Source: a virus. From it: a stretch of DNA of 64,000 bases. The stretch's first letter is position 1. Every line of letters begins with the position of its first letter. The translations under genes and the position numbers were made by a program. The stretch covers positions 2,082 to 66,081 of the IMG/VR virus record IMGVR_UViG_3300045988_047309; one strand, 5' to 3'. Shown piece by piece: positions 1 to 64,000 of the stretch. A model generated the notes under the pieces. That model saw only the letters and a list, made by a program, of their open reading frames with translations. It was not told the origin of the DNA and did not search any database.

Positions 1-2
1 AG

Positions 3-572
3 GCGAGACGTAAGCAGGAACAGATGTTGGCCCAGCAACAGAGAGAAAATCAGGCATGGTATGACAGGAAATATAACGAGGACCCTACCAAACGTGCCGA
101 CACGGTAAGATTGCTCACTCAGATGCAGGAGCAGATTAAGAACAGAAACAGAGCAGCTAAGGGCAGAGAGGCCGTAATGGGCGGAACGGAAGACTCCACT
201 ACTGCGGTGAAGGAGGCGAACAACAAGACTCTTGCTGATACAACCTCTCAGATAGTCGCTGCTAACGAAGCTCGTAAGGATGCTATCGAGCAGCAGTATC
301 AGCAGAATAAGCGTTCTATTCAGGGACAGCAAATGCAGATGGAAGCCGAGAAGTCGGCTGATACAGCCAATGTCGTAGCAGGAGTGGCTGGTACAGCCGC
401 TAATATCGCTACAACACTTGATGCTGGTACGGGTGGATCAAAGAAGGCTCAGAATATGAATGCGACTCAGCAGTTGAATGGCATTGCAAAGAATCCTGAC
501 GATGTTCTTGGCTTGAAGGCGAAGACTATTGGCCTACCGTCTGAGGACGATCTGAAAAAAATAAAAGCATAG
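3..572 (+). CDS. 3' part of a virion-associated protein gene (5' end outside window)
   Basis: Frame is open from the window edge (ARRKQEQ precedes the first Met at 24). Q/A/K-rich and low-complexity. Co-oriented and tightly packed with the next two cargo-like genes. Confidence 0.5.
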   Translation, partial: ARRKQEQMLAQQQRENQAWYDRKYNEDPTKRADTVRLLTQMQEQIKNRNRAAKGREAVMGGTEDSTTAVKEANNKTLADTTSQIVAANEARKDAIEQQYQQNKRSIQGQQMQMEAEKSADTANVVAGVAGTAANIATTLDAGTGGSKKAQNMNATQQLNGIAKNPDDVLGLKAKTIGLPSEDDLKKIKA

Positions 573-575
573 CCT

Positions 576-1712
576 ATGAAAGCATCAGACATGTTACAAC
601 AAAATAACGGCTTGAAGACTACACAGAGTGTACTCAACAAGCAGCAGAGTGGGGTGGATGTGGCTCAAAAGGTGGCACAGACTCAGGCTCCAGTATTCAC
701 ACAGCAGCAACTTGATGCGGCTGGCAAGAAGATTGACCAGATAAACGCTGCCACTCCCACCGATGGGGCTATGAAGGCAGCTAAGGCTAAGACTATCGCC
801 ACACAACAGGCCATCGCCAATGGGGTGGACGTGAATCAGGGTGTCCCAAGCGATGAGGAAGATAAACCATCTGTCCCTATTGTCAAGAAGGAGGAGCCGA
901 AACATCAGGCTAAGCAGTTATCTTATGCGGATATGTATAAGATGCTGAATCCTGAGCAAGAGGAGACGGCAGAACAGAAGGAGAGAAGGGAGAAGAAGGA
1001 ACGCACAAAGGCTCGTATCGCTGCAATCGGTGACGGTCTGCGTGCGCTCAGTAATATCTACTTCGCTACTAAGGGTGCCAAGGTGGTACACAATCCTGAG
1101 TCGGATATGACTAAGGTGGTGAATAAGCGCAAGGAGTACATGGATGCTCAGAGAGAAAGAAATCAGGCGGCATGGCTGGCTGGTTATCAAAGGGCGATGG
1201 CTCTTGATGAGGAAGCCCGAAAGAACGACCTGACTCTTGCGGAGCAAATCAGGTATCACGATATGATGAATGAAAACAATAAGACAAAGGCTGACCAAGG
1301 ACAGCAGAGAATTGATATTAACAAAATGCGTATTACCAATCAGCAGGAATACAATCAGGCAAGGCTTGAGCTGGATAGACTTAGGATGGAAGATAAGATT
1401 ACTCAAAGCGAGAAGGAACTTGCTATCAAATACCTGAATGCACGAGCTAAACAAATCGCTCCAAACAGGTCTGGAGGTGGTCGTGGCAGTTCTTCTAAAG
1501 AAGACTGGGACGCTGAATATCTCAAACTGAATGGAAAGTATCCTTCTGAGGTAGCAAATGCTAATCAAACCGTAGCAAAGGGAGGTATCAAACCAAATAC
1601 TGCTGCTGGACGAAAGCAAGTTGTGAAGATAGTCAGAAAGAAGATTGCTCATAAGGGTGGCGGTACTTCTTCTAAAAGAAGTGCTAAAAGTAAATTTTCA
1701 ATTCATCATTAA
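576..1712 (+). CDS. K/Q/R/E-rich coiled-coil protein, probable internal virion protein
   Basis: 378-aa ORF starting 4 nt after the previous stop. Highly charged and helical. The C-terminus ...SKFSIHH resembles the KFSL[KR] motif of the giant ORF that starts 12 nt downstream. Confidence 0.55.
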   Translation: MKASDMLQQNNGLKTTQSVLNKQQSGVDVAQKVAQTQAPVFTQQQLDAAGKKIDQINAATPTDGAMKAAKAKTIATQQAIANGVDVNQGVPSDEEDKPSVPIVKKEEPKHQAKQLSYADMYKMLNPEQEETAEQKERREKKERTKARIAAIGDGLRALSNIYFATKGAKVVHNPESDMTKVVNKRKEYMDAQRERNQAAWLAGYQRAMALDEEARKNDLTLAEQIRYHDMMNENNKTKADQGQQRIDINKMRITNQQEYNQARLELDRLRMEDKITQSEKELAIKYLNARAKQIAPNRSGGGRGSSSKEDWDAEYLKLNGKYPSEVANANQTVAKGGIKPNTAAGRKQVVKIVRKKIAHKGGGTSSKRSAKSKFSIHH

Positions 1713-1723
1713 AAAGAAACAAT

Positions 1724-4700
1724 ATGCCAATAAATAGTAAGGTTAAGAGACTGTATGATGCCTTGAAGGCTGATGGTGGTGATGTTGGTACACCAGAAGA
1801 ATTTAACTCTTGGTTCTTTAAGCCTGGCAAGGAAGGTTACAAAAACAGAAAATCCGTATATGATACCTTCAAGGCTGATGGGGCTGATGTAGGGAAAAAC
1901 TATGAGGAGTTCGGTAAATGGCTTGGCCTTCATGCTGTTTATCCTACCGTAAACAAGTATCACCAGCAGATGCTGAACTCTGTTGACCCAAACAAGAGCA
2001 GGGCATCTGAACTTACTCATAGAGCGGTTAGTCAGGCAAAAAGAGGAATGAATAATGTCCGTAAGCCTGTCCGTGGTGCTGTAGTCAACAAGCAAGGTAA
2101 AAAGGTGAGTGAATTTGATATTACTCCTGCCAAGACCGTAGAAGACCTTGATAGAGAGTATGCTCAGGAGACAACAAAGAACTGGGAGAATGAACTGCAT
2201 GATCAGATGGCTGATGCCGACAAGGATGCAGCAAAGATTAGCGATATGTTCAAGTCCTTCATCGGTTCTATGGATGAGGTCGGTAGCGTGTGGGGTAATA
2301 TGACAAGAGGTGGCGGTATTGCAGGTACTCCTCATAGTGTTACTACCAACAATGGTCTCATGAAGAATACTGAAGCTCGCCAACTTCTTATTGCTGGTGA
2401 CTACAATCGTAAGAGAAGAGAACTCTTACAGTTGGAGCAGGATTCAAGAAATGGTGCTTTCTTTGACAATCATTCTTTTTTTAGAGGAATGTATGATGCT
2501 GCCAAAGACACTGGTTTCCTGACAGGTGGGGCTTTTAACCTTATCAGTGGTTTCACCATGCTTAAAACCAAGCAGGACTTGGATAATGGTGTCCATACGA
2601 AAGCTGGAGATATGCTGATGCAGCAAGCGGTAAAGAATAGTAATGCACAGAGTCAGTATGGTGACAATCAGGGATGGATGTACACTGGTGGTGTTATCAC
2701 TACCAATATGGCTCCTTTTATAGTGCAGATTGCCAGTGCAGGATTCTCCAAGGGTTTGAGTACTTCAATCGGCAAGGTTGTGCAGGGCGCAGCTTCCAAG
2801 GTGGCACTGGGTACAATGAAAAAGGCGGCAGGATTTGCAAGTGCAGATTTGGCTAAGAACATCGGTAAGGTAACTGGTCTTACTACCAAGGCTTTCGGCA
2901 AGGCTATCCAGTATGGAATCGTGGGTGCAGCCCAAGCTAATACAGTTGGTCTTGGAAATGTTGCTAACGATGTGATTAACCGCTATACGGGTCAGGTCTA
3001 TCAGGATGAGCAGGGTAACTACAAGTTCGGCACATTTGATAGTGATGGTAAACTTGTGCATGAAGGCGGTGAAGACTTCCTTACTGCCTTCGTAAAGGGT
3101 GATGCGGCTCAGACCATTGAGTTTGCTACTGAGTTGGCTGGCGGTGGCATTGATGCTGTGGGTACTGCCCTGAAGAACTTCGTTACCAAAGGTGGCAAGA
3201 AAATTATCAACAAGTACAACATGGAGAATGTCTCCAAGGTGATAGACTTCTTGCTTAATAATAAAGTGTCAAAGAATGTAAGATATTTGAAGGCTGGTGC
3301 TGACAGAACACTTGGTAAGGTTGAAGTGAATAGTATTGTCGGTGAGTCTCTGGAGGAAGAGTTGGGTATCATCGCCAATACGGTCTTTACTGGTGATAAC
3401 AAAATCTCAGACTTGTGGGATGAAAAGCAGCAGTCACAGATATGGGGCGGTATGCTCTTGTCTATCGGATTGATGAAGGGTGTTGTTGCTCCTTTCCATG
3501 CTTATAATGCCAAGCAGTATTATTCCTATAAGCATAAGCTAAACAAGGCTGATGTGAACTTGTCTCAGTTGCTCGGTAAAGAGAAGTGGGAAGAACTCCG
3601 TAATCAGATTGATGCTACAACAAACGAGGATATGCCTGAAATGGTAAACAGAATCAATCGTGATGTTGCTCTTGGTAAGAACAGACAGCCAGTGCGTGAG
3701 TATATTCAGAACTTGCTCATCATGCGTGGTTATGACATTGGTAATATGCTTGCAGCAAAGAAGGCAGTTGAAGATAAGGGTGAAGGTGTCTCCGTGAAGA
3801 ATATGGAGAAGAATCAGGCATATCAGCAGGGTCGTGATGCTTACGGCTATGATACACATGAGATTCAGTTAGACCAAGAAGACAAACAAAAGTCTCTTGC
3901 TCAACTTCTCGGTATATCAGAGCAGCAGTTGGCATCCATGAGTGATGAGGAGCTTGAATCATTCTCTGGTCGTGATGATAATATTGATAGGGCTATTTAT
4001 GACTACCAGTTGTCGAGTGCTCGCTATGAAGGTGTTGTTGATAACGCAAGAGACCAGATAGACTTGGAGGTTCAGAGAGCAGCACAGGCGGTTGATATGT
4101 ACACAGACAAGTCTCGTAATACTATCCGAAACGCTACCATCAAAGCATCAGGCGGCTTGGAAGACTATGGCGTGTATATTATCAGCGGTAATATTGCTAC
4201 TCATGATGATGGCTCCATTGATGTAAGCAATAGCGATGATATGATTCTGTATTATGACCCAACTACCAATACTGTTGAGCACGCTGATGCCATGATGTTT
4301 GCTGAACTGGGTAGTGAGGAGAATGCTGATGAAGTGAGAAGTCAGGCTATGGCTGATGCCAAGGAGAAGGCTATCAAAGAAACTACTGGTATCATTGATG
4401 GTGTTGTTGAGGTAGGTACTCAGTTCAAGACCGTTGGTGCAGATGGAACAGAACATACTTATGAAGTACTCGCTGATAATGGTGATGGTACTGCCATGAT
4501 TACTATTGATGGCAACATTCCAACAGAACTTGTCAAGGGTGAGAATGTAAATATTCCAGTCTCGTTTGAAGAGTTGCAGAAGATGAAGGATGAGTCTGAC
4601 CAGCAGAGATTGCAAGCGGCAAAGGCTCAGCGTGAACAGGTGGAGAAGGAGCGTGCTGAGCAACAGATGCAAGCACAGACTACACAAGCAGAGAATCCAA

Positions 4701-7700
4701 CTCAGGAAGATAATATCCAGTCAACACCTATCGAAGATAACATAGACTACTCTGATATAATCAGAGAGGATGGTAAGGTTCAGATGGTAGATGTTTCTGA
4801 TAAGGATGGAAATAATCTGTTCCCTGATGCTAAAGATGTTTTCTATATCCAAGGAAACAAGATGAGAACCAAGTTTGTTTATATTGATGCAAATGGAGAG
4901 TTGAAGACTCAGAGTTTCCCTACTGGATTGGTTAAGATAAAGACAAGGGGTGAAGTATCTGTTGATGATTACAAGAAGTATCGCAATACGTTACTCTCTG
5001 CTGAATCTTCTGCCATACCTGAATCCTCAATGATAGAGGATAATAGTGGCACAATAGAGGCTAATAGAGGTGGAATAGAGGTTGAAGATAACACTCAGCC
5101 TTTATCGGAAGCTGATGCTGACAATGTAATCGCCCAGATGGAATCAAGTGCAGAGACCGCTCCTGATTTGGAACTTACACCAGACAACTGGACAGCAGAG
5201 TTTGGTGAAGATGGAATCTTGTCTACTCCTATAGGTGATGTGAAGATGGGAGAGAATCAGGTGGCTAAGTTGTTTGAGAAAGGTCGTTCCAAGGAGTTTG
5301 GTATGATTAAGCCAACGCTTACGAATCCTGATGTGATAATCGAGGTTCCTTCTCATTCTGCTGATGGCAATGAGGAGCGTTCATCATCTTATCTGTTTAT
5401 CAAGACTTTCTTGGGTAAGAATGGCAAAAAGGTGTACTATTTCAAGTCTGTAACCATCAAGAAGGATGGTCTTGAAATCAGCATTAGCAGTAACTATGAC
5501 AGAGCAAAGAGAGTAAAGGAGGCATTAATGAAAGGGAAGTTGCTATATCGTAAGAACGATGGCGCACAGACCGAGCAGAACCAGCCTTCTACTTCTGTGG
5601 CAACTTCCCAAGAGGATGCTGCTGGCTCTTCTGAAAGCAAATTTACAAACATTTCTGCAAACGACAATGAAAATAATGAAAGTTTAACATTTGAAGATGG
5701 TACTCCTATCCCAGTTGATGAGAGTGGTGAGACTGACCTTAGTCAGACTGATGCTGCTCATGCTGCTGAGTGGTATGACAATAACCTCGGTGAGGATGCA
5801 GATGATTGGCTGGATGGAGAAATCAAGAAGGCTAAGAAAGTATTGGAGCAAGCAAAGAATAAGAAGTTGGCTGGCACTAAACCTTCTGAGTTGGTTGCAA
5901 GCAAGAAGGAGAAGGAAGCTGCAATAGCTGATGCCCAAGCACATTATGACTCTGCAATCTCTATCCGTGATTCGTTGAAGGAAAGAAGAATTGCCAAGGA
6001 AGAGAATACTGCTGAGGGCAGAAAGAGTCTCATTGAGAAGGCAAGAAGAAAGTTCACTCGATTGAAGAACAGCGAAGAATGGAGTGAGCGGACTGGTGAC
6101 TTGTGGAATGAGACGGTTGGCAAGTTGCTACATCGTCTGTATGATGCTACAGGAATTGATGTTTTCGATGATACTCCTAATACTGTCTATGAGTATGTTG
6201 CTGAAAATGTCGGTCCGTATAGCTTGAATTATGAAGGCAACGATAATTCGAAGGGAGTACAGCAGGAGACAGGTTTGTCTCGTTCTGACTTCGCCAAGTT
6301 AGGATGGCTCGCTGCCGAAGGCAAGGGTATGACTATTGATGCCAAAGTACACAGACTTTGGGAGAATAGGCCATCCAACTTGGAGAGTGCGGACACGCAG
6401 GAGATAAGAAACGCCTTGATCAGTCTTATTACAAGCGGTCAGACCGCATTCCAGGCGAGAGATTATATCCTGAATCAGCGTATCGAACTTGCAGAGAGTG
6501 CGCTGGAGGAGCAACTGAGACAGGAAGAAGATGCGGCCGAAGCTCAGAAGGCTAAGGAGGAGGAAGAAAAGAAAAAGGCTGAGCTGGAGAAGAAAGCAGA
6601 GGAGGAGAAGACGAATGAGAACAGAAATACTCCTGAACTTTCCCATGAACAACAAAAAGCTATGGAAGAGGGCGAGAAATTAGGTTTTCCTGCTGTTGAC
6701 AAGGAAGGCGAACCTATCAATCAGAATGTCATAGAACTTGCTAACTGGGCAAAGGAACAAGGCTTAGAGATAGACCCTACATCTAAGTCGAATAGCTACG
6801 CTGATTTGTACGTGATGTGTAAGGAAGGCTTCGGTGTCAGTACGTTGGTTCCTGATGTTGGCGAGGATATTAATCAGGTATTCTATTTCCCTGACAACGT
6901 ACAAGGTGAGCAATTAGCTAAACTGCAAGAGGAATTTAATGTAGGTCGTGACCTTAAACACTCTGCTGATATGAATAGCGAACTAACAGAAGGTGTTATG
7001 TTCTATGATGGAGATACAGCGAGAGAGTTCAGAGATTTTGTTAATGAGAAGGTAAATGAGGAGAGCAAGACTATTGAAGTTCCTGAGGATGCAACGGATG
7101 ATGCTCCTTTGGGTGAGCAACTTGATGAATCCGACCTTCCTTTCTCTGCTAAGGATAACGGCCAACAACAGACAACATCTGAGCGTGCTGCTGACGTAGA
7201 GAAGAACAAGGTGGATGATATGAAGGTCGTTGACAACATCGTGGGGCAGAAGACTCGCAAGGCTTTCGATAGGTTAGCTAAGATGATGGGTGCCAACATT
7301 CAGTGGCAGTACTCAGACAAGTTGGGTAACGGCTGGATTCAGGAGACTACGGATGCCGATGGCAACGTGCATCGTACTATCTTCATCACTCTTGACTCTT
7401 CTATCACGGAAGGTGCTCAGTTTATCTTCGGCCACGAAATGACTCACCAAATCAAGAACCTGAACCCTGCTGCATACGATGAGTTGACTCAGCTTGTTCT
7501 TGATACCTATGGCTCTGATGCCTTCGACAAGGCGGTAGATGAGACCATGCAGAGATATTCTGATGCAGGATTCTCTGGACGTGATAGAGATTACTATGCT
7601 GAGGAGGTTGTTGCTGATGCGGTAGGCGAAATGATTCGTGACCTCAACTTGGCTCACACTCTCGCTATGAAGATGTCTCATCCTCTGCTCGCTGCTATAC

Positions 7701-10700
7701 ATGAGATATTGCAGAAGATTAAGTTGGCGTTCTATGGCACTGAGTATAGCGATGCGACCAAGAATATCATCCGCTCCATCGAACAAGCCTATGTGAAGAC
7801 TGCAAAGGGTCTGGTGGAGAACTCTGATACTGGCGAAGATGTTTCATTCTCTCTCCGTCAAAAGCCTGAGCCTAAGAAGAAGGGTGTTGGCTACAAGGTG
7901 TTCGTATTGAAGGATGGCAAACTCTATCCGCCAATGGTAGCGAACCCTGATGGTGCTGCTACTCCAGTAGGTGTATGGCTTGATGCTGATGCTGCTCCTA
8001 TTGCAGGAGAAAGCAAGACTGGCAGACCTCAAGTTAAGCAGGGCGGTAAGGGAACACAAGGCGGTAGCGGTAAGTTAGCCTATAGACCAGGATGGCATCT
8101 TGGTGTGGTTCCTTACGCTATCCAGTTTAACCGCAAGGATGCTGAGGGAAACAAGACTCTCTTCCCTAAGAACTTTGTCTTCGCTGAGGTGGAGTATGCT
8201 GCTGATGTAGATTATCAGGATGAAGCTCGCCAAGAGGGTATCAATCCTTCGGGCAAGTATCAGCATTCTCTCGCTGGCTTGAAACATCTGCCAACTGATG
8301 GATATTATATGTATCGTACCAACCCGAACCCTGAGACTGATCCTTGGGTGATTACTGGTGCGATGAAGGTGAACCGTATCTTGACCAGAGCAGAGCAAGC
8401 AGACTTGGTAATCAAGGCTGGACGTGAACCTCAGCAGATTCAGGAGGGTGATATTGTTACTGATGATGTTGTGAACAGCATCAATCAGGAGATAGCTGAT
8501 GCTCCTAAGTTCTCGTTGAAGGTATATCATGGCAGCGGTGCTGACTTCACAGAGTTTGACTTCGACCACATGGGCGAGGGTGCTGGCTCCCAAGTATTCG
8601 GTTGGGGCGGCTATGTTACTTCATCAAAGAAGATTGGTAAGAGCTATGCGAATCTTGTAGATGCTAACGCTCCTTATCAAGATGTAGAATATGTTGGTAA
8701 TAACGCTCATGAATATACTGATATAGTTGCTGGCTTGTTTAATGGTGGTCAGAGAGATTATGATGATGTTAAGGAGTTCTTGCAGAATGGCTATAATTCC
8801 GACAAGGATAATGCTCGGAAGAAACAGATGTTGGAATGGTTTGAAAGTACAAAACCATCTGATTGGAAGTCTGTTAATGATGGAAAACGTAACCTCTATG
8901 AAGTGGATATTCCTGATGACAATGGCAGCAACTATCTGGATTGGGAAAATCCTTTGAATGAGGAACAGATAAATGCTATTCGTGATGCTTTGGCTAAGAA
9001 TGGTGTTGATGTTTCATCTTGGGAAAATAGAGGTTTCAAACTGGATTTGCCTTTTAAAGATGTATATGCAGCAGTTCTTCCAATGATGATGCGTTGTGAG
9101 CCAAAGGAAGTAAGCAAGTTCCTCTCTTCTCTTGGTTTTACTGGCATTAAATATCCTGCTGGTACTATCCAAGGTGGCGCAGAGGAAGGCGATACCAACT
9201 ATGTTATTTTCAAGCCTGAGGATATGAAAATTACTCAGCATACCAAGTTCTCTCTCCGTTTGAAGGCTGCTATTGAGGAAACAGAAACCAATCCATCTGA
9301 CGCACAGAAGGAGAGTGGCAACTACAAGAAGGGACACATCAAGTTCGGTGGCTACGATTACACAATAGAAAATCCAAAGGGTTCAACTCGTTCAGGCAAG
9401 GATGCCGATGGCAAAGAGTGGAAAATAACCATGCACGATACCTATGGCTATATCCGTGGTAAGTTCGGTAAGGATGGCGACCATCTGGATATGTTCATCA
9501 ACGACAAGGCAGACCTTGATAATTGGAATGGTGATGTGTTTGTCGTTGACCAAGTGAATCCTGATGGCTCATTTGACGAACACAAGGTGATGTACGGATA
9601 TGACTCTATGGATGATGCAGAAAAGGCTTATCTCGCCAACTATAGCGATGGTTGGCAGGGTCTTGGAAATATTACTGGAGCAAGTAAGGATGAGTTCGAT
9701 AAGTGGCTTGATACGAGCAATCGTAAGCTAAAGCCGTTTGCTGACTATGCAAAGGTGAAGTTTTCTCATGCGCAGTCTGTTTCTAAACCTCGTTACTCGT
9801 TGAAGGACATAAAGCCTATTGGTGTTGGTGCTTTTGGAAATATATACAATCAGTTCCGTGGCAAATCTAAAGCAGCTATAGAGTTCTTGAAGAAACTTGG
9901 TAGCGGTGAGGCAACTGCTGCTTTACATCATCATACTATTGGTGATATATCTTTGGTATGGGGAGATAAAAAGGCTGGTCTTGATAAGATTCTAAGAAAG
10001 CATCCTGAGGTTGTTGATAATTTGCAGTCTATCATAGATAGTATGGAGGTTGTTCAAGAAAGCGATAATCGTGTCAAGTTGGAATCGCCTACACACTTTG
10101 CTGTAGTAAGTAAGGAGTATAAGGGCGAACCAAGAGAACAATGGTTATTGACTGCATACGAAAAAAGAGAATCCTTGGAAAATGACAAGAGTATGGACAC
10201 TGCCACTTCTTCGTTGGGAGGTGACACAGCTCTCTCCCAATCCAAGGGTTCTGCTGCAAAGATAGACAATTCTTCTGAAACAGCCAAGGAAAATGGCGAA
10301 AAGTTTTCATTGAAGGATGAGAAGACTCTTGCAGGAGTTCATAACATTACAGAGGAGAAGCTGAGAAAGGCTATCAAGCAGGGTGGTCTTGCCAATCCGT
10401 CTGTGGCAGTTATTGATTCCAGTAAGCAGAACCATGAGGACTATGGTGACATTTCTCTGATATTGCCTTCTGAAAAGGTGGCCAAGAGAACTGGAAAGAA
10501 CGCTGGCACTTGGCAGGGCGATGCTTGGACGCCTACCTATCCGCAAGTAGAGAGACAGATGAGCAATAATGGGGCTGCAAAAGCATCTAAGGATGTTAGT
10601 TCTGTCCCTGGCGATATGTATAACGAGGTAAGAAGAGGACTTGACCGATGGCTGGATGGTGGAGAAGGAAACTCTGCTATGGCTTATATTTTCCTTCACG

Positions 10701-13700
10701 AAAAGGGTGTGGCACCTGAACCGAAGAAGATTCAGCATAAGTTTAGTGATGACGTATATAACGAGTTGAAGTCTATTACTGCTGGAGACTTCAATATCTA
10801 TGGTATCGGAAAGGCTGATGCCCAGAAAGTATTGGGTATGTACATTGATGCCAAGTTTGATGGCGATAAGGATTTGTATGAGGAGAAGACCAAGGCTTGG
10901 TTGGAAAGAAACAAGTCTATCGTTGATGCTGGTAATAAGGGTGGAATGAGATATACCATTGCCAAAGAGAATGTTGAACTATACGATGAATATGGTTTCA
11001 ACTATAAGAGTGTGCAGACTTTCGTCCGTGATGTAGAGTATGACCATCGCAAGACAGGTGTTGACATGAATGCCACGCTTAATGATGTTGAAGACTACAT
11101 TAAGACCAATAACCTGACGGATGAATTCAATACTTGGCTGGAAGGTAAAGAAAAGGAGTATGGTATTAAGGAGGTAATCTTTGATGGCTTCACTCCAAGC
11201 GGCAATCGTAGATATGTACCAAACACCTTGGAGAATGTTTCCAAGATAATGAAGAAACAAGGCAGAAATGGTGCAACTGGAATATCGGTATCTTTCCAAA
11301 ACTTCGCTGCAAGTTTGATGCCTTCTTATGGAACATTGAAGGATATTCGCTCCAAGAAAGGCTTGTTGACTTCTGATCATGAGGATTTAGATAAGTTCAA
11401 CGAAAAGTGGTCTAAAGTATTCTTTGAACTTGGCATGAAGTGCCAGCCTGATGCAACTGGAACTTTTGATGATTATGGTTTGGCAAGGCTCTCTGAGGCG
11501 GCAAAGACAAGTGATCCACAAGCCTATTTGAAGAAGGAGTACAATGTGGACTTCTCAGATGGGGATACGAAACGTTTGAAGGAAATGGTTAAGGCTATCA
11601 AGGAAGAGTCCCCAGCCATGTACTTTGAAACAAAGTTTGAACGTCCTGTTGGCTTTAACGAGTTCTCTTCTGCTGTGGTCCCAACAACGGCAAGTGACGA
11701 GGTTAAGCAGGCTTTGCAGAATGCTGGTGTTCAGATTTACGAGTACGATAAGGAGAAGGAAGGAGACCGCAGTCGTGCCTTCAATGAAGCTATCAACGGT
11801 AGTGACAATATTCGTTTCTCTCTGAAATCAATGATGGAGAAACCTGAGGGATGGAAACAAGCCAACAAGAAGGCTATACATATTGCAGAAGCTATAGAGC
11901 GTGACCCTAAGTTCTCCTTGAAGAACCTTGATGGCACTCTCATTAAGGCAGGAACCTATTTCAGTGGTGGTGGTCTTGTTGAGGAAGGCTTGAAGGGTAT
12001 CATCGACCCAGTGGTGGCAGTGGAGTATGACGAGAAGATAAGCGGTGTATATCGCAATAACTTCGGGCAGCACATCGTTACTGCTGATGTTCGTGATGTT
12101 GACCCTAAGGAGTTGGTGAAGCAGATAGATGGCGAGGTGGAGTACTTCCATGCCAGCCCAGTCTGCAAGAACTACTCTCAGGCGAAGAGTAACCATGCAG
12201 AGGTGGAACTTGACAAGGAGACTGCTGCAAGTACTGCCGAGTTTATCAATGCTATTAAGCCAAAGGTGGTGACCATTGAAAACGTGAAGGGATATAAGGA
12301 TTCGGAAGCGATGAAGATTATCACGGATGCCCTGGATGCCAACGGTTATACTTGGGATGCAGATGTGTATAATGCTGCTGACTATGGCGGCTACACCAAC
12401 CGAGAGAGGTTGATTGTCCGTGCGGTTCGTGATGGTAAACTCCCTGAAAAGCCAAAGAAGATGGCACACAAGAGCGGATGGTATGAAGCTGTGGCTGATA
12501 TTATCCCGACCCTGACCGAGAAGAAGAATGGTGTGGCTCCTTGGATGGATATTCGCTTGAAGGCTGATGGTATTGACTGGAGAAACATTGACAAGCCATT
12601 GTATGTGATGGGTAGTGCTTATGCTGATGGCAAGATTCCTCATGCTTTTGCTGACGAACTCCTGCCAACACTCAGAACCAAGAGTGGTGATGTGATTGTT
12701 ATGCCTGATGGCAAGGTATATCGTGCTATGGGCAGAGTGCTCGCAAGAGTATCAGGAGTGAGCGATGATTACAAGATGCCATTCTCCGAGAACCTGAGCC
12801 ATACCATCATCGGTAATGGAATACCTACCCAGTTGACGGAACATGTGATTGCTCCTCTTTTGCAGAACACCTTGCGCCCAACTACTCCTGATGATGGTAA
12901 TACCAAGTTCTCTCTCCGTGGCTCCACACCTTACGACAAGCAGATGGAAGAGTGGATGGAGAAGAACCATTTAGAAAAGGGTGCTGTTCCTATGGAAAAA
13001 CCTGTCATGAAGGAAGGTGAGAACATTTTTGATTATGCCAACAGAATGGTAGAGTGGACTCGCAATCAGAACTTGTGGAAGACCGCTCCTAAGCAGACTG
13101 GATTCCAAGATGCACTCGACAAGTGGAAGGCTGACAATGGTCTTTCTCCTGATGCTTATCCACCTGTCCGTCCTCATCGTGAAAACTATTCAACAGAAAT
13201 CGGTTATACAGAAGACTTGGAGGAGTACAACAAGAAGAAAGAACTCTGGAAGTCTGCTCCAAAGCCAAAGGACTTTGATTTGTCCGTTGACTTGGAGGAT
13301 ATGAACAAGCAGCTTCGTAATATCAGAAGAGCGGTTCTGAATCAGAAGAACTATGACCAGAGAACGGTTAAGGCGGTATCTGACCTTGTAAGAAAGATGC
13401 TCAACATTGGATGGGGTGACGGATTGAGCAGGGGTAAGGTAGGCAACCTTCTCTCTGCTGCCAAGAATGCCACTGGAGCCAATGACGTGAAGAAGTATCT
13501 CGACAAGGCTATGGGAATCCTTGCTGAAAACTATCTCAACCGTCTCTCTACTGCCTACGACAACCTTATCAATACCAGGGGTGCAAGGGCAGACCAGAGC
13601 GGTGTGATTAAGATGGGTTCTCTTGATGCCAAGGGTCAGGCTTTCATGAGCGAGTATAAGAAGGCTATCAATATGGATGATAGCTCTCTGAATACCTATA

Positions 13701-16700
13701 TAGCAAACATTGAGGAAGATTCTGCCAAGAATGAAGATAATGTGGAAATGAATGACTACAGACTGGCTGGTATTCAAGCTGCCATCATGTATAAGCAGCA
13801 GATTGGCGGCAATGATGCCGATATTTCCGAGTTGAAGAGACAGATTGGTGAGTTGAAGAATAAGAAGGATGCTACCAAGGAAGACAAGGATTTGTTGAAG
13901 TCCTTGGAAAAGAAACTCTTTGAGAATAAGTTTGACCGCATCACCATGTACGAGAATCTTCTGAATAATATTCAGAGAATGGTGAAGGAGAGTAAGGGTA
14001 GGGCAAAGGAGTTCCGAGAGGAGATTACTGAGCACAAGAATGAAATCCTGCATCGTGCCAACTTGGATTTGGAAGGTGTGGATTCTGCCTATTATGATAC
14101 CACAACTGCCAAGAAGAAGTTTGTGAATAATCCTATTCTCCGTTTCGTCATGTCTTCAACATACACATTTGAGCAGTTCTTGAAGTTCTTTGGCAGACAT
14201 CATGCAAATGGTGAAGGCTATCTCTACAACTACTTTATGTCTGAATGGCAGGATGCAGCAGACGAACAGCAGTTGTATAATGAAATGAACCGCAATGCCC
14301 TTGATGAGAAGACCAAGGAGTTGTTCGGCAAGAAGAACTTCACAAAACTGGTAGGTATTGATGGCAAGGGTATGAAGGAAATGGACGTTGAGGTTACTGA
14401 CTACTCCAACAAGGAGACTGGTAAGCGAACCATCCATCTGAAACAAGGTCAGATGCTCTATATCTATCTGGTCAATAAGGAGACTGATGGAGAAATGAAA
14501 CTCCGTGCTATGGGTATCACAGAGGAAAAAGTGGCTGAAATCGAGGAAAATCTTGACCCAAGAGTGAAGGCTATTGGTGAGTGGTTGCAGGATGAATATC
14601 TTCCTGAATGTCAGAGAAGATACCAAGCTACCCATACCAAGTACTTCGGTGCTCCTATGAAGGAGGTGGAGAACTATTTCCCTCTTGCCATCAATAACCG
14701 GGCAAGAAATATCAGGGAAGATTTGAATCAAGATACTGATGCAATAAGTCGATTGGCTGGTACTTCTACTGGTGCTATTATTACACGAAGGGTGAACGTA
14801 ATTCCTCTTGATATAGAGAATGCCGATGCTTTTGCGGTTGCCTTCAACCATCTGGATGAAATGGAAGAGTGGTCTGCTTACTTGCCATTTATACAAGATG
14901 TCAACACCTTACTCTCTTCTACTCATTTCAGAAATCAGGTAATGAACATGTCTTCTGCTGCCTACGGAAGTGGTAAAACCTTATGGGAGGAGTTTAAGAA
15001 AGTGGCTCAGATTGCTGCTGGAACATACAAGCCAAAGGTTGACAATGGTATGATGGATAGCAAGATTGCTGCTGTTGTCGGTGGTATTGCTACCGCAAAG
15101 ATTTCAGGTCGTTTGTGGACTGCCTTTAAACAAACTCAGTCTGCAACCACGTTCCTTACTGAATGTGACCCAGCTAGATTCTTGTGGTATGGTGTTAACC
15201 CATACGGCTCATGGCATTGGGCTTATGATAACCTTCCATTGTTCCGTAAGCGTGTAGAGCAGTTGACTGCTGGTGATGTAAAGGTAAGACAATTCTTGGA
15301 TGAGTTAGAGAAATACCATGACTGGACAAAGACTATTGCAAAGGTTGGTATGTCTCCTAATATACTTGTTGACTCTGTAACTTGTGCGGTTGGTGCTCGT
15401 TCCGTTTATGAGACTGAATTGAATAAACTGACCAAGTTGGGCTATTCAAAAGATAAGGCAGAGGAGAAGGCTATACAAAAGGCATCGCTTTCATACAATA
15501 AGACTCAGCAATCGTCTGAGGGTGCTTTCTTATCTCCAATGCAGGTTGATAGAACATACGTATCTGCTGCTTTGTCGCTCTATAAAAATGCTAACTATGC
15601 TTATGGTAGAAAGAAGATTGAAGCAATTAGAGGTATAGCCAAGACGTATAGATTCTGGGGTGAACATAAAAATGCCATGATTGGTTCAATGACAAGACAG
15701 ATTATGGATGAGGATGGTCTTGATGAAAATGTTGCTAATGCTATCGCAAAAAGAGCATATACAAGAACATTTTGGTATAATATAGGTACGCTCCTGAATT
15801 ACATGACTATCGTTCCGATTTCTTGGGCTGCATACAAGGTGCTTCTATATCTCCTGAATGGTGATGATGATGACAAGAAAAAGAAGATGATTGAGGAAGC
15901 GTGCTTAAAAGGATTTGCTACCACAACATTTGATGATTATGTGATTCCGTTTGCTTCAAATGTCCTGAATGCAGGATTGAACATAGAAGATGGCAAGATA
16001 GGTTTTGATACTGATGTTTTCAAGTATCAGAATTTATATATCAACCCAGCTACATCTGACTTGTCGAATATCTATTCTATGATAGGTAATCAGAAATGGT
16101 GGTCTGCTGGCAACAAATTCGGTATGCTTGGCATTCAGATGCTCGTAGGATTCAATCCTGAGACCATAGGAGCACTCTATCAGGCTTACGATGAGTTTGA
16201 TAAGGATAGCGGTAATATGCCATTGGAGATTAAACTTGCCGTATTGAAGTCTATAAGTGCCCCTGAGGAGAGTATAAGAGGTCTCTATATGGATGAACTC
16301 GGTCTTGATAATGAGGATAGAACCAAGGTTCCATTGTCGGTACTGGAGCAGAGATATGCCGAGAGACAGATTAATCGTGACAACCTTCTGTCTCAGATTG
16401 CCATGCCGAAGGAAACTTTTGATGGCTATGTTGAAAAGTACAAAAAGTCTTTCGAGAAGAAGATTCAGGATAAGATGGATAAGATGGATGCTTACGACCA
16501 GAGGAAGTTTGATGCTATCTTTGATACTACTACAGACCCTGCATTGAAGGGTATGATGGAAAAGAAACGTACCAAGGATGCCAATGCTGCTGCTGACGAG
16601 CAGATAGCAAAGGAAGGTCTGAATCAAGAGAAGAAGGGTAAGGAGCCTAGCGAAGAAGCTTACGATGCAGTAAAGATGTCTATTGATGTGGCGGAAGATA

Positions 16701-16984
16701 ATGCTATCAGTACCTACAATAAGGTGCTCAACAAGCGATACGCTGCCCTGAATGATGAGTACAACAATCAGACAGATGCAATGAAGTACATCTTTATGAG
16801 TAAGCATCCAAACTTCAAGGCATACAAGGATTTGGAATCTGAATATACCACGTATGGCAAGAAGATGAAGGAGTTGAAGGAAAAACTGGTTTCTGCTGAC
16901 GGATATGATGCCAAGCAGACAATCCTGAAACAGATACGTGCCGAAAGAGAGAAGTTCAGTGAACTGCAATCCAAGGTAAGATAA
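1724..16984 (+). CDS. giant polyvalent virion/ejection protein (5,086 aa) with multiple enzymatic modules
   Basis: Single uninterrupted 15,261-nt ORF with an ATG start, followed by a strong hairpin terminator. Contains HEMTH, C5-MTase motifs I/IV/VI/VIII/X, a PPase-like module, an ART-like module, two BECR-like modules and Gly-rich hydrophobic segments. Confidence 0.9.
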   Translation: MPINSKVKRLYDALKADGGDVGTPEEFNSWFFKPGKEGYKNRKSVYDTFKADGADVGKNYEEFGKWLGLHAVYPTVNKYHQQMLNSVDPNKSRASELTHRAVSQAKRGMNNVRKPVRGAVVNKQGKKVSEFDITPAKTVEDLDREYAQETTKNWENELHDQMADADKDAAKISDMFKSFIGSMDEVGSVWGNMTRGGGIAGTPHSVTTNNGLMKNTEARQLLIAGDYNRKRRELLQLEQDSRNGAFFDNHSFFRGMYDAAKDTGFLTGGAFNLISGFTMLKTKQDLDNGVHTKAGDMLMQQAVKNSNAQSQYGDNQGWMYTGGVITTNMAPFIVQIASAGFSKGLSTSIGKVVQGAASKVALGTMKKAAGFASADLAKNIGKVTGLTTKAFGKAIQYGIVGAAQANTVGLGNVANDVINRYTGQVYQDEQGNYKFGTFDSDGKLVHEGGEDFLTAFVKGDAAQTIEFATELAGGGIDAVGTALKNFVTKGGKKIINKYNMENVSKVIDFLLNNKVSKNVRYLKAGADRTLGKVEVNSIVGESLEEELGIIANTVFTGDNKISDLWDEKQQSQIWGGMLLSIGLMKGVVAPFHAYNAKQYYSYKHKLNKADVNLSQLLGKEKWEELRNQIDATTNEDMPEMVNRINRDVALGKNRQPVREYIQNLLIMRGYDIGNMLAAKKAVEDKGEGVSVKNMEKNQAYQQGRDAYGYDTHEIQLDQEDKQKSLAQLLGISEQQLASMSDEELESFSGRDDNIDRAIYDYQLSSARYEGVVDNARDQIDLEVQRAAQAVDMYTDKSRNTIRNATIKASGGLEDYGVYIISGNIATHDDGSIDVSNSDDMILYYDPTTNTVEHADAMMFAELGSEENADEVRSQAMADAKEKAIKETTGIIDGVVEVGTQFKTVGADGTEHTYEVLADNGDGTAMITIDGNIPTELVKGENVNIPVSFEELQKMKDESDQQRLQAAKAQREQVEKERAEQQMQAQTTQAENPTQEDNIQSTPIEDNIDYSDIIREDGKVQMVDVSDKDGNNLFPDAKDVFYIQGNKMRTKFVYIDANGELKTQSFPTGLVKIKTRGEVSVDDYKKYRNTLLSAESSAIPESSMIEDNSGTIEANRGGIEVEDNTQPLSEADADNVIAQMESSAETAPDLELTPDNWTAEFGEDGILSTPIGDVKMGENQVAKLFEKGRSKEFGMIKPTLTNPDVIIEVPSHSADGNEERSSSYLFIKTFLGKNGKKVYYFKSVTIKKDGLEISISSNYDRAKRVKEALMKGKLLYRKNDGAQTEQNQPSTSVATSQEDAAGSSESKFTNISANDNENNESLTFEDGTPIPVDESGETDLSQTDAAHAAEWYDNNLGEDADDWLDGEIKKAKKVLEQAKNKKLAGTKPSELVASKKEKEAAIADAQAHYDSAISIRDSLKERRIAKEENTAEGRKSLIEKARRKFTRLKNSEEWSERTGDLWNETVGKLLHRLYDATGIDVFDDTPNTVYEYVAENVGPYSLNYEGNDNSKGVQQETGLSRSDFAKLGWLAAEGKGMTIDAKVHRLWENRPSNLESADTQEIRNALISLITSGQTAFQARDYILNQRIELAESALEEQLRQEEDAAEAQKAKEEEEKKKAELEKKAEEEKTNENRNTPELSHEQQKAMEEGEKLGFPAVDKEGEPINQNVIELANWAKEQGLEIDPTSKSNSYADLYVMCKEGFGVSTLVPDVGEDINQVFYFPDNVQGEQLAKLQEEFNVGRDLKHSADMNSELTEGVMFYDGDTAREFRDFVNEKVNEESKTIEVPEDATDDAPLGEQLDESDLPFSAKDNGQQQTTSERAADVEKNKVDDMKVVDNIVGQKTRKAFDRLAKMMGANIQWQYSDKLGNGWIQETTDADGNVHRTIFITLDSSITEGAQFIFGHEMTHQIKNLNPAAYDELTQLVLDTYGSDAFDKAVDETMQRYSDAGFSGRDRDYYAEEVVADAVGEMIRDLNLAHTLAMKMSHPLLAAIHEILQKIKLAFYGTEYSDATKNIIRSIEQAYVKTAKGLVENSDTGEDVSFSLRQKPEPKKKGVGYKVFVLKDGKLYPPMVANPDGAATPVGVWLDADAAPIAGESKTGRPQVKQGGKGTQGGSGKLAYRPGWHLGVVPYAIQFNRKDAEGNKTLFPKNFVFAEVEYAADVDYQDEARQEGINPSGKYQHSLAGLKHLPTDGYYMYRTNPNPETDPWVITGAMKVNRILTRAEQADLVIKAGREPQQIQEGDIVTDDVVNSINQEIADAPKFSLKVYHGSGADFTEFDFDHMGEGAGSQVFGWGGYVTSSKKIGKSYANLVDANAPYQDVEYVGNNAHEYTDIVAGLFNGGQRDYDDVKEFLQNGYNSDKDNARKKQMLEWFESTKPSDWKSVNDGKRNLYEVDIPDDNGSNYLDWENPLNEEQINAIRDALAKNGVDVSSWENRGFKLDLPFKDVYAAVLPMMMRCEPKEVSKFLSSLGFTGIKYPAGTIQGGAEEGDTNYVIFKPEDMKITQHTKFSLRLKAAIEETETNPSDAQKESGNYKKGHIKFGGYDYTIENPKGSTRSGKDADGKEWKITMHDTYGYIRGKFGKDGDHLDMFINDKADLDNWNGDVFVVDQVNPDGSFDEHKVMYGYDSMDDAEKAYLANYSDGWQGLGNITGASKDEFDKWLDTSNRKLKPFADYAKVKFSHAQSVSKPRYSLKDIKPIGVGAFGNIYNQFRGKSKAAIEFLKKLGSGEATAALHHHTIGDISLVWGDKKAGLDKILRKHPEVVDNLQSIIDSMEVVQESDNRVKLESPTHFAVVSKEYKGEPREQWLLTAYEKRESLENDKSMDTATSSLGGDTALSQSKGSAAKIDNSSETAKENGEKFSLKDEKTLAGVHNITEEKLRKAIKQGGLANPSVAVIDSSKQNHEDYGDISLILPSEKVAKRTGKNAGTWQGDAWTPTYPQVERQMSNNGAAKASKDVSSVPGDMYNEVRRGLDRWLDGGEGNSAMAYIFLHEKGVAPEPKKIQHKFSDDVYNELKSITAGDFNIYGIGKADAQKVLGMYIDAKFDGDKDLYEEKTKAWLERNKSIVDAGNKGGMRYTIAKENVELYDEYGFNYKSVQTFVRDVEYDHRKTGVDMNATLNDVEDYIKTNNLTDEFNTWLEGKEKEYGIKEVIFDGFTPSGNRRYVPNTLENVSKIMKKQGRNGATGISVSFQNFAASLMPSYGTLKDIRSKKGLLTSDHEDLDKFNEKWSKVFFELGMKCQPDATGTFDDYGLARLSEAAKTSDPQAYLKKEYNVDFSDGDTKRLKEMVKAIKEESPAMYFETKFERPVGFNEFSSAVVPTTASDEVKQALQNAGVQIYEYDKEKEGDRSRAFNEAINGSDNIRFSLKSMMEKPEGWKQANKKAIHIAEAIERDPKFSLKNLDGTLIKAGTYFSGGGLVEEGLKGIIDPVVAVEYDEKISGVYRNNFGQHIVTADVRDVDPKELVKQIDGEVEYFHASPVCKNYSQAKSNHAEVELDKETAASTAEFINAIKPKVVTIENVKGYKDSEAMKIITDALDANGYTWDADVYNAADYGGYTNRERLIVRAVRDGKLPEKPKKMAHKSGWYEAVADIIPTLTEKKNGVAPWMDIRLKADGIDWRNIDKPLYVMGSAYADGKIPHAFADELLPTLRTKSGDVIVMPDGKVYRAMGRVLARVSGVSDDYKMPFSENLSHTIIGNGIPTQLTEHVIAPLLQNTLRPTTPDDGNTKFSLRGSTPYDKQMEEWMEKNHLEKGAVPMEKPVMKEGENIFDYANRMVEWTRNQNLWKTAPKQTGFQDALDKWKADNGLSPDAYPPVRPHRENYSTEIGYTEDLEEYNKKKELWKSAPKPKDFDLSVDLEDMNKQLRNIRRAVLNQKNYDQRTVKAVSDLVRKMLNIGWGDGLSRGKVGNLLSAAKNATGANDVKKYLDKAMGILAENYLNRLSTAYDNLINTRGARADQSGVIKMGSLDAKGQAFMSEYKKAINMDDSSLNTYIANIEEDSAKNEDNVEMNDYRLAGIQAAIMYKQQIGGNDADISELKRQIGELKNKKDATKEDKDLLKSLEKKLFENKFDRITMYENLLNNIQRMVKESKGRAKEFREEITEHKNEILHRANLDLEGVDSAYYDTTTAKKKFVNNPILRFVMSSTYTFEQFLKFFGRHHANGEGYLYNYFMSEWQDAADEQQLYNEMNRNALDEKTKELFGKKNFTKLVGIDGKGMKEMDVEVTDYSNKETGKRTIHLKQGQMLYIYLVNKETDGEMKLRAMGITEEKVAEIEENLDPRVKAIGEWLQDEYLPECQRRYQATHTKYFGAPMKEVENYFPLAINNRARNIREDLNQDTDAISRLAGTSTGAIITRRVNVIPLDIENADAFAVAFNHLDEMEEWSAYLPFIQDVNTLLSSTHFRNQVMNMSSAAYGSGKTLWEEFKKVAQIAAGTYKPKVDNGMMDSKIAAVVGGIATAKISGRLWTAFKQTQSATTFLTECDPARFLWYGVNPYGSWHWAYDNLPLFRKRVEQLTAGDVKVRQFLDELEKYHDWTKTIAKVGMSPNILVDSVTCAVGARSVYETELNKLTKLGYSKDKAEEKAIQKASLSYNKTQQSSEGAFLSPMQVDRTYVSAALSLYKNANYAYGRKKIEAIRGIAKTYRFWGEHKNAMIGSMTRQIMDEDGLDENVANAIAKRAYTRTFWYNIGTLLNYMTIVPISWAAYKVLLYLLNGDDDDKKKKMIEEACLKGFATTTFDDYVIPFASNVLNAGLNIEDGKIGFDTDVFKYQNLYINPATSDLSNIYSMIGNQKWWSAGNKFGMLGIQMLVGFNPETIGALYQAYDEFDKDSGNMPLEIKLAVLKSISAPEESIRGLYMDELGLDNEDRTKVPLSVLEQRYAERQINRDNLLSQIAMPKETFDGYVEKYKKSFEKKIQDKMDKMDAYDQRKFDAIFDTTTDPALKGMMEKKRTKDANAAADEQIAKEGLNQEKKGKEPSEEAYDAVKMSIDVAEDNAISTYNKVLNKRYAALNDEYNNQTDAMKYIFMSKHPNFKAYKDLESEYTTYGKKMKELKEKLVSADGYDAKQTILKQIRAEREKFSELQSKVR
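5171..5560 (+). other. BECR-fold (barnase/EndoU/colicin E5-D/RelE-like) RNase-type module of polyvalent proteins, copy 1
   Basis: aa ~1150-1280: ELTPDNWTAEFGEDGILSTPIGDVKMGENQVAKLFEKGRSKEFGMIKPTL...YLFIKTF...YFKSVTIKKDGLEISISS. The pattern is recalled from PBECR-type modules (Iyer et al. 2017). Not HMM-verified. Confidence 0.4.
7250..7800 (+). other. zincin-like metallopeptidase module (HExxH)
   Basis: FIFGHEMTHQIKN with HEMTH at nt 7433-7447 (aa 1904-1908). The context resembles the metallopeptidase module of polyvalent proteins. Confidence 0.6.
7859..8506 (+). other. conserved polyvalent-protein module of unknown function (YRPGWHLG type)
   Basis: aa 2046-2261, bounded by SFSLR and KFSLK. 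Contains GYKVFVLKDGKLYPPMVANP...KLAYRPGWHLG...YYMYRTNPNPETDPWVITGAMKV. Confidence 0.35.
8522..9244 (+). other. ADP-ribosyltransferase-like module (polyvalent-protein ART type)
   Basis: aa 2267-2507: VYHGSGADFTEFDFDHMGEGAGSQVFGWGGYVTSS ... TNYVIFKPEDMKI. This fits an H-Y-E-like triad arrangement. Assigned from motif memory only. Confidence 0.5.
9260..9790 (+). other. inorganic-pyrophosphatase-fold module
   Basis: aa 2513-2689: TIENPKGSTRSGKDADGKEWKITMHDTYGYIRGKFGKDGDHLDMFI...VFVVDQ...FDEHKVMYG. It parallels the family I PPase pattern (E.PKGS...YP.NYGFIP.T...DGDPLD...D.K). Confidence 0.6.
9806..10300 (+). other. BECR-fold RNase-type module, copy 2
   Basis: aa 2695-2859: GDISLVWGDKKAGLDKILRKHPEVVDNLQSIIDSMEVVQESDNRVKLESPTHFAVVSKEY...WLLTAYEKR. 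Typical of the putative barnase/colicin E5-like module of polyvalent proteins. Confidence 0.5.
11924..12904 (+). other. C5-cytosine DNA methyltransferase module
   Basis: aa 3401-3727: FSGGG (motif I), FHASPVCKNYS (IV, PC), TIENVKGY (VI, ENV), TNRERLIVRAV (VIII), LPTLRT (TRD), IGNGIP (X). Bounded by KFSLK and KFSLR. Confidence 0.8.
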
Positions 16985-16993
16985 AACAAAAAA

Positions 16994-17027
16994 GGGGAGT
17001 AAGCGCAATGCCTACTCCCTTTTTTTC
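16994..17027. terminator. bidirectional rho-independent terminator
   Basis: GGGAGTA / TACTCCC stem with an 11-nt loop. Followed by T8 on + and preceded by A-rich sequence, which gives a T-run on -. Sits between convergent genes. Confidence 0.8.
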
Positions 17028-17369
17028 TTACTTGTCTTCATCTTCTCCCCAACCTTCTGGGAAGGTAACTTCAACATTTGGTTTTAGAACCTCGAAGGCT
17101 CTTCTTAACTCCAGCATTACCTCGATGGCTCTCCGAACCGTAGGGTAGTCTGTCCAACTTTGCAGGGGAGTAACGGCTAACTATATGGCTGCATCGTTAA
17201 TCTCGTTGCACACTTCGTCAACGTCTCCAAATGTTGACTCTACCATCTTCCAAAGAAGATTTAAATCCTTTTTCTGTTCCATATTGTGGTAGAAACTATA
17301 AAGGGACAGACTTACCTTTTGTTCAACGCACTCTACCACAACATGCGCCCATGCACCATTACAGTACAC
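17028..17369 (-). pseudogene. small helical protein gene interrupted by one in-frame TAG (17181-17183)
   Basis: A 62-codon ORF (likely Met at 17282, MEQKKDL...) is followed in the same frame by 50 more open codons, ending at TAA 17028-17030 against the bidirectional terminator. Confidence 0.35.
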
Positions 17370-17534
17370 GGAAAGGAGTCTGCCCCTAATATCCTATGCC
17401 TAGACAGCAGTTTGAACGTCTGCCATCATCAGCGATTCCATACAAATTACATTTTACTTTGTGGTAGAAAATGCTTTTTATTTTGAACGAAGCAAAAGTA
17501 CTCATAAAATCTCAAAGTGCCAAACATCGTAATA

Positions 17535-17556
17535 AGTTTAACACTAGTTTAACACT
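17535..17556. repeat. perfect tandem 11-mer AGTTTAACACT x2
   Basis: Read directly from the sequence. AGTTTAACAC recurs once more at 62500-62509. Confidence 0.9.
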
Positions 17557-17753
17557 CGTGGCTAACCAGAAGGCGAAGACTGAGAAGTAATACATATATG
17601 CTATCCCTGAAGGTTCTTGGCTTTCGGGGGATATTTGCTTTCATTCTGAAAATTTTCGTTTCTTTAATTTGGATAAAACTTTCAATCTGTTAGTATTTGC
17701 AAAGTTTAATATTTAAAGTTTTATATAAATCAATATATTCCATTCCTTTTTAT

Positions 17754-17761
17754 TAGATTTG
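17754..17761 (+). promoter_or_regulatory. Bacteroidota -7 promoter box (TAGATTTG)
   Basis: Matches TAnnTTTG, about 75 nt upstream of the ATG at 17835, in AT-rich intergenic DNA. Confidence 0.45.
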
Positions 17762-17834
17762 CCAAATCTAAGAACGTTCATAAATTCTATAATTTAATAA
17801 TTCTCAATCAAAAATAAACTAAAAATGAAGGCTT

Positions 17835-18311
17835 ATGAAACAAGATGATGATGACCAACGGGTCAGAAAATTGATAGGAGAGATAACTAAACTTCTCCCT
17901 GAACGCAGTAAAATAAAAACAGATTTACTTTACTTTAAGTATGCACCAATCTTGGTCATGCTTATCAGATGGTATGGTATATCTCAATTCTATGACAACA
18001 ATATGGAGATTACACTATGGTACGAAGAGAACGAAGAACCCGTCTGGTTCTTCTATTTCATCACTTATATCCTTTACCCTATTTCCCTTTGGAAAGGGCA
18101 GGTGTTACACAGATTGTGTGTAGAATGGCGAATACCTATCTTGTATATTGCAGGAGTCAATGTGATACACATCATGTTCGGTTCTATTGTTGTCACAAAC
18201 GATATGTATTATTGTGATATGTTCCTGATTACACTCATTCTAATTCTATATGCTTATGTCGCAATTAGTAAATTACAGAATCATAGAGGCAGGACTTCGT
18301 GTTCTTGCTGA
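17835..18311 (+). CDS. multi-pass membrane protein, unknown function (accessory/moron)
   Basis: 158 aa with 3-4 hydrophobic helices. AT-rich island with its own promoter box. Confidence 0.55.
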   Translation: MKQDDDDQRVRKLIGEITKLLPERSKIKTDLLYFKYAPILVMLIRWYGISQFYDNNMEITLWYEENEEPVWFFYFITYILYPISLWKGQVLHRLCVEWRIPILYIAGVNVIHIMFGSIVVTNDMYYCDMFLITLILILYAYVAISKLQNHRGRTSCSC

Positions 18312-18627
18312 TAAAGCGCATGAATCAGCAGTAGCGCAAGAAGAAGGCAAACCAATACCTTGTGGTCTGTCAGAAGGGGACTTGGAACTGGTAGCACTCC
18401 TTACTGCCATGATGAATGATACGCAAGCCAATAAGGGTTGGTGTGCCCACGAAATGGGTAAGTCTATCTCGTCATTCGAGAAGTATGTTCACGATGGCAA
18501 GATACCAGAAGGCATCCATGACCAGTTCGGGCATGAGAAAAAATGGAATAAATCCCTTATCCGATTCTTTGCTAATAAGAAGGCTTTCTTCCGTAAGCAA
18601 GCAAAGAAGTATGGCATAAATATTTAG
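18250..18627 (+). CDS. putative excisionase/MerR-like HTH DNA-binding protein (start uncertain: 18250 or 18409)
   Basis: C-terminal part ...AHEMGKSISSFEKYVHDGKIPEG... resembles HTH_17/excisionase-type helices. The 5' end overlaps the upstream ORF by 62 nt if 18250 is used. Confidence 0.4.
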   Translation: MLMSQLVNYRIIEAGLRVLADKAHESAVAQEEGKPIPCGLSEGDLELVALLTAMMNDTQANKGWCAHEMGKSISSFEKYVHDGKIPEGIHDQFGHEKKWNKSLIRFFANKKAFFRKQAKKYGINI

Positions 18628-18766
18628 GAATAGCTAAACTGATATATAGGAGAAACTAAATAGCCTCTCCTAAACTCTTATGACCTTTTCCGTAATCACA
18701 AATCGCTGCTATTCAAATACTTAAACAACCTTTTACGAGTTTATCTATCTCTATCCATATTATTCG

Positions 18767-18774
18767 TATCTTTG
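18767..18774 (+). promoter_or_regulatory. Bacteroidota -7 promoter box (TATCTTTG)
   Basis: TAnnTTTG, 59 nt upstream of the ATG at 18833. Confidence 0.5.
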
Positions 18775-18832
18775 TGCTCGTAACGTTACGTAGTATTAAT
18801 CAATTAATGTTTAACAAAAGATTCAGGATAAT

Positions 18833-19768
18833 ATGGAAAGTAAAACGTATGTATTCGGAAATGAAGGCTCCACATCTAACAATGGGATGCTCGGTCTTCT
18901 TGCACCTCTGCTCCAGAAGCAGGGTATTGATCCAAATGTCCTCCTTGCCATGAAGGGAAACAATGGTTTCGGTGGCGAAGGTGGATGGTTCATGTGGGTA
19001 ATCTTCCTTTTCTTCCTCATGGGCTGGGGAGGCGGCTGGGGAGGTTTCGGCAATAACGGTCGTGGTGGTCTCGCCAACGAGATTAACAATGACTATGGTC
19101 GTGGTCTCCTGATGGATGCCATCGGTGGCAACCGCAATGCACTCAGCAATTTGGCTACCCAGTTGAACTGCACCGAAGGTCAGATTCAGAGTGCTATTTC
19201 TGCCCTGACCTCTCAGGTTCAGAATGTAGGTAATCAGGTAGGTATGAGCGGTATGCAGACTATCAATGCCTTGCAGCAGGGTAATATGCAGATTGCTCAG
19301 CAGATTGCAAACTGCTGCTGCGAGAACCGCTTGGCTATCTGTCAGCAGACTGGAACCTTGCAGAATGCCATCAACAGCGTGGCAGTAGGTCAGGAGCGTA
19401 CAGCTTCCTCTCTCGCTTATGCTACTCAGCAGCAGACTTGTGACTTGCACAACGCTATCAAGGAAAGCACTCAGACTATCGTTGATGGTCAGAAGCAAGC
19501 CGAGATGCGTGAGATGCAGAACAAGATTGACTCTCTGCGTGAGGAGAACAGCACCTTCAAGTCTTCTGCAATGACCTCTCAGATTGTAGGTCAGGCGGTG
19601 GCTCCTATCAATGCGGTATTGGCTGGTTTGCAGAACGAGGTGGCTGGTATCAAGTGTAAGTTGCCTGAGACCGTGACTACTCCTTACAGTCCATTTACTG
19701 CGGTTCCTAACTGCGTGGCTTATCAGTATGGTTTGAACGCTGCTAACAATGCAGGGTTCTGGGGTTAA
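18833..19768 (+). CDS. membrane-anchored Gly-zipper / Q,N-rich coiled protein, unknown function
   Basis: 311 aa. Contains GGEGGWFMWVIFLFFLMGWGGGWGGFGNNGRGG (TM segment plus Gly-rich stretch), then a Q/N/A-rich helical region with a CCC cluster. Confidence 0.65.
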   Translation: MESKTYVFGNEGSTSNNGMLGLLAPLLQKQGIDPNVLLAMKGNNGFGGEGGWFMWVIFLFFLMGWGGGWGGFGNNGRGGLANEINNDYGRGLLMDAIGGNRNALSNLATQLNCTEGQIQSAISALTSQVQNVGNQVGMSGMQTINALQQGNMQIAQQIANCCCENRLAICQQTGTLQNAINSVAVGQERTASSLAYATQQQTCDLHNAIKESTQTIVDGQKQAEMREMQNKIDSLREENSTFKSSAMTSQIVGQAVAPINAVLAGLQNEVAGIKCKLPETVTTPYSPFTAVPNCVAYQYGLNAANNAGFWG

Positions 19769-19785
19769 TTGGAAAGGAGGCTGCT

Positions 19786-20130
19786 ATGCTTTGGTTAAGA
19801 CCATTTACATGGGTGAATCGTAACGGCTCGGCGGCTATCGCTTCTACTGGTGTAAAGGTGAATACTACCGATGTGGTGTTCACCTTCAAAAACCACGCTT
19901 TCGTGAATGCCAACTACAGGGGTACGATTTTCGTAAACCTGATGCAGGCTATTCCGACTGGAACGACTGGTACGCTGCCTATCCTTTTCGAAACCAACGG
20001 AGCGACACAAGCTGTGAGCAAGTTCAATGGCGCACCATTGACGGTTGCAGATGTGCCTGGTACTGGAGTAGTTCAACTCTGGTTTGAGAGAGACACTAAC
20101 ACCCTTCAACTTATGACGGGTATTGTTTAA
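19786..20130 (+). CDS. small beta-rich protein, unknown function
   Basis: 114 aa with AAGGAGG 6 nt upstream of the ATG. Second gene of the same operon. Confidence 0.6.
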   Translation: MLWLRPFTWVNRNGSAAIASTGVKVNTTDVVFTFKNHAFVNANYRGTIFVNLMQAIPTGTTGTLPILFETNGATQAVSKFNGAPLTVADVPGTGVVQLWFERDTNTLQLMTGIV

Positions 20131-20157
20131 CAAGAATAGATAATAGGAGATTACATT

Positions 20158-20658
20158 ATGTTTCAAGGTTTAAGAACTAATTCCTTATTTTATGTTCTCG
20201 ACAAGGGCGAAAACCCGAATTTACGAATCGGTCAGGTGGTTTCGGTAAGCAATCCTCAGACGAAATACCCTACCTTTAACAACGGCTTTACTCCTCAGCC
20301 TATGGAGACTGTGGTTGATGTGAAGGTGAAGCTGGGTGACGAGGAAGTGGATTTCAAGCAATTGCCAGCAAACGGACAGATAGCCAACGACAAGAATCTT
20401 GTGGTTAGCGACAATAAGGATGCCATGAGTGCAGAGGTGGATACTATGCTGAGACAATCCAAGGCGATACTGGAGAGCGTAGATTACAACAAGAGGGTAG
20501 TAGAATCTTGTGAAGGAATGCTACAGCAACTCAACCCACAGATAGCCAAGGAGAAGGAACAGACCGAGAAAATCAACAAACTGGAAGGTAAGGTTTCAGG
20601 CATTGAGGGCAAGATTGACAAGATGATGGGATGGCTCCAGCAGACCATGAGCAAGTAA
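20158..20658 (+). CDS. hypothetical protein with C-terminal coiled coil
   Basis: 166 aa, co-oriented in the operon. C-terminus KEKEQTEKINKLEGKVSGIEGKIDKMMGWL. Confidence 0.6.
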   Translation: MFQGLRTNSLFYVLDKGENPNLRIGQVVSVSNPQTKYPTFNNGFTPQPMETVVDVKVKLGDEEVDFKQLPANGQIANDKNLVVSDNKDAMSAEVDTMLRQSKAILESVDYNKRVVESCEGMLQQLNPQIAKEKEQTEKINKLEGKVSGIEGKIDKMMGWLQQTMSK

Positions 20659-20689
20659 TCTCCTACCTATCTATTCATTTTAATATCTT

Positions 20690-20977
20690 ATGATTATGGT
20701 AATGATTGAGATTACAGAAGATAAGTTCGATGATTTGTATGACAACATCGAGTCTATGCTTGGTTTTGGCAGCAAGGCTATGTCTTGTCTGAAAAAGATG
20801 AAGCAGGAGCGTATGGGTGAACGTATGCCTGATTATCGTGACGATTGGAGAAGAGAACGTGAGGAGCGTGAAGAGCGTGAGAACAGACGTAGATTCAATA
20901 ACGTCAACGATGATTGGAACTACCCGAACCGCTATGGTGAAAGAGGTGGTGGCGGCTACAATGGTGGCGGTCGCTAA
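20690..20977 (+). CDS. small protein with R/E-rich and RGG-like C-terminus
   Basis: 95 aa, with ...RREREEREERENRRRF...GERGGGGYNGGGR. Confidence 0.5.
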   Translation: MIMVMIEITEDKFDDLYDNIESMLGFGSKAMSCLKKMKQERMGERMPDYRDDWRREREEREERENRRRFNNVNDDWNYPNRYGERGGGGYNGGGR

Positions 20978-21044
20978 TGTTTAACTTGGGAGTTTTGGTA
21001 GTGACATTTATGTCGGAACCAGACTCCCTTTAATATTCAGCAAT

Positions 21045-21473
21045 ATGGGAAAATGCAGAATGCCATTGGATATGTATGACATTAAGCCTGAGGGAATGGT
21101 TTCTTATCTCAGATACAATGGCTATCATTTCAGCAAGAAGATGTGCGAGTGGGCGGTAAGCCTGATGTATAAGTACGACCCTTCCTCCAAGCGTGATGTA
21201 AGTATCTCGTTTTGGGATAAGGAGAAGGTGGATGCCTTGTTGCTTGGTCAGGGAGTAGAGGTGAAGAATAAGATAGGCTACGACCATGTATATGTGGCGA
21301 ATATGGCGAGGGCAGACTTCTACAAGTCTTCCATCAAGGATGAGGAGCAGTTAGCTCAGTTTATCAAGGATATGGTTGATGATGCCGACCAGAAGGACGG
21401 TTTTATCTTTAACAGATTCTATGCCGACTGCTGCCATAACGGTGTACCTATTCCATGGGAAGATGTACTATGA
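21045..21473 (+). CDS. hypothetical protein, paralogue of 36371..36856
   Basis: 142 aa. Shares the pattern HF.K..(7)A.S.M...D...(N/M)..R.D...D.D with the ORF at 36371. Confidence 0.6.
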   Translation: MGKCRMPLDMYDIKPEGMVSYLRYNGYHFSKKMCEWAVSLMYKYDPSSKRDVSISFWDKEKVDALLLGQGVEVKNKIGYDHVYVANMARADFYKSSIKDEEQLAQFIKDMVDDADQKDGFIFNRFYADCCHNGVPIPWEDVL

Positions 21474-21853
21474 TCAGGAGAGCAATACAACTTCCGAAGT
21501 ACGATTGGAGCATAGTATGTTTCATAGGTTATCAGCCAGATGATGCCGATGAGATATGCCATGCTCTTTCTGATATAGGCTGCAACGGAAATCCGCTATC
21601 AGAAGCATACGAGCATCTGTCTTTATCGAGTGGAGATAGGGGACTTACCTATTCCAATCTATCAGGAAGAAGGAGTGTGCTTGCCATTGGGAAATGTGAA
21701 GCTGATAGCAGCATCATCAATACTATCGGGCATGAGCTTCTTCATGTGGTAGCACATATCTGTGAGCAGGATGGGATAGATATGATGAGCGAGGAGCCGT
21801 GTTATATCATGGGCAGCCTTTGCGAGCAGTTCTTCCAGGCAGTGCAACAATAA
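21470..21853 (+). CDS. small HExxH protein (putative mini-metallopeptidase)
   Basis: ATGA start/stop overlap with the previous gene. Contains TIGHELLHVVAH (HELLH). Confidence 0.5.
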   Translation: MIRRAIQLPKYDWSIVCFIGYQPDDADEICHALSDIGCNGNPLSEAYEHLSLSSGDRGLTYSNLSGRRSVLAIGKCEADSSIINTIGHELLHVVAHICEQDGIDMMSEEPCYIMGSLCEQFFQAVQQ

Positions 21854-21856
21854 AAA

Positions 21857-21888
21857 AGATAGGTAAAATTTAATCTACCTATCTTTTT
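21857..21888. terminator. bidirectional terminator hairpin (28-nt element, copy 1)
   Basis: AGATAGGTA / TACCTATCT 9-bp stem with T-runs on both strands, between convergent genes. A 25/28-identical copy lies at 26848-26875. Confidence 0.75.
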
Positions 21889-21908
21889 GTCTGTAAAGCG
21901 GTTTACTA

Positions 21909-22130
21909 TTATTGCCACAACAAAATATGAAAAACAGAACCTACTATTATCACAAAAGAGTATCTAATAATATCTTCCCACTCAAACTTTGCCAAGTGAT
22001 AGTGTTTGTACTGGTAATATTCCCTTACCACCATGATAGGCAAGGCAAGCAAACCTACCAATATACTGACAAGTAGCCAACAAGCAAGGCCAATCCAGTC
22101 TCGCTTGTTTAATTTTAACACATTCTTCAT
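21909..22130 (-). CDS. small two-TM membrane protein
   Basis: Starts MKNVLKL, with an ATGA overlap with the upstream stop. Two hydrophobic helices. Confidence 0.55.
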   Translation of the reverse strand: MKNVLKLNKRDWIGLACWLLVSILVGLLALPIMVVREYYQYKHYHLAKFEWEDIIRYSFVIIVGSVFHILLWQ

Positions 22131-22654
22131 AACGCACATGCCCAATAAGTAATATACACGTCAAGAAATCCTGCTACCTCTGCCATGTACCAGACAGGCT
22201 TACACTCGCCATCATCTTCCGAATAGCCCACAAGCAACAGATAGATAAATGCAAGAATCGCTGTAGGCACCCAGCACACAGACAGACACCAGCCAACGCA
22301 CCCTGCCGCAGCTACAATAGCCCCTCCTTTATGAATAGGGTAGGCATCGGCATCAAGATAATTTGGTGCAGCACCAACGAACATCAGTCCTCCACAGCCG
22401 ATAAAGGCGAGGCATTGAACACCCTTGCCTGTGTCGAGCAAAGGAATGAGCATCGATATTGCACACGTAACCATAACGGCCGTGAATACCCATCCATAGT
22501 TCCGCTTGCGCTTATCGCCAATTACCTCGCTGCCCGTGCAATCCTGTAGCTGGTAATACACGTCACTCACCATTGCAGGAACACCAAACCTCATTGCTGC
22601 AAGAAGCAGAAACCCTCCAAGTAAGAGGAAAGAAATAACACTCAGTATATACAT
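22127..22654 (-). CDS. five-TM integral membrane protein, unknown function (moron candidate)
   Basis: 175 aa, almost entirely hydrophobic helices. Lies downstream of the tail-fibre module. Confidence 0.6.
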   Translation of the reverse strand: MYILSVISFLLLGGFLLLAAMRFGVPAMVSDVYYQLQDCTGSEVIGDKRKRNYGWVFTAVMVTCAISMLIPLLDTGKGVQCLAFIGCGGLMFVGAAPNYLDADAYPIHKGGAIVAAAGCVGWCLSVCWVPTAILAFIYLLLVGYSEDDGECKPVWYMAEVAGFLDVYITYWACAL

Positions 22655-22712
22655 AGTCTTATTATTTTAGTTGTTAAACTACTATCATTTTGCTGACATC
22701 GGCAATATGATC

Positions 22713-23231
22713 CTACACACTCATCTCAAGCATCTTCGGGTAGCCTTTCTTGTAATCGTAAGCCTCTACCTCCTCAATGGTTGTCAGCTCACTTACAACC
22801 GCCTTGTGGCTTGCCGTAACGTTAAAGCACTCCAGGGCGTACATCTCAAGCACTGAGAGCAACTGAATAGCCTTGTCACAATCCACCACCAGTTTGATGC
22901 CTTTAAGCCACAGAGTTGTCGTTTGCTGTCCTGCCGCCTTGGCGATAGTGGTGGAGTTCATCAATCCCACACGAGTCGCCTTGTCAAGCCAAACAAGTAG
23001 TCCGTTCAGTATAAAGCCGTTCACCGATGATGAGGTATCGTAGGCTGTAATTTCAGCTATCTTCTCGACCTTTGCCTGTTCAAGCTTCTCTGACTCCGTA
23101 GGTACAGGCTCTTGATATTCCTTGTAGCCTGCCTGTCGCAGCATATCCTCTGTTGGGTTACACACCACGCATCCGTTTAACTCTATGGTGTCGGATGCAA
23201 AGACACCATTCTTAATCCATTTCTTTGTCAT
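22713..23231 (-). CDS. DUF4376-like protein (tail-fibre-associated/assembly type)
   Basis: 172 aa. KLEQAKVEKIAEITAYDTSSSVNGFILNG...WLDKATRVGL...ELTTIEEVEAYDY resembles the DUF4376 layout found next to phage tail fibres. Confidence 0.45.
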   Translation of the reverse strand: MTKKWIKNGVFASDTIELNGCVVCNPTEDMLRQAGYKEYQEPVPTESEKLEQAKVEKIAEITAYDTSSSVNGFILNGLLVWLDKATRVGLMNSTTIAKAAGQQTTTLWLKGIKLVVDCDKAIQLLSVLEMYALECFNVTASHKAVVSELTTIEEVEAYDYKKGYPKMLEMSV

Positions 23232-23260
23232 ACTTTATTTAATTCATTATTTAATTGTTA

Positions 23261-23869
23261 TTAACTTTTTGTAAATTCTATTTCATTAGAACTTGTATAG
23301 AACTTATTCTCAACTTTGTCTAATAGCCCTATCTTACCGTCGCTTCTGCGGCGAACAGGAATAAAGTCTCTAAGAAGCTTATTACCATTATAGATTCTTA
23401 CATAGTAAACAAAGCCATAACAAAACTTTTCATATAAGAAGAACAACTTTATCGTTCTGTTAGTAAAATAACTCTTTCTTCCTGCCTTAGGTGAAATAAG
23501 GTAATTATCATCCAATTTAGCCCAAAATTCATTTTCTCCGATTCCGTTTTGAAACTTGTATTCATGTGGCTCTGTTAGCAGCGTCTTGTAAAGATTGATA
23601 TTTTCGTAAACAGCACCGCAACCTTGAATAAAAGTATTAGTTGTTTCGCTTCCATTTTTTCCACTATAAAATCTATCTTTATCTCCAGTAGCCAAACTAC
23701 TTGACATAAAACGGAATGACCAAGGCACAAAAGAAGGAGCCGAGAATTTAATATGAAAGATATAATTTCCTTCAGGGAAACCAGTATCAACATATCCACC
23801 ATTAGTATATAAGCAATCCAAAATTTCATATTTTGTTTTGAATAACAGTTTTCTTCTTAAAGTTCTCAT
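23261..23869 (-). CDS. putative distal tail-fibre / receptor-binding protein
   Basis: 202 aa, AT-rich, beta-rich. ATGA overlap with the upstream tail-fibre gene. Confidence 0.4.
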   Translation of the reverse strand: MRTLRRKLLFKTKYEILDCLYTNGGYVDTGFPEGNYIFHIKFSAPSFVPWSFRFMSSSLATGDKDRFYSGKNGSETTNTFIQGCGAVYENINLYKTLLTEPHEYKFQNGIGENEFWAKLDDNYLISPKAGRKSYFTNRTIKLFFLYEKFCYGFVYYVRIYNGNKLLRDFIPVRRRSDGKIGLLDKVENKFYTSSNEIEFTKS

Positions 23870-25287
23870 ACACTTTCCTCCTCTGTATTAAGTCTCCACT
23901 CTTGACAAAGGCCATAGTACTTGCCACCTGTATATCTGATATTAAATTCGTAATGGGTATTTACATTTACGTTTGGCGTTTCTCCCCAAATTACGTTTGA
24001 TGGAAAAGTTATCGTTGGTGCAGTAACTCCTGTGTCAAAGCTACCTTGATACTCGTTGGTTATTGTAGTATCTGTTGGTGGTGTTAATGCAAGAGTGAGA
24101 GATTCTCCAATAGCTATATTATAAACCTTATTTGGTTCAAGTGTAACAGTATCACCACTTACGGGAACTTCTATGTTAGGTAACTTAACTAAATCGGTAT
24201 ATTTATTAACCTCTACCATAGCTACTTCCTTGCAGCTTTCTACTACTTTGTCCTGCAAAGTTTTTAGCTGCTCTGGGGTAAAGTCGTCATAGGTAAAAGC
24301 GTCTCCCTTATCACCAATATCTCCCTTTTCGCCTTTTATATTCTTAAAGTTGAAAGAAAGTTTTTGCTTGTTGTTTTCTACAGATTGATTTATCTCTACA
24401 GAAGGAGTTCCTACAGCATTATCTACACTTCCCTCAGCAGTAATATTGAGGTCTAAAGTTTTCTTAACTCCTGTTCTGTCTGTTACCTCAAAGATATTTC
24501 CTTCCGTGATAGTTGCATTGACTTTCTCTGCGCCAGTAGTAGCTTTATTAGTATTATCGGCAGCGGTATTAGCAGCGTTGATGGATGCAGTAAGGGCATT
24601 GAGGTCTATCTTGTCAAGTTTACCCTTGTCGGAAGGTGACATAAAGCCAGCACTACCAGGAGATATAAAAGGCTTGCTTTTTTCGCTGTCACTTAACTCG
24701 GAGTTAGAACGTGATGTGTTTGTTGGTGCTGTGGCTTTAGGGACAACAAGATATTGGTGTGAACCATCGGCAAACTCAATTCTGATAGCTGTTTCAGATG
24801 GTGTGTCATCATCGCCATTCCATGCATCATCCCAAACTGGATCGTAAAATTTCAACTTAGCCACAGCCCCAGCCTTTTTGACATACTCTTGAAGGTCGAA
24901 GGTAGGAACGAAGTCACCAAGTTTCTCCCATTTTGTTGCATCAACATCTCCAGCTAAATCGCCTGCGTCTGTCAGGTCACCTGTGTAGATGTATTCTGCG
25001 TATTTATTGTTATCGCCATCCTTGTTGCCCTTGAGGATATAGATATGTTTTTTGATGTTGCGAATATCAGTAGGGAGTTCTGTTACAACCTCAAAGAAGG
25101 TGGTGTCAAGGTTGCCCAACTGAGAGAGAGGGACATTACCGCCAGCATCAAGCGAGGCAATACCATTCGCTTTGCCTTTTGTGTTTGTAATTCCTTCCGC
25201 TGCTGCGTTTATCTTATCTCTGATACCAGAAAGAACCAATGCAAGTCCCTCTGCGTCAAGATAACTGTTATATGTTTCGTTACTCAT
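23866..25287 (-). CDS. tail fibre protein
   Basis: N-terminal ...KANGIASLDAGGNVPLSQLGNLD is typical of phage fibre N-termini. Also has a collagen-like KGEKGDIGDKGD. 473 aa. Confidence 0.7.
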   Translation of the reverse strand: MSNETYNSYLDAEGLALVLSGIRDKINAAAEGITNTKGKANGIASLDAGGNVPLSQLGNLDTTFFEVVTELPTDIRNIKKHIYILKGNKDGDNNKYAEYIYTGDLTDAGDLAGDVDATKWEKLGDFVPTFDLQEYVKKAGAVAKLKFYDPVWDDAWNGDDDTPSETAIRIEFADGSHQYLVVPKATAPTNTSRSNSELSDSEKSKPFISPGSAGFMSPSDKGKLDKIDLNALTASINAANTAADNTNKATTGAEKVNATITEGNIFEVTDRTGVKKTLDLNITAEGSVDNAVGTPSVEINQSVENNKQKLSFNFKNIKGEKGDIGDKGDAFTYDDFTPEQLKTLQDKVVESCKEVAMVEVNKYTDLVKLPNIEVPVSGDTVTLEPNKVYNIAIGESLTLALTPPTDTTITNEYQGSFDTGVTAPTITFPSNVIWGETPNVNVNTHYEFNIRYTGGKYYGLCQEWRLNTEEESV

Positions 25288-25304
25288 ATTTATAGCTATT
25301 TAAA

Positions 25305-25844
25305 TTAACCAAATGCTACTAAAAAACACTGCTGAATTTCACCGCTATTCAAAGGCTTGGCTACTCCTCCATTGTTATTAAGGAGACCAAGATTTGAACG
25401 GTCGTGGGTTTTGAAGCCTGCTGCCTCTACATTACCATAGAAAGAAGTGTCTCTCCAAATAGTTACCCATTGGGGAACAGATACACCTTGATCTTCGTCG
25501 TCATTAGCACCTATTGTAACTTCAGCATTTCTTAGATTAATAAAAACAGGAGAACTACTGTTTGACTCAATACTATTGACTCTATCTATACTATTACCAC
25601 CCATATCAAGAGTATTCTTCATGCTGTTGCCTCCATCCAGCCTGAGATATTCGTTTTTGAGTTTATCCCAAACAGCCTGAGCAATCTGCTCAATCTCTAT
25701 CTTATCCGTGGTATTCACCTTTCCATCAAGGGACTCTTTGATGGATTTACCAGTCTCTTCGTCCTTGATATACCTCGAATATGTCAGAGTCTCGTCTTTG
25801 CGTCCGCTAACAAGGATGCTGTTGTACTTTTTACTTTCTGCCAT
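25305..25844 (-). CDS. tail-fibre-like protein
   Basis: Start MAESKK lies 1 nt after the upstream stop. YLRLDGGNSMKNTLDMGGNSIDRV resembles the L.L.GG.M.G.L.M..N.I fibre motif. Confidence 0.5.
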   Translation of the reverse strand: MAESKKYNSILVSGRKDETLTYSRYIKDEETGKSIKESLDGKVNTTDKIEIEQIAQAVWDKLKNEYLRLDGGNSMKNTLDMGGNSIDRVNSIESNSSSPVFINLRNAEVTIGANDDEDQGVSVPQWVTIWRDTSFYGNVEAAGFKTHDRSNLGLLNNNGGVAKPLNSGEIQQCFLVAFG

Positions 25845-25845
25845 A

Positions 25846-26820
25846 TTATTCTTTAAGTTTAATTTGATATTCATTATCATCACCAGCTACCAGTTCGTCT
25901 GACCAGTAGTAGTAGAGGTCTCCCAATTTGGTGGTATTCAAAGAAGCCTCAAAACCACATTGGCTAAAGACAAGTGGCTGTCGGCTTGCGAACCAGATGT
26001 ATGGTTTTTCTTCCGTTGTTGCGATGGTTAGAGTCTGTCCGACAAGTGTACCTTCGTACATTGTGAGGTCTGACATGTTCAACTCGCCCATATTCTTGGC
26101 TGCTGATGCGCCATAATAGCTTGCCTTTACAGTTCCGCTTGCCGTGATGGTAACATAACCCGATACGGCAGGAATGAATACCTTATGAGTCGTACTATTG
26201 TAATATTCAACAGTAACGTCCTTTCCGTCCATAATAATCTTCACCTGACCGATACTAAAACCTTCGATTGGTAGGAACTCAGCCTCCAACTTCTTGCCGT
26301 TTTTGACAGTTCCGTTGATCACAAAATTCTCCTGATTTTCCACCATTTGAGTTTCGTCATTGATGGTGTAGCTGAACTTAGCGTTATCAACGATGAACGA
26401 TACCGGGCAAGTTGACTGATTGCTGGTCACGATGTAGTAACGAAGATTGAATAAGCCAGTATGCTCACCTTCTGTAACACCGATAGGAACATTGCTCATA
26501 GAGTTGTGCTCAACGATTCTCAGAAGGTTGCGCTCAATGCTGACCATTTCGCTACCATCATACTTCCATGACACCCTGACGTTGTAATTACCGCAATCAA
26601 GGGAAGAAGGAATGTCGCATATCAGTACATTCCCTTGGATTCCTGCCACTTGTACTGGAATGGAAATCGTATCGCAGCAAAAACCCGACAACTCAACCCT
26701 GATGTCGGTAGCCAGACTCATATCAAAGTCAACGAGTCGCTGGAACTCTTTCGATACGTCCATCTTCCGCACCAAGATGTGCAGTTTAAAACTATTACCT
26801 TTAACTATTTTATAAATCAT
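25846..26820 (-). CDS. virion structural protein with Ig-like beta domains (tail/baseplate candidate)
   Basis: 324 aa, beta-rich. First gene of the fibre operon, with a promoter box 25 nt upstream. Confidence 0.45.
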   Translation of the reverse strand: MIYKIVKGNSFKLHILVRKMDVSKEFQRLVDFDMSLATDIRVELSGFCCDTISIPVQVAGIQGNVLICDIPSSLDCGNYNVRVSWKYDGSEMVSIERNLLRIVEHNSMSNVPIGVTEGEHTGLFNLRYYIVTSNQSTCPVSFIVDNAKFSYTINDETQMVENQENFVINGTVKNGKKLEAEFLPIEGFSIGQVKIIMDGKDVTVEYYNSTTHKVFIPAVSGYVTITASGTVKASYYGASAAKNMGELNMSDLTMYEGTLVGQTLTIATTEEKPYIWFASRQPLVFSQCGFEASLNTTKLGDLYYYWSDELVAGDDNEYQIKLKE

Positions 26821-26844
26821 ATACGTATATTATTAATATATAAG

Positions 26845-26852
26845 CAAAGATA
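26845..26852 (-). promoter_or_regulatory. Bacteroidota -7 promoter box (TATCTTTG on minus strand)
   Basis: The + strand reads CAAAGATA. Lies 25 nt upstream of the ATG at 26820 and overlaps one arm of the 28-nt hairpin. Confidence 0.45.
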
Positions 26853-26875
26853 GGCAGAATTCAATCTACCTATCT
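26848..26875. repeat. 28-nt hairpin element, copy 2 (AGATAGGCAGAATTCAATCTACCTATCT)
   Basis: 25/28 identical to 21857-21884. AGATAGG/CCTATCT stem. Confidence 0.85.
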
Positions 26876-26892
26876 CTTATCCGTTAACCTTA

Positions 26893-27198
26893 CTAAATCA
26901 AGCCTTTCCATCTGAGGAACTTGCGCTTGCGGCTCTCCTTACCCTTCTTGCTCTTGCAGTTGGTGTGATAGACACAATCTCGGAACAGGTCCCTGACCAT
27001 CATGTCGTTGTCAACCAGTTTTGTTCTCTTGAACGTCTCGAAGAGAGAGCGGTTCATGATCATCAGATTACCCTTCTGCGTAGGAAGAACATAGAAGATT
27101 TCGCCATTGTTCTTCTTGGATGCGTAGTCAGCCTTAGCCGTAGCTTGGCGGTACATGATTTCGCACTTGATGCGCTTGAAAATCTTTGTTACTTTCAT
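26893..27198 (-). CDS. small basic protein, unknown function
   Basis: 101 aa, K/R-rich, immediately downstream of terL. Confidence 0.5.
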   Translation of the reverse strand: MKVTKIFKRIKCEIMYRQATAKADYASKKNNGEIFYVLPTQKGNLMIMNRSLFETFKRTKLVDNDMMVRDLFRDCVYHTNCKSKKGKESRKRKFLRWKGLI

Positions 27199-27223
27199 AA
27201 TCGTAATTATTAATTGTTTGAAA

Positions 27224-29368
27224 CTATATGATGGTCGCTGCCGAAACAGAAACCTTTCTTGTCATTACTCTTGCCTTATACTCTATCATCTTAGGCATTT
27301 CCATTTCATTGAAACAGATGTGGAGTCCGATGGCCCTCGTCATGAGCAAATCATCGTGCTTACCGTCTGCCGCCTCATACACCGTTCCATTCTTCTCGTA
27401 GGTGAGATATTCATCCAGGCATCTATCGTCACGCTCCACATAGAGTTGTTCACGGATAACCTGAACCAACACGGAGATAACCATTGGCTTGGTTGCCACA
27501 TTGGTATGGAATCCGTACTTCACTGGAACCTTATTCTTGATGTCCGACTCGCTCTGCTTGCGAGCATAGAGGTTGTCATATACACCCTTGATTTGATTCA
27601 GGATGAACTCAGACTGGTCGCCACCTTCCAAGATATGCTCCTTGTCTTTCGTCTCCAAGGTGTTGGACTCAATGACCAAAAGAGCATCGTTGTAGTATTT
27701 GGCTATCTGAGCCGCCTTCCACGCCAGCAAGTCCATATCAATGTGGCCATACCATTGCGCTACCACATACGGCTTGCCGCCTTCCATCATCCAATAGCGG
27801 TCGAATACACAGATAACAGACCAGTCGGCATTCTTGCTACGTCCACCAATATCCACAACAACCAGATAGCGGTTGATCACCTTGCAATCATCAAAGGTTT
27901 CAGGTTTGCTCCATATCCACAACTGACCCTGCTTATCCTCACAGAATCGGACATTCTGCATACACTTCTTACCCTTATATCCGTCACCATAAACATCACC
28001 GATGAACTTAGGCGCACGGCATCCCTTGCGGAACTTGTCAACCTTGTCTTCGGCAAACACCTTGGCACCTGAATGTTTGAATGCCTCAATATCATCAGTA
28101 GGGTAGCCAGCAGCCATATCGGCATGGTCGGTGAACTTCTTACGCTCGGCAATATACCAGTTGATGGCTTCGAGAGGAGCACCCAGCGTCCACAGCTTCC
28201 AAAGATAGGTGCCAGGCTCTTCTCGGTCGGACATCGTGTTGGTATTATTGCGGTTCTCGTATAGCCACTTAGCAAACTCCGTCTTCTGTTTCTTGCTCTC
28301 AAATTCAAGATGATACATATCGTATATCTCGTACCAGGGAACAAAGAATGGCTCAAACTGAGACTCACCCTTGACTGCTGCAAGCCACTCCTTGTGGAAG
28401 AAGTTGCCAGTACCATTGGCGGTGGATTCATAGGCAATCATCGTGTATGGTCGGTACAAGATACCATTGGTAGCATTCTGCACCACCTCCTCAGGGGATT
28501 TACCATCCGTCTTTTTCCACAAACCCACCTCGGAAAGGTGAACCAAGTTGTAGTCTTCACCATTGGCAGACAGCGGTCGTTCCATGGAACCCACCTTGAT
28601 CTTGCAGAATCGCTGAGGAACCTTCTTAACATTGCCCGATGTTCCCACACCCACAAACTTCGGCTCGTTCTCAGAGAACGCCTCACCCATATCGTAGAGG
28701 AACTTGGTAGGGAAGTTTTTCAGAGCTTCCTCGAACATACCACGGATAGTTTCAGCCGTGTCCTTGACCTGAGCCACGATGAGCGAGTTGAGGCCCTTCT
28801 GCCACATGAGTTGCAGCCAGAGGAAGTACATCTGAATAACCGTAGAGCCACCCCACTGTCTTGCTTTCAGCAGGATAAGACGGATAGGTCGATTCTTCTT
28901 TCTTCGTTCCTCCAGCCATCTGAGCAATCTTCGCTGCGGTCTTCTGAGCACAAAACGGAAGGGGAGACCTCCACCTTTTGGTTTGATATAGATAAACGTG
29001 GCAAAGAAGAAGAAAGGGTCATGTTTCATCCTGATGCGAGTAAACTGCTCCACCAGTTGCTCCATTTCTTCCTCTATATTGTATGGCTCGTCTATATCCT
29101 TATGTAGTTCCTCAATTACCGCCTTGCAGCTACCGAACTCGATGAGCATCTTAACGAGCGGAATCTTCTTCATCGAGACAGGAAGCTGTTGGCATTGAAT
29201 CGGGAAATCAGGAAGAACAAGCGCAAATCGCTTGTCTCCACAACCTTCACCCTTGATGGGATTGAATGGTGTGTTGATTTTCTTTATTCGTTTCTCGTTC
29301 TCTTTCAGGATGCTCAATACGTGTTTATCGAGTGCATCAGTCAGTTTTGCGGTTACTTGTCTTGGCAT
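27224..29368 (-). CDS. terL: terminase large subunit
   Basis: 714 aa. LILLKARQWGGSTVIQ (Walker-A-like K.RQ.G.S), and a C-terminal RNaseH-like nuclease pattern (VVVDIGGRSKNADWSVICVF...LLVIESN). Confidence 0.85.
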   Translation of the reverse strand: MPRQVTAKLTDALDKHVLSILKENEKRIKKINTPFNPIKGEGCGDKRFALVLPDFPIQCQQLPVSMKKIPLVKMLIEFGSCKAVIEELHKDIDEPYNIEEEMEQLVEQFTRIRMKHDPFFFFATFIYIKPKGGGLPFRFVLRRPQRRLLRWLEERRKKNRPIRLILLKARQWGGSTVIQMYFLWLQLMWQKGLNSLIVAQVKDTAETIRGMFEEALKNFPTKFLYDMGEAFSENEPKFVGVGTSGNVKKVPQRFCKIKVGSMERPLSANGEDYNLVHLSEVGLWKKTDGKSPEEVVQNATNGILYRPYTMIAYESTANGTGNFFHKEWLAAVKGESQFEPFFVPWYEIYDMYHLEFESKKQKTEFAKWLYENRNNTNTMSDREEPGTYLWKLWTLGAPLEAINWYIAERKKFTDHADMAAGYPTDDIEAFKHSGAKVFAEDKVDKFRKGCRAPKFIGDVYGDGYKGKKCMQNVRFCEDKQGQLWIWSKPETFDDCKVINRYLVVVDIGGRSKNADWSVICVFDRYWMMEGGKPYVVAQWYGHIDMDLLAWKAAQIAKYYNDALLVIESNTLETKDKEHILEGGDQSEFILNQIKGVYDNLYARKQSESDIKNKVPVKYGFHTNVATKPMVISVLVQVIREQLYVERDDRCLDEYLTYEKNGTVYEAADGKHDDLLMTRAIGLHICFNEMEMPKMIEYKARVMTRKVSVSAATII

Positions 29369-29832
29369 AGCGGTGCATTAAGATAACCCCACAACAGACC
29401 AAGTACATAGCAATAGATGTGGACTCCAACTGCCATGCAAGGGAAGAAGATTCCAACACAGATATATAGGAGAATGGTGAGATTGTATCTTACCTTATTC
29501 TCCACGTATGGGGCGATAAAGCCCATGTAAGCATAGATAAAGCCGCTGAGACCGATGATTGGTGCGGAAGATGCAAAAGGATAGCTTACGGCTATGAGAT
29601 AGAATGCCAACATGTGTCCGATGCCACAAGGGATAGCTCGGTAACATTGGTGAAAGACGTAAAGGTTGACGGCTGCATGAAAGATGTTCTGATGGTAGAA
29701 AGGGTAGCTTAGTCGGTTCTGAATAGAACAACCATCAAAGAGACCCATGCCTTCATATCCTATGAGTGTGATACATGATATTATAACGTACCCTGTATAA
29801 AGTGCAATTTTCTCTGGCGAAGTTCGTAGCAT
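29353..29832 (-). CDS. rhomboid-family intramembrane serine protease
   Basis: 159 aa with six predicted TM helices. HQNIFHAAVN (H-x4-H-x3-N, as in GlpG TM2), IIGLSGFIYAYMG (GxSG catalytic Ser) and GVHIYCYVLGLLWG (catalytic His helix). Overlaps both neighbouring genes. Confidence 0.75.
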   Translation of the reverse strand: MLRTSPEKIALYTGYVIISCITLIGYEGMGLFDGCSIQNRLSYPFYHQNIFHAAVNLYVFHQCYRAIPCGIGHMLAFYLIAVSYPFASSAPIIGLSGFIYAYMGFIAPYVENKVRYNLTILLYICVGIFFPCMAVGVHIYCYVLGLLWGYLNAPLCQDK

Positions 29833-30236
29833 CTCTTCTTCTCCTCCTTTCTCACCCGATGAAGTATGACGTGCATGGATTTAGGAGTGAGATAGAAACT
29901 CGGTGCTTCCTGATTGCACACATGCCATATTACATCCATCTTTGTGAGAGAAGGATGCTCCTTAGAATAAATCTTGTATCTACGGAAAATCTCCTGAAAC
30001 ATCTCTCTTTTCTGAGAGTTCATGTTGCTGATGGACTTACCGTTGAGCATATTGAGAATAACGTTGTATGCCCGATCTACCGATACCCAAAAGCGTTTGC
30101 TCGGAGATTGCAACAGTCTTCGCTCAATCTCCAAGAGGCCGATATTGTCTCTTACCGATATAACTTCCTTGTAAGCCCTCAATATGTCAGCATCACGTTC
30201 CTTAGTAAAGTCACATCGTGAGCCTTTATGTTTCAT
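29781..30236 (-). CDS. hypothetical protein in terS position (possible small terminase subunit)
   Basis: Starts MKHKGSR, directly behind a TATCTTTG box. First gene of the terL operon. No diagnostic motif was recognised. Confidence 0.3.
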   Translation of the reverse strand: MKHKGSRCDFTKERDADILRAYKEVISVRDNIGLLEIERRLLQSPSKRFWVSVDRAYNVILNMLNGKSISNMNSQKREMFQEIFRRYKIYSKEHPSLTKMDVIWHVCNQEAPSFYLTPKSMHVILHRVRKEEKKRCYELRQRKLHFIQGTL

Positions 30237-30247
30237 CGTATATGATG

Positions 30248-30255
30248 CAAAGATA
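30248..30255 (-). promoter_or_regulatory. Bacteroidota -7 promoter box (TATCTTTG, minus strand)
   Basis: The + strand reads CAAAGATA, 12 nt upstream of the ATG at 30236. Part of a divergent promoter region. Confidence 0.5.
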
Positions 30256-30338
30256 CAAAAATGTATTGAAATAACCAAATTAATCGGATATGATTAAGTA
30301 TAGTTAACGGATAAGATTAATAATAATCTGAAAAGCGT

Positions 30339-30346
30339 TACTTTTG
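30339..30346 (+). promoter_or_regulatory. Bacteroidota -7 promoter box (TACTTTTG)
   Basis: TAnnTTTG, 32 nt upstream of the ATG at 30378. Confidence 0.5.
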
Positions 30347-30377
30347 GACGTTGATTTATAAATTTATACATATATAT

Positions 30378-31193
30378 ATGAACGAAAATGTAAATACAGA
30401 GCAGAATGCTGGTGCTGCAAAACAGCAAGACACCAAGACCAAGAAGGACTTGGCTTTGGAGCGTTTGAAGGTTAGGCATCCTGACACCGAGTATGCAGAC
30501 GATGAGTCTATCTACGGAGCTATCAATGACGATTACGATGCCGACCAGAAGGCCTTGCAGGGTTACAAGGATAATGAGAAGGCGATGGGCGAGTGGCTTG
30601 GCAGCGACCCTGAGGCAGCCGCCTTCCTTCAAGCGATGAAGGCAGGCAAGAGTCCTTACGCAGAGTTGATTCGCACGCATGGCGAGGATGCCATAGACTA
30701 CTATTCGGACCCAGACAATGCAGACGAGATTGCAGCGGCTCAGTCGGAGTTCCTGAAGAATGCCGCCAACGGCAAGAAGTTGCAGGAGGAGTACGACAAG
30801 AACATGCCATCCAGCTATGAAGTCTTTGACAAACTGGAAGAGAAGTATGGCGAGGAAGCGGTAAACGAAGCTATCGACCAATGTTTCCAGACTATGCGCA
30901 ATGTGGTGACAGGTAAGTTTACAGAGGAGATGATTACTGCATTCATCAAGGCAAAGAACCACGATACCGATGTGGCCGATGCCGCTCACGAAGGCGAGGT
31001 TCGTGGCAAGAACAGCAAGCACGTCAAGAACTTGGAGCTTCGCAAGAAGGGCGATGGCACTGCCGAACTTGATTCTGCCAATGCAGAGACCAAGCCAACG
31101 GATAACCAGCCAGACCTTGGTGCGCTTGATAGGGCATCACGCAGAGGAAACATTTGGCAGCGTGGGCACGAGAAAAGAACACGTATTCGATAA
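30378..31193 (+). CDS. putative scaffolding protein
   Basis: Starts MNENVN. Acidic and helical, directly upstream of the capsid gene. The C-terminal NIWQRGHEKRTRIR motif is shared with ORF 36016. Confidence 0.5.
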   Translation: MNENVNTEQNAGAAKQQDTKTKKDLALERLKVRHPDTEYADDESIYGAINDDYDADQKALQGYKDNEKAMGEWLGSDPEAAAFLQAMKAGKSPYAELIRTHGEDAIDYYSDPDNADEIAAAQSEFLKNAANGKKLQEEYDKNMPSSYEVFDKLEEKYGEEAVNEAIDQCFQTMRNVVTGKFTEEMITAFIKAKNHDTDVADAAHEGEVRGKNSKHVKNLELRKKGDGTAELDSANAETKPTDNQPDLGALDRASRRGNIWQRGHEKRTRIR

Positions 31194-31245
31194 TGCGATA
31201 AGATAAAAAGACAATTTATATGTTTAATTAATATTCAGAATAACA

Positions 31246-32787
31246 ATGAAGAAAAGTACATTTAATCGGCTGCTTTCCATTTTTCTGATGGTAATGGCGG
31301 TTATTTTTGGAGTGAATGGTCAGGTCGTTATGGCTGAGGCGGTTCTGCCTGATGGCGGTACGACCGAGGGTGGACATGCCGCTGAGGCTGGCGGTGCTAC
31401 TGCTGCCGAAGAAGCTGGCAATGGCGGTGCGGCTCGTCAGGATGACGGTATAGCAACCGAAGGCAAAGGTCGTGAACACTTCAATGAGAACGGCACGGAG
31501 TTCTACGAGAACGACATCAACGACAAGATTACGAAGATTCGTCCGATGGCCACTCCTGTTGACCAGATTTCACGTTATGCGACAACCAAGTCAGCCAGTT
31601 CGTTCGTAGTAGAATACTGGAGTATCGGTACACGTCCTATCAAGACCACCGTGAAGGAAACAACCGTAGAGAGTACAGGCACCTCTATGGTGTTGAAGGT
31701 TGAGGACCCAGAAATGTTTACACTGGATGATACCATCCGAGTGGTAGGTGTGAAGGCAATTACCAACTACAAGAACCAGGCTTACGCAGACCTTACCGAT
31801 GAGCCAACTCCAGATTTGGAACTCTGTGTGTGCGGTAAGGATAATGAGGGTTATCCTATCGTGTATGCAGTAAATGGTAAGTTGGTTAATAAGCAGCCTA
31901 TTGGTATTCCTGCACTACAGAAGGGACAGAAGCTCATCCGTATGGCGAAGAGTTGCGGTGAGTTGGACGTACAGACAGGTCGTTTCAACAACCTTCCTGC
32001 TTCTGAGATTCAGTACTGCCAGAACTTCATGATTCAGATTGAAGAGAGTACCTTCAATAAGATTGCCGCTAAGCGAGTGGATTGGGACTTCTCAGACATC
32101 GAGGAAGACAGCATCTATGACATGCGTCTTGCGATGGAGGGCACTTATCTCTTTGGCGATATGGGCTGTATCAAACATACCACCAAGAACAACTCAGCCC
32201 AGTGGTTTACCAAGGGTATCTGGTGGATGGCTGGCAAGGACATCGAGGTAGGCCATGTTGCTACAGCCGATGACATGAAGAAGGGCTACAACAAGAATGA
32301 GCGAGTGATTACCGACTTGGAGTTGGTTGACATTTCCAAGGACTTGTTTGTGGGTACAGGTATCGGCAACAAGCGCAAGGTGATTATCGCAGGTTCAGGC
32401 TTCGTGAGCGCATTCAGTAAGATTGATTCTGACAAGTTCCGTCTGAAAGACACCGTAGAGGTTTGGGACCTGAAGTTCAAGAGTTGGGAGACCGACTTCG
32501 GTGAGGTGCTGATGATTCACTCAGAGCTGTTCGACCTCTTTGATATGAGCGACTGCGGCTTTGCCATTGACCCAGAGTTCCTGGTTAAGCGAGTACACCT
32601 GTCTTGGACTCGTAACGTACTCGACCTGAAGAAGGCTGGCATCCGTAACACCGATGCAGTAGTCATCCAGGAGGTTGCCTGTCTCTACTTGAAGTACCCT
32701 AAGGCACACGCTCGTATGCGCCTTGCTGCCGTGTCTGCCGCAGAAGGTACATCTGACACTGGTGAGAACAAGGACACCAATGTCTAA
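31246..32787 (+). CDS. major capsid protein (start uncertain: 31246 or 31330)
   Basis: 513 aa, after the scaffold gene and before a strong terminator. ...IRPMATPVDQISRY...VVEYWSIG... is typical of Bacteroidota-phage HK97-fold coat proteins. The N-terminal 25 aa are hydrophobic. Confidence 0.7.
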   Translation: MKKSTFNRLLSIFLMVMAVIFGVNGQVVMAEAVLPDGGTTEGGHAAEAGGATAAEEAGNGGAARQDDGIATEGKGREHFNENGTEFYENDINDKITKIRPMATPVDQISRYATTKSASSFVVEYWSIGTRPIKTTVKETTVESTGTSMVLKVEDPEMFTLDDTIRVVGVKAITNYKNQAYADLTDEPTPDLELCVCGKDNEGYPIVYAVNGKLVNKQPIGIPALQKGQKLIRMAKSCGELDVQTGRFNNLPASEIQYCQNFMIQIEESTFNKIAAKRVDWDFSDIEEDSIYDMRLAMEGTYLFGDMGCIKHTTKNNSAQWFTKGIWWMAGKDIEVGHVATADDMKKGYNKNERVITDLELVDISKDLFVGTGIGNKRKVIIAGSGFVSAFSKIDSDKFRLKDTVEVWDLKFKSWETDFGEVLMIHSELFDLFDMSDCGFAIDPEFLVKRVHLSWTRNVLDLKKAGIRNTDAVVIQEVACLYLKYPKAHARMRLAAVSAAEGTSDTGENKDTNV

Positions 32788-32823
32788 AAGCAAGTAGATT
32801 TACAGATAGTCATTAAATAGTGA

Positions 32824-32855
32824 GGGGTGTGGGCACTTGCCCCATCCCTTTTTTT
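32824..32855 (+). terminator. rho-independent terminator after capsid gene
   Basis: GC-rich imperfect hairpin GGGGTGTGGGC/GCCCCATCCC followed by T7. Confidence 0.75.
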
Positions 32856-32883
32856 AGTAACACATATATAATAAGATATAATC

Positions 32884-33291
32884 ATGTTTAAGAAATATCA
32901 AGCAGGTACAGATTTAGCATTTAGTGTCATGGTAGGCGATGAGAGAATGCGTATTATTTTCGAGGGCAAGACCATGGGCTGTAGTGTCTATATGACAAGA
33001 GACCCAAAGGTACAGAAGGCCATTGAGTCCCACTATTGGTACAAAGACAAATTCTTCTTGGTAGAGAGTGTTGACGAGAAGAAGGAAGCCGCAGAGGCCA
33101 AGAAGAAGGCCGATGCCAAGGCCAAGAAGAAAATGGCTGACGAGAAGAAGACTCACGTAGTGACAGACGTTGAGGATGCCAAGGACTATTTAGCTGAGAC
33201 CTTTGGAGTGAGCCGTTCAAAGATGAAGACCAAGGAAGACATCTTGGCCATCGCCAAGGAAAAGGGTGTTGAATTAGAAGGACTGGAGTAA
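32884..33291 (+). CDS. hypothetical head-associated protein with Lys/Ala linker and C-terminal Rho-N/HeH-like helix pair
   Basis: 135 aa. Contains KKEAAEAKKKADAKAKKKMADEKK, then SKMKTKEDILAIAKEKGVELEG. Confidence 0.5.
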   Translation: MFKKYQAGTDLAFSVMVGDERMRIIFEGKTMGCSVYMTRDPKVQKAIESHYWYKDKFFLVESVDEKKEAAEAKKKADAKAKKKMADEKKTHVVTDVEDAKDYLAETFGVSRSKMKTKEDILAIAKEKGVELEGLE

Positions 33292-33947
33292 TGAGAACGT
33301 ATGCTGTATCTGAACTGGTGAAAGAAGTAAAGGTACTCCTTGACAGGAACCAGGAGTCCGCTGGACTGCTGACTCCTGGCGATACCGATACGCTATCACA
33401 GGGCGAGTTGATTCAGAGTAAGATAGTAGATGCAGCAAGAATCATATTGATGGATGCTCCTGCCTTCATGCTGGACGGAAAGGACTACAATGGGCTGAAT
33501 ACATCTTGGGCAGAATCAGATGGTGCTTATGTAGGAACCACCCATCTACCTTCCGACATGATCAGACTCCTTAACGTGAAGGCCAGTGACTGGAACCGCT
33601 CGGCAGAGATCATCACAGAGGAGGATGATGCCTACAAGGTACAGTGTAGCCGATTCGGAGTAAGAGGAAACCCAGAGCGACCTGTCGCTGCACTCATCCA
33701 TAGAAGTGGCGAGCGACTCTTGGAGCTATTCACAAGCAAGAGCAATACCGCCACCGTGTCGCTCACCTATGTCGGTATGCCTTCTATCAGTGAAGGCAAT
33801 ATCGATTTGCCCGAAACATTGAAGGACTCCATCATATATATGGCTGGCTATCTTACTTGCATCAGTCTTGGCGATACCGACACCGCAAGCGGATTTCTCG
33901 GAGTGGCCAGAAAACTGGCGCATATTGTTGAACCTACGACATCATAA
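33291..33947 (+). CDS. hypothetical head-completion/connector-type protein
   Basis: 218 aa. TAATG overlap with the previous gene. Lies between the capsid and portal genes. Confidence 0.45.
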   Translation: MRTYAVSELVKEVKVLLDRNQESAGLLTPGDTDTLSQGELIQSKIVDAARIILMDAPAFMLDGKDYNGLNTSWAESDGAYVGTTHLPSDMIRLLNVKASDWNRSAEIITEEDDAYKVQCSRFGVRGNPERPVAALIHRSGERLLELFTSKSNTATVSLTYVGMPSISEGNIDLPETLKDSIIYMAGYLTCISLGDTDTASGFLGVARKLAHIVEPTTS

Positions 33948-33950
33948 ATT

Positions 33951-35987
33951 ATGGCAAAGAAGAAAGAAGAAACCAAACTGCTATCATTGAGCAGGGTGCT
34001 TGACAAGGAAGAACTGGATAGCGTGAAAGCATCCAAGAGCCGATTTGACAAGCCATACGAGCGTGCCTTCTCTATCTTGCTGGAGGCCCAACGATACTAC
34101 AACAACATGGATAACTTCCGAAAGCGAAGACTGAGAAACAAGCGATACTGCTATGGAGACCAGTGGGGCGATACCATTACGTTTAAAAACAAGTGTGGCT
34201 TCAAAAAACGTATCAAGGAGGAAGACTATATCCGTGAGCAGGGCAGTGAGCCGTTGAAGAGTAACCTTATCAGAAGATTGGTGAAAAACGTGCTGGGAGT
34301 ATATCGCTCACAGAGCAAGGAGCCAACCTGTAACGCAAGAGATAAGGACGAGAAGCGATATGGCGAGACCATGAGCGTGGTGCTGCAATGCAACCGACAA
34401 CTGAACAGAGAGTCGGAGCTGGATGCCCGAACCATGGAAGAGTTCCTGATAAGCGGTGCCGCTATCTATAAGAAAAAATACGGATGGCGAAGAGGCAGGT
34501 TGGATTGCTGGACGGACTACGTGAACCCAAACAATTTCTTCATAGACAACAATATGAGGGATTTCCGTGGATGGGACGTAAGCTGTTTGGGCGAGGTACA
34601 CGACATCACCATCGGCAATGTGCTGAGAGAGTTTGCCAAGTCTCCTGCTGAGGCTCGTAAGTTGAAGGAGATATATCGGTTGGCGGCTAACCGTGATTTC
34701 GTGATTGCAGACTGCACCCAGCGATTCGGAGAGTTCGACCCCAAGACCATCGACTTTATGAATCCTGCCAACCCATCTCTTTGTCGAGTGATTGAGGTGT
34801 GGCGCAAGGAAAGCAAGCCCAGATACCGATGCCACGACTACAACAATGGCGATGATTTCAAGATAGACATTGAAGACAAGGCCGACATTGTAGATGCCGA
34901 GAATAGAGATAGATTACGTAGAGGTCTGGCCGCTGGCATGCAGGAGGAGGATATTCCTCTGATTGATGACGAGTGGTTTATGGACGATTACTGGCATTTC
35001 TACTACCTTTCCCCATTCGGTGATATACTGAGAGAGGGTGAGACCCCTTATGCACACGGCGAGCATCCTTACTGCTTTAAGTTCTATCCATTCATTGACG
35101 GAGAGATTCACAGCTTCGTGGAAGATGTGATTGACCAGCAGAGATACGTGAACCGACTTATCACGATGTACGACTTCATTATGAGGGCGAGTGCAAAGGG
35201 TGTGCTGCTCTGTCCTGATGACTGCCTCCCTGATGATATGAGTTGGGATGATTTCTGCGATGAGTGGAGTAGATTTAACGGAGTAGTGAGGTACAAGCCC
35301 AACACAAGCGGTCAGGTTCCTCAGCAAGTGGCGAACAACTCTACGAACATAGGCATCGGTGATTTGCTCAGTTATCAGTTGAAGTTCTTTGAGGATATAT
35401 CAGGAGTGACAGGAGCGTTGCAAGGAAAGCAAGGAGCATCGGGAACGAGCGGTTCGCTCTATGCCCAGCAGACACAGAACGCCACCATGTCGCTGCTTGA
35501 TATTTTGGAGAGTTTCAGTCAGTTTGTCATTGACGGTGCGTACAAGACAGTGAAGAACATGCAGCAGTACTATGACGTGGCCCGCAATTTCAATATCGTT
35601 GGCAGGGCAGGGCAGATAGTGCGCTACGATCCTAAGAAGATACGAGACGTGGAGTTTGACATCAATATCACGGAAAGCACGGCTACACCCGTATATAGAC
35701 AGATGGCCAACGAGTTCCTTATGACCTTGTGGCAGAATCAGGCTATCACGTTGGAGCAGTTGTTGCAAGTAGGAGACTTCCCATTTGGCGAGGAGCTGTT
35801 GCAATCGGTAGCATCCAACCAGCAAGCCATTCAGAATGGCGAGACCCCACAAGGATTCTCTCCTCAGTTGCAAGCACAAGTGGCTCAGGCATCACAGAGC
35901 AATCCGAAGGCCCAGGCGATGCTACAGCAGATGATGAGTGGTCAGGGAGTGAGTCCTGACGGACAGACCCCACCGCTTGCAGCTTAA
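33951..35987 (+). CDS. portal protein
   Basis: 678 aa. ...AQRYYNNMDNFRKRRLRNKRYCYGDQWGD... (portal Y.GdQW signature), with a Q-rich C-terminal tail. Confidence 0.75.
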   Translation: MAKKKEETKLLSLSRVLDKEELDSVKASKSRFDKPYERAFSILLEAQRYYNNMDNFRKRRLRNKRYCYGDQWGDTITFKNKCGFKKRIKEEDYIREQGSEPLKSNLIRRLVKNVLGVYRSQSKEPTCNARDKDEKRYGETMSVVLQCNRQLNRESELDARTMEEFLISGAAIYKKKYGWRRGRLDCWTDYVNPNNFFIDNNMRDFRGWDVSCLGEVHDITIGNVLREFAKSPAEARKLKEIYRLAANRDFVIADCTQRFGEFDPKTIDFMNPANPSLCRVIEVWRKESKPRYRCHDYNNGDDFKIDIEDKADIVDAENRDRLRRGLAAGMQEEDIPLIDDEWFMDDYWHFYYLSPFGDILREGETPYAHGEHPYCFKFYPFIDGEIHSFVEDVIDQQRYVNRLITMYDFIMRASAKGVLLCPDDCLPDDMSWDDFCDEWSRFNGVVRYKPNTSGQVPQQVANNSTNIGIGDLLSYQLKFFEDISGVTGALQGKQGASGTSGSLYAQQTQNATMSLLDILESFSQFVIDGAYKTVKNMQQYYDVARNFNIVGRAGQIVRYDPKKIRDVEFDINITESTATPVYRQMANEFLMTLWQNQAITLEQLLQVGDFPFGEELLQSVASNQQAIQNGETPQGFSPQLQAQVAQASQSNPKAQAMLQQMMSGQGVSPDGQTPPLAA

Positions 35988-36015
35988 TTCAGTTATTCAT
36001 TAAATAGATAATAGT

Positions 36016-36237
36016 ATGATAGCAGACAAACCAAGCGACAATGAGTGGTATGGCAACGGAAACCCCGATACCAGCCAAGGCAGCAACCCCAATAACGGAA
36101 TAGCTACGGAGACCCAAGGCAGGGAAGCTAAGCCCGAACTTTACGAGAATGATGTATTCGGCAAGGTGTCGAAACGTAAGAAGAACGACATCTGGGCGAG
36201 GGGCAAAGAGAAACGAACCAGATTTAAGGACGAATAA
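36016..36237 (+). CDS. 73-aa protein combining a capsid-N-terminus-like motif and a scaffold-C-terminus-like motif
   Basis: NNGIATETQGREAKPELYENDVFGKVSK vs capsid DDGIATEGKGREHFNENGTEFYENDINDKITK. NDIWARGKEKRTRF vs scaffold GNIWQRGHEKRTRI. Confidence 0.6.
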   Translation: MIADKPSDNEWYGNGNPDTSQGSNPNNGIATETQGREAKPELYENDVFGKVSKRKKNDIWARGKEKRTRFKDE

Positions 36238-36332
36238 AGAAAGGAGGTGTTTTTATCGTAACTGTATTTGTCTGACACTCAGATAGCTACAGAGATATTT
36301 ATGAGTTTATGGTGCTGTGTTAAAGATATTCC

Positions 36333-36340
36333 TATCTTTG
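36333..36340 (+). promoter_or_regulatory. Bacteroidota -7 promoter box (TATCTTTG)
   Basis: 31 nt upstream of the ATG at 36371. Confidence 0.5.
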
Positions 36341-36370
36341 CAGCATCATAAACTTTTAAATTTAACAGGT

Positions 36371-36856
36371 ATGAATTTCGTAGAGTTTGTCGAAAAGTAT
36401 CAACAGGATATGACTCCTGAACAGATGTTGAGTATAGCCAAGGCTATCGGTAAGTATCTCTCGTGCAAGTTGAGCGATGCAGAGGTGCATCATCTATGTG
36501 CGATGGTGCATGGCGTATTGAGTGAAGAACATTTTGACAAGTACTTTGCCGATGATGCTATCAGTAAGATGTGGTATGAGGATGCAGACGGAACCAGGCA
36601 CACGGCACCTTTCTTTACGGACGAAGAGATAAAGGAGGTCTTCGATGAACACAAGGATGACATATCAGACTATACCATCCATGACTTGGCAGTAACCATG
36701 AATTTGCTGAGGAGCGACCATCATGTTCTGCTGGAGCGGTACAGTGAGGATGCAGAGGAGTTGAAAGAAATGGTGGTGTTGATGGCAATAGAATACCTCC
36801 AAGACCCTGACTGTCTGTACCCAACGAGCAAGATATGGCACAACATTAACGGATAA
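36371..36856 (+). CDS. hypothetical protein, paralogue of 21045..21473
   Basis: Starts MNFVEF after the promoter box. Shares the motif pattern of ORF 21045. Confidence 0.6.
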   Translation: MNFVEFVEKYQQDMTPEQMLSIAKAIGKYLSCKLSDAEVHHLCAMVHGVLSEEHFDKYFADDAISKMWYEDADGTRHTAPFFTDEEIKEVFDEHKDDISDYTIHDLAVTMNLLRSDHHVLLERYSEDAEELKEMVVLMAIEYLQDPDCLYPTSKIWHNING

Positions 36857-36880
36857 GATGATGAATTGGAAGACATAACT

Positions 36881-36888
36881 TATCTTTG
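36881..36888 (+). promoter_or_regulatory. Bacteroidota -7 promoter box (TATCTTTG) of lysis cassette
   Basis: 32 nt upstream of the holin ATG at 36920. Confidence 0.5.
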
Positions 36889-36919
36889 CGTATTATTAAT
36901 ATTTTATAAAAGATAAGTT

Positions 36920-37183
36920 ATGACTCCAAATGTACGTGAAGGATTGCAATATGGTGCAGCTATAGGAATGCTTTTGAGCGGTGTTGTGCTCACCTTCCTA
37001 TCGTTCTTTCTCAACAATTATGTAGTGTCGGAAGGCGTGCTGTGGTACGTCAGCCAGACACTGGTTTACTCAGGAGCGATATTCGGAGTAAACGTTTATT
37101 TCAAGACCAAGTTGGGCAACTTTGAGAGCAAAGTAAAAGGAGAACTTGCAAGTATGATAAAACAAGTGAAGGAGGGTAAGTAA
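36920..37183 (+). CDS. holin (two TM helices)
   Basis: 87 aa with two hydrophobic helices and a charged C-terminus. TAATG overlap with the endolysin gene. Confidence 0.65.
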   Translation: MTPNVREGLQYGAAIGMLLSGVVLTFLSFFLNNYVVSEGVLWYVSQTLVYSGAIFGVNVYFKTKLGNFESKVKGELASMIKQVKEGK

Positions 37184-37731
37184 TGAAGGTAACAAGAGAA
37201 CAGGTTTTGGCTATCATGCCGAATGCAAAGGACAGGGTGGATGCTTTTCTTCCCTATATCAATGGTTATGCAGAGGTTTTTCATATTGATACTGCCCAGC
37301 GAATGGCCCACTTCCTGGCTCAGATAGCACATGAGAGTGGCGAACTGAGATACACCAAGGAACTCGGCAACAAAAACTACTTTCACAAGTATGATGTCGG
37401 GAAGTTGAAGAACATGCTCGGGAACCTGAAAGATGGAGACGGTTACAAGTATCGTGGTAGAGGATTGATTCAGATCACAGGCAGAGCCAACTATCAGGCT
37501 TTTCAGAACAGCAAGTATTGCTCTGACGATATTATGGAAAACCCCAAGCTGTTAGAGCTTCCCCTATTGGCAACCAAGAGTGCGATGTGGTGGTGGTGGA
37601 AACACGGTCTGAACAAACTGGCTGACAGTGATTGTATTGTGGCTATCACCAAGACTATCAATGGAGGGACCAACGGATTGGAATCAAGACGAAAGTTCCT
37701 TGCAAGAGCAAAGAAAGTTTTCAAAGTTTAG
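37183..37731 (+). CDS. endolysin, glycoside hydrolase family 19 (chitinase-like lysozyme)
   Basis: FLAQIAHESGELRY...YRGRGLIQITGRANY...TINGGTNGLESRR are classic GH19 phage lysin motifs. Confidence 0.85.
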   Translation: MKVTREQVLAIMPNAKDRVDAFLPYINGYAEVFHIDTAQRMAHFLAQIAHESGELRYTKELGNKNYFHKYDVGKLKNMLGNLKDGDGYKYRGRGLIQITGRANYQAFQNSKYCSDDIMENPKLLELPLLATKSAMWWWWKHGLNKLADSDCIVAITKTINGGTNGLESRRKFLARAKKVFKV

Positions 37732-37734
37732 CCT

Positions 37735-38193
37735 ATGAAGACAAAGTGGTATGATTGGCAAGTAGCACCCTGCGTGATAAGCCTCTTGTTGGCGGTGTTT
37801 CTTCTGTCGGGATGCAAAACGAAGTACATTCCGATAGAAAAAGTTGTATATCAGAATGCGATAAAGCACGATACGCTGCATACTTCTGACAGCGTTTTCG
37901 TGCGTGATTCTGTATATCTCAGGCAAAAGGGAGATACGTGTTATCTTGACCGATGGCATGAGAAAACCGTCTTTAAGAATGTGTATATAGTAAAGGTGGA
38001 TTCCTTCATGAAAAGAGATTCCATCCCAGTGCCCTATCCAGTAGAAAAGCAACTCTCCAAATGGGAGCAGATTCAGTTGAAGTATGCAGTGTGGTCGTTT
38101 GGCGCACTCTGCATGCTGCTTATCATATTAGGTTATAAACTCTATAAAAAGATAAAGAATGGCAGATTTCACATTAACAATCAAGAAAAATGA
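37735..38193 (+). CDS. unimolecular spanin candidate (lipoprotein with C-terminal TM anchor)
   Basis: Lipobox LLSGC at aa 23-27 and a C-terminal TM helix AVWSFGALCMLLIILGY. Immediately after the endolysin gene. Architecture as in T1 gp11. Confidence 0.6.
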   Translation: MKTKWYDWQVAPCVISLLLAVFLLSGCKTKYIPIEKVVYQNAIKHDTLHTSDSVFVRDSVYLRQKGDTCYLDRWHEKTVFKNVYIVKVDSFMKRDSIPVPYPVEKQLSKWEQIQLKYAVWSFGALCMLLIILGYKLYKKIKNGRFHINNQEK

Positions 38194-38617
38194 CATCTAT
38201 GAAGAGGTGGAGAAGACCACTGCCTACATAGGTAAGAAGGCAACCGTAGAGGATGGCAAATCGGCTTTTGATCAGATATTCGTAACGGAAGCAGACTTGG
38301 CAATGATAGAGCGGTTCTTCAACGAGTCGTTGGATGCGCTAAGAAATGTTCTGAAACGATTTATCTCAGGAGGCTCAGGAGTAGACGGGACCATCAACTG
38401 GGAACTTGAGATGCCCAGCAGATTCGATGGCAACCTACTCGATTCCATCAATTCGTCAGCCAACTCGTTCTTGGTAAACAGTATTATCGGGAAATGGTGC
38501 GAGATAGTCGCAAACGAAAAGGCAAAAGAGTATGCGGATAACGCTGCTGCATTATTGCTCGACATCAAGGATAAAGCGTTCTACAAAAAGAAACCGGCAC
38601 GAACAAAAATATCATAG
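38159..38617 (+). CDS. tandem paralogue 1 (possible gp6-like head-tail adaptor family)
   Basis: 152 aa. Shares DIYEEVEKTTAYIGKK and ...SSANSFLVNSIIGKWCEIV blocks with the next two ORFs. Confidence 0.55.
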   Translation: MADFTLTIKKNDIYEEVEKTTAYIGKKATVEDGKSAFDQIFVTEADLAMIERFFNESLDALRNVLKRFISGGSGVDGTINWELEMPSRFDGNLLDSINSSANSFLVNSIIGKWCEIVANEKAKEYADNAAALLLDIKDKAFYKKKPARTKIS

Positions 38618-38618
38618 T

Positions 38619-39122
38619 ATGGCAAGAAAGAGTTTAACGATTACGTTGTATATGAGTGAACTCATTTACGACTTTCAGAATAAGGCGTTCCTTACAGGAC
38701 GCAGTAGAAGAGCTGCCAGTATGGATGCAGAGGCGGCAAGTAATATCCAGGCGAGCGATGATGACGAAGACAAGAATCAGGCATTGCGTAGCATTCAGAA
38801 TGCGTACAGTCAACTGCTTGTGGAGTTGAGTGAGTCAGTTCAAACAGACACAGGTACCACTGCGTCTAACGAGTTGATAAGTGGCGATACCAATATCACC
38901 ATCAACCTCTCCCTTCCATCAAACTATCCACTCGCCTTGAAGGATGCGCTTACCAGTTCCATCCATGACTACATTATCAACAAAGCCTTGATGGACTGGT
39001 TTATCATTACCAATCCTAACGAGTCGAAGACTTATTCAGAACTGTCGATAGCTGCTATCAAGAATCTGCATGAGACCTTTAACAGACGTGAGAGACCCAG
39101 CAGGACAGCTCCCAACGAATAA
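38619..39122 (+). CDS. tandem paralogue 2
   Basis: Starts MARKSL, 1 nt after the previous stop. Blocks LIYDFQNKAFLTGRS, DDDEDKNQALRSIQNAY and SSIHDYIINKALMDWFIIT. Confidence 0.6.
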   Translation: MARKSLTITLYMSELIYDFQNKAFLTGRSRRAASMDAEAASNIQASDDDEDKNQALRSIQNAYSQLLVELSESVQTDTGTTASNELISGDTNITINLSLPSNYPLALKDALTSSIHDYIINKALMDWFIITNPNESKTYSELSIAAIKNLHETFNRRERPSRTAPNE

Positions 39123-39136
39123 GGAAGGAGGTCATC

Positions 39137-39691
39137 ATGAAAGAATGCAGAGTATGCAACCTTGGGTACAAGGTGATGATAGAGCTTCAGAAGAAGGAGT
39201 TGATTTTTGACATCAAGAATACGGCTGCCGTTTACGCTGATTCCATCTCCAGTTCTGTAGAAGATTCCCATTCTATCCACAACATCTACGATGTGGGCGA
39301 GGATGGCAACAGAGATAAGTTGGCAAGGATTCTTGATTCAGCAGTAGAAGACTGCAACGAAATGCTTTTCAGATATACCAAGATGGAAATGCTTGGTGGC
39401 GGTTTCGATTCCAATGAGTGGGAAGAATGTATAGGTTCGCCTACAAACGAGGAAGAAGCATACTATTTGGCGATGAGAATACCGCAGGGTTTCTCTAAGA
39501 CGAGCGTACATACCATGACGGTATATATCCATGACTACATAGTCAATCAATGCCTATACGAGTGGTTGACGATTGTTTATCCCGATGGTGCTGACAGATT
39601 CCTGGCACTTGCCGAGGAGAAGAAACAGAAGATCAAGAGCGCAAGCAATCGGTCGGCTGGCAGGGCAAGAATTACTTTGCATCCATTTTAA
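39137..39691 (+). CDS. tandem paralogue 3
   Basis: GGAAGGAGG upstream of the ATG. Blocks LIFDIKNTAAVYADS and VYIHDYIVNQCLYEWLTIV. Confidence 0.6.
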   Translation: MKECRVCNLGYKVMIELQKKELIFDIKNTAAVYADSISSSVEDSHSIHNIYDVGEDGNRDKLARILDSAVEDCNEMLFRYTKMEMLGGGFDSNEWEECIGSPTNEEEAYYLAMRIPQGFSKTSVHTMTVYIHDYIVNQCLYEWLTIVYPDGADRFLALAEEKKQKIKSASNRSAGRARITLHPF

Positions 39692-39713
39692 GATTTTTGA
39701 TTAAGATAAAGCA

Positions 39714-39747
39714 AGGGTAGCTATCCATCACGGACTGCTACCCTTTA
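39714..39747. terminator. hairpin terminator between convergent operons
   Basis: GGGTAGC / GCTACCC stem with a 15-nt loop, then TTT. Confidence 0.6.
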
Positions 39748-39777
39748 TCTATAAACATAGTGAAAAAAGAAAATTAC

Positions 39778-42699
39778 TTATCTAAGTTTGTTCTGTAATC
39801 TCTCCTGAAACGCAGTTGACAAACCGCTTATAGATTCGTTGGGGGCAAGTTTGCCAATGAGCGCAATCCTGAAATATTTGTACGGAGAACCTACAAGGCT
39901 TCTGAGAAATATATTAACAGAAGAACTAATGTAATACCAATTAACAAGGTCGTTACTCCCGAACAGAACCATTCCACATTTCCCTGCCTGGACGCTGCTG
40001 AAATATCCTCTTGTGATGCAATCGAACATAGTCTTATAGACATCTTGCCCAAGCGTTAAAGGACGGCTGCAAAGAAAGAACGGAACACTTTCCGATGGTT
40101 CATTCACGTACACATTAAGGATTTTTCCTGCTTTGTCTGTAGCGTATGCCTCAGGATATATATTCACTCGCTTGTTGAAGACATTGTGCATGGTACCCCA
40201 CATCTTGCTTTTCAAAGAGTAGACGTAAGCATAAGTGTAGTACGGATTGAAGACGATGATGCGGCTATCGTAATAGTCGTAAATCATATCTGCCTTTTCG
40301 AGATACTTACGGAAACGGATATACTTCACGTCTGACTCGGGAATTTTACCTGTCGCAAGGAGTTTATTCGGATAGGTCTTATCCTTTGTTGAATGAGAAT
40401 AAATGGATAGAAAATCGAAAGGATAATCATCCAGTGCGTCTGTTATACATACAGACTCTCTTCCCTGCTGCATCATGATGCCTCTTTCGGTAGGATAGAG
40501 GACTGCATCATCTATCTGCAAAATGCCTTTAGGGTTGGAGCAGACATCTCTATTGGATGGCTGTCGGGCAATATAGGTTCCTTCTTCGCCCAGCATCAGT
40601 ACCCAAACACCTTCATCTGTAAAAGCGTAAAGTGGAGCTTCGCCAAACTGACCTTCGCTGATTGGTCGGGTGTTGGCGGCAAGAGCAAAGATAGCAGAAG
40701 AACCTACCTGAACACTATTCTTGGCAGGGAAAATTAGAGGATTCTCAGCTTCGCTGACCTTGATTAGAGAATGGTTGCTTGATGTAGTGTATTCTTTCTC
40801 TACTTTTTTATAATTGTCTGTAAACTCGGATTGGGAACTATCCTCAAAGACATTCGTTTTCGTATTTCGTACATTGCTCCACTTCTTTATGGTTGTCGTA
40901 ACACTTCCTGTCGTATATGTGTAGTCTTGTAATTTATAATAATAGCGAGACATGAAAATTGGCAAGTTTTCATCATCAGGGAGTATAAAAGTCTTGTCGG
41001 TAGGCTCTGATTTGTTAGAATTTGTTGGTTCGTCCACTCTTCCTCCAAATCCGTCCTCATAATCTGAGCCGTTTCCACGTACAGCCTCAGTTCTTCTGTT
41101 TCCACCAAGATTAACATAGTACGACATCCCCATTGTATCAGATTGGTGTAATGTCATTGTTTTCTTGAAGTAAGTATTGTCAAATGTATTGTGGAGGAAC
41201 AAAGTCATCTTTGTAGCGTTACTGTCTGGATATGCTATGATAGGCGGTAACGGATATTGGAGTTTTGTTTTTTCATATATAACCTTATCTGTTCCGTTGA
41301 CTGATATTGTTACTGCAATCACAGCTTCACACATCATGCCTTTGTCGCCATTTAAATCAAGACGGTTGTTTAGATACATTTCATATTTATCTGAAAGGTT
41401 TTCTCGGAGATTTGTGTTGATCGCAAATTTCTCTTCTACAAATGTAGAAAAAGCGTTTTTGGTAGTAGCTTTCACATTGCCAATATGTAGCCTGTTATTA
41501 TAGGTATATGCAACCTTTCCTCCAAATGTTTTCTTTTTGAAGTCTGCCAATGATAGACTTTGATTAGTCTCCATAACTCTTTTGAGTTTCACAGGCTTAC
41601 CGAAATCGTTGGTGTCAATGCTTACGCTAAGGAAGAAAGACATATTATCTATTGTATTATATACCTTTTTTTGTGGCATGAAGTCCATGGCGAAACTATA
41701 TACATCTTTCTCCGCCTTAGGTCCATGTAAGAAATTAGATGCGTTGTTTATCGTATGAAAAGATTCCTCAGTATTAAGAAATGATTCTGGTGTTGATAAG
41801 AAAACATCAGCTCCGATTATTAAATCCTTTAGTTCCTCTGGAATATTGGTACTAATGGTAATTTTATGTTTGTGAGCGTTAAAGTAAGTTTTAATTTTCT
41901 TTGTTGAGTCCCTCCAAAGGAATTTGTTTGATATAAATCTTGGTGACAGAACAAATGGAGAACTGATGTTTCTATATGTCCCATCGTACATTTTTAAGGC
42001 TACAACTCCAAGCGACAAGTATTTGAATGTATATTGGTCTATCTCTTCAATTCGCTTGTTGATAATAGCGTCAATTCCTGAGAATACAATCTGCGACGCT
42101 GACGGATTCTTTGCAGTACCGCTGGTGTTTACAAAATGTCCGTTGTCTTTCCATATTGCATCCCAGTCTTGCGTAAAGTCGCATATTACACTATAGTAGT
42201 CTTGAATAACATACGTCCCTGATTCTATGGATTTTTGATCCGTGATAGTAATGTCATATTGGAACAGAGAATCATCAAAAATATTATATTCTACGTTTTT
42301 CCAGTATGCGTATTTAGTAGAGTTGTCTCCTACAAAGCATAAGATATTCCCTATAGCAGTAACAGAGTTAACCTTGAAATCCCCCAGGTCTAACTTGTGC
42401 TTGGTCCCATCTCCTCCCTTTTCTGTCCAGTACCAGGAATAAGGCGAACCATTAGTACAATTCACGATGTAGTGTGAGTGGTTTTCGTTTTCATGCTCTG
42501 CCTTATGTACGTACCTGATAGAGCAAGTGCTATTAGGCAGCGTGATGTTCTGCTCGGCCACTACAGGCTGGTGGATAGGGTGGAGTGCCCCATCCTCGTT
42601 GATGAGGTTGAGGCAGGTAGCCAACTCGCCATCCTGACAATTATAGTCGGATGGAGAGTTGGTGAGTCCTTTGAATATTACATCTTGTCTTGTCGCCAT
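39778..42699 (-). CDS. large (973 aa) beta-rich virion structural protein (tail/receptor-binding candidate)
   Basis: Long uninterrupted ORF, rich in N/Y/T/S. No enzymatic motif was recognised. Confidence 0.5.
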   Translation of the reverse strand: MATRQDVIFKGLTNSPSDYNCQDGELATCLNLINEDGALHPIHQPVVAEQNITLPNSTCSIRYVHKAEHENENHSHYIVNCTNGSPYSWYWTEKGGDGTKHKLDLGDFKVNSVTAIGNILCFVGDNSTKYAYWKNVEYNIFDDSLFQYDITITDQKSIESGTYVIQDYYSVICDFTQDWDAIWKDNGHFVNTSGTAKNPSASQIVFSGIDAIINKRIEEIDQYTFKYLSLGVVALKMYDGTYRNISSPFVLSPRFISNKFLWRDSTKKIKTYFNAHKHKITISTNIPEELKDLIIGADVFLSTPESFLNTEESFHTINNASNFLHGPKAEKDVYSFAMDFMPQKKVYNTIDNMSFFLSVSIDTNDFGKPVKLKRVMETNQSLSLADFKKKTFGGKVAYTYNNRLHIGNVKATTKNAFSTFVEEKFAINTNLRENLSDKYEMYLNNRLDLNGDKGMMCEAVIAVTISVNGTDKVIYEKTKLQYPLPPIIAYPDSNATKMTLFLHNTFDNTYFKKTMTLHQSDTMGMSYYVNLGGNRRTEAVRGNGSDYEDGFGGRVDEPTNSNKSEPTDKTFILPDDENLPIFMSRYYYKLQDYTYTTGSVTTTIKKWSNVRNTKTNVFEDSSQSEFTDNYKKVEKEYTTSSNHSLIKVSEAENPLIFPAKNSVQVGSSAIFALAANTRPISEGQFGEAPLYAFTDEGVWVLMLGEEGTYIARQPSNRDVCSNPKGILQIDDAVLYPTERGIMMQQGRESVCITDALDDYPFDFLSIYSHSTKDKTYPNKLLATGKIPESDVKYIRFRKYLEKADMIYDYYDSRIIVFNPYYTYAYVYSLKSKMWGTMHNVFNKRVNIYPEAYATDKAGKILNVYVNEPSESVPFFLCSRPLTLGQDVYKTMFDCITRGYFSSVQAGKCGMVLFGSNDLVNWYYISSSVNIFLRSLVGSPYKYFRIALIGKLAPNESISGLSTAFQERLQNKLR

Positions 42700-43121
42700 G
42701 TGCTCGAATTTAAGTTTGGTCGCATGATTTCGTAGTATGGCTCACCTTTGCCTGACTTGCGTGGGATGCAAGTAAGGCGAACCATTCTGTTGAGCGGAAG
42801 ATTGTACTCGTCCAGGATGGCGGTGACGGAAGGACGGTCACTTCGGAACCCCACCTTCTTATGCTCCTGATTGAATTGAAGCTGAGTGAAGGCGGTGTTT
42901 GCCTTGCAAAGTTCTTCCCAGTCCTCACGCATACAGAATCCGTATGTTCCTCTGTATGATAACCTGAACACGAAGACGGAGTGATCTGTACGCTCCTTCT
43001 GTATGATATGCCTGTATACACCCTTAGAGAGTGTGACAGAGTTTGCTCTTCCGTCCAGTATCACAAAGTAGTTGTGATACCTGAACCCTAAGACTTTAAC
43101 TATTAAATGCTTGAATTTCAT
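42678..43121 (-). CDS. hypothetical protein
   Basis: 147 aa. 22-nt overlap with the downstream large gene. Confidence 0.5.
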   Translation of the reverse strand: MKFKHLIVKVLGFRYHNYFVILDGRANSVTLSKGVYRHIIQKERTDHSVFVFRLSYRGTYGFCMREDWEELCKANTAFTQLQFNQEHKKVGFRSDRPSVTAILDEYNLPLNRMVRLTCIPRKSGKGEPYYEIMRPNLNSSTWRQDKM

Positions 43122-43182
43122 AGCGCAAATATAATAAGTAAATTGATAAGATATTTATTATCCGTTAACTTTATATCCGACA

Positions 43183-43479
43183 CTACTTGTTGGCCAGTTC
43201 CTTCGCCTCTTCAAGTGAAATAGGCTTTCCGCTAAGAGGAATGCGGAAGTCGAACTTGGAACGGAAAGAGTAGTAGCCTACGAAATCGAAGCTCTGTTTC
43301 ATGCGCTCGTCTGTGGTGATATACTTCTTATAAGCCTCCACTTCCTTTTTAGAGCGATAGATGGTAGAGTTGACGAAATAGGAACAGGTTCCCTTGTTTG
43401 CGATAACTGCAATAAAGAACTGTTTGCCAAGGAACTTTTCCTTGATACGTTGGATAATTGAGATTTTCTTTGTATTCAT
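43183..43479 (-). CDS. hypothetical protein
   Basis: 98 aa, co-oriented early-region ORF. Confidence 0.5.
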   Translation of the reverse strand: MNTKKISIIQRIKEKFLGKQFFIAVIANKGTCSYFVNSTIYRSKKEVEAYKKYITTDERMKQSFDFVGYYSFRSKFDFRIPLSGKPISLEEAKELANK

Positions 43480-43522
43480 ATTAAATTAGATTGATTGTTA
43501 TGATGAATGCAGACAGGCTTCA

Positions 43523-43714
43523 CTATTCTATAGCGCAAGACACGATGCAATCTTCTGTGTTGATGCCACGATAGTATTCACATCGCTGGCAAGCAAGGCT
43601 GCCAACCATCAGGACCTCATTGGTGTATCTGCCATGCATACCGAATGGGCATGGAGTGGTGTACTCGAAGTGGCCACCTACAAATTCGTTGAGATTATAT
43701 TTTGGATATTTCAT
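43523..43714 (-). CDS. small Cys-rich protein (possible zinc-binding)
   Basis: 63 aa with C22, C42-x2-C45 and C56-x3-C60. ATGA overlap with the upstream ThyX-like gene. Confidence 0.5.
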   Translation of the reverse strand: MKYPKYNLNEFVGGHFEYTTPCPFGMHGRYTNEVLMVGSLACQRCEYYRGINTEDCIVSCAIE

Positions 43715-44271
43715 TTGGTTGTTTTGTCTATATACACTAATCTATGGTATTTAAATGTCCCAGCCAAGCTAAAGCCGCACGATTTTGGCTCAGGGCAGAA
43801 TCCTCTGTAAACGCATTGAGGAACACAAGCGGATGCAAGATAAGGCTCTATTTGAGCCAACTCGTCAATCACCTTATACCATATCTCTCTTGTTTCCTTG
43901 GATGCCTTATTGCATAGTCTCAGCTTCGAGATATTGATAATCTCCTGAGCGTTGAGAGATAGCTGCAAGTTGACCAAATCATCCTGCCGCATATCGTGGC
44001 GAGATACCTTGGAACCAGTAATATCTGGTCTTGATGTAGAAACGAATGGTTGGGCATGAACGTGGCGTACAAAGTGATTGCTCACCCAGTATGGTATGCC
44101 ATACATCTTAATATCAAACTCCAATTCTCTGAGCGGTGAATGCTCGCTGAGAATCATTTGTTTCTTGAACTCATCGCTTGGCTCATGTCCTAACGATTTC
44201 TTGCCTTGCGTGAACCGAGCAGCATCAACGACACGCTGCCAGTCGGTTACTTTTGTGATTTCTATTTTCAT
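43711..44271 (-). CDS. ThyX-fold (FAD-dependent thymidylate synthase family) protein with degenerate active-site motif
   Basis: SEHSPLRELEFDIKMYGIPYWVSNHFVRHVHAQPFVSTSR parallels ThyX [40 protein letters not shown]. The RHR motif is RHV here. Confidence 0.55.
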   Translation of the reverse strand: MKIEITKVTDWQRVVDAARFTQGKKSLGHEPSDEFKKQMILSEHSPLRELEFDIKMYGIPYWVSNHFVRHVHAQPFVSTSRPDITGSKVSRHDMRQDDLVNLQLSLNAQEIINISKLRLCNKASKETREIWYKVIDELAQIEPYLASACVPQCVYRGFCPEPKSCGFSLAGTFKYHRLVYIDKTTK

Positions 44272-44338
44272 AGGCTACTTCTTCATATCGAATTTATTTA
44301 CTTAATATAGTCAGTCGTGATGACTTGTTGGGTGTCTT

Positions 44339-44731
44339 TTATAAATGACCATCACAAACAAAGAAATGAGTATTATCGGGGAGATTTTCAAAGTACGTTT
44401 TAATGTCACTTTCTGCCTCAAACTCCCACTTTAAGTTGTGTTCTGGAGTCTCATCTCTGATGTCATAGCATTCATAATATTGCCTCTTTCTAACTATTTT
44501 GTCATATAATTCCATATCATCCTTAGTAAACTCACAATCCTCTTGTTCTGGATATAAAGATTCAGGATGATGTGGGAGGTTTCCTAAAAGTTCTTTTTTC
44601 GTATATACTGTAAGGTAATCATACGAAAATGCTATTTCGGAAGGTGATTCACATAATAAATCTGGGCAGTCCTCAAAAATGTGGAACATATTCTCTATTG
44701 TTCCAACGAATAAAACTCTACAATGTGACAT
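44339..44731 (-). CDS. hypothetical early protein
   Basis: 130 aa, acidic. Part of the dense minus-strand early array. Confidence 0.55.
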   Translation of the reverse strand: MSHCRVLFVGTIENMFHIFEDCPDLLCESPSEIAFSYDYLTVYTKKELLGNLPHHPESLYPEQEDCEFTKDDMELYDKIVRKRQYYECYDIRDETPEHNLKWEFEAESDIKTYFENLPDNTHFFVCDGHL

Positions 44732-44733
44732 CG

Positions 44734-45096
44734 CTATTCTTCTTGAAGTTCTACATCATCACCAAGAACATCATTGATTTTCTTTTTGATAAACTCATCA
44801 GAAGTACTCTCCTTTATCAGAGCATCAATGTTTGGTAACTCTGCATCAACTTTGTCTTCTTGCATTTTTGAGGTAAGCATACCAATTACTAATTTCGCCC
44901 AAGGACTATTAGCTATATCTGTTAACGAATCCTTTTGAAGATCATAGGCTTTCTTCAACTCTCCGTTATCACGGAAATATCTGAGTACTTCCGTCAATGC
45001 AGCAACAAAGTTTTTGTCTGCCATCTGTTCACCCTTTGCTTCTTCCAGTTTAATCATTAGGAAGAGTAAAGATGAATGTAAATCTGTTTTGTTCAT
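44734..45096 (-). CDS. hypothetical early protein
   Basis: 120 aa, helical. 2-nt spacer to the next gene. Confidence 0.55.
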   Translation of the reverse strand: MNKTDLHSSLLFLMIKLEEAKGEQMADKNFVAALTEVLRYFRDNGELKKAYDLQKDSLTDIANSPWAKLVIGMLTSKMQEDKVDAELPNIDALIKESTSDEFIKKKINDVLGDDVELQEE

Positions 45097-45105
45097 AAGC
45101 TATAA

Positions 45106-45306
45106 TTATTTAAGTTCTACTGGCTCATCGTTCCAGGATAATTCTCTTCCGATGAGCTTTTCAATACTACCTTTAGGAAGTTCTACGTAGTCGTACACTC
45201 TATTTTCGTATTCGCAAAATGTTGGCGCCCATACACAATGAAATCGTTCTGGCATTGCTTCATAGATGTATTCGTCACCATACCTATTAACTGCTACCCA
45301 TGCCAT
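45106..45306 (-). CDS. hypothetical early protein
   Basis: 66 aa, with GGAGG 7 nt upstream of the ATG. Confidence 0.55.
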   Translation of the reverse strand: MAWVAVNRYGDEYIYEAMPERFHCVWAPTFCEYENRVYDYVELPKGSIEKLIGRELSWNDEPVELK

Positions 45307-45308
45307 AA

Positions 45309-45680
45309 CTATTCCTCCAATTTTAAATCAGTTCCACTATTACGACTTTCCTTTAAGAAGTTATTAACTTCTTCCTTATAGGAGTAACCGCAATCCTTCT
45401 GTAGAGCCTTTATCTTCTTGTAACCGATACCTGCTTCTCGGCAAAGTTCTGCTGCCAAGCTATAGTTTTCGACATAGCCAATAACGTTCTGAATGACCGA
45501 CCACTGACCTCGCTCGAAGTCTGTAATGCTATCATCTTTGAAACGACCTAATGCTTTATCGCACAGGCCACACACTCTTGCCATTTCTTTTATAAGCTGT
45601 TCAAAGGTGTACTGGCTCCAGTGATAAGTAAGATAGCTTGCGCTATTCAATGCTTCTTTAACTTTGTTGTCCATAAGCAA
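45309..45680 (-). CDS. hypothetical early protein
   Basis: 123 aa, with AGAGGA upstream of the ATG. Confidence 0.55.
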   Translation of the reverse strand: MLMDNKVKEALNSASYLTYHWSQYTFEQLIKEMARVCGLCDKALGRFKDDSITDFERGQWSVIQNVIGYVENYSLAAELCREAGIGYKKIKALQKDCGYSYKEEVNNFLKESRNSGTDLKLEE

Positions 45681-45693
45681 TTCCTCTTTGATT

Positions 45694-45837
45694 TTAACCT
45701 ATGTAATTTTTTATTCTTCCACACTTTCTGCACTCGTCAAAATTAATTCTACCTAATTCTTTGTGGAAATATTCATGGCGGCAAGTGATATTTTGCTTCA
45801 ACCATTTCTTTAAGAATAATATTATATCTCCAATCAT
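45694..45837 (-). CDS. 47-aa zinc-ribbon-like micro-ORF (not in ORF track)
   Basis: Hand translation: MIGDIILFLKKWLKQNITCRHEYFHKELGRINFDECRKCGRIKNYIG. The ATG lies 2 nt after the upstream stop, and the ORF fills an otherwise empty gap. C-x-H...C-x2-C. Confidence 0.45.
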   Translation of the reverse strand: MIGDIILFLKKWLKQNITCRHEYFHKELGRINFDECRKCGRIKNYIG

Positions 45838-45839
45838 AA

Positions 45840-46211
45840 TTATTTCTCCTTTACTACAAAACCACGTCCAACACGTTTTAACAACTCCAAAAAGATTCTG
45901 TGCTCATTATAAACAGGTAACCAAGGCTTGCTGTCTTTTTGTCTTTTTACTTTAGATTCACAATGAGAAACGAGGAGATTATACATATCTTGCGATAATC
46001 CCTCAATAGGTTCAACCTTTTTTGTATGCTGTTCTTCCACTTTTGTAAATTCCTTTATGAATGTAGTACACCTTATAGCTTTATTCCTGATTGTAGCTCC
46101 TTGGTGTGAAACATTGCCGCTTGTGAGTTTACTACAGGTATCCTCAATATTTTCAAACCACGATATAAGCATATCTCTAAACTCTTTGTCAATTATATAC
46201 TCTTGTTTCAT
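45840..46211 (-). CDS. hypothetical early protein
   Basis: 123 aa, with AGAGGAGG upstream of the ATG. Confidence 0.55.
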   Translation of the reverse strand: MKQEYIIDKEFRDMLISWFENIEDTCSKLTSGNVSHQGATIRNKAIRCTTFIKEFTKVEEQHTKKVEPIEGLSQDMYNLLVSHCESKVKRQKDSKPWLPVYNEHRIFLELLKRVGRGFVVKEK

Positions 46212-46213
46212 GT

Positions 46214-46609
46214 TTAATCCTCCTCTAAAATTCCAAAATGAGTGCCATCGGCAAATGTGTAAATATCAAACATGCGCTCAAATAAAACAGAGCCACAACT
46301 AAACATAACTCCTTCGTTGTGTATATAGTTTATTTCGGTTCGCACATTTCGTTCTTTTTCCTTCACCCACCCGAATGGCTGGTGTTTCAGCATCTCTTGC
46401 CAACACTCTTCTGCGTCCTTGAATGGGCGATATTTTAGCTCAGGCTTAGTACGAAAATTGTTTGGTTCTTCTTCTAAAATTCCAATAGGTAAGCCTTCTC
46501 TTTCTGTTAGGTCAACCCATTCGCCTCTTTCATTTAAGATTTGAATAGTCTTACCATCTGCAAAGGCAGAAATTATACCTATATTCTTTTTAACGTTTTC
46601 TCTTTTCAT
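46214..46609 (-). CDS. hypothetical early protein
   Basis: 131 aa. ...AFADGKTIQILNERGEWVDL... is a loose DUF2829-like opening (very weak). Confidence 0.5.
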   Translation of the reverse strand: MKRENVKKNIGIISAFADGKTIQILNERGEWVDLTEREGLPIGILEEEPNNFRTKPELKYRPFKDAEECWQEMLKHQPFGWVKEKERNVRTEINYIHNEGVMFSCGSVLFERMFDIYTFADGTHFGILEED

Positions 46610-46713
46610 TGCTTTTTTGTTAAATTATTTTTTTTCTTCGTGGTCTTTCGCCCAATCCATAAAAAACTCTCGTAAAAATTTTATAGTATTTTTTGCTTCT
46701 TCTCTTGTCATAC

Positions 46714-46917
46714 TCAATCATTTTTATATTCTTCCCATCCATTCTCCCATAAGCCACCTGAACGGATAGTCCAAAACTCATGTTGAGGAAGGATAGTTCC
46801 TTCTTCATCAACTAACTCCTTTCCTTTATATCGAACGAACTCACCTTTTGAGAACGAGTTGTGTCTTATCGGCTTTCCTACGCTGATAGCGAAAGCCATT
46901 GCTTCTTGCTTTGTCAT
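46714..46917 (-). CDS. small early protein, weak DUF2829/Tad2-like pattern
   Basis: Starts MTKQEAMAFAISVGKPIRHNSF..., 1 nt after the upstream stop. The pattern A...GK.IR...(aromatic) is only suggestive. Confidence 0.4.
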   Translation of the reverse strand: MTKQEAMAFAISVGKPIRHNSFSKGEFVRYKGKELVDEEGTILPQHEFWTIRSGGLWENGWEEYKND

Positions 46918-46918
46918 A

Positions 46919-47128
46919 TCAATCATCCAACTCTTTAAGATAAACATGTACATCTGTAAATGTAAAGTTTGTCAGTTTTTTATATCTATTTACTATATCT
47001 TCTACAAGATACCATTTGTTTTCAATGATAACTTTCTCACCTATACGAGGAATATTATTGTAAGGGCATGTTTCATATTGCAATATGAAATTTTCCTCAT
47101 CCTCTTTTTTATAAAAGAACACATTCAT
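46919..47128 (-). CDS. hypothetical early protein
   Basis: 69 aa. Its ATG overlaps (ATGA) the stop of the frame that follows the A7 tract upstream. Confidence 0.55.
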   Translation of the reverse strand: MNVFFYKKEDEENFILQYETCPYNNIPRIGEKVIIENKWYLVEDIVNRYKKLTNFTFTDVHVYLKELDD

Positions 47129-47290
47129 AACAATCCATTCAATTTTAAAGTCATTTCCTCAACCAAGTTTTCAACTTCTCCCCAGTCGTGAGGGTCAAAT
47201 CCTTCATCAAATAAGGCACTCTCAGCTATTTTTTTGTATTTTGTTTAAGAGTTTAAGAAAATCTTCTTTGTCTATTTCTACTTTACTCAT
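47125..47290 (-). CDS. small ORF broken by an A7 tract (47229-47235): needs a +1 shift or a 1-nt deletion to read through
   Basis: AAGGAGG, then ATG at 47290: MSKVEIDKEDFLKLLNKIQKNS*. The +1 frame continues IAESALFDEGFDPHDWGEVENLVEEMTLKLNGLL*, whose stop is coupled (ATGA) to the next gene. Confidence 0.45.
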
Positions 47291-47463
47291 TGCTTATCCT
47301 CCTTTGCCTTTAAGTATCTTCGCTTGAAACTTTTGAACTGTTTGTTTATAGCATAAGCCTCTTCATCAAAGCCTTCATCTAAAGTACCAGACATAGCCAT
47401 AAGGGATTCTGTTGCTTGAAAGAAAGCTTCAAAGTCCTTTTCTGTTACATTCATTTTTGCCAT
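47287..47463 (-). CDS. 58-aa micro-ORF (not in ORF track), paralogue of 47125..47290
   Basis: Hand translation: MAKMNVTEKDFEAFFQATESLMAMSGTLDEGFDEEAYAINKQFKSFKRRYLKAKEDKQ. ATGA coupling to the next ORF. Shares the DEGFD block. Confidence 0.45.
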   Translation of the reverse strand: MAKMNVTEKDFEAFFQATESLMAMSGTLDEGFDEEAYAINKQFKSFKRRYLKAKEDKQ

Positions 47464-47511
47464 ATTCTCTTCTTTTTACCCTCTCCCTGTTGCCAAGGAG
47501 AGAGTGGTTAG

Positions 47512-48000
47512 TTAATCTTTTTTCGGCTTAATACCCCATGCAAGGCATCCTAATCTAATATCTGTATCAATGTTTGAGCCATCAAAAACTCTCTCTTCTC
47601 CACTAATACATGTTAGGGTAATACCTATAGGCAATGAAGGGTAGAGATATAGCGGAATCAAACGAAGTCCAAGAGTGTTTCTCTCATTAGCAACCTTCTT
47701 ATCAAATTCCTCCTTTGTAAGGTATCCATAGTCTAATTCTGACTGCAAGCAAGAAATTTCTTCCTCAACATCTCCTTCGGATTGCCAACTTCCAAAATGC
47801 AAGGCCTTACACTGACTTTCCGTAAGAGCATTCCAATCAATATCTTTCTTGAACTGTTCTTGAACTTTTTGCCAAGCATCATCGATACTTTCCTTTTTGT
47901 ATTCTTCGTCCCACTTCTTATATACTTGGGTACATGCAATTTGGTTTGCAAGCCATTTCAAAGTATTACTAACTTTGTCTTCTAATGAAATTTGTTCCAT
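47512..48000 (-). CDS. hypothetical early protein
   Basis: 162 aa, acidic and W-rich. Confidence 0.55.
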   Translation of the reverse strand: MEQISLEDKVSNTLKWLANQIACTQVYKKWDEEYKKESIDDAWQKVQEQFKKDIDWNALTESQCKALHFGSWQSEGDVEEEISCLQSELDYGYLTKEEFDKKVANERNTLGLRLIPLYLYPSLPIGITLTCISGEERVFDGSNIDTDIRLGCLAWGIKPKKD

Positions 48001-48029
48001 ATTACTTATATTTATCCTTTGCAGGATGG

Positions 48030-48335
48030 TTAGTTGATTTTCTTGATACTATCAATTTCTCCATAGTAAAGTACGAACTCTCTATTAGAGCGAGTACCAT
48101 CTTTCTTTGCAGGATTGACTCTTACCTCAATATCGCCAGTGAAATGGTTTCTATATTTCTCAGGAACAATACTTGCGATCCAGCATACATCACATCGGCT
48201 GCAGCTTACTTTGTCTCCAGCCTTGTATGGAAGACTTTCGATGTAGTCATTCACGCAAGAACAAATCTCATCGTTAGCATCATTGATGATGCTTTGTTGC
48301 TTTGCAACCTTTGCTTTTAATTCTTCTTTTGTCAT
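48030..48335 (-). CDS. hypothetical early protein
   Basis: 101 aa. Confidence 0.55.
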   Translation of the reverse strand: MTKEELKAKVAKQQSIINDANDEICSCVNDYIESLPYKAGDKVSCSRCDVCWIASIVPEKYRNHFTGDIEVRVNPAKKDGTRSNREFVLYYGEIDSIKKIN

Positions 48336-48339
48336 ATCA

Positions 48340-48867
48340 TTATATTTTTAAGTTACTATCTATATGCAAAGCATATAATAAATGTTGGAGTTCGTGAACA
48401 TAGGTAAACTCAAAACGAAAATCGTGATTACATTCATTTATATAGTTCCAATCTCTAAGATTTTCACATTGACTGATTTGTAAGTCACCATAAGTCATTC
48501 TATCAAGCTCGTCCCATTTATCATCCAATTCCTTGGAAAACTGATAGCCACGCTCTTCGCTGCCAGCGTAAAACCAGCTTATGGATTTTTCCCACCCATT
48601 CTTTTCTAAGATAGCAGGAACAAGAGGAATGGGAATAATATCCTTAACCCATGCACCACAATCGCCTAAGAGATAACCTTTATCTCCAAATTTCGCACCT
48701 TCGAGGTTATCCAAGCGGACAGTACCTTTCAGAACTGTTCCATCGTCTAACTCCAAAGTCTTTGACGTGTCGGAAGCTGCTACTCTGTAAACGACATCTT
48801 TTGCAGTACCTAAAGGTACTCCGTTTGTCATCACCATATCTCCTGGAATGTATTCTAACTCATTCAT
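48340..48867 (-). CDS. hypothetical early protein
   Basis: 175 aa. Confidence 0.55.
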   Translation of the reverse strand: MNELEYIPGDMVMTNGVPLGTAKDVVYRVAASDTSKTLELDDGTVLKGTVRLDNLEGAKFGDKGYLLGDCGAWVKDIIPIPLVPAILEKNGWEKSISWFYAGSEERGYQFSKELDDKWDELDRMTYGDLQISQCENLRDWNYINECNHDFRFEFTYVHELQHLLYALHIDSNLKI

Positions 48868-48872
48868 ATGCT

Positions 48873-49127
48873 TTATTTTATTCTTTTAAATCTGATAACA
48901 GCCTCTACTTGCTCATATGTTGTATGTGAAAAGATATAAAAATAGTAGCCTCCTCGACTATGATCAATTCCATCAGAAGCATTAACATCTACATTGTTAA
49001 ACTTGTAAACAAAAGTTTTACCGTCAATAAAGGTTAACTCATACACTCTTGTCTCAGTTTTAATTGGCTCTCTTTTGCATGCCGTAAATTGTAATACAAA
49101 GAATATTGCAAAAATTATCTTTTTCAT
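48873..49127 (-). CDS. small lipoprotein (early region)
   Basis: MKKIIFAIFFVLQFTAC: signal peptide with a lipobox-like FTAC. 84 aa. Confidence 0.55.
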   Translation of the reverse strand: MKKIIFAIFFVLQFTACKREPIKTETRVYELTFIDGKTFVYKFNNVDVNASDGIDHSRGGYYFYIFSHTTYEQVEAVIRFKRIK

Positions 49128-49139
49128 ACGCTATTTATT

Positions 49140-49337
49140 TTAAACATAACAATCTGCTTCAAAAGGGTTTCCGAACCTGTCACAGATAATAATATCGGCT
49201 CGATCATTGTTTACCTCCTCTCTGATTGCTTCTAATTGCTGAATAATGTTATCAATCGTCTTACCACTATAGTCTATAGCTATCTCTTTCAAAACAGCAA
49301 TTTTAGCATTAAGCCTTGCGTATTCTCCTACTGTCAT
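49140..49337 (-). CDS. hypothetical early protein
   Basis: 65 aa. TAATG overlap with the upstream gene. Confidence 0.55.
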   Translation of the reverse strand: MTVGEYARLNAKIAVLKEIAIDYSGKTIDNIIQQLEAIREEVNNDRADIIICDRFGNPFEADCYV

Positions 49338-49771
49338 TATTCTTCACCTCCTTCCTTTGGTAGTAAATCATCAATATAAAACCAATCCGATGTTCCAAGA
49401 TTAGAGTTTGCTTTATTCCATACTTCCGAAGGATTTTTGGAATACATATCACATGGAGGCGTGTATGTTGTGTAATAAAAAGGATATTTTAGTAATGTAT
49501 CCTCTTCTGTATCGTATATTGCTTTAGCTAATATGGATGCATTTGGTTTTGTTGGAATTTCACTTGCAGGATGCCACAGGTTCTTCAAGAACTCATTGAT
49601 AGCCCACTTAGCACCGTCCTTAAATAATTTTGCACCAAATTCTTGACAGAAATGATGTTGACCATCAACCTCTGTGTCTTCATTATAAGACATTATAGGC
49701 AAATCTTGTTCATATAAGTCTGCTGTTTCTCTTGCAGCTTGTTCAAGCTTCTTGTTGTCTATCATAACCAT
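49337..49771 (-). CDS. hypothetical early protein
   Basis: 144 aa. Confidence 0.55.
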   Translation of the reverse strand: MVMIDNKKLEQAARETADLYEQDLPIMSYNEDTEVDGQHHFCQEFGAKLFKDGAKWAINEFLKNLWHPASEIPTKPNASILAKAIYDTEEDTLLKYPFYYTTYTPPCDMYSKNPSEVWNKANSNLGTSDWFYIDDLLPKEGGEE

Positions 49772-49904
49772 CTAAGTATTTTACACATTATTAAATAAAT
49801 ATTATAAACATAGCGATTGGACGGATAATTATTACAGAAATCTCCTAAATCATTCGTTCAATCTAAGACCCACTTTGTGTGTAGTAACAACCACAAATCT
49901 CTTT

Positions 49905-50921
49905 TCATCCTTTCCACTCATCGGTTGTACCCACGAGGAGCTTAGTCTGGTCGTTATAAGGAAGGATAATTAAGTTAACCAAATCTTCATCTTTAGACGC
50001 ACCCATTGGAATAGCACCATACTCATCAACATAAGAAACGAAACTTGCTTGCCATATAGAGCCTTCGCAATTCTGTATCTTCCAAATACATCTGTCGAAT
50101 GGTTTGAGTTCAACTTTTGGCTTCAAATCTACTATCTGTTTTTTCTCTGCATCCCAAGCTTTGCCTTTCTCTGCGAGAGCTTCAAAGAGTTGTTTCTGCT
50201 CTTCTTCTGTAGATGGACGAGCTGTACAGAAGTCTTTTTTACAATAACCATCATCATTAACAATAGCTATGTTTCCATCGAGGAAAGCATGACAGTAATA
50301 CTTTTCGACATCTTTTGCCCTGAAGATAAAGATAAGATTATTTCCAATTTGAGGCGTAATGGTAATAATATCCCCATCCTTGAACTCAGGATGAGGTTTC
50401 TCTACTTCCAAGGTCTCAAGGTTAAGCTTACCACCTAATCTTTCCTCGATGTTTTTGATATAGGACTGAGCTTCATTATCGTTGGCTTTCTCAAATATAG
50501 AAGTAAGCATTTTGGTTTCTTCTTTACTATAATCTTCTTCGTCACATTCTTTCCAAAGATAATGCTTGCCTTTAAATCTTGTGTAGGTATTATCCTCAAA
50601 CTTTTCAAAGATAATGTGTGTGTTATCTTTACAAATCAAGACATCACCTTTCTTTAAATCGAACTTGTGCCAGTCACGCATTTCTTTTGAAGGAAGAAGA
50701 GTCTGTAAACCATCAGGACATCCTCTTACTGTACCAAATTCGGAATAACTACGATGGCAAGTAGTATTATTATCGGTCTCATTTGTACACCAAACTACTG
50801 TTTCTGTATCTGTAGTGCTGATTGTATCTAACTCGACATCTACATTATACAGCAAATCATATAACTTAGTTCCTTGCGGTTTATCTTTAAGAATTTCCGC
50901 TATGTTAATCTTTGCTTCCAT
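49905..50921 (-). CDS. hypothetical protein with three SH3-like repeats
   Basis: 338 aa. Recurring F.(L/K).GD(V/I)(L/I)... blocks (FDLKKGDVLICKD, EFKDGDIITITPQ, LKPFDRCIWKIQ). Confidence 0.55.
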   Translation of the reverse strand: MEAKINIAEILKDKPQGTKLYDLLYNVDVELDTISTTDTETVVWCTNETDNNTTCHRSYSEFGTVRGCPDGLQTLLPSKEMRDWHKFDLKKGDVLICKDNTHIIFEKFEDNTYTRFKGKHYLWKECDEEDYSKEETKMLTSIFEKANDNEAQSYIKNIEERLGGKLNLETLEVEKPHPEFKDGDIITITPQIGNNLIFIFRAKDVEKYYCHAFLDGNIAIVNDDGYCKKDFCTARPSTEEEQKQLFEALAEKGKAWDAEKKQIVDLKPKVELKPFDRCIWKIQNCEGSIWQASFVSYVDEYGAIPMGASKDEDLVNLIILPYNDQTKLLVGTTDEWKG

Positions 50922-50932
50922 ATTATTTTACT

Positions 50933-51133
50933 TTAATTTCTCATTATATGTAACTTAACAACTTTGTTTGCCGTGAGCGGTTGCTGTTTATTGAATTTCT
51001 CGATAAGCCTTCGTTCCATCTGCTCGGGGAAGATGGGCTTTGTCGGCTTTGGGATGGTGATAGTAGCTTGTGTTTTGCTACCATCACTCAAAGTCATCAA
51101 GCATCTTCTTGTGATTTGTTCTGTTTGAAACAT
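50933..51133 (-). CDS. hypothetical early protein
   Basis: 66 aa, with TAGGAGG 7 nt upstream of the ATG. Confidence 0.55.
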   Translation of the reverse strand: MFQTEQITRRCLMTLSDGSKTQATITIPKPTKPIFPEQMERRLIEKFNKQQPLTANKVVKLHIMRN

Positions 51134-51162
51134 ATTTTATCCTCCTAATATTTCTTTCATAT

Positions 51163-51387
51163 TTACTTTGATTTAATTTTTCTGATAGTGAAGGCACTAT
51201 CGTTGAGTGTTCTGCACCAGTCTATCTTGCCTTCTGTGTATAACTCATTCAGGGCTTGCTGTGGCTGGTGGACTCCTCGTTTGATGATTTCGGTGGTAAG
51301 AACGTGGCAGGGGACGATGTTTGCCGCCTTACGCTCGGACTGAATATCAGCGATGATGGCTAAGACTTGTTCTTTCTCGGTCTTCAT
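51163..51387 (-). CDS. small winged-helix-like protein
   Basis: 74 aa, with ...NELYTEGKIDWCRTLNDSAFTIRK. Confidence 0.45.
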   Translation of the reverse strand: MKTEKEQVLAIIADIQSERKAANIVPCHVLTTEIIKRGVHQPQQALNELYTEGKIDWCRTLNDSAFTIRKIKSK

Positions 51388-51424
51388 CTGGTGGGAAAGG
51401 TAAGAATGATACGTGAGTTACTTG

Positions 51425-51712
51425 TTAAAAGAGTGATAGCTGACCCTCCTTGTCGTGATAGTGATTCCCTGATGGGAATATCAGTTCCTCGAACATAGCA
51501 GACAGGCAGTTGGTGACTATTGAATTTCCTGCCAGGGCATAGAGCTTGCTTTTGCAGATGATGGGTGATCCGTCTTTCTCCTTGCTCAGGAGTTTGTCTA
51601 TGTCAGCTTCATGTACTCCCATCAGACGGAAACAATCTCTTGGAGTGTACTTCCTGATGGAGATGGAGTATTTCTTGCCGTTGGGTGCGGTGTGAATGAT
51701 TTCTTTATTCAT
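51425..51712 (-). CDS. C5-cytosine methyltransferase C-terminal piece (motifs IX-X)
   Basis: IRKYTPRDCFRLMG (motif IX, R.LTP.E..RL.GF-like) and LAGNSIVTNCL (motif X, GN..V). Confidence 0.75.
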   Translation of the reverse strand: MNKEIIHTAPNGKKYSISIRKYTPRDCFRLMGVHEADIDKLLSKEKDGSPIICKSKLYALAGNSIVTNCLSAMFEELIFPSGNHYHDKEGQLSLF

Positions 51713-51722
51713 TGTCCAGTTT

Positions 51723-51908
51723 TCATACCTCTTTAATGATTAATACTAAATTGTCTGTGAAGAAACTTGTGATGGTGTTACTAAGTCCATCGGTACGTGG
51801 TGTTCTGTGTTTCATCTTTGCTTGGAAGCTGCACTTATGAGTGTCGTATGCTTTGCGCATCATCCTTCCTTCGACTGTGCGTTCCTTGTAGAGGATGGCT
51901 TTTCTCAT
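51723..51908 (-). CDS. TRD-like module C of split C5-methyltransferase
   Basis: 61 aa. ...GLSNTITS...NLVLIIKEV*. ATGA coupling to module B. Confidence 0.5.
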   Translation of the reverse strand: MRKAILYKERTVEGRMMRKAYDTHKCSFQAKMKHRTPRTDGLSNTITSFFTDNLVLIIKEV

Positions 51909-52066
51909 GTCTCTTTAATGATTAAGAATAGTGGTATGCAGCCACCCCCATGGCCCATGGCAGAATTAAGGGTAGGAGAGATTCCTTTAGTGGAATAGAC
52001 CCTGGTATGCTGTTCGATTCTGCCTTTAATATGGAGGTTTGCCAACTTTATAATTTTGTCACACAT
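51905..52066 (-). CDS. TRD-like module B of split C5-methyltransferase (not in ORF track)
   Basis: Hand translation: MCDKIIKLANLHIKGRIEQHTRVYSTKGISPTLNSAMGHGGGCIPLFLIIKET*. RVY...G.SPTL...GGG is a canonical C5-MTase target-recognition signature. Confidence 0.55.
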   Translation of the reverse strand: MCDKIIKLANLHIKGRIEQHTRVYSTKGISPTLNSAMGHGGGCIPLFLIIKET

Positions 52067-52209
52067 TATATTTCCTTGATGATTAAAACTCCACCTTTCG
52101 GATAATGAGCCGTGTCAATGAAGTTCATTACACTTGCCTTACCGATACTGGCGGTGACTGCAACTGAGCATCCGTCAGCCGTTTTTGGTATCACTATCTT
52201 CGGGGGGGG
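52066..52209 (-). other. TRD-like module A, open only in the -1 frame behind the G8/C8 tract
   Basis: PPPKIVIPKTADGCSVAVTASIGKASVMNFIDTAHYPKGGVLIIKEI*. No ATG of its own. The frame has a stop codon 18 nt upstream of the tract. Confidence 0.4.
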
Positions 52210-52937
52210 TAGAGTTTTTGGATTGCTTCATTGATGTCTGCTTTGGAGAGATACTTTTCAAGAAGGGGTTGGGACATGAAATATTCTTGAGATACATTGT
52301 CTTCAAGTATGTCCTCAACCTTTGTGGTGAGTGGTATCGGTGAAGGAAAATGATACTCAGGGTTCGGGTCCTCGTCTGTTCTTAGAATGGAAAAGACAAA
52401 TATTCGCTCTCTGTTCTGAGGAATACCGTAGTCCTTTGCGTTCAAGACCTTATAGAATGACGCATAACCAAAACTCTCCAAATCTTTGAGATATTTGAAA
52501 AAGAAGGGCAGCATTTTCTTGGTGAGCAGTCCTTTGACATTCTCCAACATCACATACTTGGGGTGCTTTGCTTCTATCATACGTCTTTCCTGAAAGATAA
52601 GTGACGATCGTGTTCCGCTGCCTTCCTCTGCGCCTTTCCGCAGTCCTGCCATTGAGAAATCCTGACAGGGTGAAGACCAACTGATGAAATCGAAGTCAGG
52701 AACCTCGTTCCAGTCTATCCTCGTCACATCACCGAAGTTAGGAGCTTCCCATCCGTGAAGCAGCCGATAAGCCTGAATAGCAGATGGCTCTATCTCGGAT
52801 ATGCCCACCACCTTGAAGTCGAAATCAGGGTGTTTTTCTTTCAGATACTTAAACGAAAGAGACTGACTGCCATATCCTGCGAAAGCCTCGAAGACTCTTA
52901 ATGGGTTTTGCTGGTTGTAGTTGCTTGTTGCTATCAT
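52194..52937 (-). CDS. C5-cytosine methyltransferase N-terminal catalytic piece (motifs I-VIII)
   Basis: FEAFAGYGS (I), SWSSPCQDFS (IV), VMLENVKGL (VI), GIPQNRERIFVFS (VIII). Ends ...KLYPPRR* right after the C8 run. Confidence 0.85.
   Translation of the reverse strand: MIATSNYNQQNPLRVFEAFAGYGSQSLSFKYLKEKHPDFDFKVVGISEIEPSAIQAYRLLHGWEAPNFGDVTRIDWNEVPDFDFISWSSPCQDFSMAGLRKGAEEGSGTRSSLIFQERRMIEAKHPKYVMLENVKGLLTKKMLPFFFKYLKDLESFGYASFYKVLNAKDYGIPQNRERIFVFSILRTDEDPNPEYHFPSPIPLTTKVEDILEDNVSQEYFMSQPLLEKYLSKADINEAIQKLYPPRR
52202..52209. repeat. G8 (C8 on coding strand) homopolymer inside the methyltransferase gene
   Basis: Read directly: cggggggggt at 52201-52210. Confidence 0.95.
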
Positions 52938-52939
52938 TC

Positions 52940-53479
52940 TTATAACAGATTTGTAGGGATGCCAAGTCGTGCAAAGGTCCCGTTGTCACGATATATCTCC
53001 AACTGCGTTTTGCATAAGCTATCGGGATTCTTTTGCAGAAGCTCCAACATGCCGATAATGCGTTGACGAAGAACGTTGTCCTTTGTTCTTTTAGTATGCA
53101 ACTCCTGTTCGGCCTTTGTTTTTGAGATAAGCTGGCTTATCTTAGAAGGGTGCACGTTGGCGGCTACTGGCGGTTCTTTTGCTCCTATAAGTTCGTCCTC
53201 CCATCCTCGCTGATTGAGGAACGTTTGGAAATTCTTGCGATACTGCTTGTCGGGTTGGGAGAGTACATAGAGAGGAATGTACTCTATAGCAGCCTTGCGG
53301 TCTTTCTTGCTCATAGAGTTCCACTTCTTTTCCAACTTAGATTTGCAGCCGACTTTCTTTTCGTAGAGATTCCATGCCCGATCAAAGGTATATTCGTCTT
53401 TGACTTCCCTGGGTGGAGAAGTAACTTTGTAGCCGTTTTCTGTAAGAAATTGTATAGCCTGTCTGATTGCTTCTGTCAT
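52940..53479 (-). CDS. hypothetical replication-region protein
   Basis: 179 aa. FDRAWNLYEKKVGCKSKLEKKW...FQTFLNQRGWEDE is a motif common in phage replication-module proteins of unknown function. Confidence 0.45.
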   Translation of the reverse strand: MTEAIRQAIQFLTENGYKVTSPPREVKDEYTFDRAWNLYEKKVGCKSKLEKKWNSMSKKDRKAAIEYIPLYVLSQPDKQYRKNFQTFLNQRGWEDELIGAKEPPVAANVHPSKISQLISKTKAEQELHTKRTKDNVLRQRIIGMLELLQKNPDSLCKTQLEIYRDNGTFARLGIPTNLL

Positions 53480-53895
53480 AGTTCACCATTTAGATAATTG
53501 TCGATTGCTTGGATAAACTCGTCTATAGAACGGATGACGATGTACTTTCCTCCGTGCCGCTCCACTTCGCACTGAAACACCTTTTGCTCTGGCTCTTGTC
53601 TGCCTTTAGGTGTTTTGTTTTCGATGCAGAGGAAACCGAATTGAGAGGTGCGCTTTAGGAGCAGCATATCAGCAACTCCTGCCTTCATGCCTTCTTCTTT
53701 CAGCCATGCGGCTTGTCGTGAGGTTCGCTTGCCACCATTCGGAACGGCAAAGAAGACACCTTCAAGGTCAGGATATACCCCACGGATATATCTGACCTCT
53801 GCGGCTTGCAAGTTATGCTCGTCATAAGATGCACGCTTGCGTATCTTCTTGTCTTCCTGTTCTAACCTTGCCTTGATTTCTGCGTATGATGTCAT
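53476..53895 (-). CDS. VRR-NUC domain nuclease
   Basis: FAVPNGGKRTSRQAAWLKEEGMKAGVADMLLL...FLCIENKTPKGRQEPEQ matches the VRR-NUC PD-(D/E)xK core (D...E.K). Confidence 0.7.
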   Translation of the reverse strand: MTSYAEIKARLEQEDKKIRKRASYDEHNLQAAEVRYIRGVYPDLEGVFFAVPNGGKRTSRQAAWLKEEGMKAGVADMLLLKRTSQFGFLCIENKTPKGRQEPEQKVFQCEVERHGGKYIVIRSIDEFIQAIDNYLNGEL

Positions 53896-54653
53896 TACCA
53901 GTCAGTTGAGAAAAGGTCGTTGAGAGATTCTTTACCCATGATACGGATGGCTTCTTTTGTAAGGTCTTCACTCTTGAAGTAAACGCTCGCGTCGTTTATT
54001 GCCTGATTATATCGAGTAGAGAAACTTTCTCCATCCTTAACGATACACCATTTTTTTTCGGGGCTGCGAAAGTCAGGTTTCCATCCTTTGTTGAGATACT
54101 TGGCGATGTTCTGCAACTTATTAAAAGCGGCCAACCGCTTTGCTTGAGCCGTACTTGTACAGTTGCTTAAATCATTATAAGTAATATACCCTGAAACGTT
54201 ATTTTCGATTTTTTTATCATAAACCCAGTATGTTCTTTTGTGTAAGAACAGTTTCTTGCAAATATCATCATAAGTGATAGGGTTTCCTTCATCATCTTTA
54301 GTAGGCTTCTCGTCTCCTTCAATCTTCTTACGAACCATCAACTTACCATCCTCAGCGAAGAAGAACTGGAGGTTATCAGGTACAGGGTACTCAACTGCCG
54401 AACCATCAGCAGGAATACGCAACTTAGATAAGGTTGCATTGCCGTTGTTGATGTTGTTGATGTCCTTGTTGGTAATTCCTTTAGCATGAATATCAGGAGT
54501 CTTTTTTGCTTCTGCCATTTTCTCAGCAATCATTTCCGTACCCTTGCCAAGTAATGCTCCGAAAAGCATTGATACGAATGGTGATAACTCCGTTTTGTTG
54601 TTGTTGCGCTGACGATCATGTCTGTTGTTGCGCTTGTTGTTTCTGTGTGTCAT
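53895..54653 (-). CDS. hypothetical protein
   Basis: Starts MTHRNN, 1 nt after the upstream stop. Basic N-terminus. Confidence 0.5.
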   Translation of the reverse strand: MTHRNNKRNNRHDRQRNNNKTELSPFVSMLFGALLGKGTEMIAEKMAEAKKTPDIHAKGITNKDINNINNGNATLSKLRIPADGSAVEYPVPDNLQFFFAEDGKLMVRKKIEGDEKPTKDDEGNPITYDDICKKLFLHKRTYWVYDKKIENNVSGYITYNDLSNCTSTAQAKRLAAFNKLQNIAKYLNKGWKPDFRSPEKKWCIVKDGESFSTRYNQAINDASVYFKSEDLTKEAIRIMGKESLNDLFSTDW

Positions 54654-54654
54654 A

Positions 54655-55092
54655 TCAACTATAATTTTGTAAAATGTTATTAAACTCGTCTTCTGTGACA
54701 CCATTGGCTACCATGACGGTAAGGATGGTGTCTAAGACCTTAGAATAAACTTCATTAAAGGCTGGCTCATCCATCTTGGCGAAGGAGATAGACTTGGCCT
54801 TCTCCAAGAACTTCTGTCCGTTCAGGTCGTAGAGCGGTTCGCTGAATCCTGACGTTATCAGAAGCTGTTCACGAAATGTATCTACTGAGCGTAGGTTGGT
54901 GCGCTGCTGCTCGGTAAGACAATCCCATGCCGCTCTGATAAGAGAGAAAAACTTGCGATGGAACTTCACGTTGCGAGGTCGGACGATGTTCGCCTTGACG
55001 ATTGTTCCAACCTTTATTTTTTTCATTTCCTCATAATCATCGTCCGAATATGGACGAAGACCAGTAGATGTTCGTACAAGATGGATTTCCAT
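54655..55092 (-). CDS. DUF1367-like phage protein
   Basis: MEIHLVRTSTGLRPYSDDDYEEMKKIKVGTIVKANIVRPRNVKFHRKFFSLI... follows the DUF1367 N-terminal pattern. Confidence 0.55.
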   Translation of the reverse strand: MEIHLVRTSTGLRPYSDDDYEEMKKIKVGTIVKANIVRPRNVKFHRKFFSLIRAAWDCLTEQQRTNLRSVDTFREQLLITSGFSEPLYDLNGQKFLEKAKSISFAKMDEPAFNEVYSKVLDTILTVMVANGVTEDEFNNILQNYS

Positions 55093-55102
55093 GTCTTATG
55101 TA

Positions 55103-55501
55103 TTAACGTTGAGGGAATGGGATATTCCCTTGCTGTGCCCCTCCATACGAAGGTTGCTGATATGGGGTGTTTTGTGGCTGTTGGGGTGCGCCTATCTGAC
55201 TCTGAGCAACCTGACCGCTTGGCCGTTCCACCTTCCAGCAGTCCAGTTGATTGAACCATCTGCCATTGGTGCGAGACTGGTTCGCCTTCAAACCGATATG
55301 GGCAGTGATAATCTCTCCTGCCTGGATATTGAATTGCTGCAACTTGTCCGACCCGAACACCTGAAAGACGGATCGTGAAGGATATTGCTGGTTCAATTCC
55401 TCTATTACATACTCGCACGAACTCCATTGTTGTCCGTTTTGCGAAGTGCCCATTTGCACTTGTCCTACGGCAATAATCTTGCCTGTAAAAGTTACATTCA
55501 T
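55103..55501 (-). CDS. DUF3127-like OB-fold protein (SSB-like), Q/P-rich tail
   Basis: MNVTFTGKIIAVGQVQMGTSQNGQQWSSCEYVIEELNQQYPSRSVFQVFGSDK matches the Bacteroidota DUF3127 pattern. Confidence 0.6.
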   Translation of the reverse strand: MNVTFTGKIIAVGQVQMGTSQNGQQWSSCEYVIEELNQQYPSRSVFQVFGSDKLQQFNIQAGEIITAHIGLKANQSRTNGRWFNQLDCWKVERPSGQVAQSQIGAPQQPQNTPYQQPSYGGAQQGNIPFPQR

Positions 55502-55509
55502 ATTGTTGC

Positions 55510-56427
55510 TTAATTAAGTTTGATTCTGATTGACGGTTTGGTTTCTACCTCCTTGAGATAATGCTCGTAGTGGTCTGGCTCTGTATCCTTGAAAAGTTTA
55601 GTGTCGAAAGTTTTCTTGGTGGTAGCTTCCACGTAAGAGTATGTACCGATATTGGTCTTGATAGACTTCTGCTTATTCCCTTCCATCAAGCACATCAGCT
55701 GCTCCTTGATAGAATCCTGACGAAGTTTCAGTGCATCTATTCGTGCCGTGAGAAGTCTGTACTCCTGCTCCAAGGCTGAGAACTGCTCGGGTACTTCCAC
55801 CTTGTAATGATAGTCTGCATCGTCTGTGAGATAAGCGTAGATTAAGTTCGTTATTGTCTCATCAGATACTCTTGGCAGTGGCTGGAACCTGCTCTTGCCA
55901 TCCTTGAACCACATGCAGACAATCTCCTTCACCTTTAGGTTGGGATTCATCTGCTCGAACCATTTGGCATAGATGGATAACTGGAGAGAAACGTTGTTAT
56001 AGTGCAGGGTGGAGGTGGTCTTGTAGTCAACAAGGTAGATATTTCCTTCGTTGTCAGCGAACACACCATCTATGGCCGATGCAAAATACTTGTTATCTGT
56101 GACAAGATACTCGCTATCCACATGATGCAGTCCGTAAGCATGCAGCATATCGCTGAAGTCACGTATCTCCTGTGTCGGATTCGGATATGCGCTTATGTCC
56201 GAATCAAAGATGGTACAGAATAGCTCAAAGGAGTTGTGAATCATTCCACCACGTTCGGCAGCCTTAGCCAACACACTGTCTGGTATGTCCTTATATGTAT
56301 CAGGAAAGGCAAACTTGATGAGCGTTCCAGTGATACCTGATAGCTGTTTCTTTCCAAGATGGTAGGTGTGGTTGATCTCATCGAACACCACCTTGCTTTT
56401 CTTTAGCTTTATTTCCTTTGTTTTCAT
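55510..56427 (-). CDS. PD-(D/E)xK recombination exonuclease (RecB/YqaJ-like)
   Basis: AIDGVF...IYLVDYKTT...QLSIYA (D, D/E-x-K and Q...Y motifs). ATGA-coupled to the ERF gene. Confidence 0.65.
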   Translation of the reverse strand: MKTKEIKLKKSKVVFDEINHTYHLGKKQLSGITGTLIKFAFPDTYKDIPDSVLAKAAERGGMIHNSFELFCTIFDSDISAYPNPTQEIRDFSDMLHAYGLHHVDSEYLVTDNKYFASAIDGVFADNEGNIYLVDYKTTSTLHYNNVSLQLSIYAKWFEQMNPNLKVKEIVCMWFKDGKSRFQPLPRVSDETITNLIYAYLTDDADYHYKVEVPEQFSALEQEYRLLTARIDALKLRQDSIKEQLMCLMEGNKQKSIKTNIGTYSYVEATTKKTFDTKLFKDTEPDHYEHYLKEVETKPSIRIKLN

Positions 56428-57032
56428 ATTCCTAATTCCTTTCTCTTAGCAGATAGCGTCTGCATGAATTGTGCGTTGCTCATCAACGGCTTGTAGGTCT
56501 GCATTACCCATACAAGGTTGTCCTTGTTCACGCAGCGTGATACCATCTGTATCGCCTCGTTGATGTCGTTAGGGTGATACTGAGGGTCTGAGGTTGCTGG
56601 TACGTTATTGCTGCTTTTTACTTTTTGCTGGCTTTGCTGGTCTTTCTGGTTTTCAATATTAGTTGTATCGGAATCTGCATTGTCATCAATAGCAAAAAGA
56701 CCATTCAGTGCATACTTTCGTGCATAAGAAGATGCAGCCCCAGTAATCTGGCTCCCATCCATTCCCTTCTTGGTTTCTTCCTCTCTTGCATAACCTGTCG
56801 TTATTTCTATTTCGCCTTTGCTGTTTTTGAGAGTAGCGGTTGCCTTTACATATATGCGATTGCCAACCATTTCTATATCGTCTGTCATAACCAGTGTGCA
56901 ACCAAGATTGGACATTATCGGCTTAACCGCTTCTAATATATCCTCAACCTTGCGGTACTTGTAGTTGCCAAAAGCATTGAATTGAGATTTCGGTGCTTTA
57001 AGCGTTGACTGAATTGTTATAAGTTCTTTCAT
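56424..57032 (-). CDS. erf: ERF-family single-strand annealing protein
   Basis: FGNYKYRKVEDILEAVKPIMSNLG...GSQITGAASSYARKYALNGLFAID is typical of ERF. Confidence 0.8.
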   Translation of the reverse strand: MKELITIQSTLKAPKSQFNAFGNYKYRKVEDILEAVKPIMSNLGCTLVMTDDIEMVGNRIYVKATATLKNSKGEIEITTGYAREEETKKGMDGSQITGAASSYARKYALNGLFAIDDNADSDTTNIENQKDQQSQQKVKSSNNVPATSDPQYHPNDINEAIQMVSRCVNKDNLVWVMQTYKPLMSNAQFMQTLSAKRKELGI

Positions 57033-57043
57033 ACCTTATTATA

Positions 57044-57385
57044 TTAGTTAGTTACACAGATGTCGCAGTCACACGTCCATCCATTGCACTCCTTGATGAG
57101 CTTCTTGATTCGCTTGTTGTTTGGGTCTGATTCCAACTCACCTTGCAGTCTTTTTTTCAACTCTTTGATGAGGTCTAAAGGTGTCATGTAGTCTTCAATG
57201 AGGTCTTGCTTGATGCCTTCCTCATCATCGGAAGAAGAGGTAACCGTAAACGACTTGTCGAGCGTGAATGATGCCGTAACATCGTAGTCCTGATACTCAG
57301 GATATTCAGGCTGATTGTAAGGTGCGAATGGGTCGTTTGCTGCGCCTGGTGGATAATTTCCACTTGTTGAATTGTTCATAAGCAT
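57044..57385 (-). CDS. hypothetical acidic protein with C-terminal Cys cluster
   Basis: 113 aa, ending ...KECNGWTCDCDICVTN. Confidence 0.5.
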   Translation of the reverse strand: MLMNNSTSGNYPPGAANDPFAPYNQPEYPEYQDYDVTASFTLDKSFTVTSSSDDEEGIKQDLIEDYMTPLDLIKELKKRLQGELESDPNNKRIKKLIKECNGWTCDCDICVTN

Positions 57386-57518
57386 AATATTTTAATTGTT
57401 TGGCTTTCAAAATAAACCCCACGATTCTCACGAATGGTGGGGGAAAATTTTAAATATTTATAAGTTGAGCGGTCGCTACCGCAAAAATGTAAATGTATAG
57501 AAATATGATATATCAGCG

Positions 57519-57563
57519 AAAAAGGGAGCATGTTCCCAGGCTTTTAATTCCATTCATGCTCCC
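57519..57563 (-). terminator. rho-independent terminator closing the tRNA/ncRNA transcript
   Basis: Minus strand: GGGAGCAUG-(22 nt)-CAUGCUCCC followed by U5. Confidence 0.65.
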
Positions 57564-57917
57564 AAAGACACAAGTCGGGCCACGCTTTCGCCTAAGGACA
57601 TGTGTCTTTAAGTTCCCTTCTGCATTCCATTGGAGGCTTAGGACTCCCAGTGCTATGTTTCGTACTGGCTGCATTAGAACTTTATTGTAGTTGTGCGCTC
57701 CTGCCATTGTGCTACCTCTTACAAGGGTCTCGGCATCAGGCCTGCTTCTTCACAAGTGAACTCCAAGACGTTCCCAATTCCACCTGTTGCGGTGTAGGTA
57801 ATAGTCCTGCCACTTCCTCGTCTAATCGTATGTTGTGGTTGCATACGCTGCTTTTGACTACGAGTACCTCTCAAGGAAGGTTTATCCTATCCGAAACAAT
57901 GCCTCGGTATCGGGCTT
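57519..57917 (-). ncRNA. candidate ~400-nt structured non-coding RNA immediately 3' of the tRNA
   Basis: No credible ORF. GC-enriched relative to its flanks. Several helices are visible (AAAGACACA/UGUGUCUUU 9 bp, CGUAUG/CAUACG, CACC/GGUG, GCGAAAGC GNRA hairpin), and it ends in a terminator. Confidence 0.4.
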
Positions 57918-57996
57918 TGGGACGCAAGGTGGGACTCGAACCCACGACCTCGAAGGATAGGGAACCTTCTGTTCTACCAACTGAACTACTTGCGTC
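57918..57996 (-). tRNA. tRNA gene with 8-nt anticodon loop (UUCCCUAU); anticodon ambiguous (CCU/CCC/quadruplet CCCU)
   Basis: Hand-folded cloverleaf: acceptor ACGCAAG/CUUGCGU, U8 A9, D arm GUUC-AGUUGGUA-GAAC, anticodon stem GAAGG/CCUUC, T arm GUGGG-UUCGAGU-CCCAC, C73, encoded CCA. G at -1 can pair with C73. Confidence 0.7.
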
Positions 57997-58237
57997 AAAG
58001 AACAACTACAAAACAATACAGGATATTGTGGTGGGTGGAAGTAGTGAGCTTCAAAAAACCTCCACGGATATGACTGATTAATAACGAACTTGATATATTC
58101 CTATGAACTTTTGAGGTTCACCCACCTTGTTGTTACTTACCCCATTCTTTGAAGGAGCTGTATATCTCGTTGATCAATACGCAAAGCGTTGCGATTGATA
58201 ATATTAACATGATTGTCGAAAACATATTCTAATTTTA

Positions 58238-58552
58238 TTAATGTGTTGAACAATAGGCTGCTGCCTCTGATTCTATCTCTGTCATGCTCTTGGAGCGGTT
58301 CTGCATCATCCAGTCCTCTAACTCGCTCTTCTTGAAGTAGAGTCGATTGACGTTCGGCTTGTAGCAAGGTAGGATATGATTTCTTACGTTCATTCTGACT
58401 CCTTCTACAGTCATGCCGAGTATAAATGCAGCTTCCTTGATGTTGAGCATTGACTTAGCTGCTATCATCGAATACTGCTCGATGCGGTCTAACTGCTCTT
58501 TAATCTGTGGGTCTATCATATCAGTTGAATTTGATGGTTTACTGACAGGCAC
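58238..58552 (-). CDS. excisionase-family HTH DNA-binding protein
   Basis: LNIKEAAFILGMTVEGVRMNVRNHILPCYKPNVNRLYFKKSELEDWM fits the HTH_17/Xis-like pattern. Confidence 0.55.
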   Translation of the reverse strand: MPVSKPSNSTDMIDPQIKEQLDRIEQYSMIAAKSMLNIKEAAFILGMTVEGVRMNVRNHILPCYKPNVNRLYFKKSELEDWMMQNRSKSMTEIESEAAAYCSTH

Positions 58553-59381
58553 CAGTTGTCTTTGACGACTCTGTTCTACCAGTGCCCTTAACTCTGGGAG
58601 TGCATTCCTGCTCTATTAAGGGGAGAATGCCCTTCGCTTTGAGTGCATCATAAAGGAAGATTCTTCCCTTGGTCGTACACTCGGTGTTATACTTCACATC
58701 ATGTCTTCCGTCTGAACGGATGATGTCAACTGCTCTGCTATGAACGTAGCCGCCAGTAAGGAACTGTCCGTACAATATCCACTGACCTCGAACCTTATGC
58801 TGGATTCTCATAGATTCCAACTCTTTGTTCATTCTCACCGCACTCATTCCGTAGTCCTGCGCTATCTGAGTGATGGTCATGGTGGCATTGCTTTGCAGGA
58901 TTTGGTCGTAGTAGCTTACCTTAGGAAGCATTTCTGTAATCTTGTTCCCAAGTTCCATGTTCTCCTTGCTGATAGTGAGGATGGTTGCTTGCTGCTGCTT
59001 GTTCTCCAAGGCTAACTGCTGCTTCTCTTCTTCTGCCTTGACCAGAGATTTGAGAGCTTCGAGATAGTTTTGAGGGACGGATGGCTTTTGATGTTGCTCC
59101 TCCAGTTCCTTCCATCGTTTAATCAACTTGGCTCTCGCTTCATCGTTGAACTTGGTGGCGATGTAGAGACACTCTTCCTTGTTGAGGGAGTAGCAAGGTC
59201 TATCTTGATTGTTTTCATCTTTGTAAGACCCGAGGGAAAATTTGCCCTCGGCTACTTTTTCCCAAGCTGGCTCCATCTTTCGGATGGATTTCATCACATC
59301 AGCATGACGCTTGCCAGTAATCTCTGCAATCTGTAGTGATGTCATTCGCTCACCATCTACAATAGTTGAAATTTCATTCAT
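58539..59381 (-). CDS. Rha-family regulator fused to KilAC/antirepressor-type C-terminal domain
   Basis: N-terminus: MTSLQIAEITGKRHADVMKSIRKM...CYSLNKEECLYIATKFNDEARAKLIKRW (Phage_pRha pattern). C-terminus: ITQIAQDYGMSAVRMNKEL.... Confidence 0.7.
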   Translation of the reverse strand: MNEISTIVDGERMTSLQIAEITGKRHADVMKSIRKMEPAWEKVAEGKFSLGSYKDENNQDRPCYSLNKEECLYIATKFNDEARAKLIKRWKELEEQHQKPSVPQNYLEALKSLVKAEEEKQQLALENKQQQATILTISKENMELGNKITEMLPKVSYYDQILQSNATMTITQIAQDYGMSAVRMNKELESMRIQHKVRGQWILYGQFLTGGYVHSRAVDIIRSDGRHDVKYNTECTTKGRIFLYDALKAKGILPLIEQECTPRVKGTGRTESSKTTGACQ

Positions 59382-59491
59382 AGGGTTCCTCCGTTTTTAA
59401 AATCGGGCGGTAGTGTATGAAACAGAAAGTGACAAATTTTCATTTTATACATTATTATATCTACCGTTGCCCGATTGTAGTTTTTATTTTG

Positions 59492-59499
59492 TACCTTTG
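59492..59499 (+). promoter_or_regulatory. Bacteroidota -7 promoter box (TACCTTTG)
   Basis: 40 nt upstream of the ATG at 59539. Confidence 0.45.
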
Positions 59500-59538
59500 C
59501 GGTTGACAAATTTTTATTTTAACTTAATTCAATTTCGT

Positions 59539-59742
59539 ATGAAACAGCAAAAAGTAATTATGTTCACCTATCAGACAGATAACTTGGATGAGTTGAACGA
59601 AAAGATTAATTCTCGTATTGACAAACTAAATGCTAACGAATGGAGAGTTGTAAGTATCTCTTCTTGTAATAGCACTATCGTTTCTAATGGTATGACACCA
59701 TTGAACCAAGTTACAGTCTTTCTACTTGTGGAAGAATCTTAA
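59539..59742 (+). CDS. 67-aa protein, oppositely oriented to early genes (moron candidate)
   Basis: Starts MKQQKVIMF after its own promoter box. The long 5' extension in the ORF track (from 59413) runs through the promoter. Confidence 0.5.
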   Translation: MKQQKVIMFTYQTDNLDELNEKINSRIDKLNANEWRVVSISSCNSTIVSNGMTPLNQVTVFLLVEES

Positions 59743-59979
59743 TAATGTTTCTGCATCTTTTACAGAATATGCTACGTTTATGACTCCGTATTGATTCTTT
59801 GTTATCCATCCATATTCGTTTTCTCGGGATGAACAGATACAGAAGATTCTAAGATTCCATTCCCATATTGGCGACCTGTATATCCATTGAAATATTTCTT
59901 CAAAATCTACATGGTTGCCAATATTCTGATACAACTGATGCCTCAGCCATGTTCTGAATAATCTCTTAATCATATTCAC
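59722..59979 (-). CDS. hypothetical W-rich early protein
   Basis: 85 aa, with GAAGGAGG upstream of the ATG. Downstream of the cro-like gene. Confidence 0.5.
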   Translation of the reverse strand: MNMIKRLFRTWLRHQLYQNIGNHVDFEEIFQWIYRSPIWEWNLRIFCICSSRENEYGWITKNQYGVINVAYSVKDAETLLRFFHK

Positions 59980-59988
59980 CTCCTTCTT

Positions 59989-60186
59989 TTAGTAGAAGAG
60001 TACCTTATCGACTACGACTCCTCCGAACTCCTTCAAGGCATCCTGTCTGATGTATTCGGATTGCTTGCTCTGACTTCTAAACCCTAAAGCGTTGTAAATG
60101 GTCTCTCTACTGCAACCATACCGCTCGGCAAGTTTTTTCCGTCCTTCACGCGAAACTTTGATAATTTTTATCTTTTTTGCTTGCAT
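59989..60186 (-). CDS. Cro-like small HTH regulator
   Basis: 65 aa, with KKLAERYGCSRETIYNALGF (HTH). Divergent from the CI-like gene. Confidence 0.6.
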   Translation of the reverse strand: MQAKKIKIIKVSREGRKKLAERYGCSRETIYNALGFRSQSKQSEYIRQDALKEFGGVVVDKVLFY

Positions 60187-60245
60187 AACTTAATTTTTTG
60201 TTGTATTTTTGCTTTTAATAATTAAGCACTAATTGATTACGAGTG

Positions 60246-60253
60246 CAAAGGTA
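60246..60253 (-). promoter_or_regulatory. Bacteroidota -7 promoter box (TACCTTTG, minus strand) of early operon
   Basis: The + strand reads CAAAGGTA, 60 nt upstream of the ATG at 60186. Confidence 0.5.
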
Positions 60254-60261
60254 TATAATAT

Positions 60262-60277
60262 CTTGCAAAAATGCAAG
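60262..60277. promoter_or_regulatory. operator-like inverted repeat CTTGCA-AAAA-TGCAAG (copy 1, switch region)
   Basis: 6-bp arms with a 4-nt spacer, between the divergent cro-like and cI-like genes. An identical 16-mer lies at 60575-60590. Confidence 0.55.
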
Positions 60278-60340
60278 ACTTTTGTCGAAAAAGTTGCGCA
60301 AATTTGCAATATTTAATTATGGTATAAAAATGTAAAATGT

Positions 60341-60724
60341 ATGGAAGTATCTGTAATTGAACGTATTAACGTTGTTTTAAAGCATTTTTGTAAAACTCCA
60401 AATGGCCTTGCAAATATGCTTGAAATGATTCCGAGTACGGTTAATAGACAATTAAAAGGAGACCAAGCTTTGTCATCTAAGGTGATAGAGGGAGTCCTTT
60501 CTGTCTTTCATGACGTTTCTGCCGAATGGTTATTGCGTGGAAAAGGCGAAATGCTTATTAGTGAACAAATGACTCTTGCAAAAATGCAAGATACTAAAGG
60601 AAGAGAATCTGATGTAGTAGAACATGATTCTGTCTGGAAGGCGAAGTACGAAGCTATTAAGGATTGCTACGATATGTTGGTGTCTAATCTTGGCGGTGTT
60701 ATGGGTAAGAGAAGTGTAGGATAA
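60341..60724 (+). CDS. CI-type phage repressor (HTH)
   Basis: NGLANMLEMIPSTVNRQLKG...VSAEWLLRGKGEM is characteristic of Bacteroidota phage CI-repressor HTH proteins. Confidence 0.7.
   Translation: MEVSVIERINVVLKHFCKTPNGLANMLEMIPSTVNRQLKGDQALSSKVIEGVLSVFHDVSAEWLLRGKGEMLISEQMTLAKMQDTKGRESDVVEHDSVWKAKYEAIKDCYDMLVSNLGGVMGKRSVG
60575..60590. promoter_or_regulatory. operator-like inverted repeat, copy 2 (inside repressor gene)
   Basis: Exact 16/16 repeat of 60262-60277, 313 bp away. A degenerate third copy, CTTGCAAATATGCTTG, lies at 60407-60422. Confidence 0.45.
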
Positions 60725-60740
60725 TTAATGTGTGGTAGGT

Positions 60741-61922
60741 ATGAAAAGAGTAATGTTTGTTTTGTCTTTTATGTTAATTAGATTATGTGTTTTTTCACAA
60801 ACAGTTATAGAAATGACAAAAGATGGTGGTGTTTTTACGGTTCCGTGTACAGTTAATGGCTATAAAGTTAGTATGATATTTGACACAGGAGCATCCGATG
60901 TTAGTCTGTCTTCTAAGGTTGCGTCTTATATGTTCCGTAATGGATTGTTGCGTGAAACAGACGTTATTGGCGAGGGGTCTTCTACTATTGCGTCTGGTGA
61001 AAGTATAGACCATATTGTTGTTAAAATAAAAAGATTAGAGATAGGTGGTATTAAAATTGATGATGTCGAGGCTGTTATATTGGATAGTCAAAGAGCACCT
61101 TTATTGTTAGGTTTGTCTGCAATTCAGAAAATTGGTAAGGTTGGTATAGATGGGAACAAGCTTATTATAAATAAATCAACGGCAAATTATAGCCCTGAGT
61201 ATATAGATAAAGTATATGAAGGTTTAGAATCTAATTTTTCTTCTGGAAGTTATAGTATGATTATTCATCAAATGGAAGATTTTAAATATAAAAACCTTTT
61301 AACGGATAAAGGCTACAGATACTTAGCAAGATGTTATCTTAGTACACATAAAGATAGAGAGTGTATTGATGTATGTAACGAATGGATTGATGACCCTTAT
61401 ATATATTTGTCAGACGATTCTTATTTCTATTCATATTATTATCGAATGATAGCCTATGATGGTTTAAAGGATAGAGATAACACGATATTATATTCGGAAA
61501 AACTGATAGATTGTATTGAGCACAAGGGACAATACTTATCTCTTTCCTCTAATTTGTTGAATGAACTTTTGGGAGATGCATATTATATGCAAGGCTTTGC
61601 ATATTACGACAAAAATGCGTACACGTTAGCAAATTCTTGTTTCGAGAAAAGTTTGTCTGTATTACAAGATAGATATGGCTTATCCAAAATAGATGTACTT
61701 GATGGAAAAGGTCGAGTTAACGATACAATAGGAAGTTGTTTTCTTATGATGGCAACTATTTCTCAGAAACGAGGTGATTATAATGGGTATATTTGTAGTT
61801 TGGTTTTTGGCGCAATGTCTGGCAATGATGTAACCATAAATCATTGCCGTTTAAATAACATTGATTATATAACAAAATCAAAAATCTTAAAAAATCAAAT
61901 ACAAAGTTTGGGGATAAAATAA
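60741..61922 (+). CDS. secreted retropepsin-like aspartic protease fused to TPR-like helical repeats
   Basis: Signal peptide MKRVMFVLSFMLIRLCVFSQ. VNGYKVSMIFDTGASDVSLS (D-T/S-G-A) ...APLLLGLSAIQKIG. The C-terminal ~240 aa are Y/L-rich helical repeats. Confidence 0.65.
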   Translation: MKRVMFVLSFMLIRLCVFSQTVIEMTKDGGVFTVPCTVNGYKVSMIFDTGASDVSLSSKVASYMFRNGLLRETDVIGEGSSTIASGESIDHIVVKIKRLEIGGIKIDDVEAVILDSQRAPLLLGLSAIQKIGKVGIDGNKLIINKSTANYSPEYIDKVYEGLESNFSSGSYSMIIHQMEDFKYKNLLTDKGYRYLARCYLSTHKDRECIDVCNEWIDDPYIYLSDDSYFYSYYYRMIAYDGLKDRDNTILYSEKLIDCIEHKGQYLSLSSNLLNELLGDAYYMQGFAYYDKNAYTLANSCFEKSLSVLQDRYGLSKIDVLDGKGRVNDTIGSCFLMMATISQKRGDYNGYICSLVFGAMSGNDVTINHCRLNNIDYITKSKILKNQIQSLGIK

Positions 61923-62353
61923 TGGCTGAGATAACAAATGAACAGAAGCTTTACGTGCTGCTGGATAGCATCCGAGACAAGTCTGAGTATGAGCAGGAGA
62001 TATGGAGTATCATTTATGATAACGTATCTCCTGATGGTGCTTGGAAAGAGGGTGTTGCAGAACTATTGGTGAAGAGCGAATACCTCAACCGAGGGTATGC
62101 CTATAGTAACCAAGAATCCAGGGTGGTGTATAGTGTTACCAAGCAGGGCAGGAGCCAGATACCAATCCTTTGGAATGGCAGTATGTTAAAAAAGGAGCAT
62201 GAGGAGGAAGTGAAGGCTCTAAAGAAGGAGTCTTCATTTGAAGTGCGTCACAAGAAAATTAATAAGTTCTTGTGGATATTATTAACAGCGATAGTTTCAA
62301 GTTTAGTAACAATCATTGTTTCTAAGCTGCTATCACTACTTTGTAAAAAATAG
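61922..62353 (+). CDS. small protein with soluble N-domain and C-terminal TM anchor
   Basis: TAATG overlap with the protease gene. C-terminus FLWILLTAIVSSLVTIIVSKLLSLL. Confidence 0.55.
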   Translation: MAEITNEQKLYVLLDSIRDKSEYEQEIWSIIYDNVSPDGAWKEGVAELLVKSEYLNRGYAYSNQESRVVYSVTKQGRSQIPILWNGSMLKKEHEEEVKALKKESSFEVRHKKINKFLWILLTAIVSSLVTIIVSKLLSLLCKK

Positions 62354-62515
62354 CACATATCATGTAAACCATGATACCCTCTATAGTCCATATCGCCCTT
62401 TCGGCAAACTTTTCTAATTTATCTGGTTTCATAAGCAAAAATATTATTTCACAGAGGCAAAGTTACGGTTTCCTCCTGAGAATCAGATGCAAATTACATA
62501 GTTTAACACAATAAA

Positions 62516-62547
62516 GGCATCGGGAATGAATCTCGGTGCCTTTTCTT
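62516..62547. terminator. bidirectional terminator
   Basis: GGCATCGGGA/TCTCGGTGCC 10-bp stem (2 G-U pairs), with T-runs on both strands. Between convergent genes. Confidence 0.7.
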
Positions 62548-63711
62548 TTACTTATCGAAGAACTTATCAATGAGTCCTACGGCTTCATCCTTCTTCTTGT
62601 CTATAATCTTAGCGTATATCTCGGTGGTGGCGATGTCTGTATGACCCAGTAGCTTGCTTGTCGTGTAGATGTCGGCTCCCAGTGTAAGCATCATTGTTGC
62701 AAAGGTGTGTCTGGCGCAATGGAAGGTGATCTTCTTCTTAATTCCAGCAGCTTCCACCCAGTCTTTAATCGTATAACATAGGCAGGAGTGCTGAACCAAT
62801 CCCCTGAATATCACATCATCCTCTCCCTTCTCAGGTAGCCACTTTATGGCTTCCTTAGAGAGTTGGTAGGTGATATTCTTCTTGGTCTTTGTCATTCTGA
62901 TTGTAAGTCTATACTTTTCCTCTCCATCTTCTGTATATGTCTCAATCTGAGACCATCTAAGTTTTCTTATGTCGGAGATTCTAAGGCCACAGAAACATGA
63001 GAACATGAAGGCATTCTTAACCAGAGGATATTTGCATTCCGTCTCAGCCAACAGTTTTACTTCGTCAATGCTTAAAAATTCCCTTTCGCTTTCAATAGCT
63101 TTAGGTAAATCATCTCTGGAAATATCCTGAGCAGGGTTATGCTTGATGATACCTTCTTCCACTGCAACCTTCAAGACCTTACATAGGTACTTGTAGTATG
63201 CAATGCAGGAATTAATATGAAGGTGTTCCTGACTCTGTCTTCTCATTCTATAGTCCCTGAGGTACTGCATAAATCCTTTGCAGTAGTTCTTGTCTATATC
63301 CTTCATCAGCACTTGGTCACCCTTATAGAGTAGGAGGTGCTTTTTCAGGATTTTTAGGATTCTGTTCGGGTCGCTGTCTGACGTTGATGTCTTCGCCTTC
63401 TTCTCAGCAAAGATGTCGATCACGTCAAAGAGTTTCATCTTGCTTTTGCTGGTTTCAAGTCCTGCCAGTCCGTTCTTGATGTCGAGCACACGCTGCGCCT
63501 TGATAACATTCGCTACTGCCATAGTCTCTGCATTCTTTCTTCTCGCCTCAGTTCTGTCTCTTCCCTTTTCGGGCACAAGATATAGTTTGAGGAACTCATA
63601 CTTACGCTTTCCATCTTGGTAAATATCAAGATAGATGCTCTGGTTTCCGTTTGCCAGTTCCTTGAATCTGATAGTGACTGGCTCTTTTTCGATTGTTTTC
63701 TTCCTTCCCAT
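62548..63711 (-). CDS. int: tyrosine recombinase / phage integrase (Bacteroidota type)
   Basis: N-terminal arm-binding pattern ITIRFKELANGNQSIYLDIY. Catalytic residues: GLRISDIRKLRW (R), HCARHTFAT (H..R), LLGHTDIATTEIYAKI (H, Y). Confidence 0.9.
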   Translation of the reverse strand: MGRKKTIEKEPVTIRFKELANGNQSIYLDIYQDGKRKYEFLKLYLVPEKGRDRTEARRKNAETMAVANVIKAQRVLDIKNGLAGLETSKSKMKLFDVIDIFAEKKAKTSTSDSDPNRILKILKKHLLLYKGDQVLMKDIDKNYCKGFMQYLRDYRMRRQSQEHLHINSCIAYYKYLCKVLKVAVEEGIIKHNPAQDISRDDLPKAIESEREFLSIDEVKLLAETECKYPLVKNAFMFSCFCGLRISDIRKLRWSQIETYTEDGEEKYRLTIRMTKTKKNITYQLSKEAIKWLPEKGEDDVIFRGLVQHSCLCYTIKDWVEAAGIKKKITFHCARHTFATMMLTLGADIYTTSKLLGHTDIATTEIYAKIIDKKKDEAVGLIDKFFDK

Positions 63712-63733
63712 AGCCTACAATTTTAAATCTGCT

Positions 63734-63741
63734 GCAAAGAT
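63734..63741 (-). promoter_or_regulatory. Bacteroidota -7 promoter box (TATCTTTG, minus strand) of int
   Basis: The + strand reads CAAAGATA, 23 nt upstream of the ATG at 63711. Confidence 0.5.
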
Positions 63742-63751
63742 AAGGAATATT

Positions 63752-63801
63752 TTTGTTACCATCAAGTGTTTTGGTAACAAATGAGTAACAAACGAGTAAC
63801 A
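63752..63801. repeat. GTAACAA repeats: one inverted copy plus three direct copies phased at 11 bp
   Basis: TTGTTACC at 63752-63759. GTAACAA at 63773, 63784 and 63795. A further inverted copy lies near 63932. Confidence 0.85.
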
Positions 63802-63807
63802 AAACTG

Positions 63808-63912
63808 CTATATATCTACTATATACCTACTAATATCTATCTGTTAAATAATTTGTATTTTTGGATAATAAAATACTGATATTCAGCTATTTGCCTATAT
63901 AGTAGATATATA
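63808..63912. repeat. 17-bp perfect inverted repeat (TATATATCTACTATATA / TATATAGTAGATATATA) flanking a 71-bp AT-rich spacer
   Basis: Arms at 63808-63824 and 63896-63912, read directly from the sequence. Confidence 0.85.
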
Positions 63913-64000
63913 ATAGGTAGTAGTTGTTACTTGGTTAAAAACTTTCGCTGCAAAAAGTCCATTATATACTTTTATTATTTATAAGTTGCTGATAATCAGT

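Follow-up and report, generated by a model that had tools for sequence, protein, structure and literature searches.

A short linear motif punctuates the cassette array of a giant phage polyvalent protein and may be the cleavage site of its embedded zincin-like domain

Injected effectors of T4 and of phiKZ-like phages (SPN3US) are processed by head proteases, with the short consensus L/I-x-E for T4 gp21 and S/A/G-x-E for the phiKZ/SPN3US enzymes. Polyproteins of eukaryotic RNA viruses contain an embedded protease, such as picornavirus 3C, which cuts between Q and G, and carry short conserved sites in flexible linkers at domain borders. In polymorphic toxins a short peptide at the border of the constant and variable regions (VENN in CdiA, PxxxxDPxGL in Rhs) coincides with recombination breakpoints; the Rhs peptide is an autoproteolysis site too. 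Gluzincins of the thermolysin/neprilysin type cut N-terminal to a bulky hydrophobic residue. For polyvalent proteins, which both phages and conjugative elements encode, it was proposed that zincin-like metallopeptidases release the domains autoproteolytically (Iyer, Burroughs, Anand, de Souza, Aravind 2017, PMC5512222), and a text search of that paper retrieved no definition of a cleavage or junction motif.

The window analysed here, a stretch of DNA of 64,000 nucleotides, comes from a Segatella/Prevotella prophage of a gut phage and encodes a large terminase, a portal, an SU10-type capsid protein, an endolysin and an integrase, together with a giant protein (Table 1) whose gene is carried by 80 IMG/VR contigs of 45-68 kb each; a prophage is present in Segatella copri HDE04. 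Like the described polyvalent proteins, this phage-encoded giant joins on one polypeptide an embedded putative zincin and several unrelated effector domains recognised by Pfam (LPD14, PBECR2, ART-PolyVal, InPase, PBECR1, PBECR5 and the C5 methylase domain DNA_methylase), although its zincin lacks a significant Pfam match. Beyond the earlier proposal (PMC5512222), the present data define a specific motif as punctuation, couple it statistically to a single zincin family and show that cassettes are shuffled at it. The gene is laid out as a constant N-terminal region, a hypervariable central cassette array and a constant C-terminal region. Across homologues the N-terminal region, zincin included, is 40-90% identical. 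The C-terminal region matches from end to end at 83-84% identity in two relatives (P0003 and P0061), and related phages have 1,196-1,732 aa beyond the last motif.

Table 1. Features of the giant protein gene, in nucleotide positions of the window
Feature	Nucleotides	Strand	Residues (aa)	Remarks
Giant polyvalent protein gene	1724-16984	+	5,086 aa	ORF call
N-terminal constant region	1724-7843	+	1-2040	motif-free
LPD14	3128-3541	+		N-terminal constant region; Pfam
PBECR2	5201-5551	+		N-terminal constant region; Pfam
Zincin-like domain	7166-7807	+	1815-2028	AF2
HEMTH	7433-7447	+	1904-1908	proposed zinc-binding and catalytic motif
EEVVAD (ExxxD)	7601-7618	+	1960-1965	proposed third zinc ligand, gluzincin signature
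Site 1, SFSLR	7844-7858	+	2041-2045	zincin C-terminal boundary
Cassette 1, YRPGWHLG module	7859-8506	+	2046-2261
Site 2, KFSLK	8507-8521	+	2262-2266
Cassette 2, ART-PolyVal ADP-ribosyltransferase module	8522-9244	+	2267-2507	Pfam
Site 3, KFSLR	9245-9259	+	2508-2512
Cassette 3, InPase module	9260-9790	+	2513-2689	Pfam
Degenerate KFSH	9758-9769	+		disordered tail of cassette 3
Site 4, RYSLK	9791-9805	+	2690-2694
Cassette 4, PBECR1 RNase-like module	9806-10300	+	2695-2859	Pfam
Site 5, KFSLK	10301-10315	+	2860-2864
Cassette 5, PBECR5 and uncharacterised region	10316-11812	+	2865-3363
Site 6, RFSLK	11813-11827	+	3364-3368
Spacer peptide	11828-11908	+	3369-3395	27 aa
Site 7, KFSLK	11909-11923	+	3396-3400
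Cassette 6, C5 cytosine DNA methyltransferase module	11924-12904	+	3401-3727	Pfam
Site 8, KFSLR	12905-12919	+	3728-3732
C-terminal constant region	12920-16981	+	3733-5086	1,354 aa; no motif, no Pfam match

The original prediction placed eight [KRS][FY]SL[KR] pentapeptides between residues 2041 and 3732, and all nucleotide and residue positions proved exact on re-checking. A looser pattern, [FYW]S[LIVM][KRH], matched only the same eight sites protein-wide, so that both ends (aa 1-2040 and 3733-5086) are free of the motif, as had been claimed. The estimate of far less than one chance match also held: composition predicts 0.037 matches to the 5-mer pattern, against eight observed, and 0.20 to [FY]SL[KR]; the maxima in 5,000 shuffles were 2 and 3, respectively, and KFSL is the top-ranking 4-mer of the protein. 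The pattern was set post hoc, after the sequence had been seen, which speaks for a chance or compositional artefact, but the likelihood of such an origin is negligible: the count in the window is 200-fold above expectation, and the motif was found again, independently, in 120 homologues, at 80 phage loci and among 148 distant representatives, which refutes it. None of the other proteins of the window (all other real ORFs, capsid protein and portal included) contains the motif. The upstream protein does end in ...SKFSIHH, but its counterparts in related phage loci have ...GGKKKTGVKW or close variants at the C-terminus; the tail is thus not conserved, and the resemblance seen earlier is coincidental.

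Consistent with the proposal that the motifs delimit modules, all Pfam envelopes of the motif region fall between motifs (ART-PolyVal 2265-2314, InPase 2526-2662, PBECR1 2734-2816, PBECR5 2865-2957 and DNA_methylase 3413-3710, in residues). The first cassette, with YRPGWHLG at aa 2120, belongs to a module family whose length hardly varies (221-222 aa) and which leads most arrays. The module earlier called unknown (cassette 5) is bounded by motifs but is not wholly unknown, since a PBECR5 domain lies at its start; its BLAST alignments to homologues span 2866-3367 and thus begin and stop at motifs. The spacer, whose length stood up to re-checking, forms with its leading motif a 32-aa unit, and all 67 copies of this family (M3) are 32 aa long. 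AlphaFold models of sites 1, 3 and 4 place them within disordered linkers or at their margins and not in folded cores, the location for which structure prediction had been suggested as a check. Site 1 is coil (pLDDT <40), 13 aa past the last zincin helix, and was not docked into the zincin in the AF2 model, and site 4 is coil with pLDDT about 30. Site 3 lies at the border of a tail with pLDDT<50 and helix 1 of the InPase module, and its residues FSLR are modelled as the opening turn of a confident helix, which counts against cleavage.

The domain that precedes site 1 carries an HExxH motif and a downstream Glu ligand within ExxxD, the pair that is invariant in thermolysin/neprilysin-type gluzincins, and is on this ground a putative peptidase. 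QFxFGHExxH and EExxAD are invariant in alignments with members down to 26-27% identity to the window protein (in one alignment, A3, as E146, E147, A150 and D151), and in the AF2 topology three strands lead into the active-site helix, with pLDDT about 80. The spacing of HExxH and ExxxD resembles that of M13 peptidases, and Pfam gave weak M13, M48 and DUF6782 matches, M13 reaching E=0.01 in three of seven members. Unlike known gluzincins, the domain is about 210 aa long, lies within a chain of 5,086 aa and has no significant sequence or fold match: no Pfam MPTase model matched the window zincin significantly, Foldseek gave no significant zincin-fold match (best E-value 0.2) and a PDB profile search with the zincin gave no match. 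The domain has 2,703 relatives at E<=1e-3.

Several lines of evidence tie the motif statistically to this HEMTH zincin. In all 80 of 80 phage giants the distance from GHExxH to the first junction motif is exactly 138 aa. Among 148 representatives of zincin-family proteins clustered at 50% identity, the core motif [KR][FY]S[LIVM] occurs 325 times versus 49 expected, and in the distant subset 180 times versus 37 expected, a five-fold enrichment. From the zincin onward its density (348 in 295,525 aa) is 12-fold that found upstream (12 in 124,480 aa), a polarity that could partly reflect the mere position of the array downstream of the zincin. A motif lies 125-160 aa past HExxH in 42 of 134 proteins, amid unrelated flanks, versus 2.7% in random windows, and in another count 42/134 distant zincin proteins have no downstream core motif. 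As in the RNA-virus polyproteins, a conserved short site stands at unit borders in accessible linkers, small spacer peptides occur between sites (the 27-aa unit) and the site accompanies the embedded putative protease in evolution, as seen in spacing, polarity and the anchored first site. Here, in contrast, the protease class is unrelated, cleavage is predicted, the sites are limited to the central array, with none in the multi-domain N- and C-terminal regions, and near-identical phages differ in their cassettes, which are accessory effectors directed against the host.

The original prediction called for an alignment of homologues, and the motif is retained at junctions in relatives, with 574 strict matches in 284,642 aa of homologues, a density of ~2 per 1,000 aa (120 homologues and 80 related phages) and 6-11 copies per protein. 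Its general form is [KR]-[FY]-S-[LIV]-[KR], usually preceded by an acidic or Gly/Asn-rich stretch, and at least 38 unrelated contexts (<50% identity) have just positions -1 to +3 in common. In a leave-one-out analysis Ser was found in 175/179 close and 103/141 distant instances, with Ala and Gly as minor alternatives and Thr almost never. This near-invariant Ser, the exposure of the motif in linkers, its 6-11 repeats and the resemblance of [KR]-x-S-hydrophobic-[KR] to basophilic kinase sites would suit a non-proteolytic short linear motif, either a strand that docks a chaperone or a partner in packaging or ejection, or a modification site at Ser. We consider such a role quite unlikely: neither a kinase nor a partner was recognised in the window, the role would not account for the coupling to a peptidase domain, and the exchange of Ser for the small residues Ala or Gly in distant relatives is what a protease subsite, unlike a phospho-acceptor, would be expected to show.

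As the original prediction had supposed, modules are shuffled, and their exchange occurs precisely at the motif. The cassettes fall into 36 families, each tight in length, that occur in >80 orders, and 49 complete giants from otherwise near-identical phages show 41 cassette orders. At the junction, positions -3 to 0 go with the cassette upstream and those from +2 on with the one downstream, so that crossovers fall at the motif centre. Two copies share an identical string, as had been noticed, but it measures 20 nt (9240-9259 = 12900-12919), the 19-mer described earlier lying inside it. These data, the confinement of the motif to the variable region and the use of TCN codons for its Ser in 409 of 437 contexts, against a 60% background, a bias that suggests common descent of the copies, would fit a motif that is mainly an uncleaved signal, its shared sequence allowing in-frame recombination as do VENN and PxxxxDPxGL. 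As the whole explanation this is distinctly unlikely. The motif is just 15 nt long, and the 437 unique contexts use all four TCN Ser codons and both Leu codon families, besides K/R, F/Y and L/I/V exchanges; this free synonymous and conservative variation points to constraint on the peptide and not on the DNA. Moreover, the motif survives where zincin identity has fallen to about 25% and the sequences on either side are unrelated, and a pure DNA signal would explain neither the anchored site after the zincin nor the preference for linkers. Unlike the polymorphic-toxin peptides, which occur once before a single C-terminal toxin, this motif differs in sequence, occurs repeatedly around internal cassettes followed by a constant C-terminus, and is tied to a zincin instead of the Rhs aspartyl protease; no immunity-like gene was found downstream. 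A part in exchange is compatible with cleavage as a secondary role.

We propose, with a probability of about 0.55, that the junction motifs are cleavage sites for the embedded zincin which double as in-frame cassette-exchange points; the motif would probably be the cut position because it is tied, in thousands of relatives, to a putative built-in metalloprotease. The giant would then be a polyvalent effector polyprotein whose N-terminal region ends in a gluzincin-like metallopeptidase (HEMTH...EEVVAD), followed by an array that comprises, among others, ADP-ribosyltransferase, pyrophosphatase and C5 DNA methylase cassettes and two BECR-type RNases; ahead of every cassette stands a flexible linker with the short linear motif. 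The zincin would recognise these sites and cut the chain, first in cis at site 1, its own C-terminal boundary, and then at the downstream sites, freeing the cassettes as separate enzymes. By analogy with the thermolysin/neprilysin type, the scissile bond would most likely lie between [KR] and [FY]. An identical site at each junction would allow cassettes to be added, removed or replaced in frame while the protease stays as it is, which would explain the extreme shuffling. A literature search for cleavage products of this phage found no paper.

Three groups of proteins run counter to cleavage by the zincin: gp68 of Bacteroides phage BF1-TP2 has no HExxH and yet bears four [IV]RFR[ES] junction motifs, a zincin-less group (P0071) has a junction motif of related form, [VI]R[FY]xx, and chromosomal copies truncated inside the zincin retain intact motifs. 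Against it stand also the AF2 model, in which site 1 is undocked, the Foldseek and PDB profile searches, which did not confirm a zincin fold, the weakness of the Pfam M13/M48 matches and the 42 distant zincin proteins with no core motif further on. BF1-TP2 gp68 and the zincin-less chromosomal copies would be accommodated by a protease acting in trans, whether of the host or of the phage, in the latter case a head or maturation protease that escaped recognition, and many ORFs of the window are without annotation. T4 and SPN3US offer a precedent in virion-delivered anti-host proteins with a short consensus, but that consensus differs from the motif found here. The head-protease alternative of the original prediction was not borne out, since no prohead protease was recognised among the ORFs scanned, where the sole protease-family match is a retropepsin-like gene at the prophage edge, and the capsid protein lacks the motif. 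As the motif is linked to the zincin by its fixed distance, its polarity and the anchoring of the first site, we regard cleavage in trans as unlikely.

Cleavage by the embedded zincin might take place in the capsid or once the protein is delivered to the host. Gp47 of phi24B was detected in virions (bioRxiv 10.64898/2026.04.10.717836), and by this analogy the giant protein may be packaged and delivered with the DNA. There is about an even chance that an undescribed gluzincin family, present in thousands of giant phage effector polyproteins, uses [KR]-[FY]-S-[LIV]-[KR] as its cleavage code. If so, the system would be plug-and-play, any effector cassette flanked by the code being released on delivery; phages would be free to reshuffle their anti-defence arsenal, and the motif would be the first defined processing site of polyvalent proteins.

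Polyvalent proteins are widespread counter-defence weapons of phages and plasmids; to our knowledge, their cutting into separate enzymes by embedded zincins, proposed since 2017, has never been shown. The giant of the window is a polyvalent protein as defined by Iyer et al. 2017 (PMC5512222), encoded in a nearly complete temperate phage genome that carries genes for large terminase, portal, SU10-type capsid protein, endolysin, integrase, RecE-like exonuclease and methyltransferase (PHROGs and Pfam). The same gene was found on 80 IMG/VR contigs of 45-68 kb, and a copy 93% identical is present in the Segatella copri HDE04 chromosome, whose prophage lies near 1.48 Mb (NZ_CP152346.1). Earlier work already describes this class of protein and proposes its autoprocessing by zincins (PMC5512222), and a preprint on phi24B describes a related giant protein in virions (bioRxiv 10.64898/2026.04.10.717836).

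Translation placed eight [KRS][FY]SL[KR] pentapeptides exactly where the original prediction had them, at aa 2041, 2262, 2508, 2690, 2860, 3364, 3396 and 3728. The looser pattern [FYW]S[LIVM][KRH] returned the same eight and no further match in the giant, compared with a chance expectation from composition of 0.037 matches and a maximum of 2 in 5,000 shuffles, and scanning the window in all six frames detected no other convincing copy in a real ORF. The placement of the copies at module boundaries was also upheld, given that the ART-PolyVal, InPase, PBECR1, PBECR5 and C5 DNA methylase modules are each flanked by consecutive copies in Pfam searches; LPD14 and PBECR2 lie within the motif-free N-terminal 2,040 aa. 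Two copies do share an identical nucleotide string, of 20 nt rather than the 19 nt first reported. The SKFSIHH tail of the upstream gene, considered as part of the same system, was discarded, since its counterparts in related phage loci end in ...GGKKKTGVKW or variants. A degenerate KFSH, 11 aa ahead of the functional-looking RYSLK, is replaced by KFSLK or KFSQ in homologues and looks like a decayed site remaining after cassette exchange. The coordinates of the features discussed are collected in the table.

Coordinates (nt) of the genes and sequence features discussed in the window and in relatives
Feature	Sequence	Position	Strand	Remarks
Giant ORF	window	1724-16984	+	15.3 kb, encodes 5,086 aa
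Degenerate KFSH	window	9758-9769		aa 2679-2682
Three tandem paralogous genes	window	38159-39691	+	downstream of endolysin; phrog_19255 / phrog_35482, function unknown
Retropepsin-like aspartic protease fused to TPR repeat	window	60732-61922	+	34% GC stretch
Integrase	window	62548-63711	-	adjoins the retropepsin-TPR gene
gp68, giant of phage BF1-TP2	L002	5815-16716
Polyvalent gene P0013	L001	10001-17860
Polyvalent gene P0071	L083	10001-18553

Conservation of the motif extends to homologues, with 574 strict copies in 284,642 aa of 120 homologous proteins, in which the residue before loose matches is K, R, S or L in nearly all cases. Among 38 junction contexts mutually less than 50% identical, only positions -1 to +3 are held in common; less strongly favoured are V/P/T/I at -2 and, at -5 to -3, acidic residues, Gly or Asn. 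When each position in turn was left free, the same residue was returned; for Ser this was the case in 175/179 close and 103/141 distant instances, Ala and Gly being the minor alternatives. In P0187, P0198, P0233, P0252 and other distant representatives, cassettes that otherwise differ repeatedly end in a longer junction tail, PLSERFNxxxxD[IV]R[FY]SL, and in proteins with this tail the motif often lacks its final basic residue.

The motif also marks the borders at which cassettes are exchanged. Splitting 121 proteins at the motif gave 668 internal segments, which group into 36 families, each with very little spread in length (e.g. 32, 59, 193 and 222 aa), arranged in more than 80 orders. Among the 80 phage loci alone, 49 complete giants display 41 different cassette orders in phages whose zincin/cassette-1 regions share 90-95% identity, a hypervariability comparable to that of polymorphic toxin loci. 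Alignment ends in BLAST comparisons of the window protein with its relatives coincide with motifs (e.g. 2266-2509, 2512-2678, 2866-3367 and 3405-3717), and at junctions with different partners residues -3 to 0 go with the cassette before the junction and those from +2 with the cassette after it; therefore, crossovers occur in the motif centre.

A pure DNA-level repeat or recombination signal could be proposed for such borders, but it is unlikely and was rejected as the primary explanation in view of the free synonymous variation among the copies: the 437 unique contexts make use of every TCN Ser codon, of both Leu families and of several Arg and Lys codons, which places the constraint, as judged from codon usage, on the amino acids and not on the DNA. 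Easier in-frame exchange through a shared site is very probably a secondary effect. The motif Ser codons of the window and the 80 phage loci are TCN in 409/437 unique contexts and AGY in 28/437 versus a 40% background, and the rarity of AGY suggests common descent of the copies and not independent origins. This bias is consistent with a single ancestral site from which all copies descended under continuous selection.

The peptide under selection is coupled to a domain that precedes the first site (SFSLR, aa 2041) and carries HEMTH (aa 1904-1908) and EEVVAD. QFxFGHExxH and EExxAD are invariant in this domain in homologues down to 26-27% identity to the window protein, and the combination of HExxH and ExxxD is, at the level of sequence, a gluzincin signature. 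Pfam gave weak M13/M48/DUF6782 matches only, the family being without a Pfam model of its own, and the zincin alignment profile had no significant match in the PDB. In 80/80 phage giants the spacing from GHExxH to the first motif is exactly 138 aa. A zincin-only profile run against 1.84 billion representative proteins retrieved 2,703 relatives at E<=1e-3, the best 150 of which are mostly giants of 2,000-6,200 aa; among representatives of these best 150, the core [KR][FY]S[LIVM] was seen 325 times versus 49 expected, and in their distant subset 180 versus 37. The distribution is strongly polar, with 12 copies in the 124,480 aa that precede the zincin versus 348 in the 295,525 aa that begin with it. 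Moreover, a copy lies 125-160 aa past HExxH in 42/134 evaluable proteins, versus 2.7% for random windows of the same proteins, and these anchored copies have unrelated flanks (e.g. AKYSLKQ, VRYSIKE, GKFSLME, TRFSIKY and NRYSIKR). A polyprotein that processes itself first in cis and then downstream would look like this, with one anchored site at the C-terminal border of the peptidase and further sites downstream only. P0115 and P0129 have a full KFSLR 74 aa past HExxH (about window aa 1978-1982), within the C-terminal zincin helices, and this internal copy lies near the start of shortened chromosomal copies (MSHPLL...).

Structure models were in agreement with accessible sites. The possibility that the motif lies inside folded cores was not borne out, because AlphaFold2 puts the modelled sites in coil or at the border of disorder and a helix. 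In the model of aa 1770-2062, a folded domain (aa 1815-2028, pLDDT ~80) consists of three strands followed by the HEMTH-bearing helix, and SFSLR(2041) is predicted to be disordered, in coil 13 residues past the last helix (pLDDT <40), and is not docked into the zincin. In the model of aa 2490-2705, built from a 14-sequence alignment, the tail ahead of KFSLR(2508) has pLDDT <50 and a confident helix begins at the motif F, while RYSLK(2690) and the degenerate KFSH are coil (pLDDT ~30). Foldseek searches of both models against the PDB returned no significant match.

On sequence grounds, we propose that the embedded candidate gluzincin would cut every [KR]-[FY]-S-[LIV]-[KR] site. The scissile bond would probably be on the amino side of F/Y, by analogy with thermolysin- and neprilysin-type enzymes, which cleave on the amino side of bulky hydrophobic residues. 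With a cut between positions -1 and 0 at every site, the predicted products are, from the N-terminus, 226.1, 24.2, 27.6, 20.6, 18.6, 56.6, 3.7, 36.6 and 155.5 kDa; the first and last would be the N- and C-terminal pieces, the 3.7-kDa product a short peptide and the other six the effector cassettes. A head protease, the other cutter originally envisaged, is unlikely, given that none was detected among ~40 window ORFs in PHROGs and Pfam scans and that the capsid proteins lack the motif; it was rejected, the sole protease-like gene detected being the retropepsin-TPR gene at the prophage edge, for which no link to the motif was found. This gene probably represents a moron or belongs to the host flank.

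Against this proposal, some relatives without this zincin nonetheless carry junction motifs of a related form. The giant gp68 of BF1-TP2, a cultured temperate Bacteroides phage, is syntenic with the window (182 aa, ~400 aa and giant, in that order) and has InPase and PBECR5 cassettes in common with the window giant, but lacks HExxH and has four junctions with [IV]RFR[ES] (aa 1547, 1753, 2258 and 2479). The P0071 group combines [VI]R[FY]xx junctions with different HEYxH zincins. All these forms have hydrophobic-[KR]-[FY] in common, and the residues past the aromatic are lineage-specific, which may stem from distinct proteases or from a role that needs no protease. Chromosomal copies also retain the motif. 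The P0013- and P0071-type genes encode 2,600-2,850 aa and are solitary in Prevotella-like chromosomes, among housekeeping neighbours (BipA, S15 and OmpA; DnaG, ClpP, ClpX and RecQ) and with no phage genes nearby. The L001 copy, alone among housekeeping genes, is truncated within the zincin at a point corresponding to aa 1946; homology of the P0013 type begins at giant aa 1946, a start common to more than 10 cassette orders.

In the literature searched, no paper was found to describe a motif that marks junctions or cleavage sites in polyvalent proteins. A sharply defined motif tied to one zincin family makes the zincin-cutting proposal directly testable, the handles being the eight predicted sites, the fragment masses expected from them and a single predicted catalytic Glu. 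The motif may also serve as a portable self-releasing linker for protein engineering. It gives a rule by which the borders of unknown effector domains can be set in metagenomic giants, and it accounts for the dozens of effector line-ups in nearly identical gut phages.

Follow-up and report, generated by a model that had tools for sequence, protein, structure and literature searches.

A hypervariable anticodon loop on a conserved tRNA-shaped gene, probably the head of a larger processed RNA, in temperate phages of Segatella/Prevotella copri

The window, by which we mean the whole 64,000-nt stretch of viral DNA analysed here, carries an RNA gene, genuine and conserved, that has the shape of a tRNA and belongs to a temperate phage of Segatella/Prevotella copri. 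A preliminary description of this DNA had noted its eight-nucleotide anticodon loop and offered three explanations: a frameshift-promoting or recoding tRNA, a decoy for anticodon nucleases, or a degenerate gene. Because the loop is the one part of the gene that changes freely and may even be deleted, the gene probably forms the tRNA-like head of a larger phage RNA that is processed, rather than a frameshift-suppressor tRNA. We assign a probability of about 0.5 to the reading that it is a tRNA-shaped domain for RNA processing, not used in decoding, whose loop evolves fast.

Results

Anatomy of the tRNA-shaped gene

The gene occupies positions 57918..57995 on the minus strand, a placement that the preliminary description had not stated. 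ARAGORN reports the interval 57918-57995 as tRNA-??? with a four-base anticodon (ccct), the same quadruplet, CCCU, that had been proposed from inspection of the letters. The Rfam tRNA model (RF00005) matches 57921-57995 with 53 bits (E 1.5e-8; gathering score 29), and RNAfold returns a cloverleaf of -28.4 kcal/mol (z = -3.58), with an equally good fold in none of 200 shuffles; compensatory changes in the stems, described below, support the same structure. The acceptor stem (57995-57989 / 57928-57922), D arm (57986-57971), anticodon arm (57969-57952) and T arm (57945-57929) have the 7/4/5/5-bp stems of a canonical elongator tRNA, and U8, A14, G18G19, a T-psi-C-type T-loop (UUCGAGU), C73 (57921) and an encoded CCA (57920-57918) can all be read off the window sequence, in keeping with the score above the gathering threshold.

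The gene departs from the canonical plan, a seven-nucleotide loop with U33 and a purine at 37, in the anticodon arm. Its stem, GAAGG/CCUUC (57969-57965 / 57956-57952 in RNAfold), encloses the eight nucleotides UUCCCUAU (57957..57964), U33 among them, according to ARAGORN, RNAfold and homologue comparison alike. The variable region, GAGGUC (57951-57946), has six nucleotides. Since the RF00005 alignment requires one inserted base in the anticodon loop, together with two in the variable region, the covariance model gives no alternative fold with a seven-nucleotide loop, and the cloverleaf with its expanded loop, long variable region and encoded CCA is borne out as first described.

The nucleotide at -1 is a G (57996) that can pair with C73, giving an acceptor helix of 8 bp in RNAfold. 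This His-like pairing, pointed out earlier, holds for the window but is not a family-wide feature, because one of the three acceptor types differs: G-1 accompanies ACGCAAG and GCATAGG, and A-1 accompanies GCGCAAG. BLAST searches against phage and E. coli genomes returned generic tRNA matches only, without affinity to any isotype. On these two grounds, a tRNA-His origin, suggested by resemblance, was dropped.

An inherited, hypervariable loop

Relatives were gathered by scans independent of the anticodon arm and by a search with the neighbouring gene, which yielded 103 non-redundant related phage contigs carrying the same tRNA at the same locus, with Segatella/Prevotella copri as hosts. The eight-nucleotide loop is real and inherited, and no sequencing error. 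Over 5.6 kb that take in the loop, the window is matched at 100% identity by two separately assembled samples (SAMN05827077 and SAMN10275349), and the loop has eight nucleotides in 85 of the contigs and seven in the remaining 18. Nineteen loop alleles occur at this one syntenic locus, the commonest being the sufD look-alike UUCCCCAU, found in 38 contigs. The window loop lies one base away, with U at 57959 where relatives have C, and a phage about 98% identical to the window (L205) has UUCCCCAU; the window allele is thus a one-base derivative of the common one.

Diversity reaches 0.30 in the loop against 0.009-0.056 in flanking non-coding DNA, a difference of about 5-30x, the upper value being that of the adjacent intergenic DNA. 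It is 0.034 in the remainder of the tRNA, and the loop also lies far above other hairpin loops on the same RNA haplotype. Variation so far above that of its neighbours argues for a sequence that is important to some function rather than one left to drift, a point against the processing-domain reading discussed below. Seven alleles were found on a single haplotype of the non-coding RNA (ncRNA) described below, the UAUG and CUUC allele groups differ at five loop positions only in a 5-kb alignment, and near-identical phages carry unrelated 'anticodons'. The alleles contain real anticodon triplets, for example CCC, CAU/UAU, CUU and CCA. No reading register yields one amino acid across all 19, and a purine follows the putative anticodon in either five or nine of them, depending on register. 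The conserved anticodon and isotype of a canonical tRNA are therefore absent from a locus that holds 19 alleles and, in three contigs, a mini-arm with a tetraloop.

A constrained scaffold with a dispensable anticodon arm

The acceptor, D and T stems covary among 45 unique homologues, with compensatory changes at acceptor pairs 1, 3, 4 and 6, D pairs 1 and 2, and T pairs 3 and 4. U33 is invariant; of 117 instances, 116 have C73 and 98 encode CCA. The suggestion of a degenerate gene, in the sense of decay, is consequently wrong, because the remaining cloverleaf is under purifying selection with compensatory changes.

In three contigs (L175, L189 and L195), the anticodon arm is replaced by a 4-bp hairpin with a tetraloop, which has a compensatory change of its own; the acceptor, D and T arms, the CCA and the downstream RNA are all retained. 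A fourth contig (L174) has little left beyond the acceptor and T arm. The anticodon arm is thus dispensable within the family.

Most members have a perfect anticodon stem, a loop of 7-8 nt and every tertiary-interaction base. They are more tRNA-like than a processing signal needs, a point against a view based on processing only.

A structured RNA, a candidate ribozyme and a terminator-like hairpin

Directly 3' of the tRNA, on the same strand, lies a structured ncRNA of about 242 nt (57676..57917), recognised from column identity (0.85-0.94 among 83 representatives), compensatory pairs in RNAalifold and linkage. The absence of 3-base periodicity, with stops in all frames, rules out a coding region. 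Of 138 loci, 136 have both the tRNA and the ncRNA, offset by 0-4 nt. As would be expected of a handle domain, the tRNA-like module is physically joined to a conserved, structured non-coding RNA, and its acceptor/T-arm core is kept where the anticodon arm is not required, in the mini-arm contigs and in L174.

A type-P1 twister ribozyme candidate (RF03160) follows at 57612..57680 on the minus strand, with a predicted cut between 57676 and 57675. Its core is invariant in the 83 representatives. One hairpin is enlarged by an insertion of 40-80 nt in most of them, and covariation is seen both in P1 and in the pseudoknot, where CCU:AGG gives way to CAC:GUG. The full-length model scores 44.2 bits (E 2.4e-8) in the window, under the gathering score of 67.2, and cmscan gives no match in L127 and L183, where one hairpin has a long insertion; both observations count against the processed-RNA view. 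Beyond the twister candidate, a terminator-like hairpin read from the sequence, GGGAGCAUG...CAUGCUCCC followed by UUUUU (57519..57563, minus strand), would end the tRNA-ncRNA-twister unit. A simple terminator scan misses this hairpin because its loop exceeds 8 nt. The tRNA-like head, structured body and twister tail apparently make up an undescribed phage RNA module, with no Rfam family.

Genomic neighbourhood

All neighbouring genes considered here are on the minus strand. Upstream are a Rha/Ant-like gene (58539-59381) and an HTH_17/Xis-like gene (58238-58552), both assigned from PHROG and Pfam and both in the same early leftward operon as the tRNA. In 76 of 80 related loci, the distance from the Ant-like gene down to the tRNA is about 550-650 nt. 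Downstream are a 113-aa ORF (57044-57385), Erf (56424-57032; Pfam ERF, 7e-40) and a RecE-like exonuclease (55510-56427; PHROG exonuclease). Among the phage ORFs scanned, there was no tRNA-related enzyme (Ro60, RtcB, ligase, CCA-adding enzyme or synthetase). Two other roles for the locus were considered and rejected: an attP or integration site, given that related contigs have a tRNA-Cys(GCA) near the integrase end as the likelier att site, and a DGR-like template or primer-binding site, given that the window has neither a second copy of the anticodon arm nor a complement of the tRNA 3' end.

Discussion

A proposed tRNA-like head for a processed RNA

We propose that the tRNA-like domain, the ~242-nt structured RNA, the twister and the terminator hairpin would form, in that order, one transcription unit of the early operon. 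The tRNA shape, comprising the acceptor/T-arm helix, the D/T elbow and C73-CCA, would recruit host tRNA-processing enzymes: RNase P for the 5' end and, possibly, the enzymes responsible for the 3' end and CCA. The twister would cut 242 nt downstream, and the two cuts together would release a defined RNA from the early transcript. On this proposal, the loop would tolerate seven or eight bases, a pyrimidine after the 'anticodon', radical change and even replacement by a tetraloop because decoding would not be its selected function. As it evolves faster than the neutral flanks, the loop is probably also a contact surface for a fast-changing partner.

Phage and cellular RNAs of comparable design exist. 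C4 of P1/P7 and CI of P4 are regulatory RNAs of phages that resemble tRNAs and serve as RNase P substrates, YrlA (a bacterial Y RNA) and mascRNA are tRNA-like domains of larger ncRNAs, and the specificity of C4 is determined by variable loops on an unchanging scaffold. The present gene resembles them as a tRNA-like module attached to, or part of, a non-decoding RNA. It differs from them in being a complete cloverleaf, with no Ro60/Rsr gene among the ORFs scanned. Rfam matches of YrlA and mascRNA over the tRNA are weak and non-significant, neither C4 nor YrlA matched at a meaningful Rfam score, and a C4-style complementary target was not found near the gene. An antisense or immunity RNA was likewise rejected: sequences complementary to a locus's own loop show no local enrichment (0.56 vs 1.0 per 10 kb), and there are no allele-associated sites within +-2.5 kb or in the 26.8-39 kb region.

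Theta (HDV-like) ribozymes, which flank gut-phage tRNAs (PMC10879173), offer a further comparison, as they are cis self-cleaving ribozymes downstream of tRNAs in gut Bacteroidota phages, as here. No more than ~5 nt separates them from the tRNA 3' end, and their proposed role is trailer trimming for decoding, often suppressor, tRNAs (PMC10879173), whereas our candidate is a twister 242 nt downstream, with a conserved structured RNA in between. This published precedent for ribozymes beside gut-phage tRNAs supports the processed-RNA reading.

The loop as a possible specificity element or decoy

It is possible, if well short of probable, that these genes are natural expanded-anticodon tRNAs whose loop is a diversifying specificity element, working either on the ribosome or as an RNase decoy within a self-processing tRNA-ncRNA-twister RNA. 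On the ribosome, such loops may bring about lineage-specific quadruplet/+1 or codon-specific reprogramming.

Taken by itself, a decoy or immunity RNA is a little less likely again. Its anticodon-like loop would block or divert an anticodon-directed RNase, either a nuclease of host defence or one of the BECR-fold RNase domains that the phage itself encodes; loop alleles would follow the nuclease specificities encountered from one host strain to the next, and the RNA would be barred from translation, or rendered uncleavable, by its extra base or odd position 37. This would account for an excess of loop diversity over flanking non-coding DNA, for many alleles on one ncRNA haplotype, for allele groups that differ in the loop only, and for real triplets next to an invariant U33. 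The early operon also fits, as does the phage's 5086-aa polyvalent protein, which has PBECR1, PBECR2 and PBECR5 (colicin E5/D-type RNase fold). However, in a small sample, the PBECR5, PBECR1 and PBECR2 variants do not follow the loop allele, with PBECR5 100% identical between L419 (CUUC) and L421 (UAUG), and no host nuclease was identified. The mini-arm variants, incapable of acting as anticodon decoys, nevertheless persist and diversify, and the fused ncRNA and twister are left unexplained. Published nuclease-evading phage tRNAs reportedly keep a 7-nt loop and their anticodon and change the neighbouring bases, whereas in this family loop length and the 'anticodon' itself change. What the two have in common is selection on the anticodon loop, loop changes being the means by which such published phage tRNAs evade anticodon nucleases (PMC10264068). 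The decoy reading is compatible with the processing-domain reading.

Decoding by triplets or quadruplets as less likely readings

An ordinary triplet decoder with a tolerated odd loop seems unlikely. Such a tRNA would be charged and would supplement codons such as GGG, AUA or AAG, its anticodon switching between lineages and its extra base leaving the reading frame undisturbed, as in yeast mitochondrial tRNA-Thr1. The intact cloverleaf with CCA and U33 is consistent with this, GGG is the least used of the window's Gly codons (64 of 1191), other Prevotella phages have canonical tRNA-Arg(CCU) and tRNA-Met(CAU), and most of the implied anticodons fall to anticodon-reading synthetases. But a single C73 scaffold would have to serve many amino acids with no isotype affinity detected by BLAST, the register is inconsistent and a purine at 37 often absent, near-identical phages have unrelated 'anticodons', and in three contigs the anticodon loop is missing altogether. 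Read as CCU, the window allele would also lack the A20 required by E. coli ArgRS, its D loop having U instead. Natural 8-nt-loop tRNAs that read triplets do exist (PMC4267643, PMC5009743). Yeast mitochondrial tRNA-Thr1 and Ashbya tRNA-Ala are, like the phage gene, natural and conserved, and neither is known to frameshift (PMC4267643, PMC3874161, PMC5009743). In both, unlike in the phage family, the anticodon is fixed and the codon reassignment defined.

Less probable still is a natural +1 frameshift-suppressor or quadruplet tRNA, which would read AGGG in the window and GGGG in most relatives and cause programmed or global +1 shifts during infection. In its favour is the loop architecture, which is that of sufD, a tRNA-Gly(CCC) of Salmonella/E. 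coli carrying an extra C: one additional base makes an 8-nt loop in both UUCCCUAU and the commonest allele, UUCCCCAU, and the C run after UU is shared, the likeness being closer still in relatives with UUCCCCAU than in the window. SufD, however, arose under laboratory selection as a mutant of a defined glycine tRNA, and its suppressor phenotype is proven, whereas the phage loop is ancestral to its lineage, sits on a C73 and A1:U72 scaffold, occurs as 19 alleles, can be deleted and lacks detectable target sites. Gly identity in bacteria comprises U73, G1:C72, C2:G71, G3:C70, C35 and C36; C2:G71, G3:C70 and the CC of the loop fit part of it, but C73 and A1:U72 deviate. An E. coli qtRNA-Gly(GGGG) is functional, non-toxic and charged by GlyRS (PMC9094753).

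A search of both strands of the 64-kb window found no credible AGGG or GGGG +1 junction, defined as an upstream ORF with a +1 continuation, and the sole candidate is antisense to real genes. The preliminary description had seen no AGGG at two frame breaks elsewhere in the window; the two candidate frame breaks (25846-25883 and 29781-29832) turn out to be ordinary start/stop overlaps. Across 80 loci, each locus's own quadruplet is not enriched at +1 junctions (1.38 vs 1.51 per locus). In the phage's genes, in-frame AGG-G occurs 33 times against 24.9 expected and GGG-G 15 times against 21.3, so neither quadruplet is avoided. No site co-varied with the loop or quadruplet in the 16.6 kb tested, which included +-2.5 kb around the gene and the structural region at 26.8-39 kb; in 0-26.8 kb and 39-55 kb, typed contigs were too few or the regions too mosaic, and the comparison covered about 40% of the genome. 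Within the regions tested, no cognate quadruplet sites of the sufD type were found. With no credible +1 junctions, no avoidance and no co-varying site in the tested 16.6 kb, and with 7-nt-loop and tetraloop relatives, the proposed frameshift-promoting or recoding role is unsupported.

Finally, although homopolymer runs are prone to error, an assembly or sequencing artefact or a decaying pseudogene is effectively already refuted by the identical sequence in two separately assembled samples, by 8-nt loops in 85 contigs from many assemblies, by the covariation in the stems and by the low diversity elsewhere in the tRNA.

Implications

Non-standard anticodon loops are very rare among natural tRNAs; the standard review lists just a handful of such tRNAs, none of them known to frameshift (PMC5009743). 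Among the roughly one hundred genomes compared here, all from phages of a dominant human-gut bacterium, expansion of the loop is the rule, and that loop is hypervariable on an otherwise constrained scaffold. Under any of the readings above, the family is a natural test case for how an 8-nt loop acts in vivo. It also carries a warning for annotation, in that calls of 'tRNA-???' or of quadruplet anticodons in phages should not lead to claims of recoding without comparative evidence. If it is true that the loop is a specificity element, directed at RNases or at the ribosome, these genes would represent a new kind of phage-host interface.

Structure and authenticity of the tRNA-shaped gene

A single tRNA was detected by ARAGORN in the 64-kb window, at 57918-57995 on the minus strand; the program assigned it no type and gave it the four-base anticodon 'ccct'. 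Aligning this gene to the Rfam tRNA model (53 bits against a gathering score of 29, E 1.5e-8) required two inserted bases in the variable region and one in the anticodon loop, so that the covariance model yields no alternative fold with a 7-nt loop. The sequence folded cleanly into a cloverleaf in RNAfold (z = -3.58 at -28.4 kcal/mol, with 0 of 200 shuffles equally stable), with an 8-bp acceptor helix including a G-1:C73 pair, a 6-nt variable region, and an anticodon stem GAAGG/CCUUC closing the 8-nt loop UUCCCUAU at 57964-57957. The tRNA-shaped feature on this minus strand is genuine. All three methods agree on the 8-nt loop proposed in the preliminary description, and the U8, A14, G18G19, UUCGAGU, C73 and CCA listed there are present in the window sequence.

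An assembly or sequencing error was ruled out as the source of the 8-nt loop by two metagenomes assembled separately (ERZ28644600 / SAMN05827077 and ERZ28649208 / SAMN10275349), in which 5.6 kb, loop included, match the window at 100% identity. The loop UUCCCCAU occurs in six other contigs encoding an Erf protein identical to that of the window, and likewise in L205, a phage with ~98% identity across the 1.2 kb aligned about the tRNA; the U at 57959 in the window is therefore a recent single-base change from C. Judged from these relatives, the 8-nt loop length predates this change.

Conservation of the tRNA family in related phages

Two exact-word scans that avoided the anticodon arm, one with the 5' acceptor and D arm and the other with the T arm and 3' acceptor, recovered 42 loci from viral and metagenome collections, with an 8-nt loop in every complete copy. 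When the neighbouring Rha/Ant-like protein served as query, 80 loci were recovered, and ARAGORN detected a tRNA ~550-650 nt downstream of the Rha/Ant-like gene in 76 of them; most of these 76 had four-base 'anticodons' (cccc, ctcc, cttc, cacc, tctc, tatg, catg, ccat, tcat, caat), and the remaining Rha/Ant-linked tRNAs were CAU with 7-nt loops. Removal of duplicates left 103 contigs (8-nt loops in 85, 7-nt in 18) with 19 loop alleles among 45 unique sequences, most of this sample coming from a single large IMG/VR data set (3300045988). TerL was 97-99% identical across 80 contigs, mostly from this single data set.

All members share one scaffold, with the anticodon stem of the window gene and the T arm GUGGGUUCGAGUCCCAC; C73 was found in 116 of 117 instances and an encoded CCA in 98. 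Three acceptor types were distinguished: ACGCAAG preceded by g (including the window), GCGCAAG preceded by a, and GCAUAGG preceded by g. The a at -1 in the second type implies that G-1 is not universal, and the G-1:C73 pair of the preliminary description thus holds for the window gene but not as a family-wide trait. Compensatory double changes were found at acceptor pairs 1, 3, 4 and 6, D pairs 1 and 2, and T pairs 3 and 4, and U33 was invariant across the family, excluding a decaying gene; the comparison indicates a structured RNA under purifying selection. Phages with ACGCAAG-type and GCGCAAG-type scaffolds formed two sublineages, differing at ~370 of 11,641 structural-region sites (window 26800-39000 compared with L206-L285).

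In three related loci, L175 (~1345-1413), L189 (~3204-3272) and L195 (~3339-3406), the place of the anticodon arm is taken by a 4-bp stem closed by an AAUG tetraloop, whereas the acceptor, the D and T arms, C73-CCA and the downstream RNA are intact. An A-U to G-C compensatory change between the mini-stems of L175 and L189 suggests that the tetraloop form is itself maintained. In L174 (upstream of 5248), the element is cut to approximately the acceptor and T arm, with the same downstream RNA kept. At minimum free energy, the common UUUAUGAG allele forms a UAUG tetraloop on a 7-bp stem. The anticodon arm is dispensable in the family.

An attached structured RNA and twister candidate

Across 83 representatives, the 310 nt located 3' of the tRNA match it in conservation, show no coding signal (no 3-base periodicity, and stops in all frames), and fold with many compensatory pairs. 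The tRNA and downstream RNA occur together, at a fixed offset, in 136 of 138 loci. In the window, this conserved RNA spans 57612-57917 (-), comprising a ~242-nt body directly 3' of the tRNA, for which no Rfam family was matched, and a type-P1 twister candidate (RF03160) at 57612-57680 (-). The twister match covers the full-length Rfam model at 44.2 bits (E 2.4e-8), under the gathering score of 67.2; its core is invariant in all relatives and its pseudoknot covaries (CCU:AGG to CAC:GUG). One twister hairpin bears a 40-80-nt insertion in most relatives, which accounts for the low scores and the misses in contigs L127 and L183. Cleavage at the predicted site, between 57676 and 57675, would free a 242-nt RNA 3' of the tRNA. 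At 57519-57563 (-), the sequence shows a long hairpin (GGGAGCAUG...CAUGCUCCC) with UUUUU after it, probably the terminator of this tRNA-ncRNA-twister unit.

A weak, non-significant RAGATH-21 match (16.5 bits) was found at 57567-57606. A 159-aa open reading frame on the opposite strand, 57602-58081 (+), overlaps the tRNA and conserved RNA, and public pipelines annotate 83-143-aa genes at this locus (L205, L434-L441); such calls are probably spurious given the RNA conservation and lack of codon periodicity, and some of these annotations miss the real HTH_17 gene at 58238-58552 (-).

Phage and gene neighbourhood

Prophage copies of the portal protein in Segatella copri HDE04 and an uncultured Prevotella genome share 93-95% identity with that of the window. 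The window encodes an integrase (62548-63711), CI-like and Cro-like regulators, Rha/Ant, the HTH_17 protein, Erf, a RecE-like exonuclease, NinB, portal and large terminase, and the tRNA sits in a leftward early operon with regulators on one side and recombination genes on the other. A second C5 cytosine DNA methylase (52194-52937, -) and a partial ThyX-like (Thy1) match (43711-44271, -) were also found in the early region. Bacteroides phages BKO1-TP3 and others, isolated but only distantly related, showed no tRNA in the 50 kb examined.

Some related contigs carry a canonical tRNA-Cys(GCA) at their integrase end, ~5.5-7 kb from the odd tRNA (L127 638-709; L144 639-710; L147 638-709; L157 258-329), which probably serves as the prophage's attachment site in the host. 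Canonical tRNA-Arg(CCU) and tRNA-Met(CAU), the latter with an initiator-like 1:72 mismatch, occur in other, larger Prevotella-type phage contigs (L296 369-1055; L327 458-1138; L336 374-1057), and the five tRNAs clustered in L339 (156-903) include odd calls, namely Ser(act), Thr(agt) and one whose 6-nt loop holds a 2-base 'anticodon'.

Hypervariability of the anticodon loop

Within 31 contigs sharing one haplotype of the downstream RNA, nucleotide diversity was 0.30 in the anticodon loop, compared with 0.034 in the rest of the tRNA, 0.009 in the downstream RNA and 0.056 in the upstream intergenic region; seven distinct loops occurred on this one haplotype. This diversity on a constrained background suggests diversifying or balancing selection on the loop, or a mutational hot spot. 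In a 5-kb alignment of 45 loci, relatives with the UAUG loop allele (19 loci) and those with the CUUC allele (8) showed only five consistent differences, all in the loop. In the structural region at 26.8-39 kb, only two of 2,117 polymorphic sites were associated with the allele, weakly and at third codon positions, among 12 UAUG and 5 CUUC genomes. These association tests spanned ~40% of the genome, and no co-varying partner of the loop is encoded in the parts tested. Complements of each locus's own loop were not enriched nearby, and the window held neither a second copy of the anticodon arm nor a complement of the tRNA 3' end.

A putative processing domain on an early transcript

All functional statements here are drawn from comparative sequence. 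The best-supported reading, to which we assign a probability of about one half, is that the gene specifies a non-decoding tRNA-shaped domain on an early phage transcript. The domain would offer a handle for host tRNA-processing enzymes, and the twister would set the other end of the structured RNA. A non-decoding domain would account for the tolerated eighth base, irregular position 37, allele turnover, tetraloop variants, tight linkage to the downstream RNA and absent codon-level signals. However, this alone fails to account for a loop that outpaces neutral flanks, or for the well-kept U33 and anticodon stem, and a decoy or specificity-loop function is therefore retained as the main companion or rival, although an unlikely one. 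A lead in its favour is the phage's own 5086-aa 'polyvalent' protein (1724-16984, +), with PBECR2, ART-PolyVal (weak), InPase, PBECR1, PBECR5 and C5 DNA methylase domains, in which the PBECR domains have the Barnase/EndoU/colicin E5-D/RelE RNase fold; however, PBECR1/2/5 variants do not follow the loop alleles in the small sample compared. The domain content of this protein is mosaic between related phages and likewise shows no correspondence with the loop allele.

Ordinary triplet decoding is less probable again. Among the 19 loop alleles, no reading register yields one shared amino acid, and a purine follows the putative anticodon in 5 alleles in one register and 9 in the other. Position 37 of real tRNAs is almost always a purine, a rule that is centred on E. 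coli, as are the GlyRS and ArgRS identity rules. Natural 8-nt-loop tRNAs that read triplets are described for yeast mitochondria (PMC4267643).

The frameshift or recoding role advanced in the preliminary description gained no support. The commonest loop allele of the family is a natural look-alike of sufD (PMC9094753). When the two strands were searched for an open frame that leads into AGGG or GGGG and continues in the +1 frame, one match was obtained, antisense to real genes. The apparent frame breaks at 25846-25883 and 29781-29832 (-) were rejected as ordinary overlaps or close start-stop junctions between adjacent open reading frames. In the window genes (18,328 codons), in-frame AGG-G was observed 33 times against 24.9 expected and GGG-G 15 times against 21.3, indicating that cognate quadruplets are not avoided, and +1 junctions across the 80 loci showed no excess (1.38 per locus for the own quadruplet, 1.51 for those of other loci). 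These tests leave no positive evidence for a frameshift target; low-level frameshifting is still compatible with them, and a true +1 frameshifter is improbable.

The present family was not described in the literature that we searched in full text for phage tRNAs with quadruplet or expanded anticodons. A standard review includes 'tRNAs in a phage' among the few natural tRNAs with non-standard loops, none of them known to frameshift (PMC5009743), and theta ribozymes are known to abut tRNAs in gut phages (PMC10879173). These comparisons would place the family with phage tRNA genes and tRNA-like processing domains, outside the frameshift-suppressor class.
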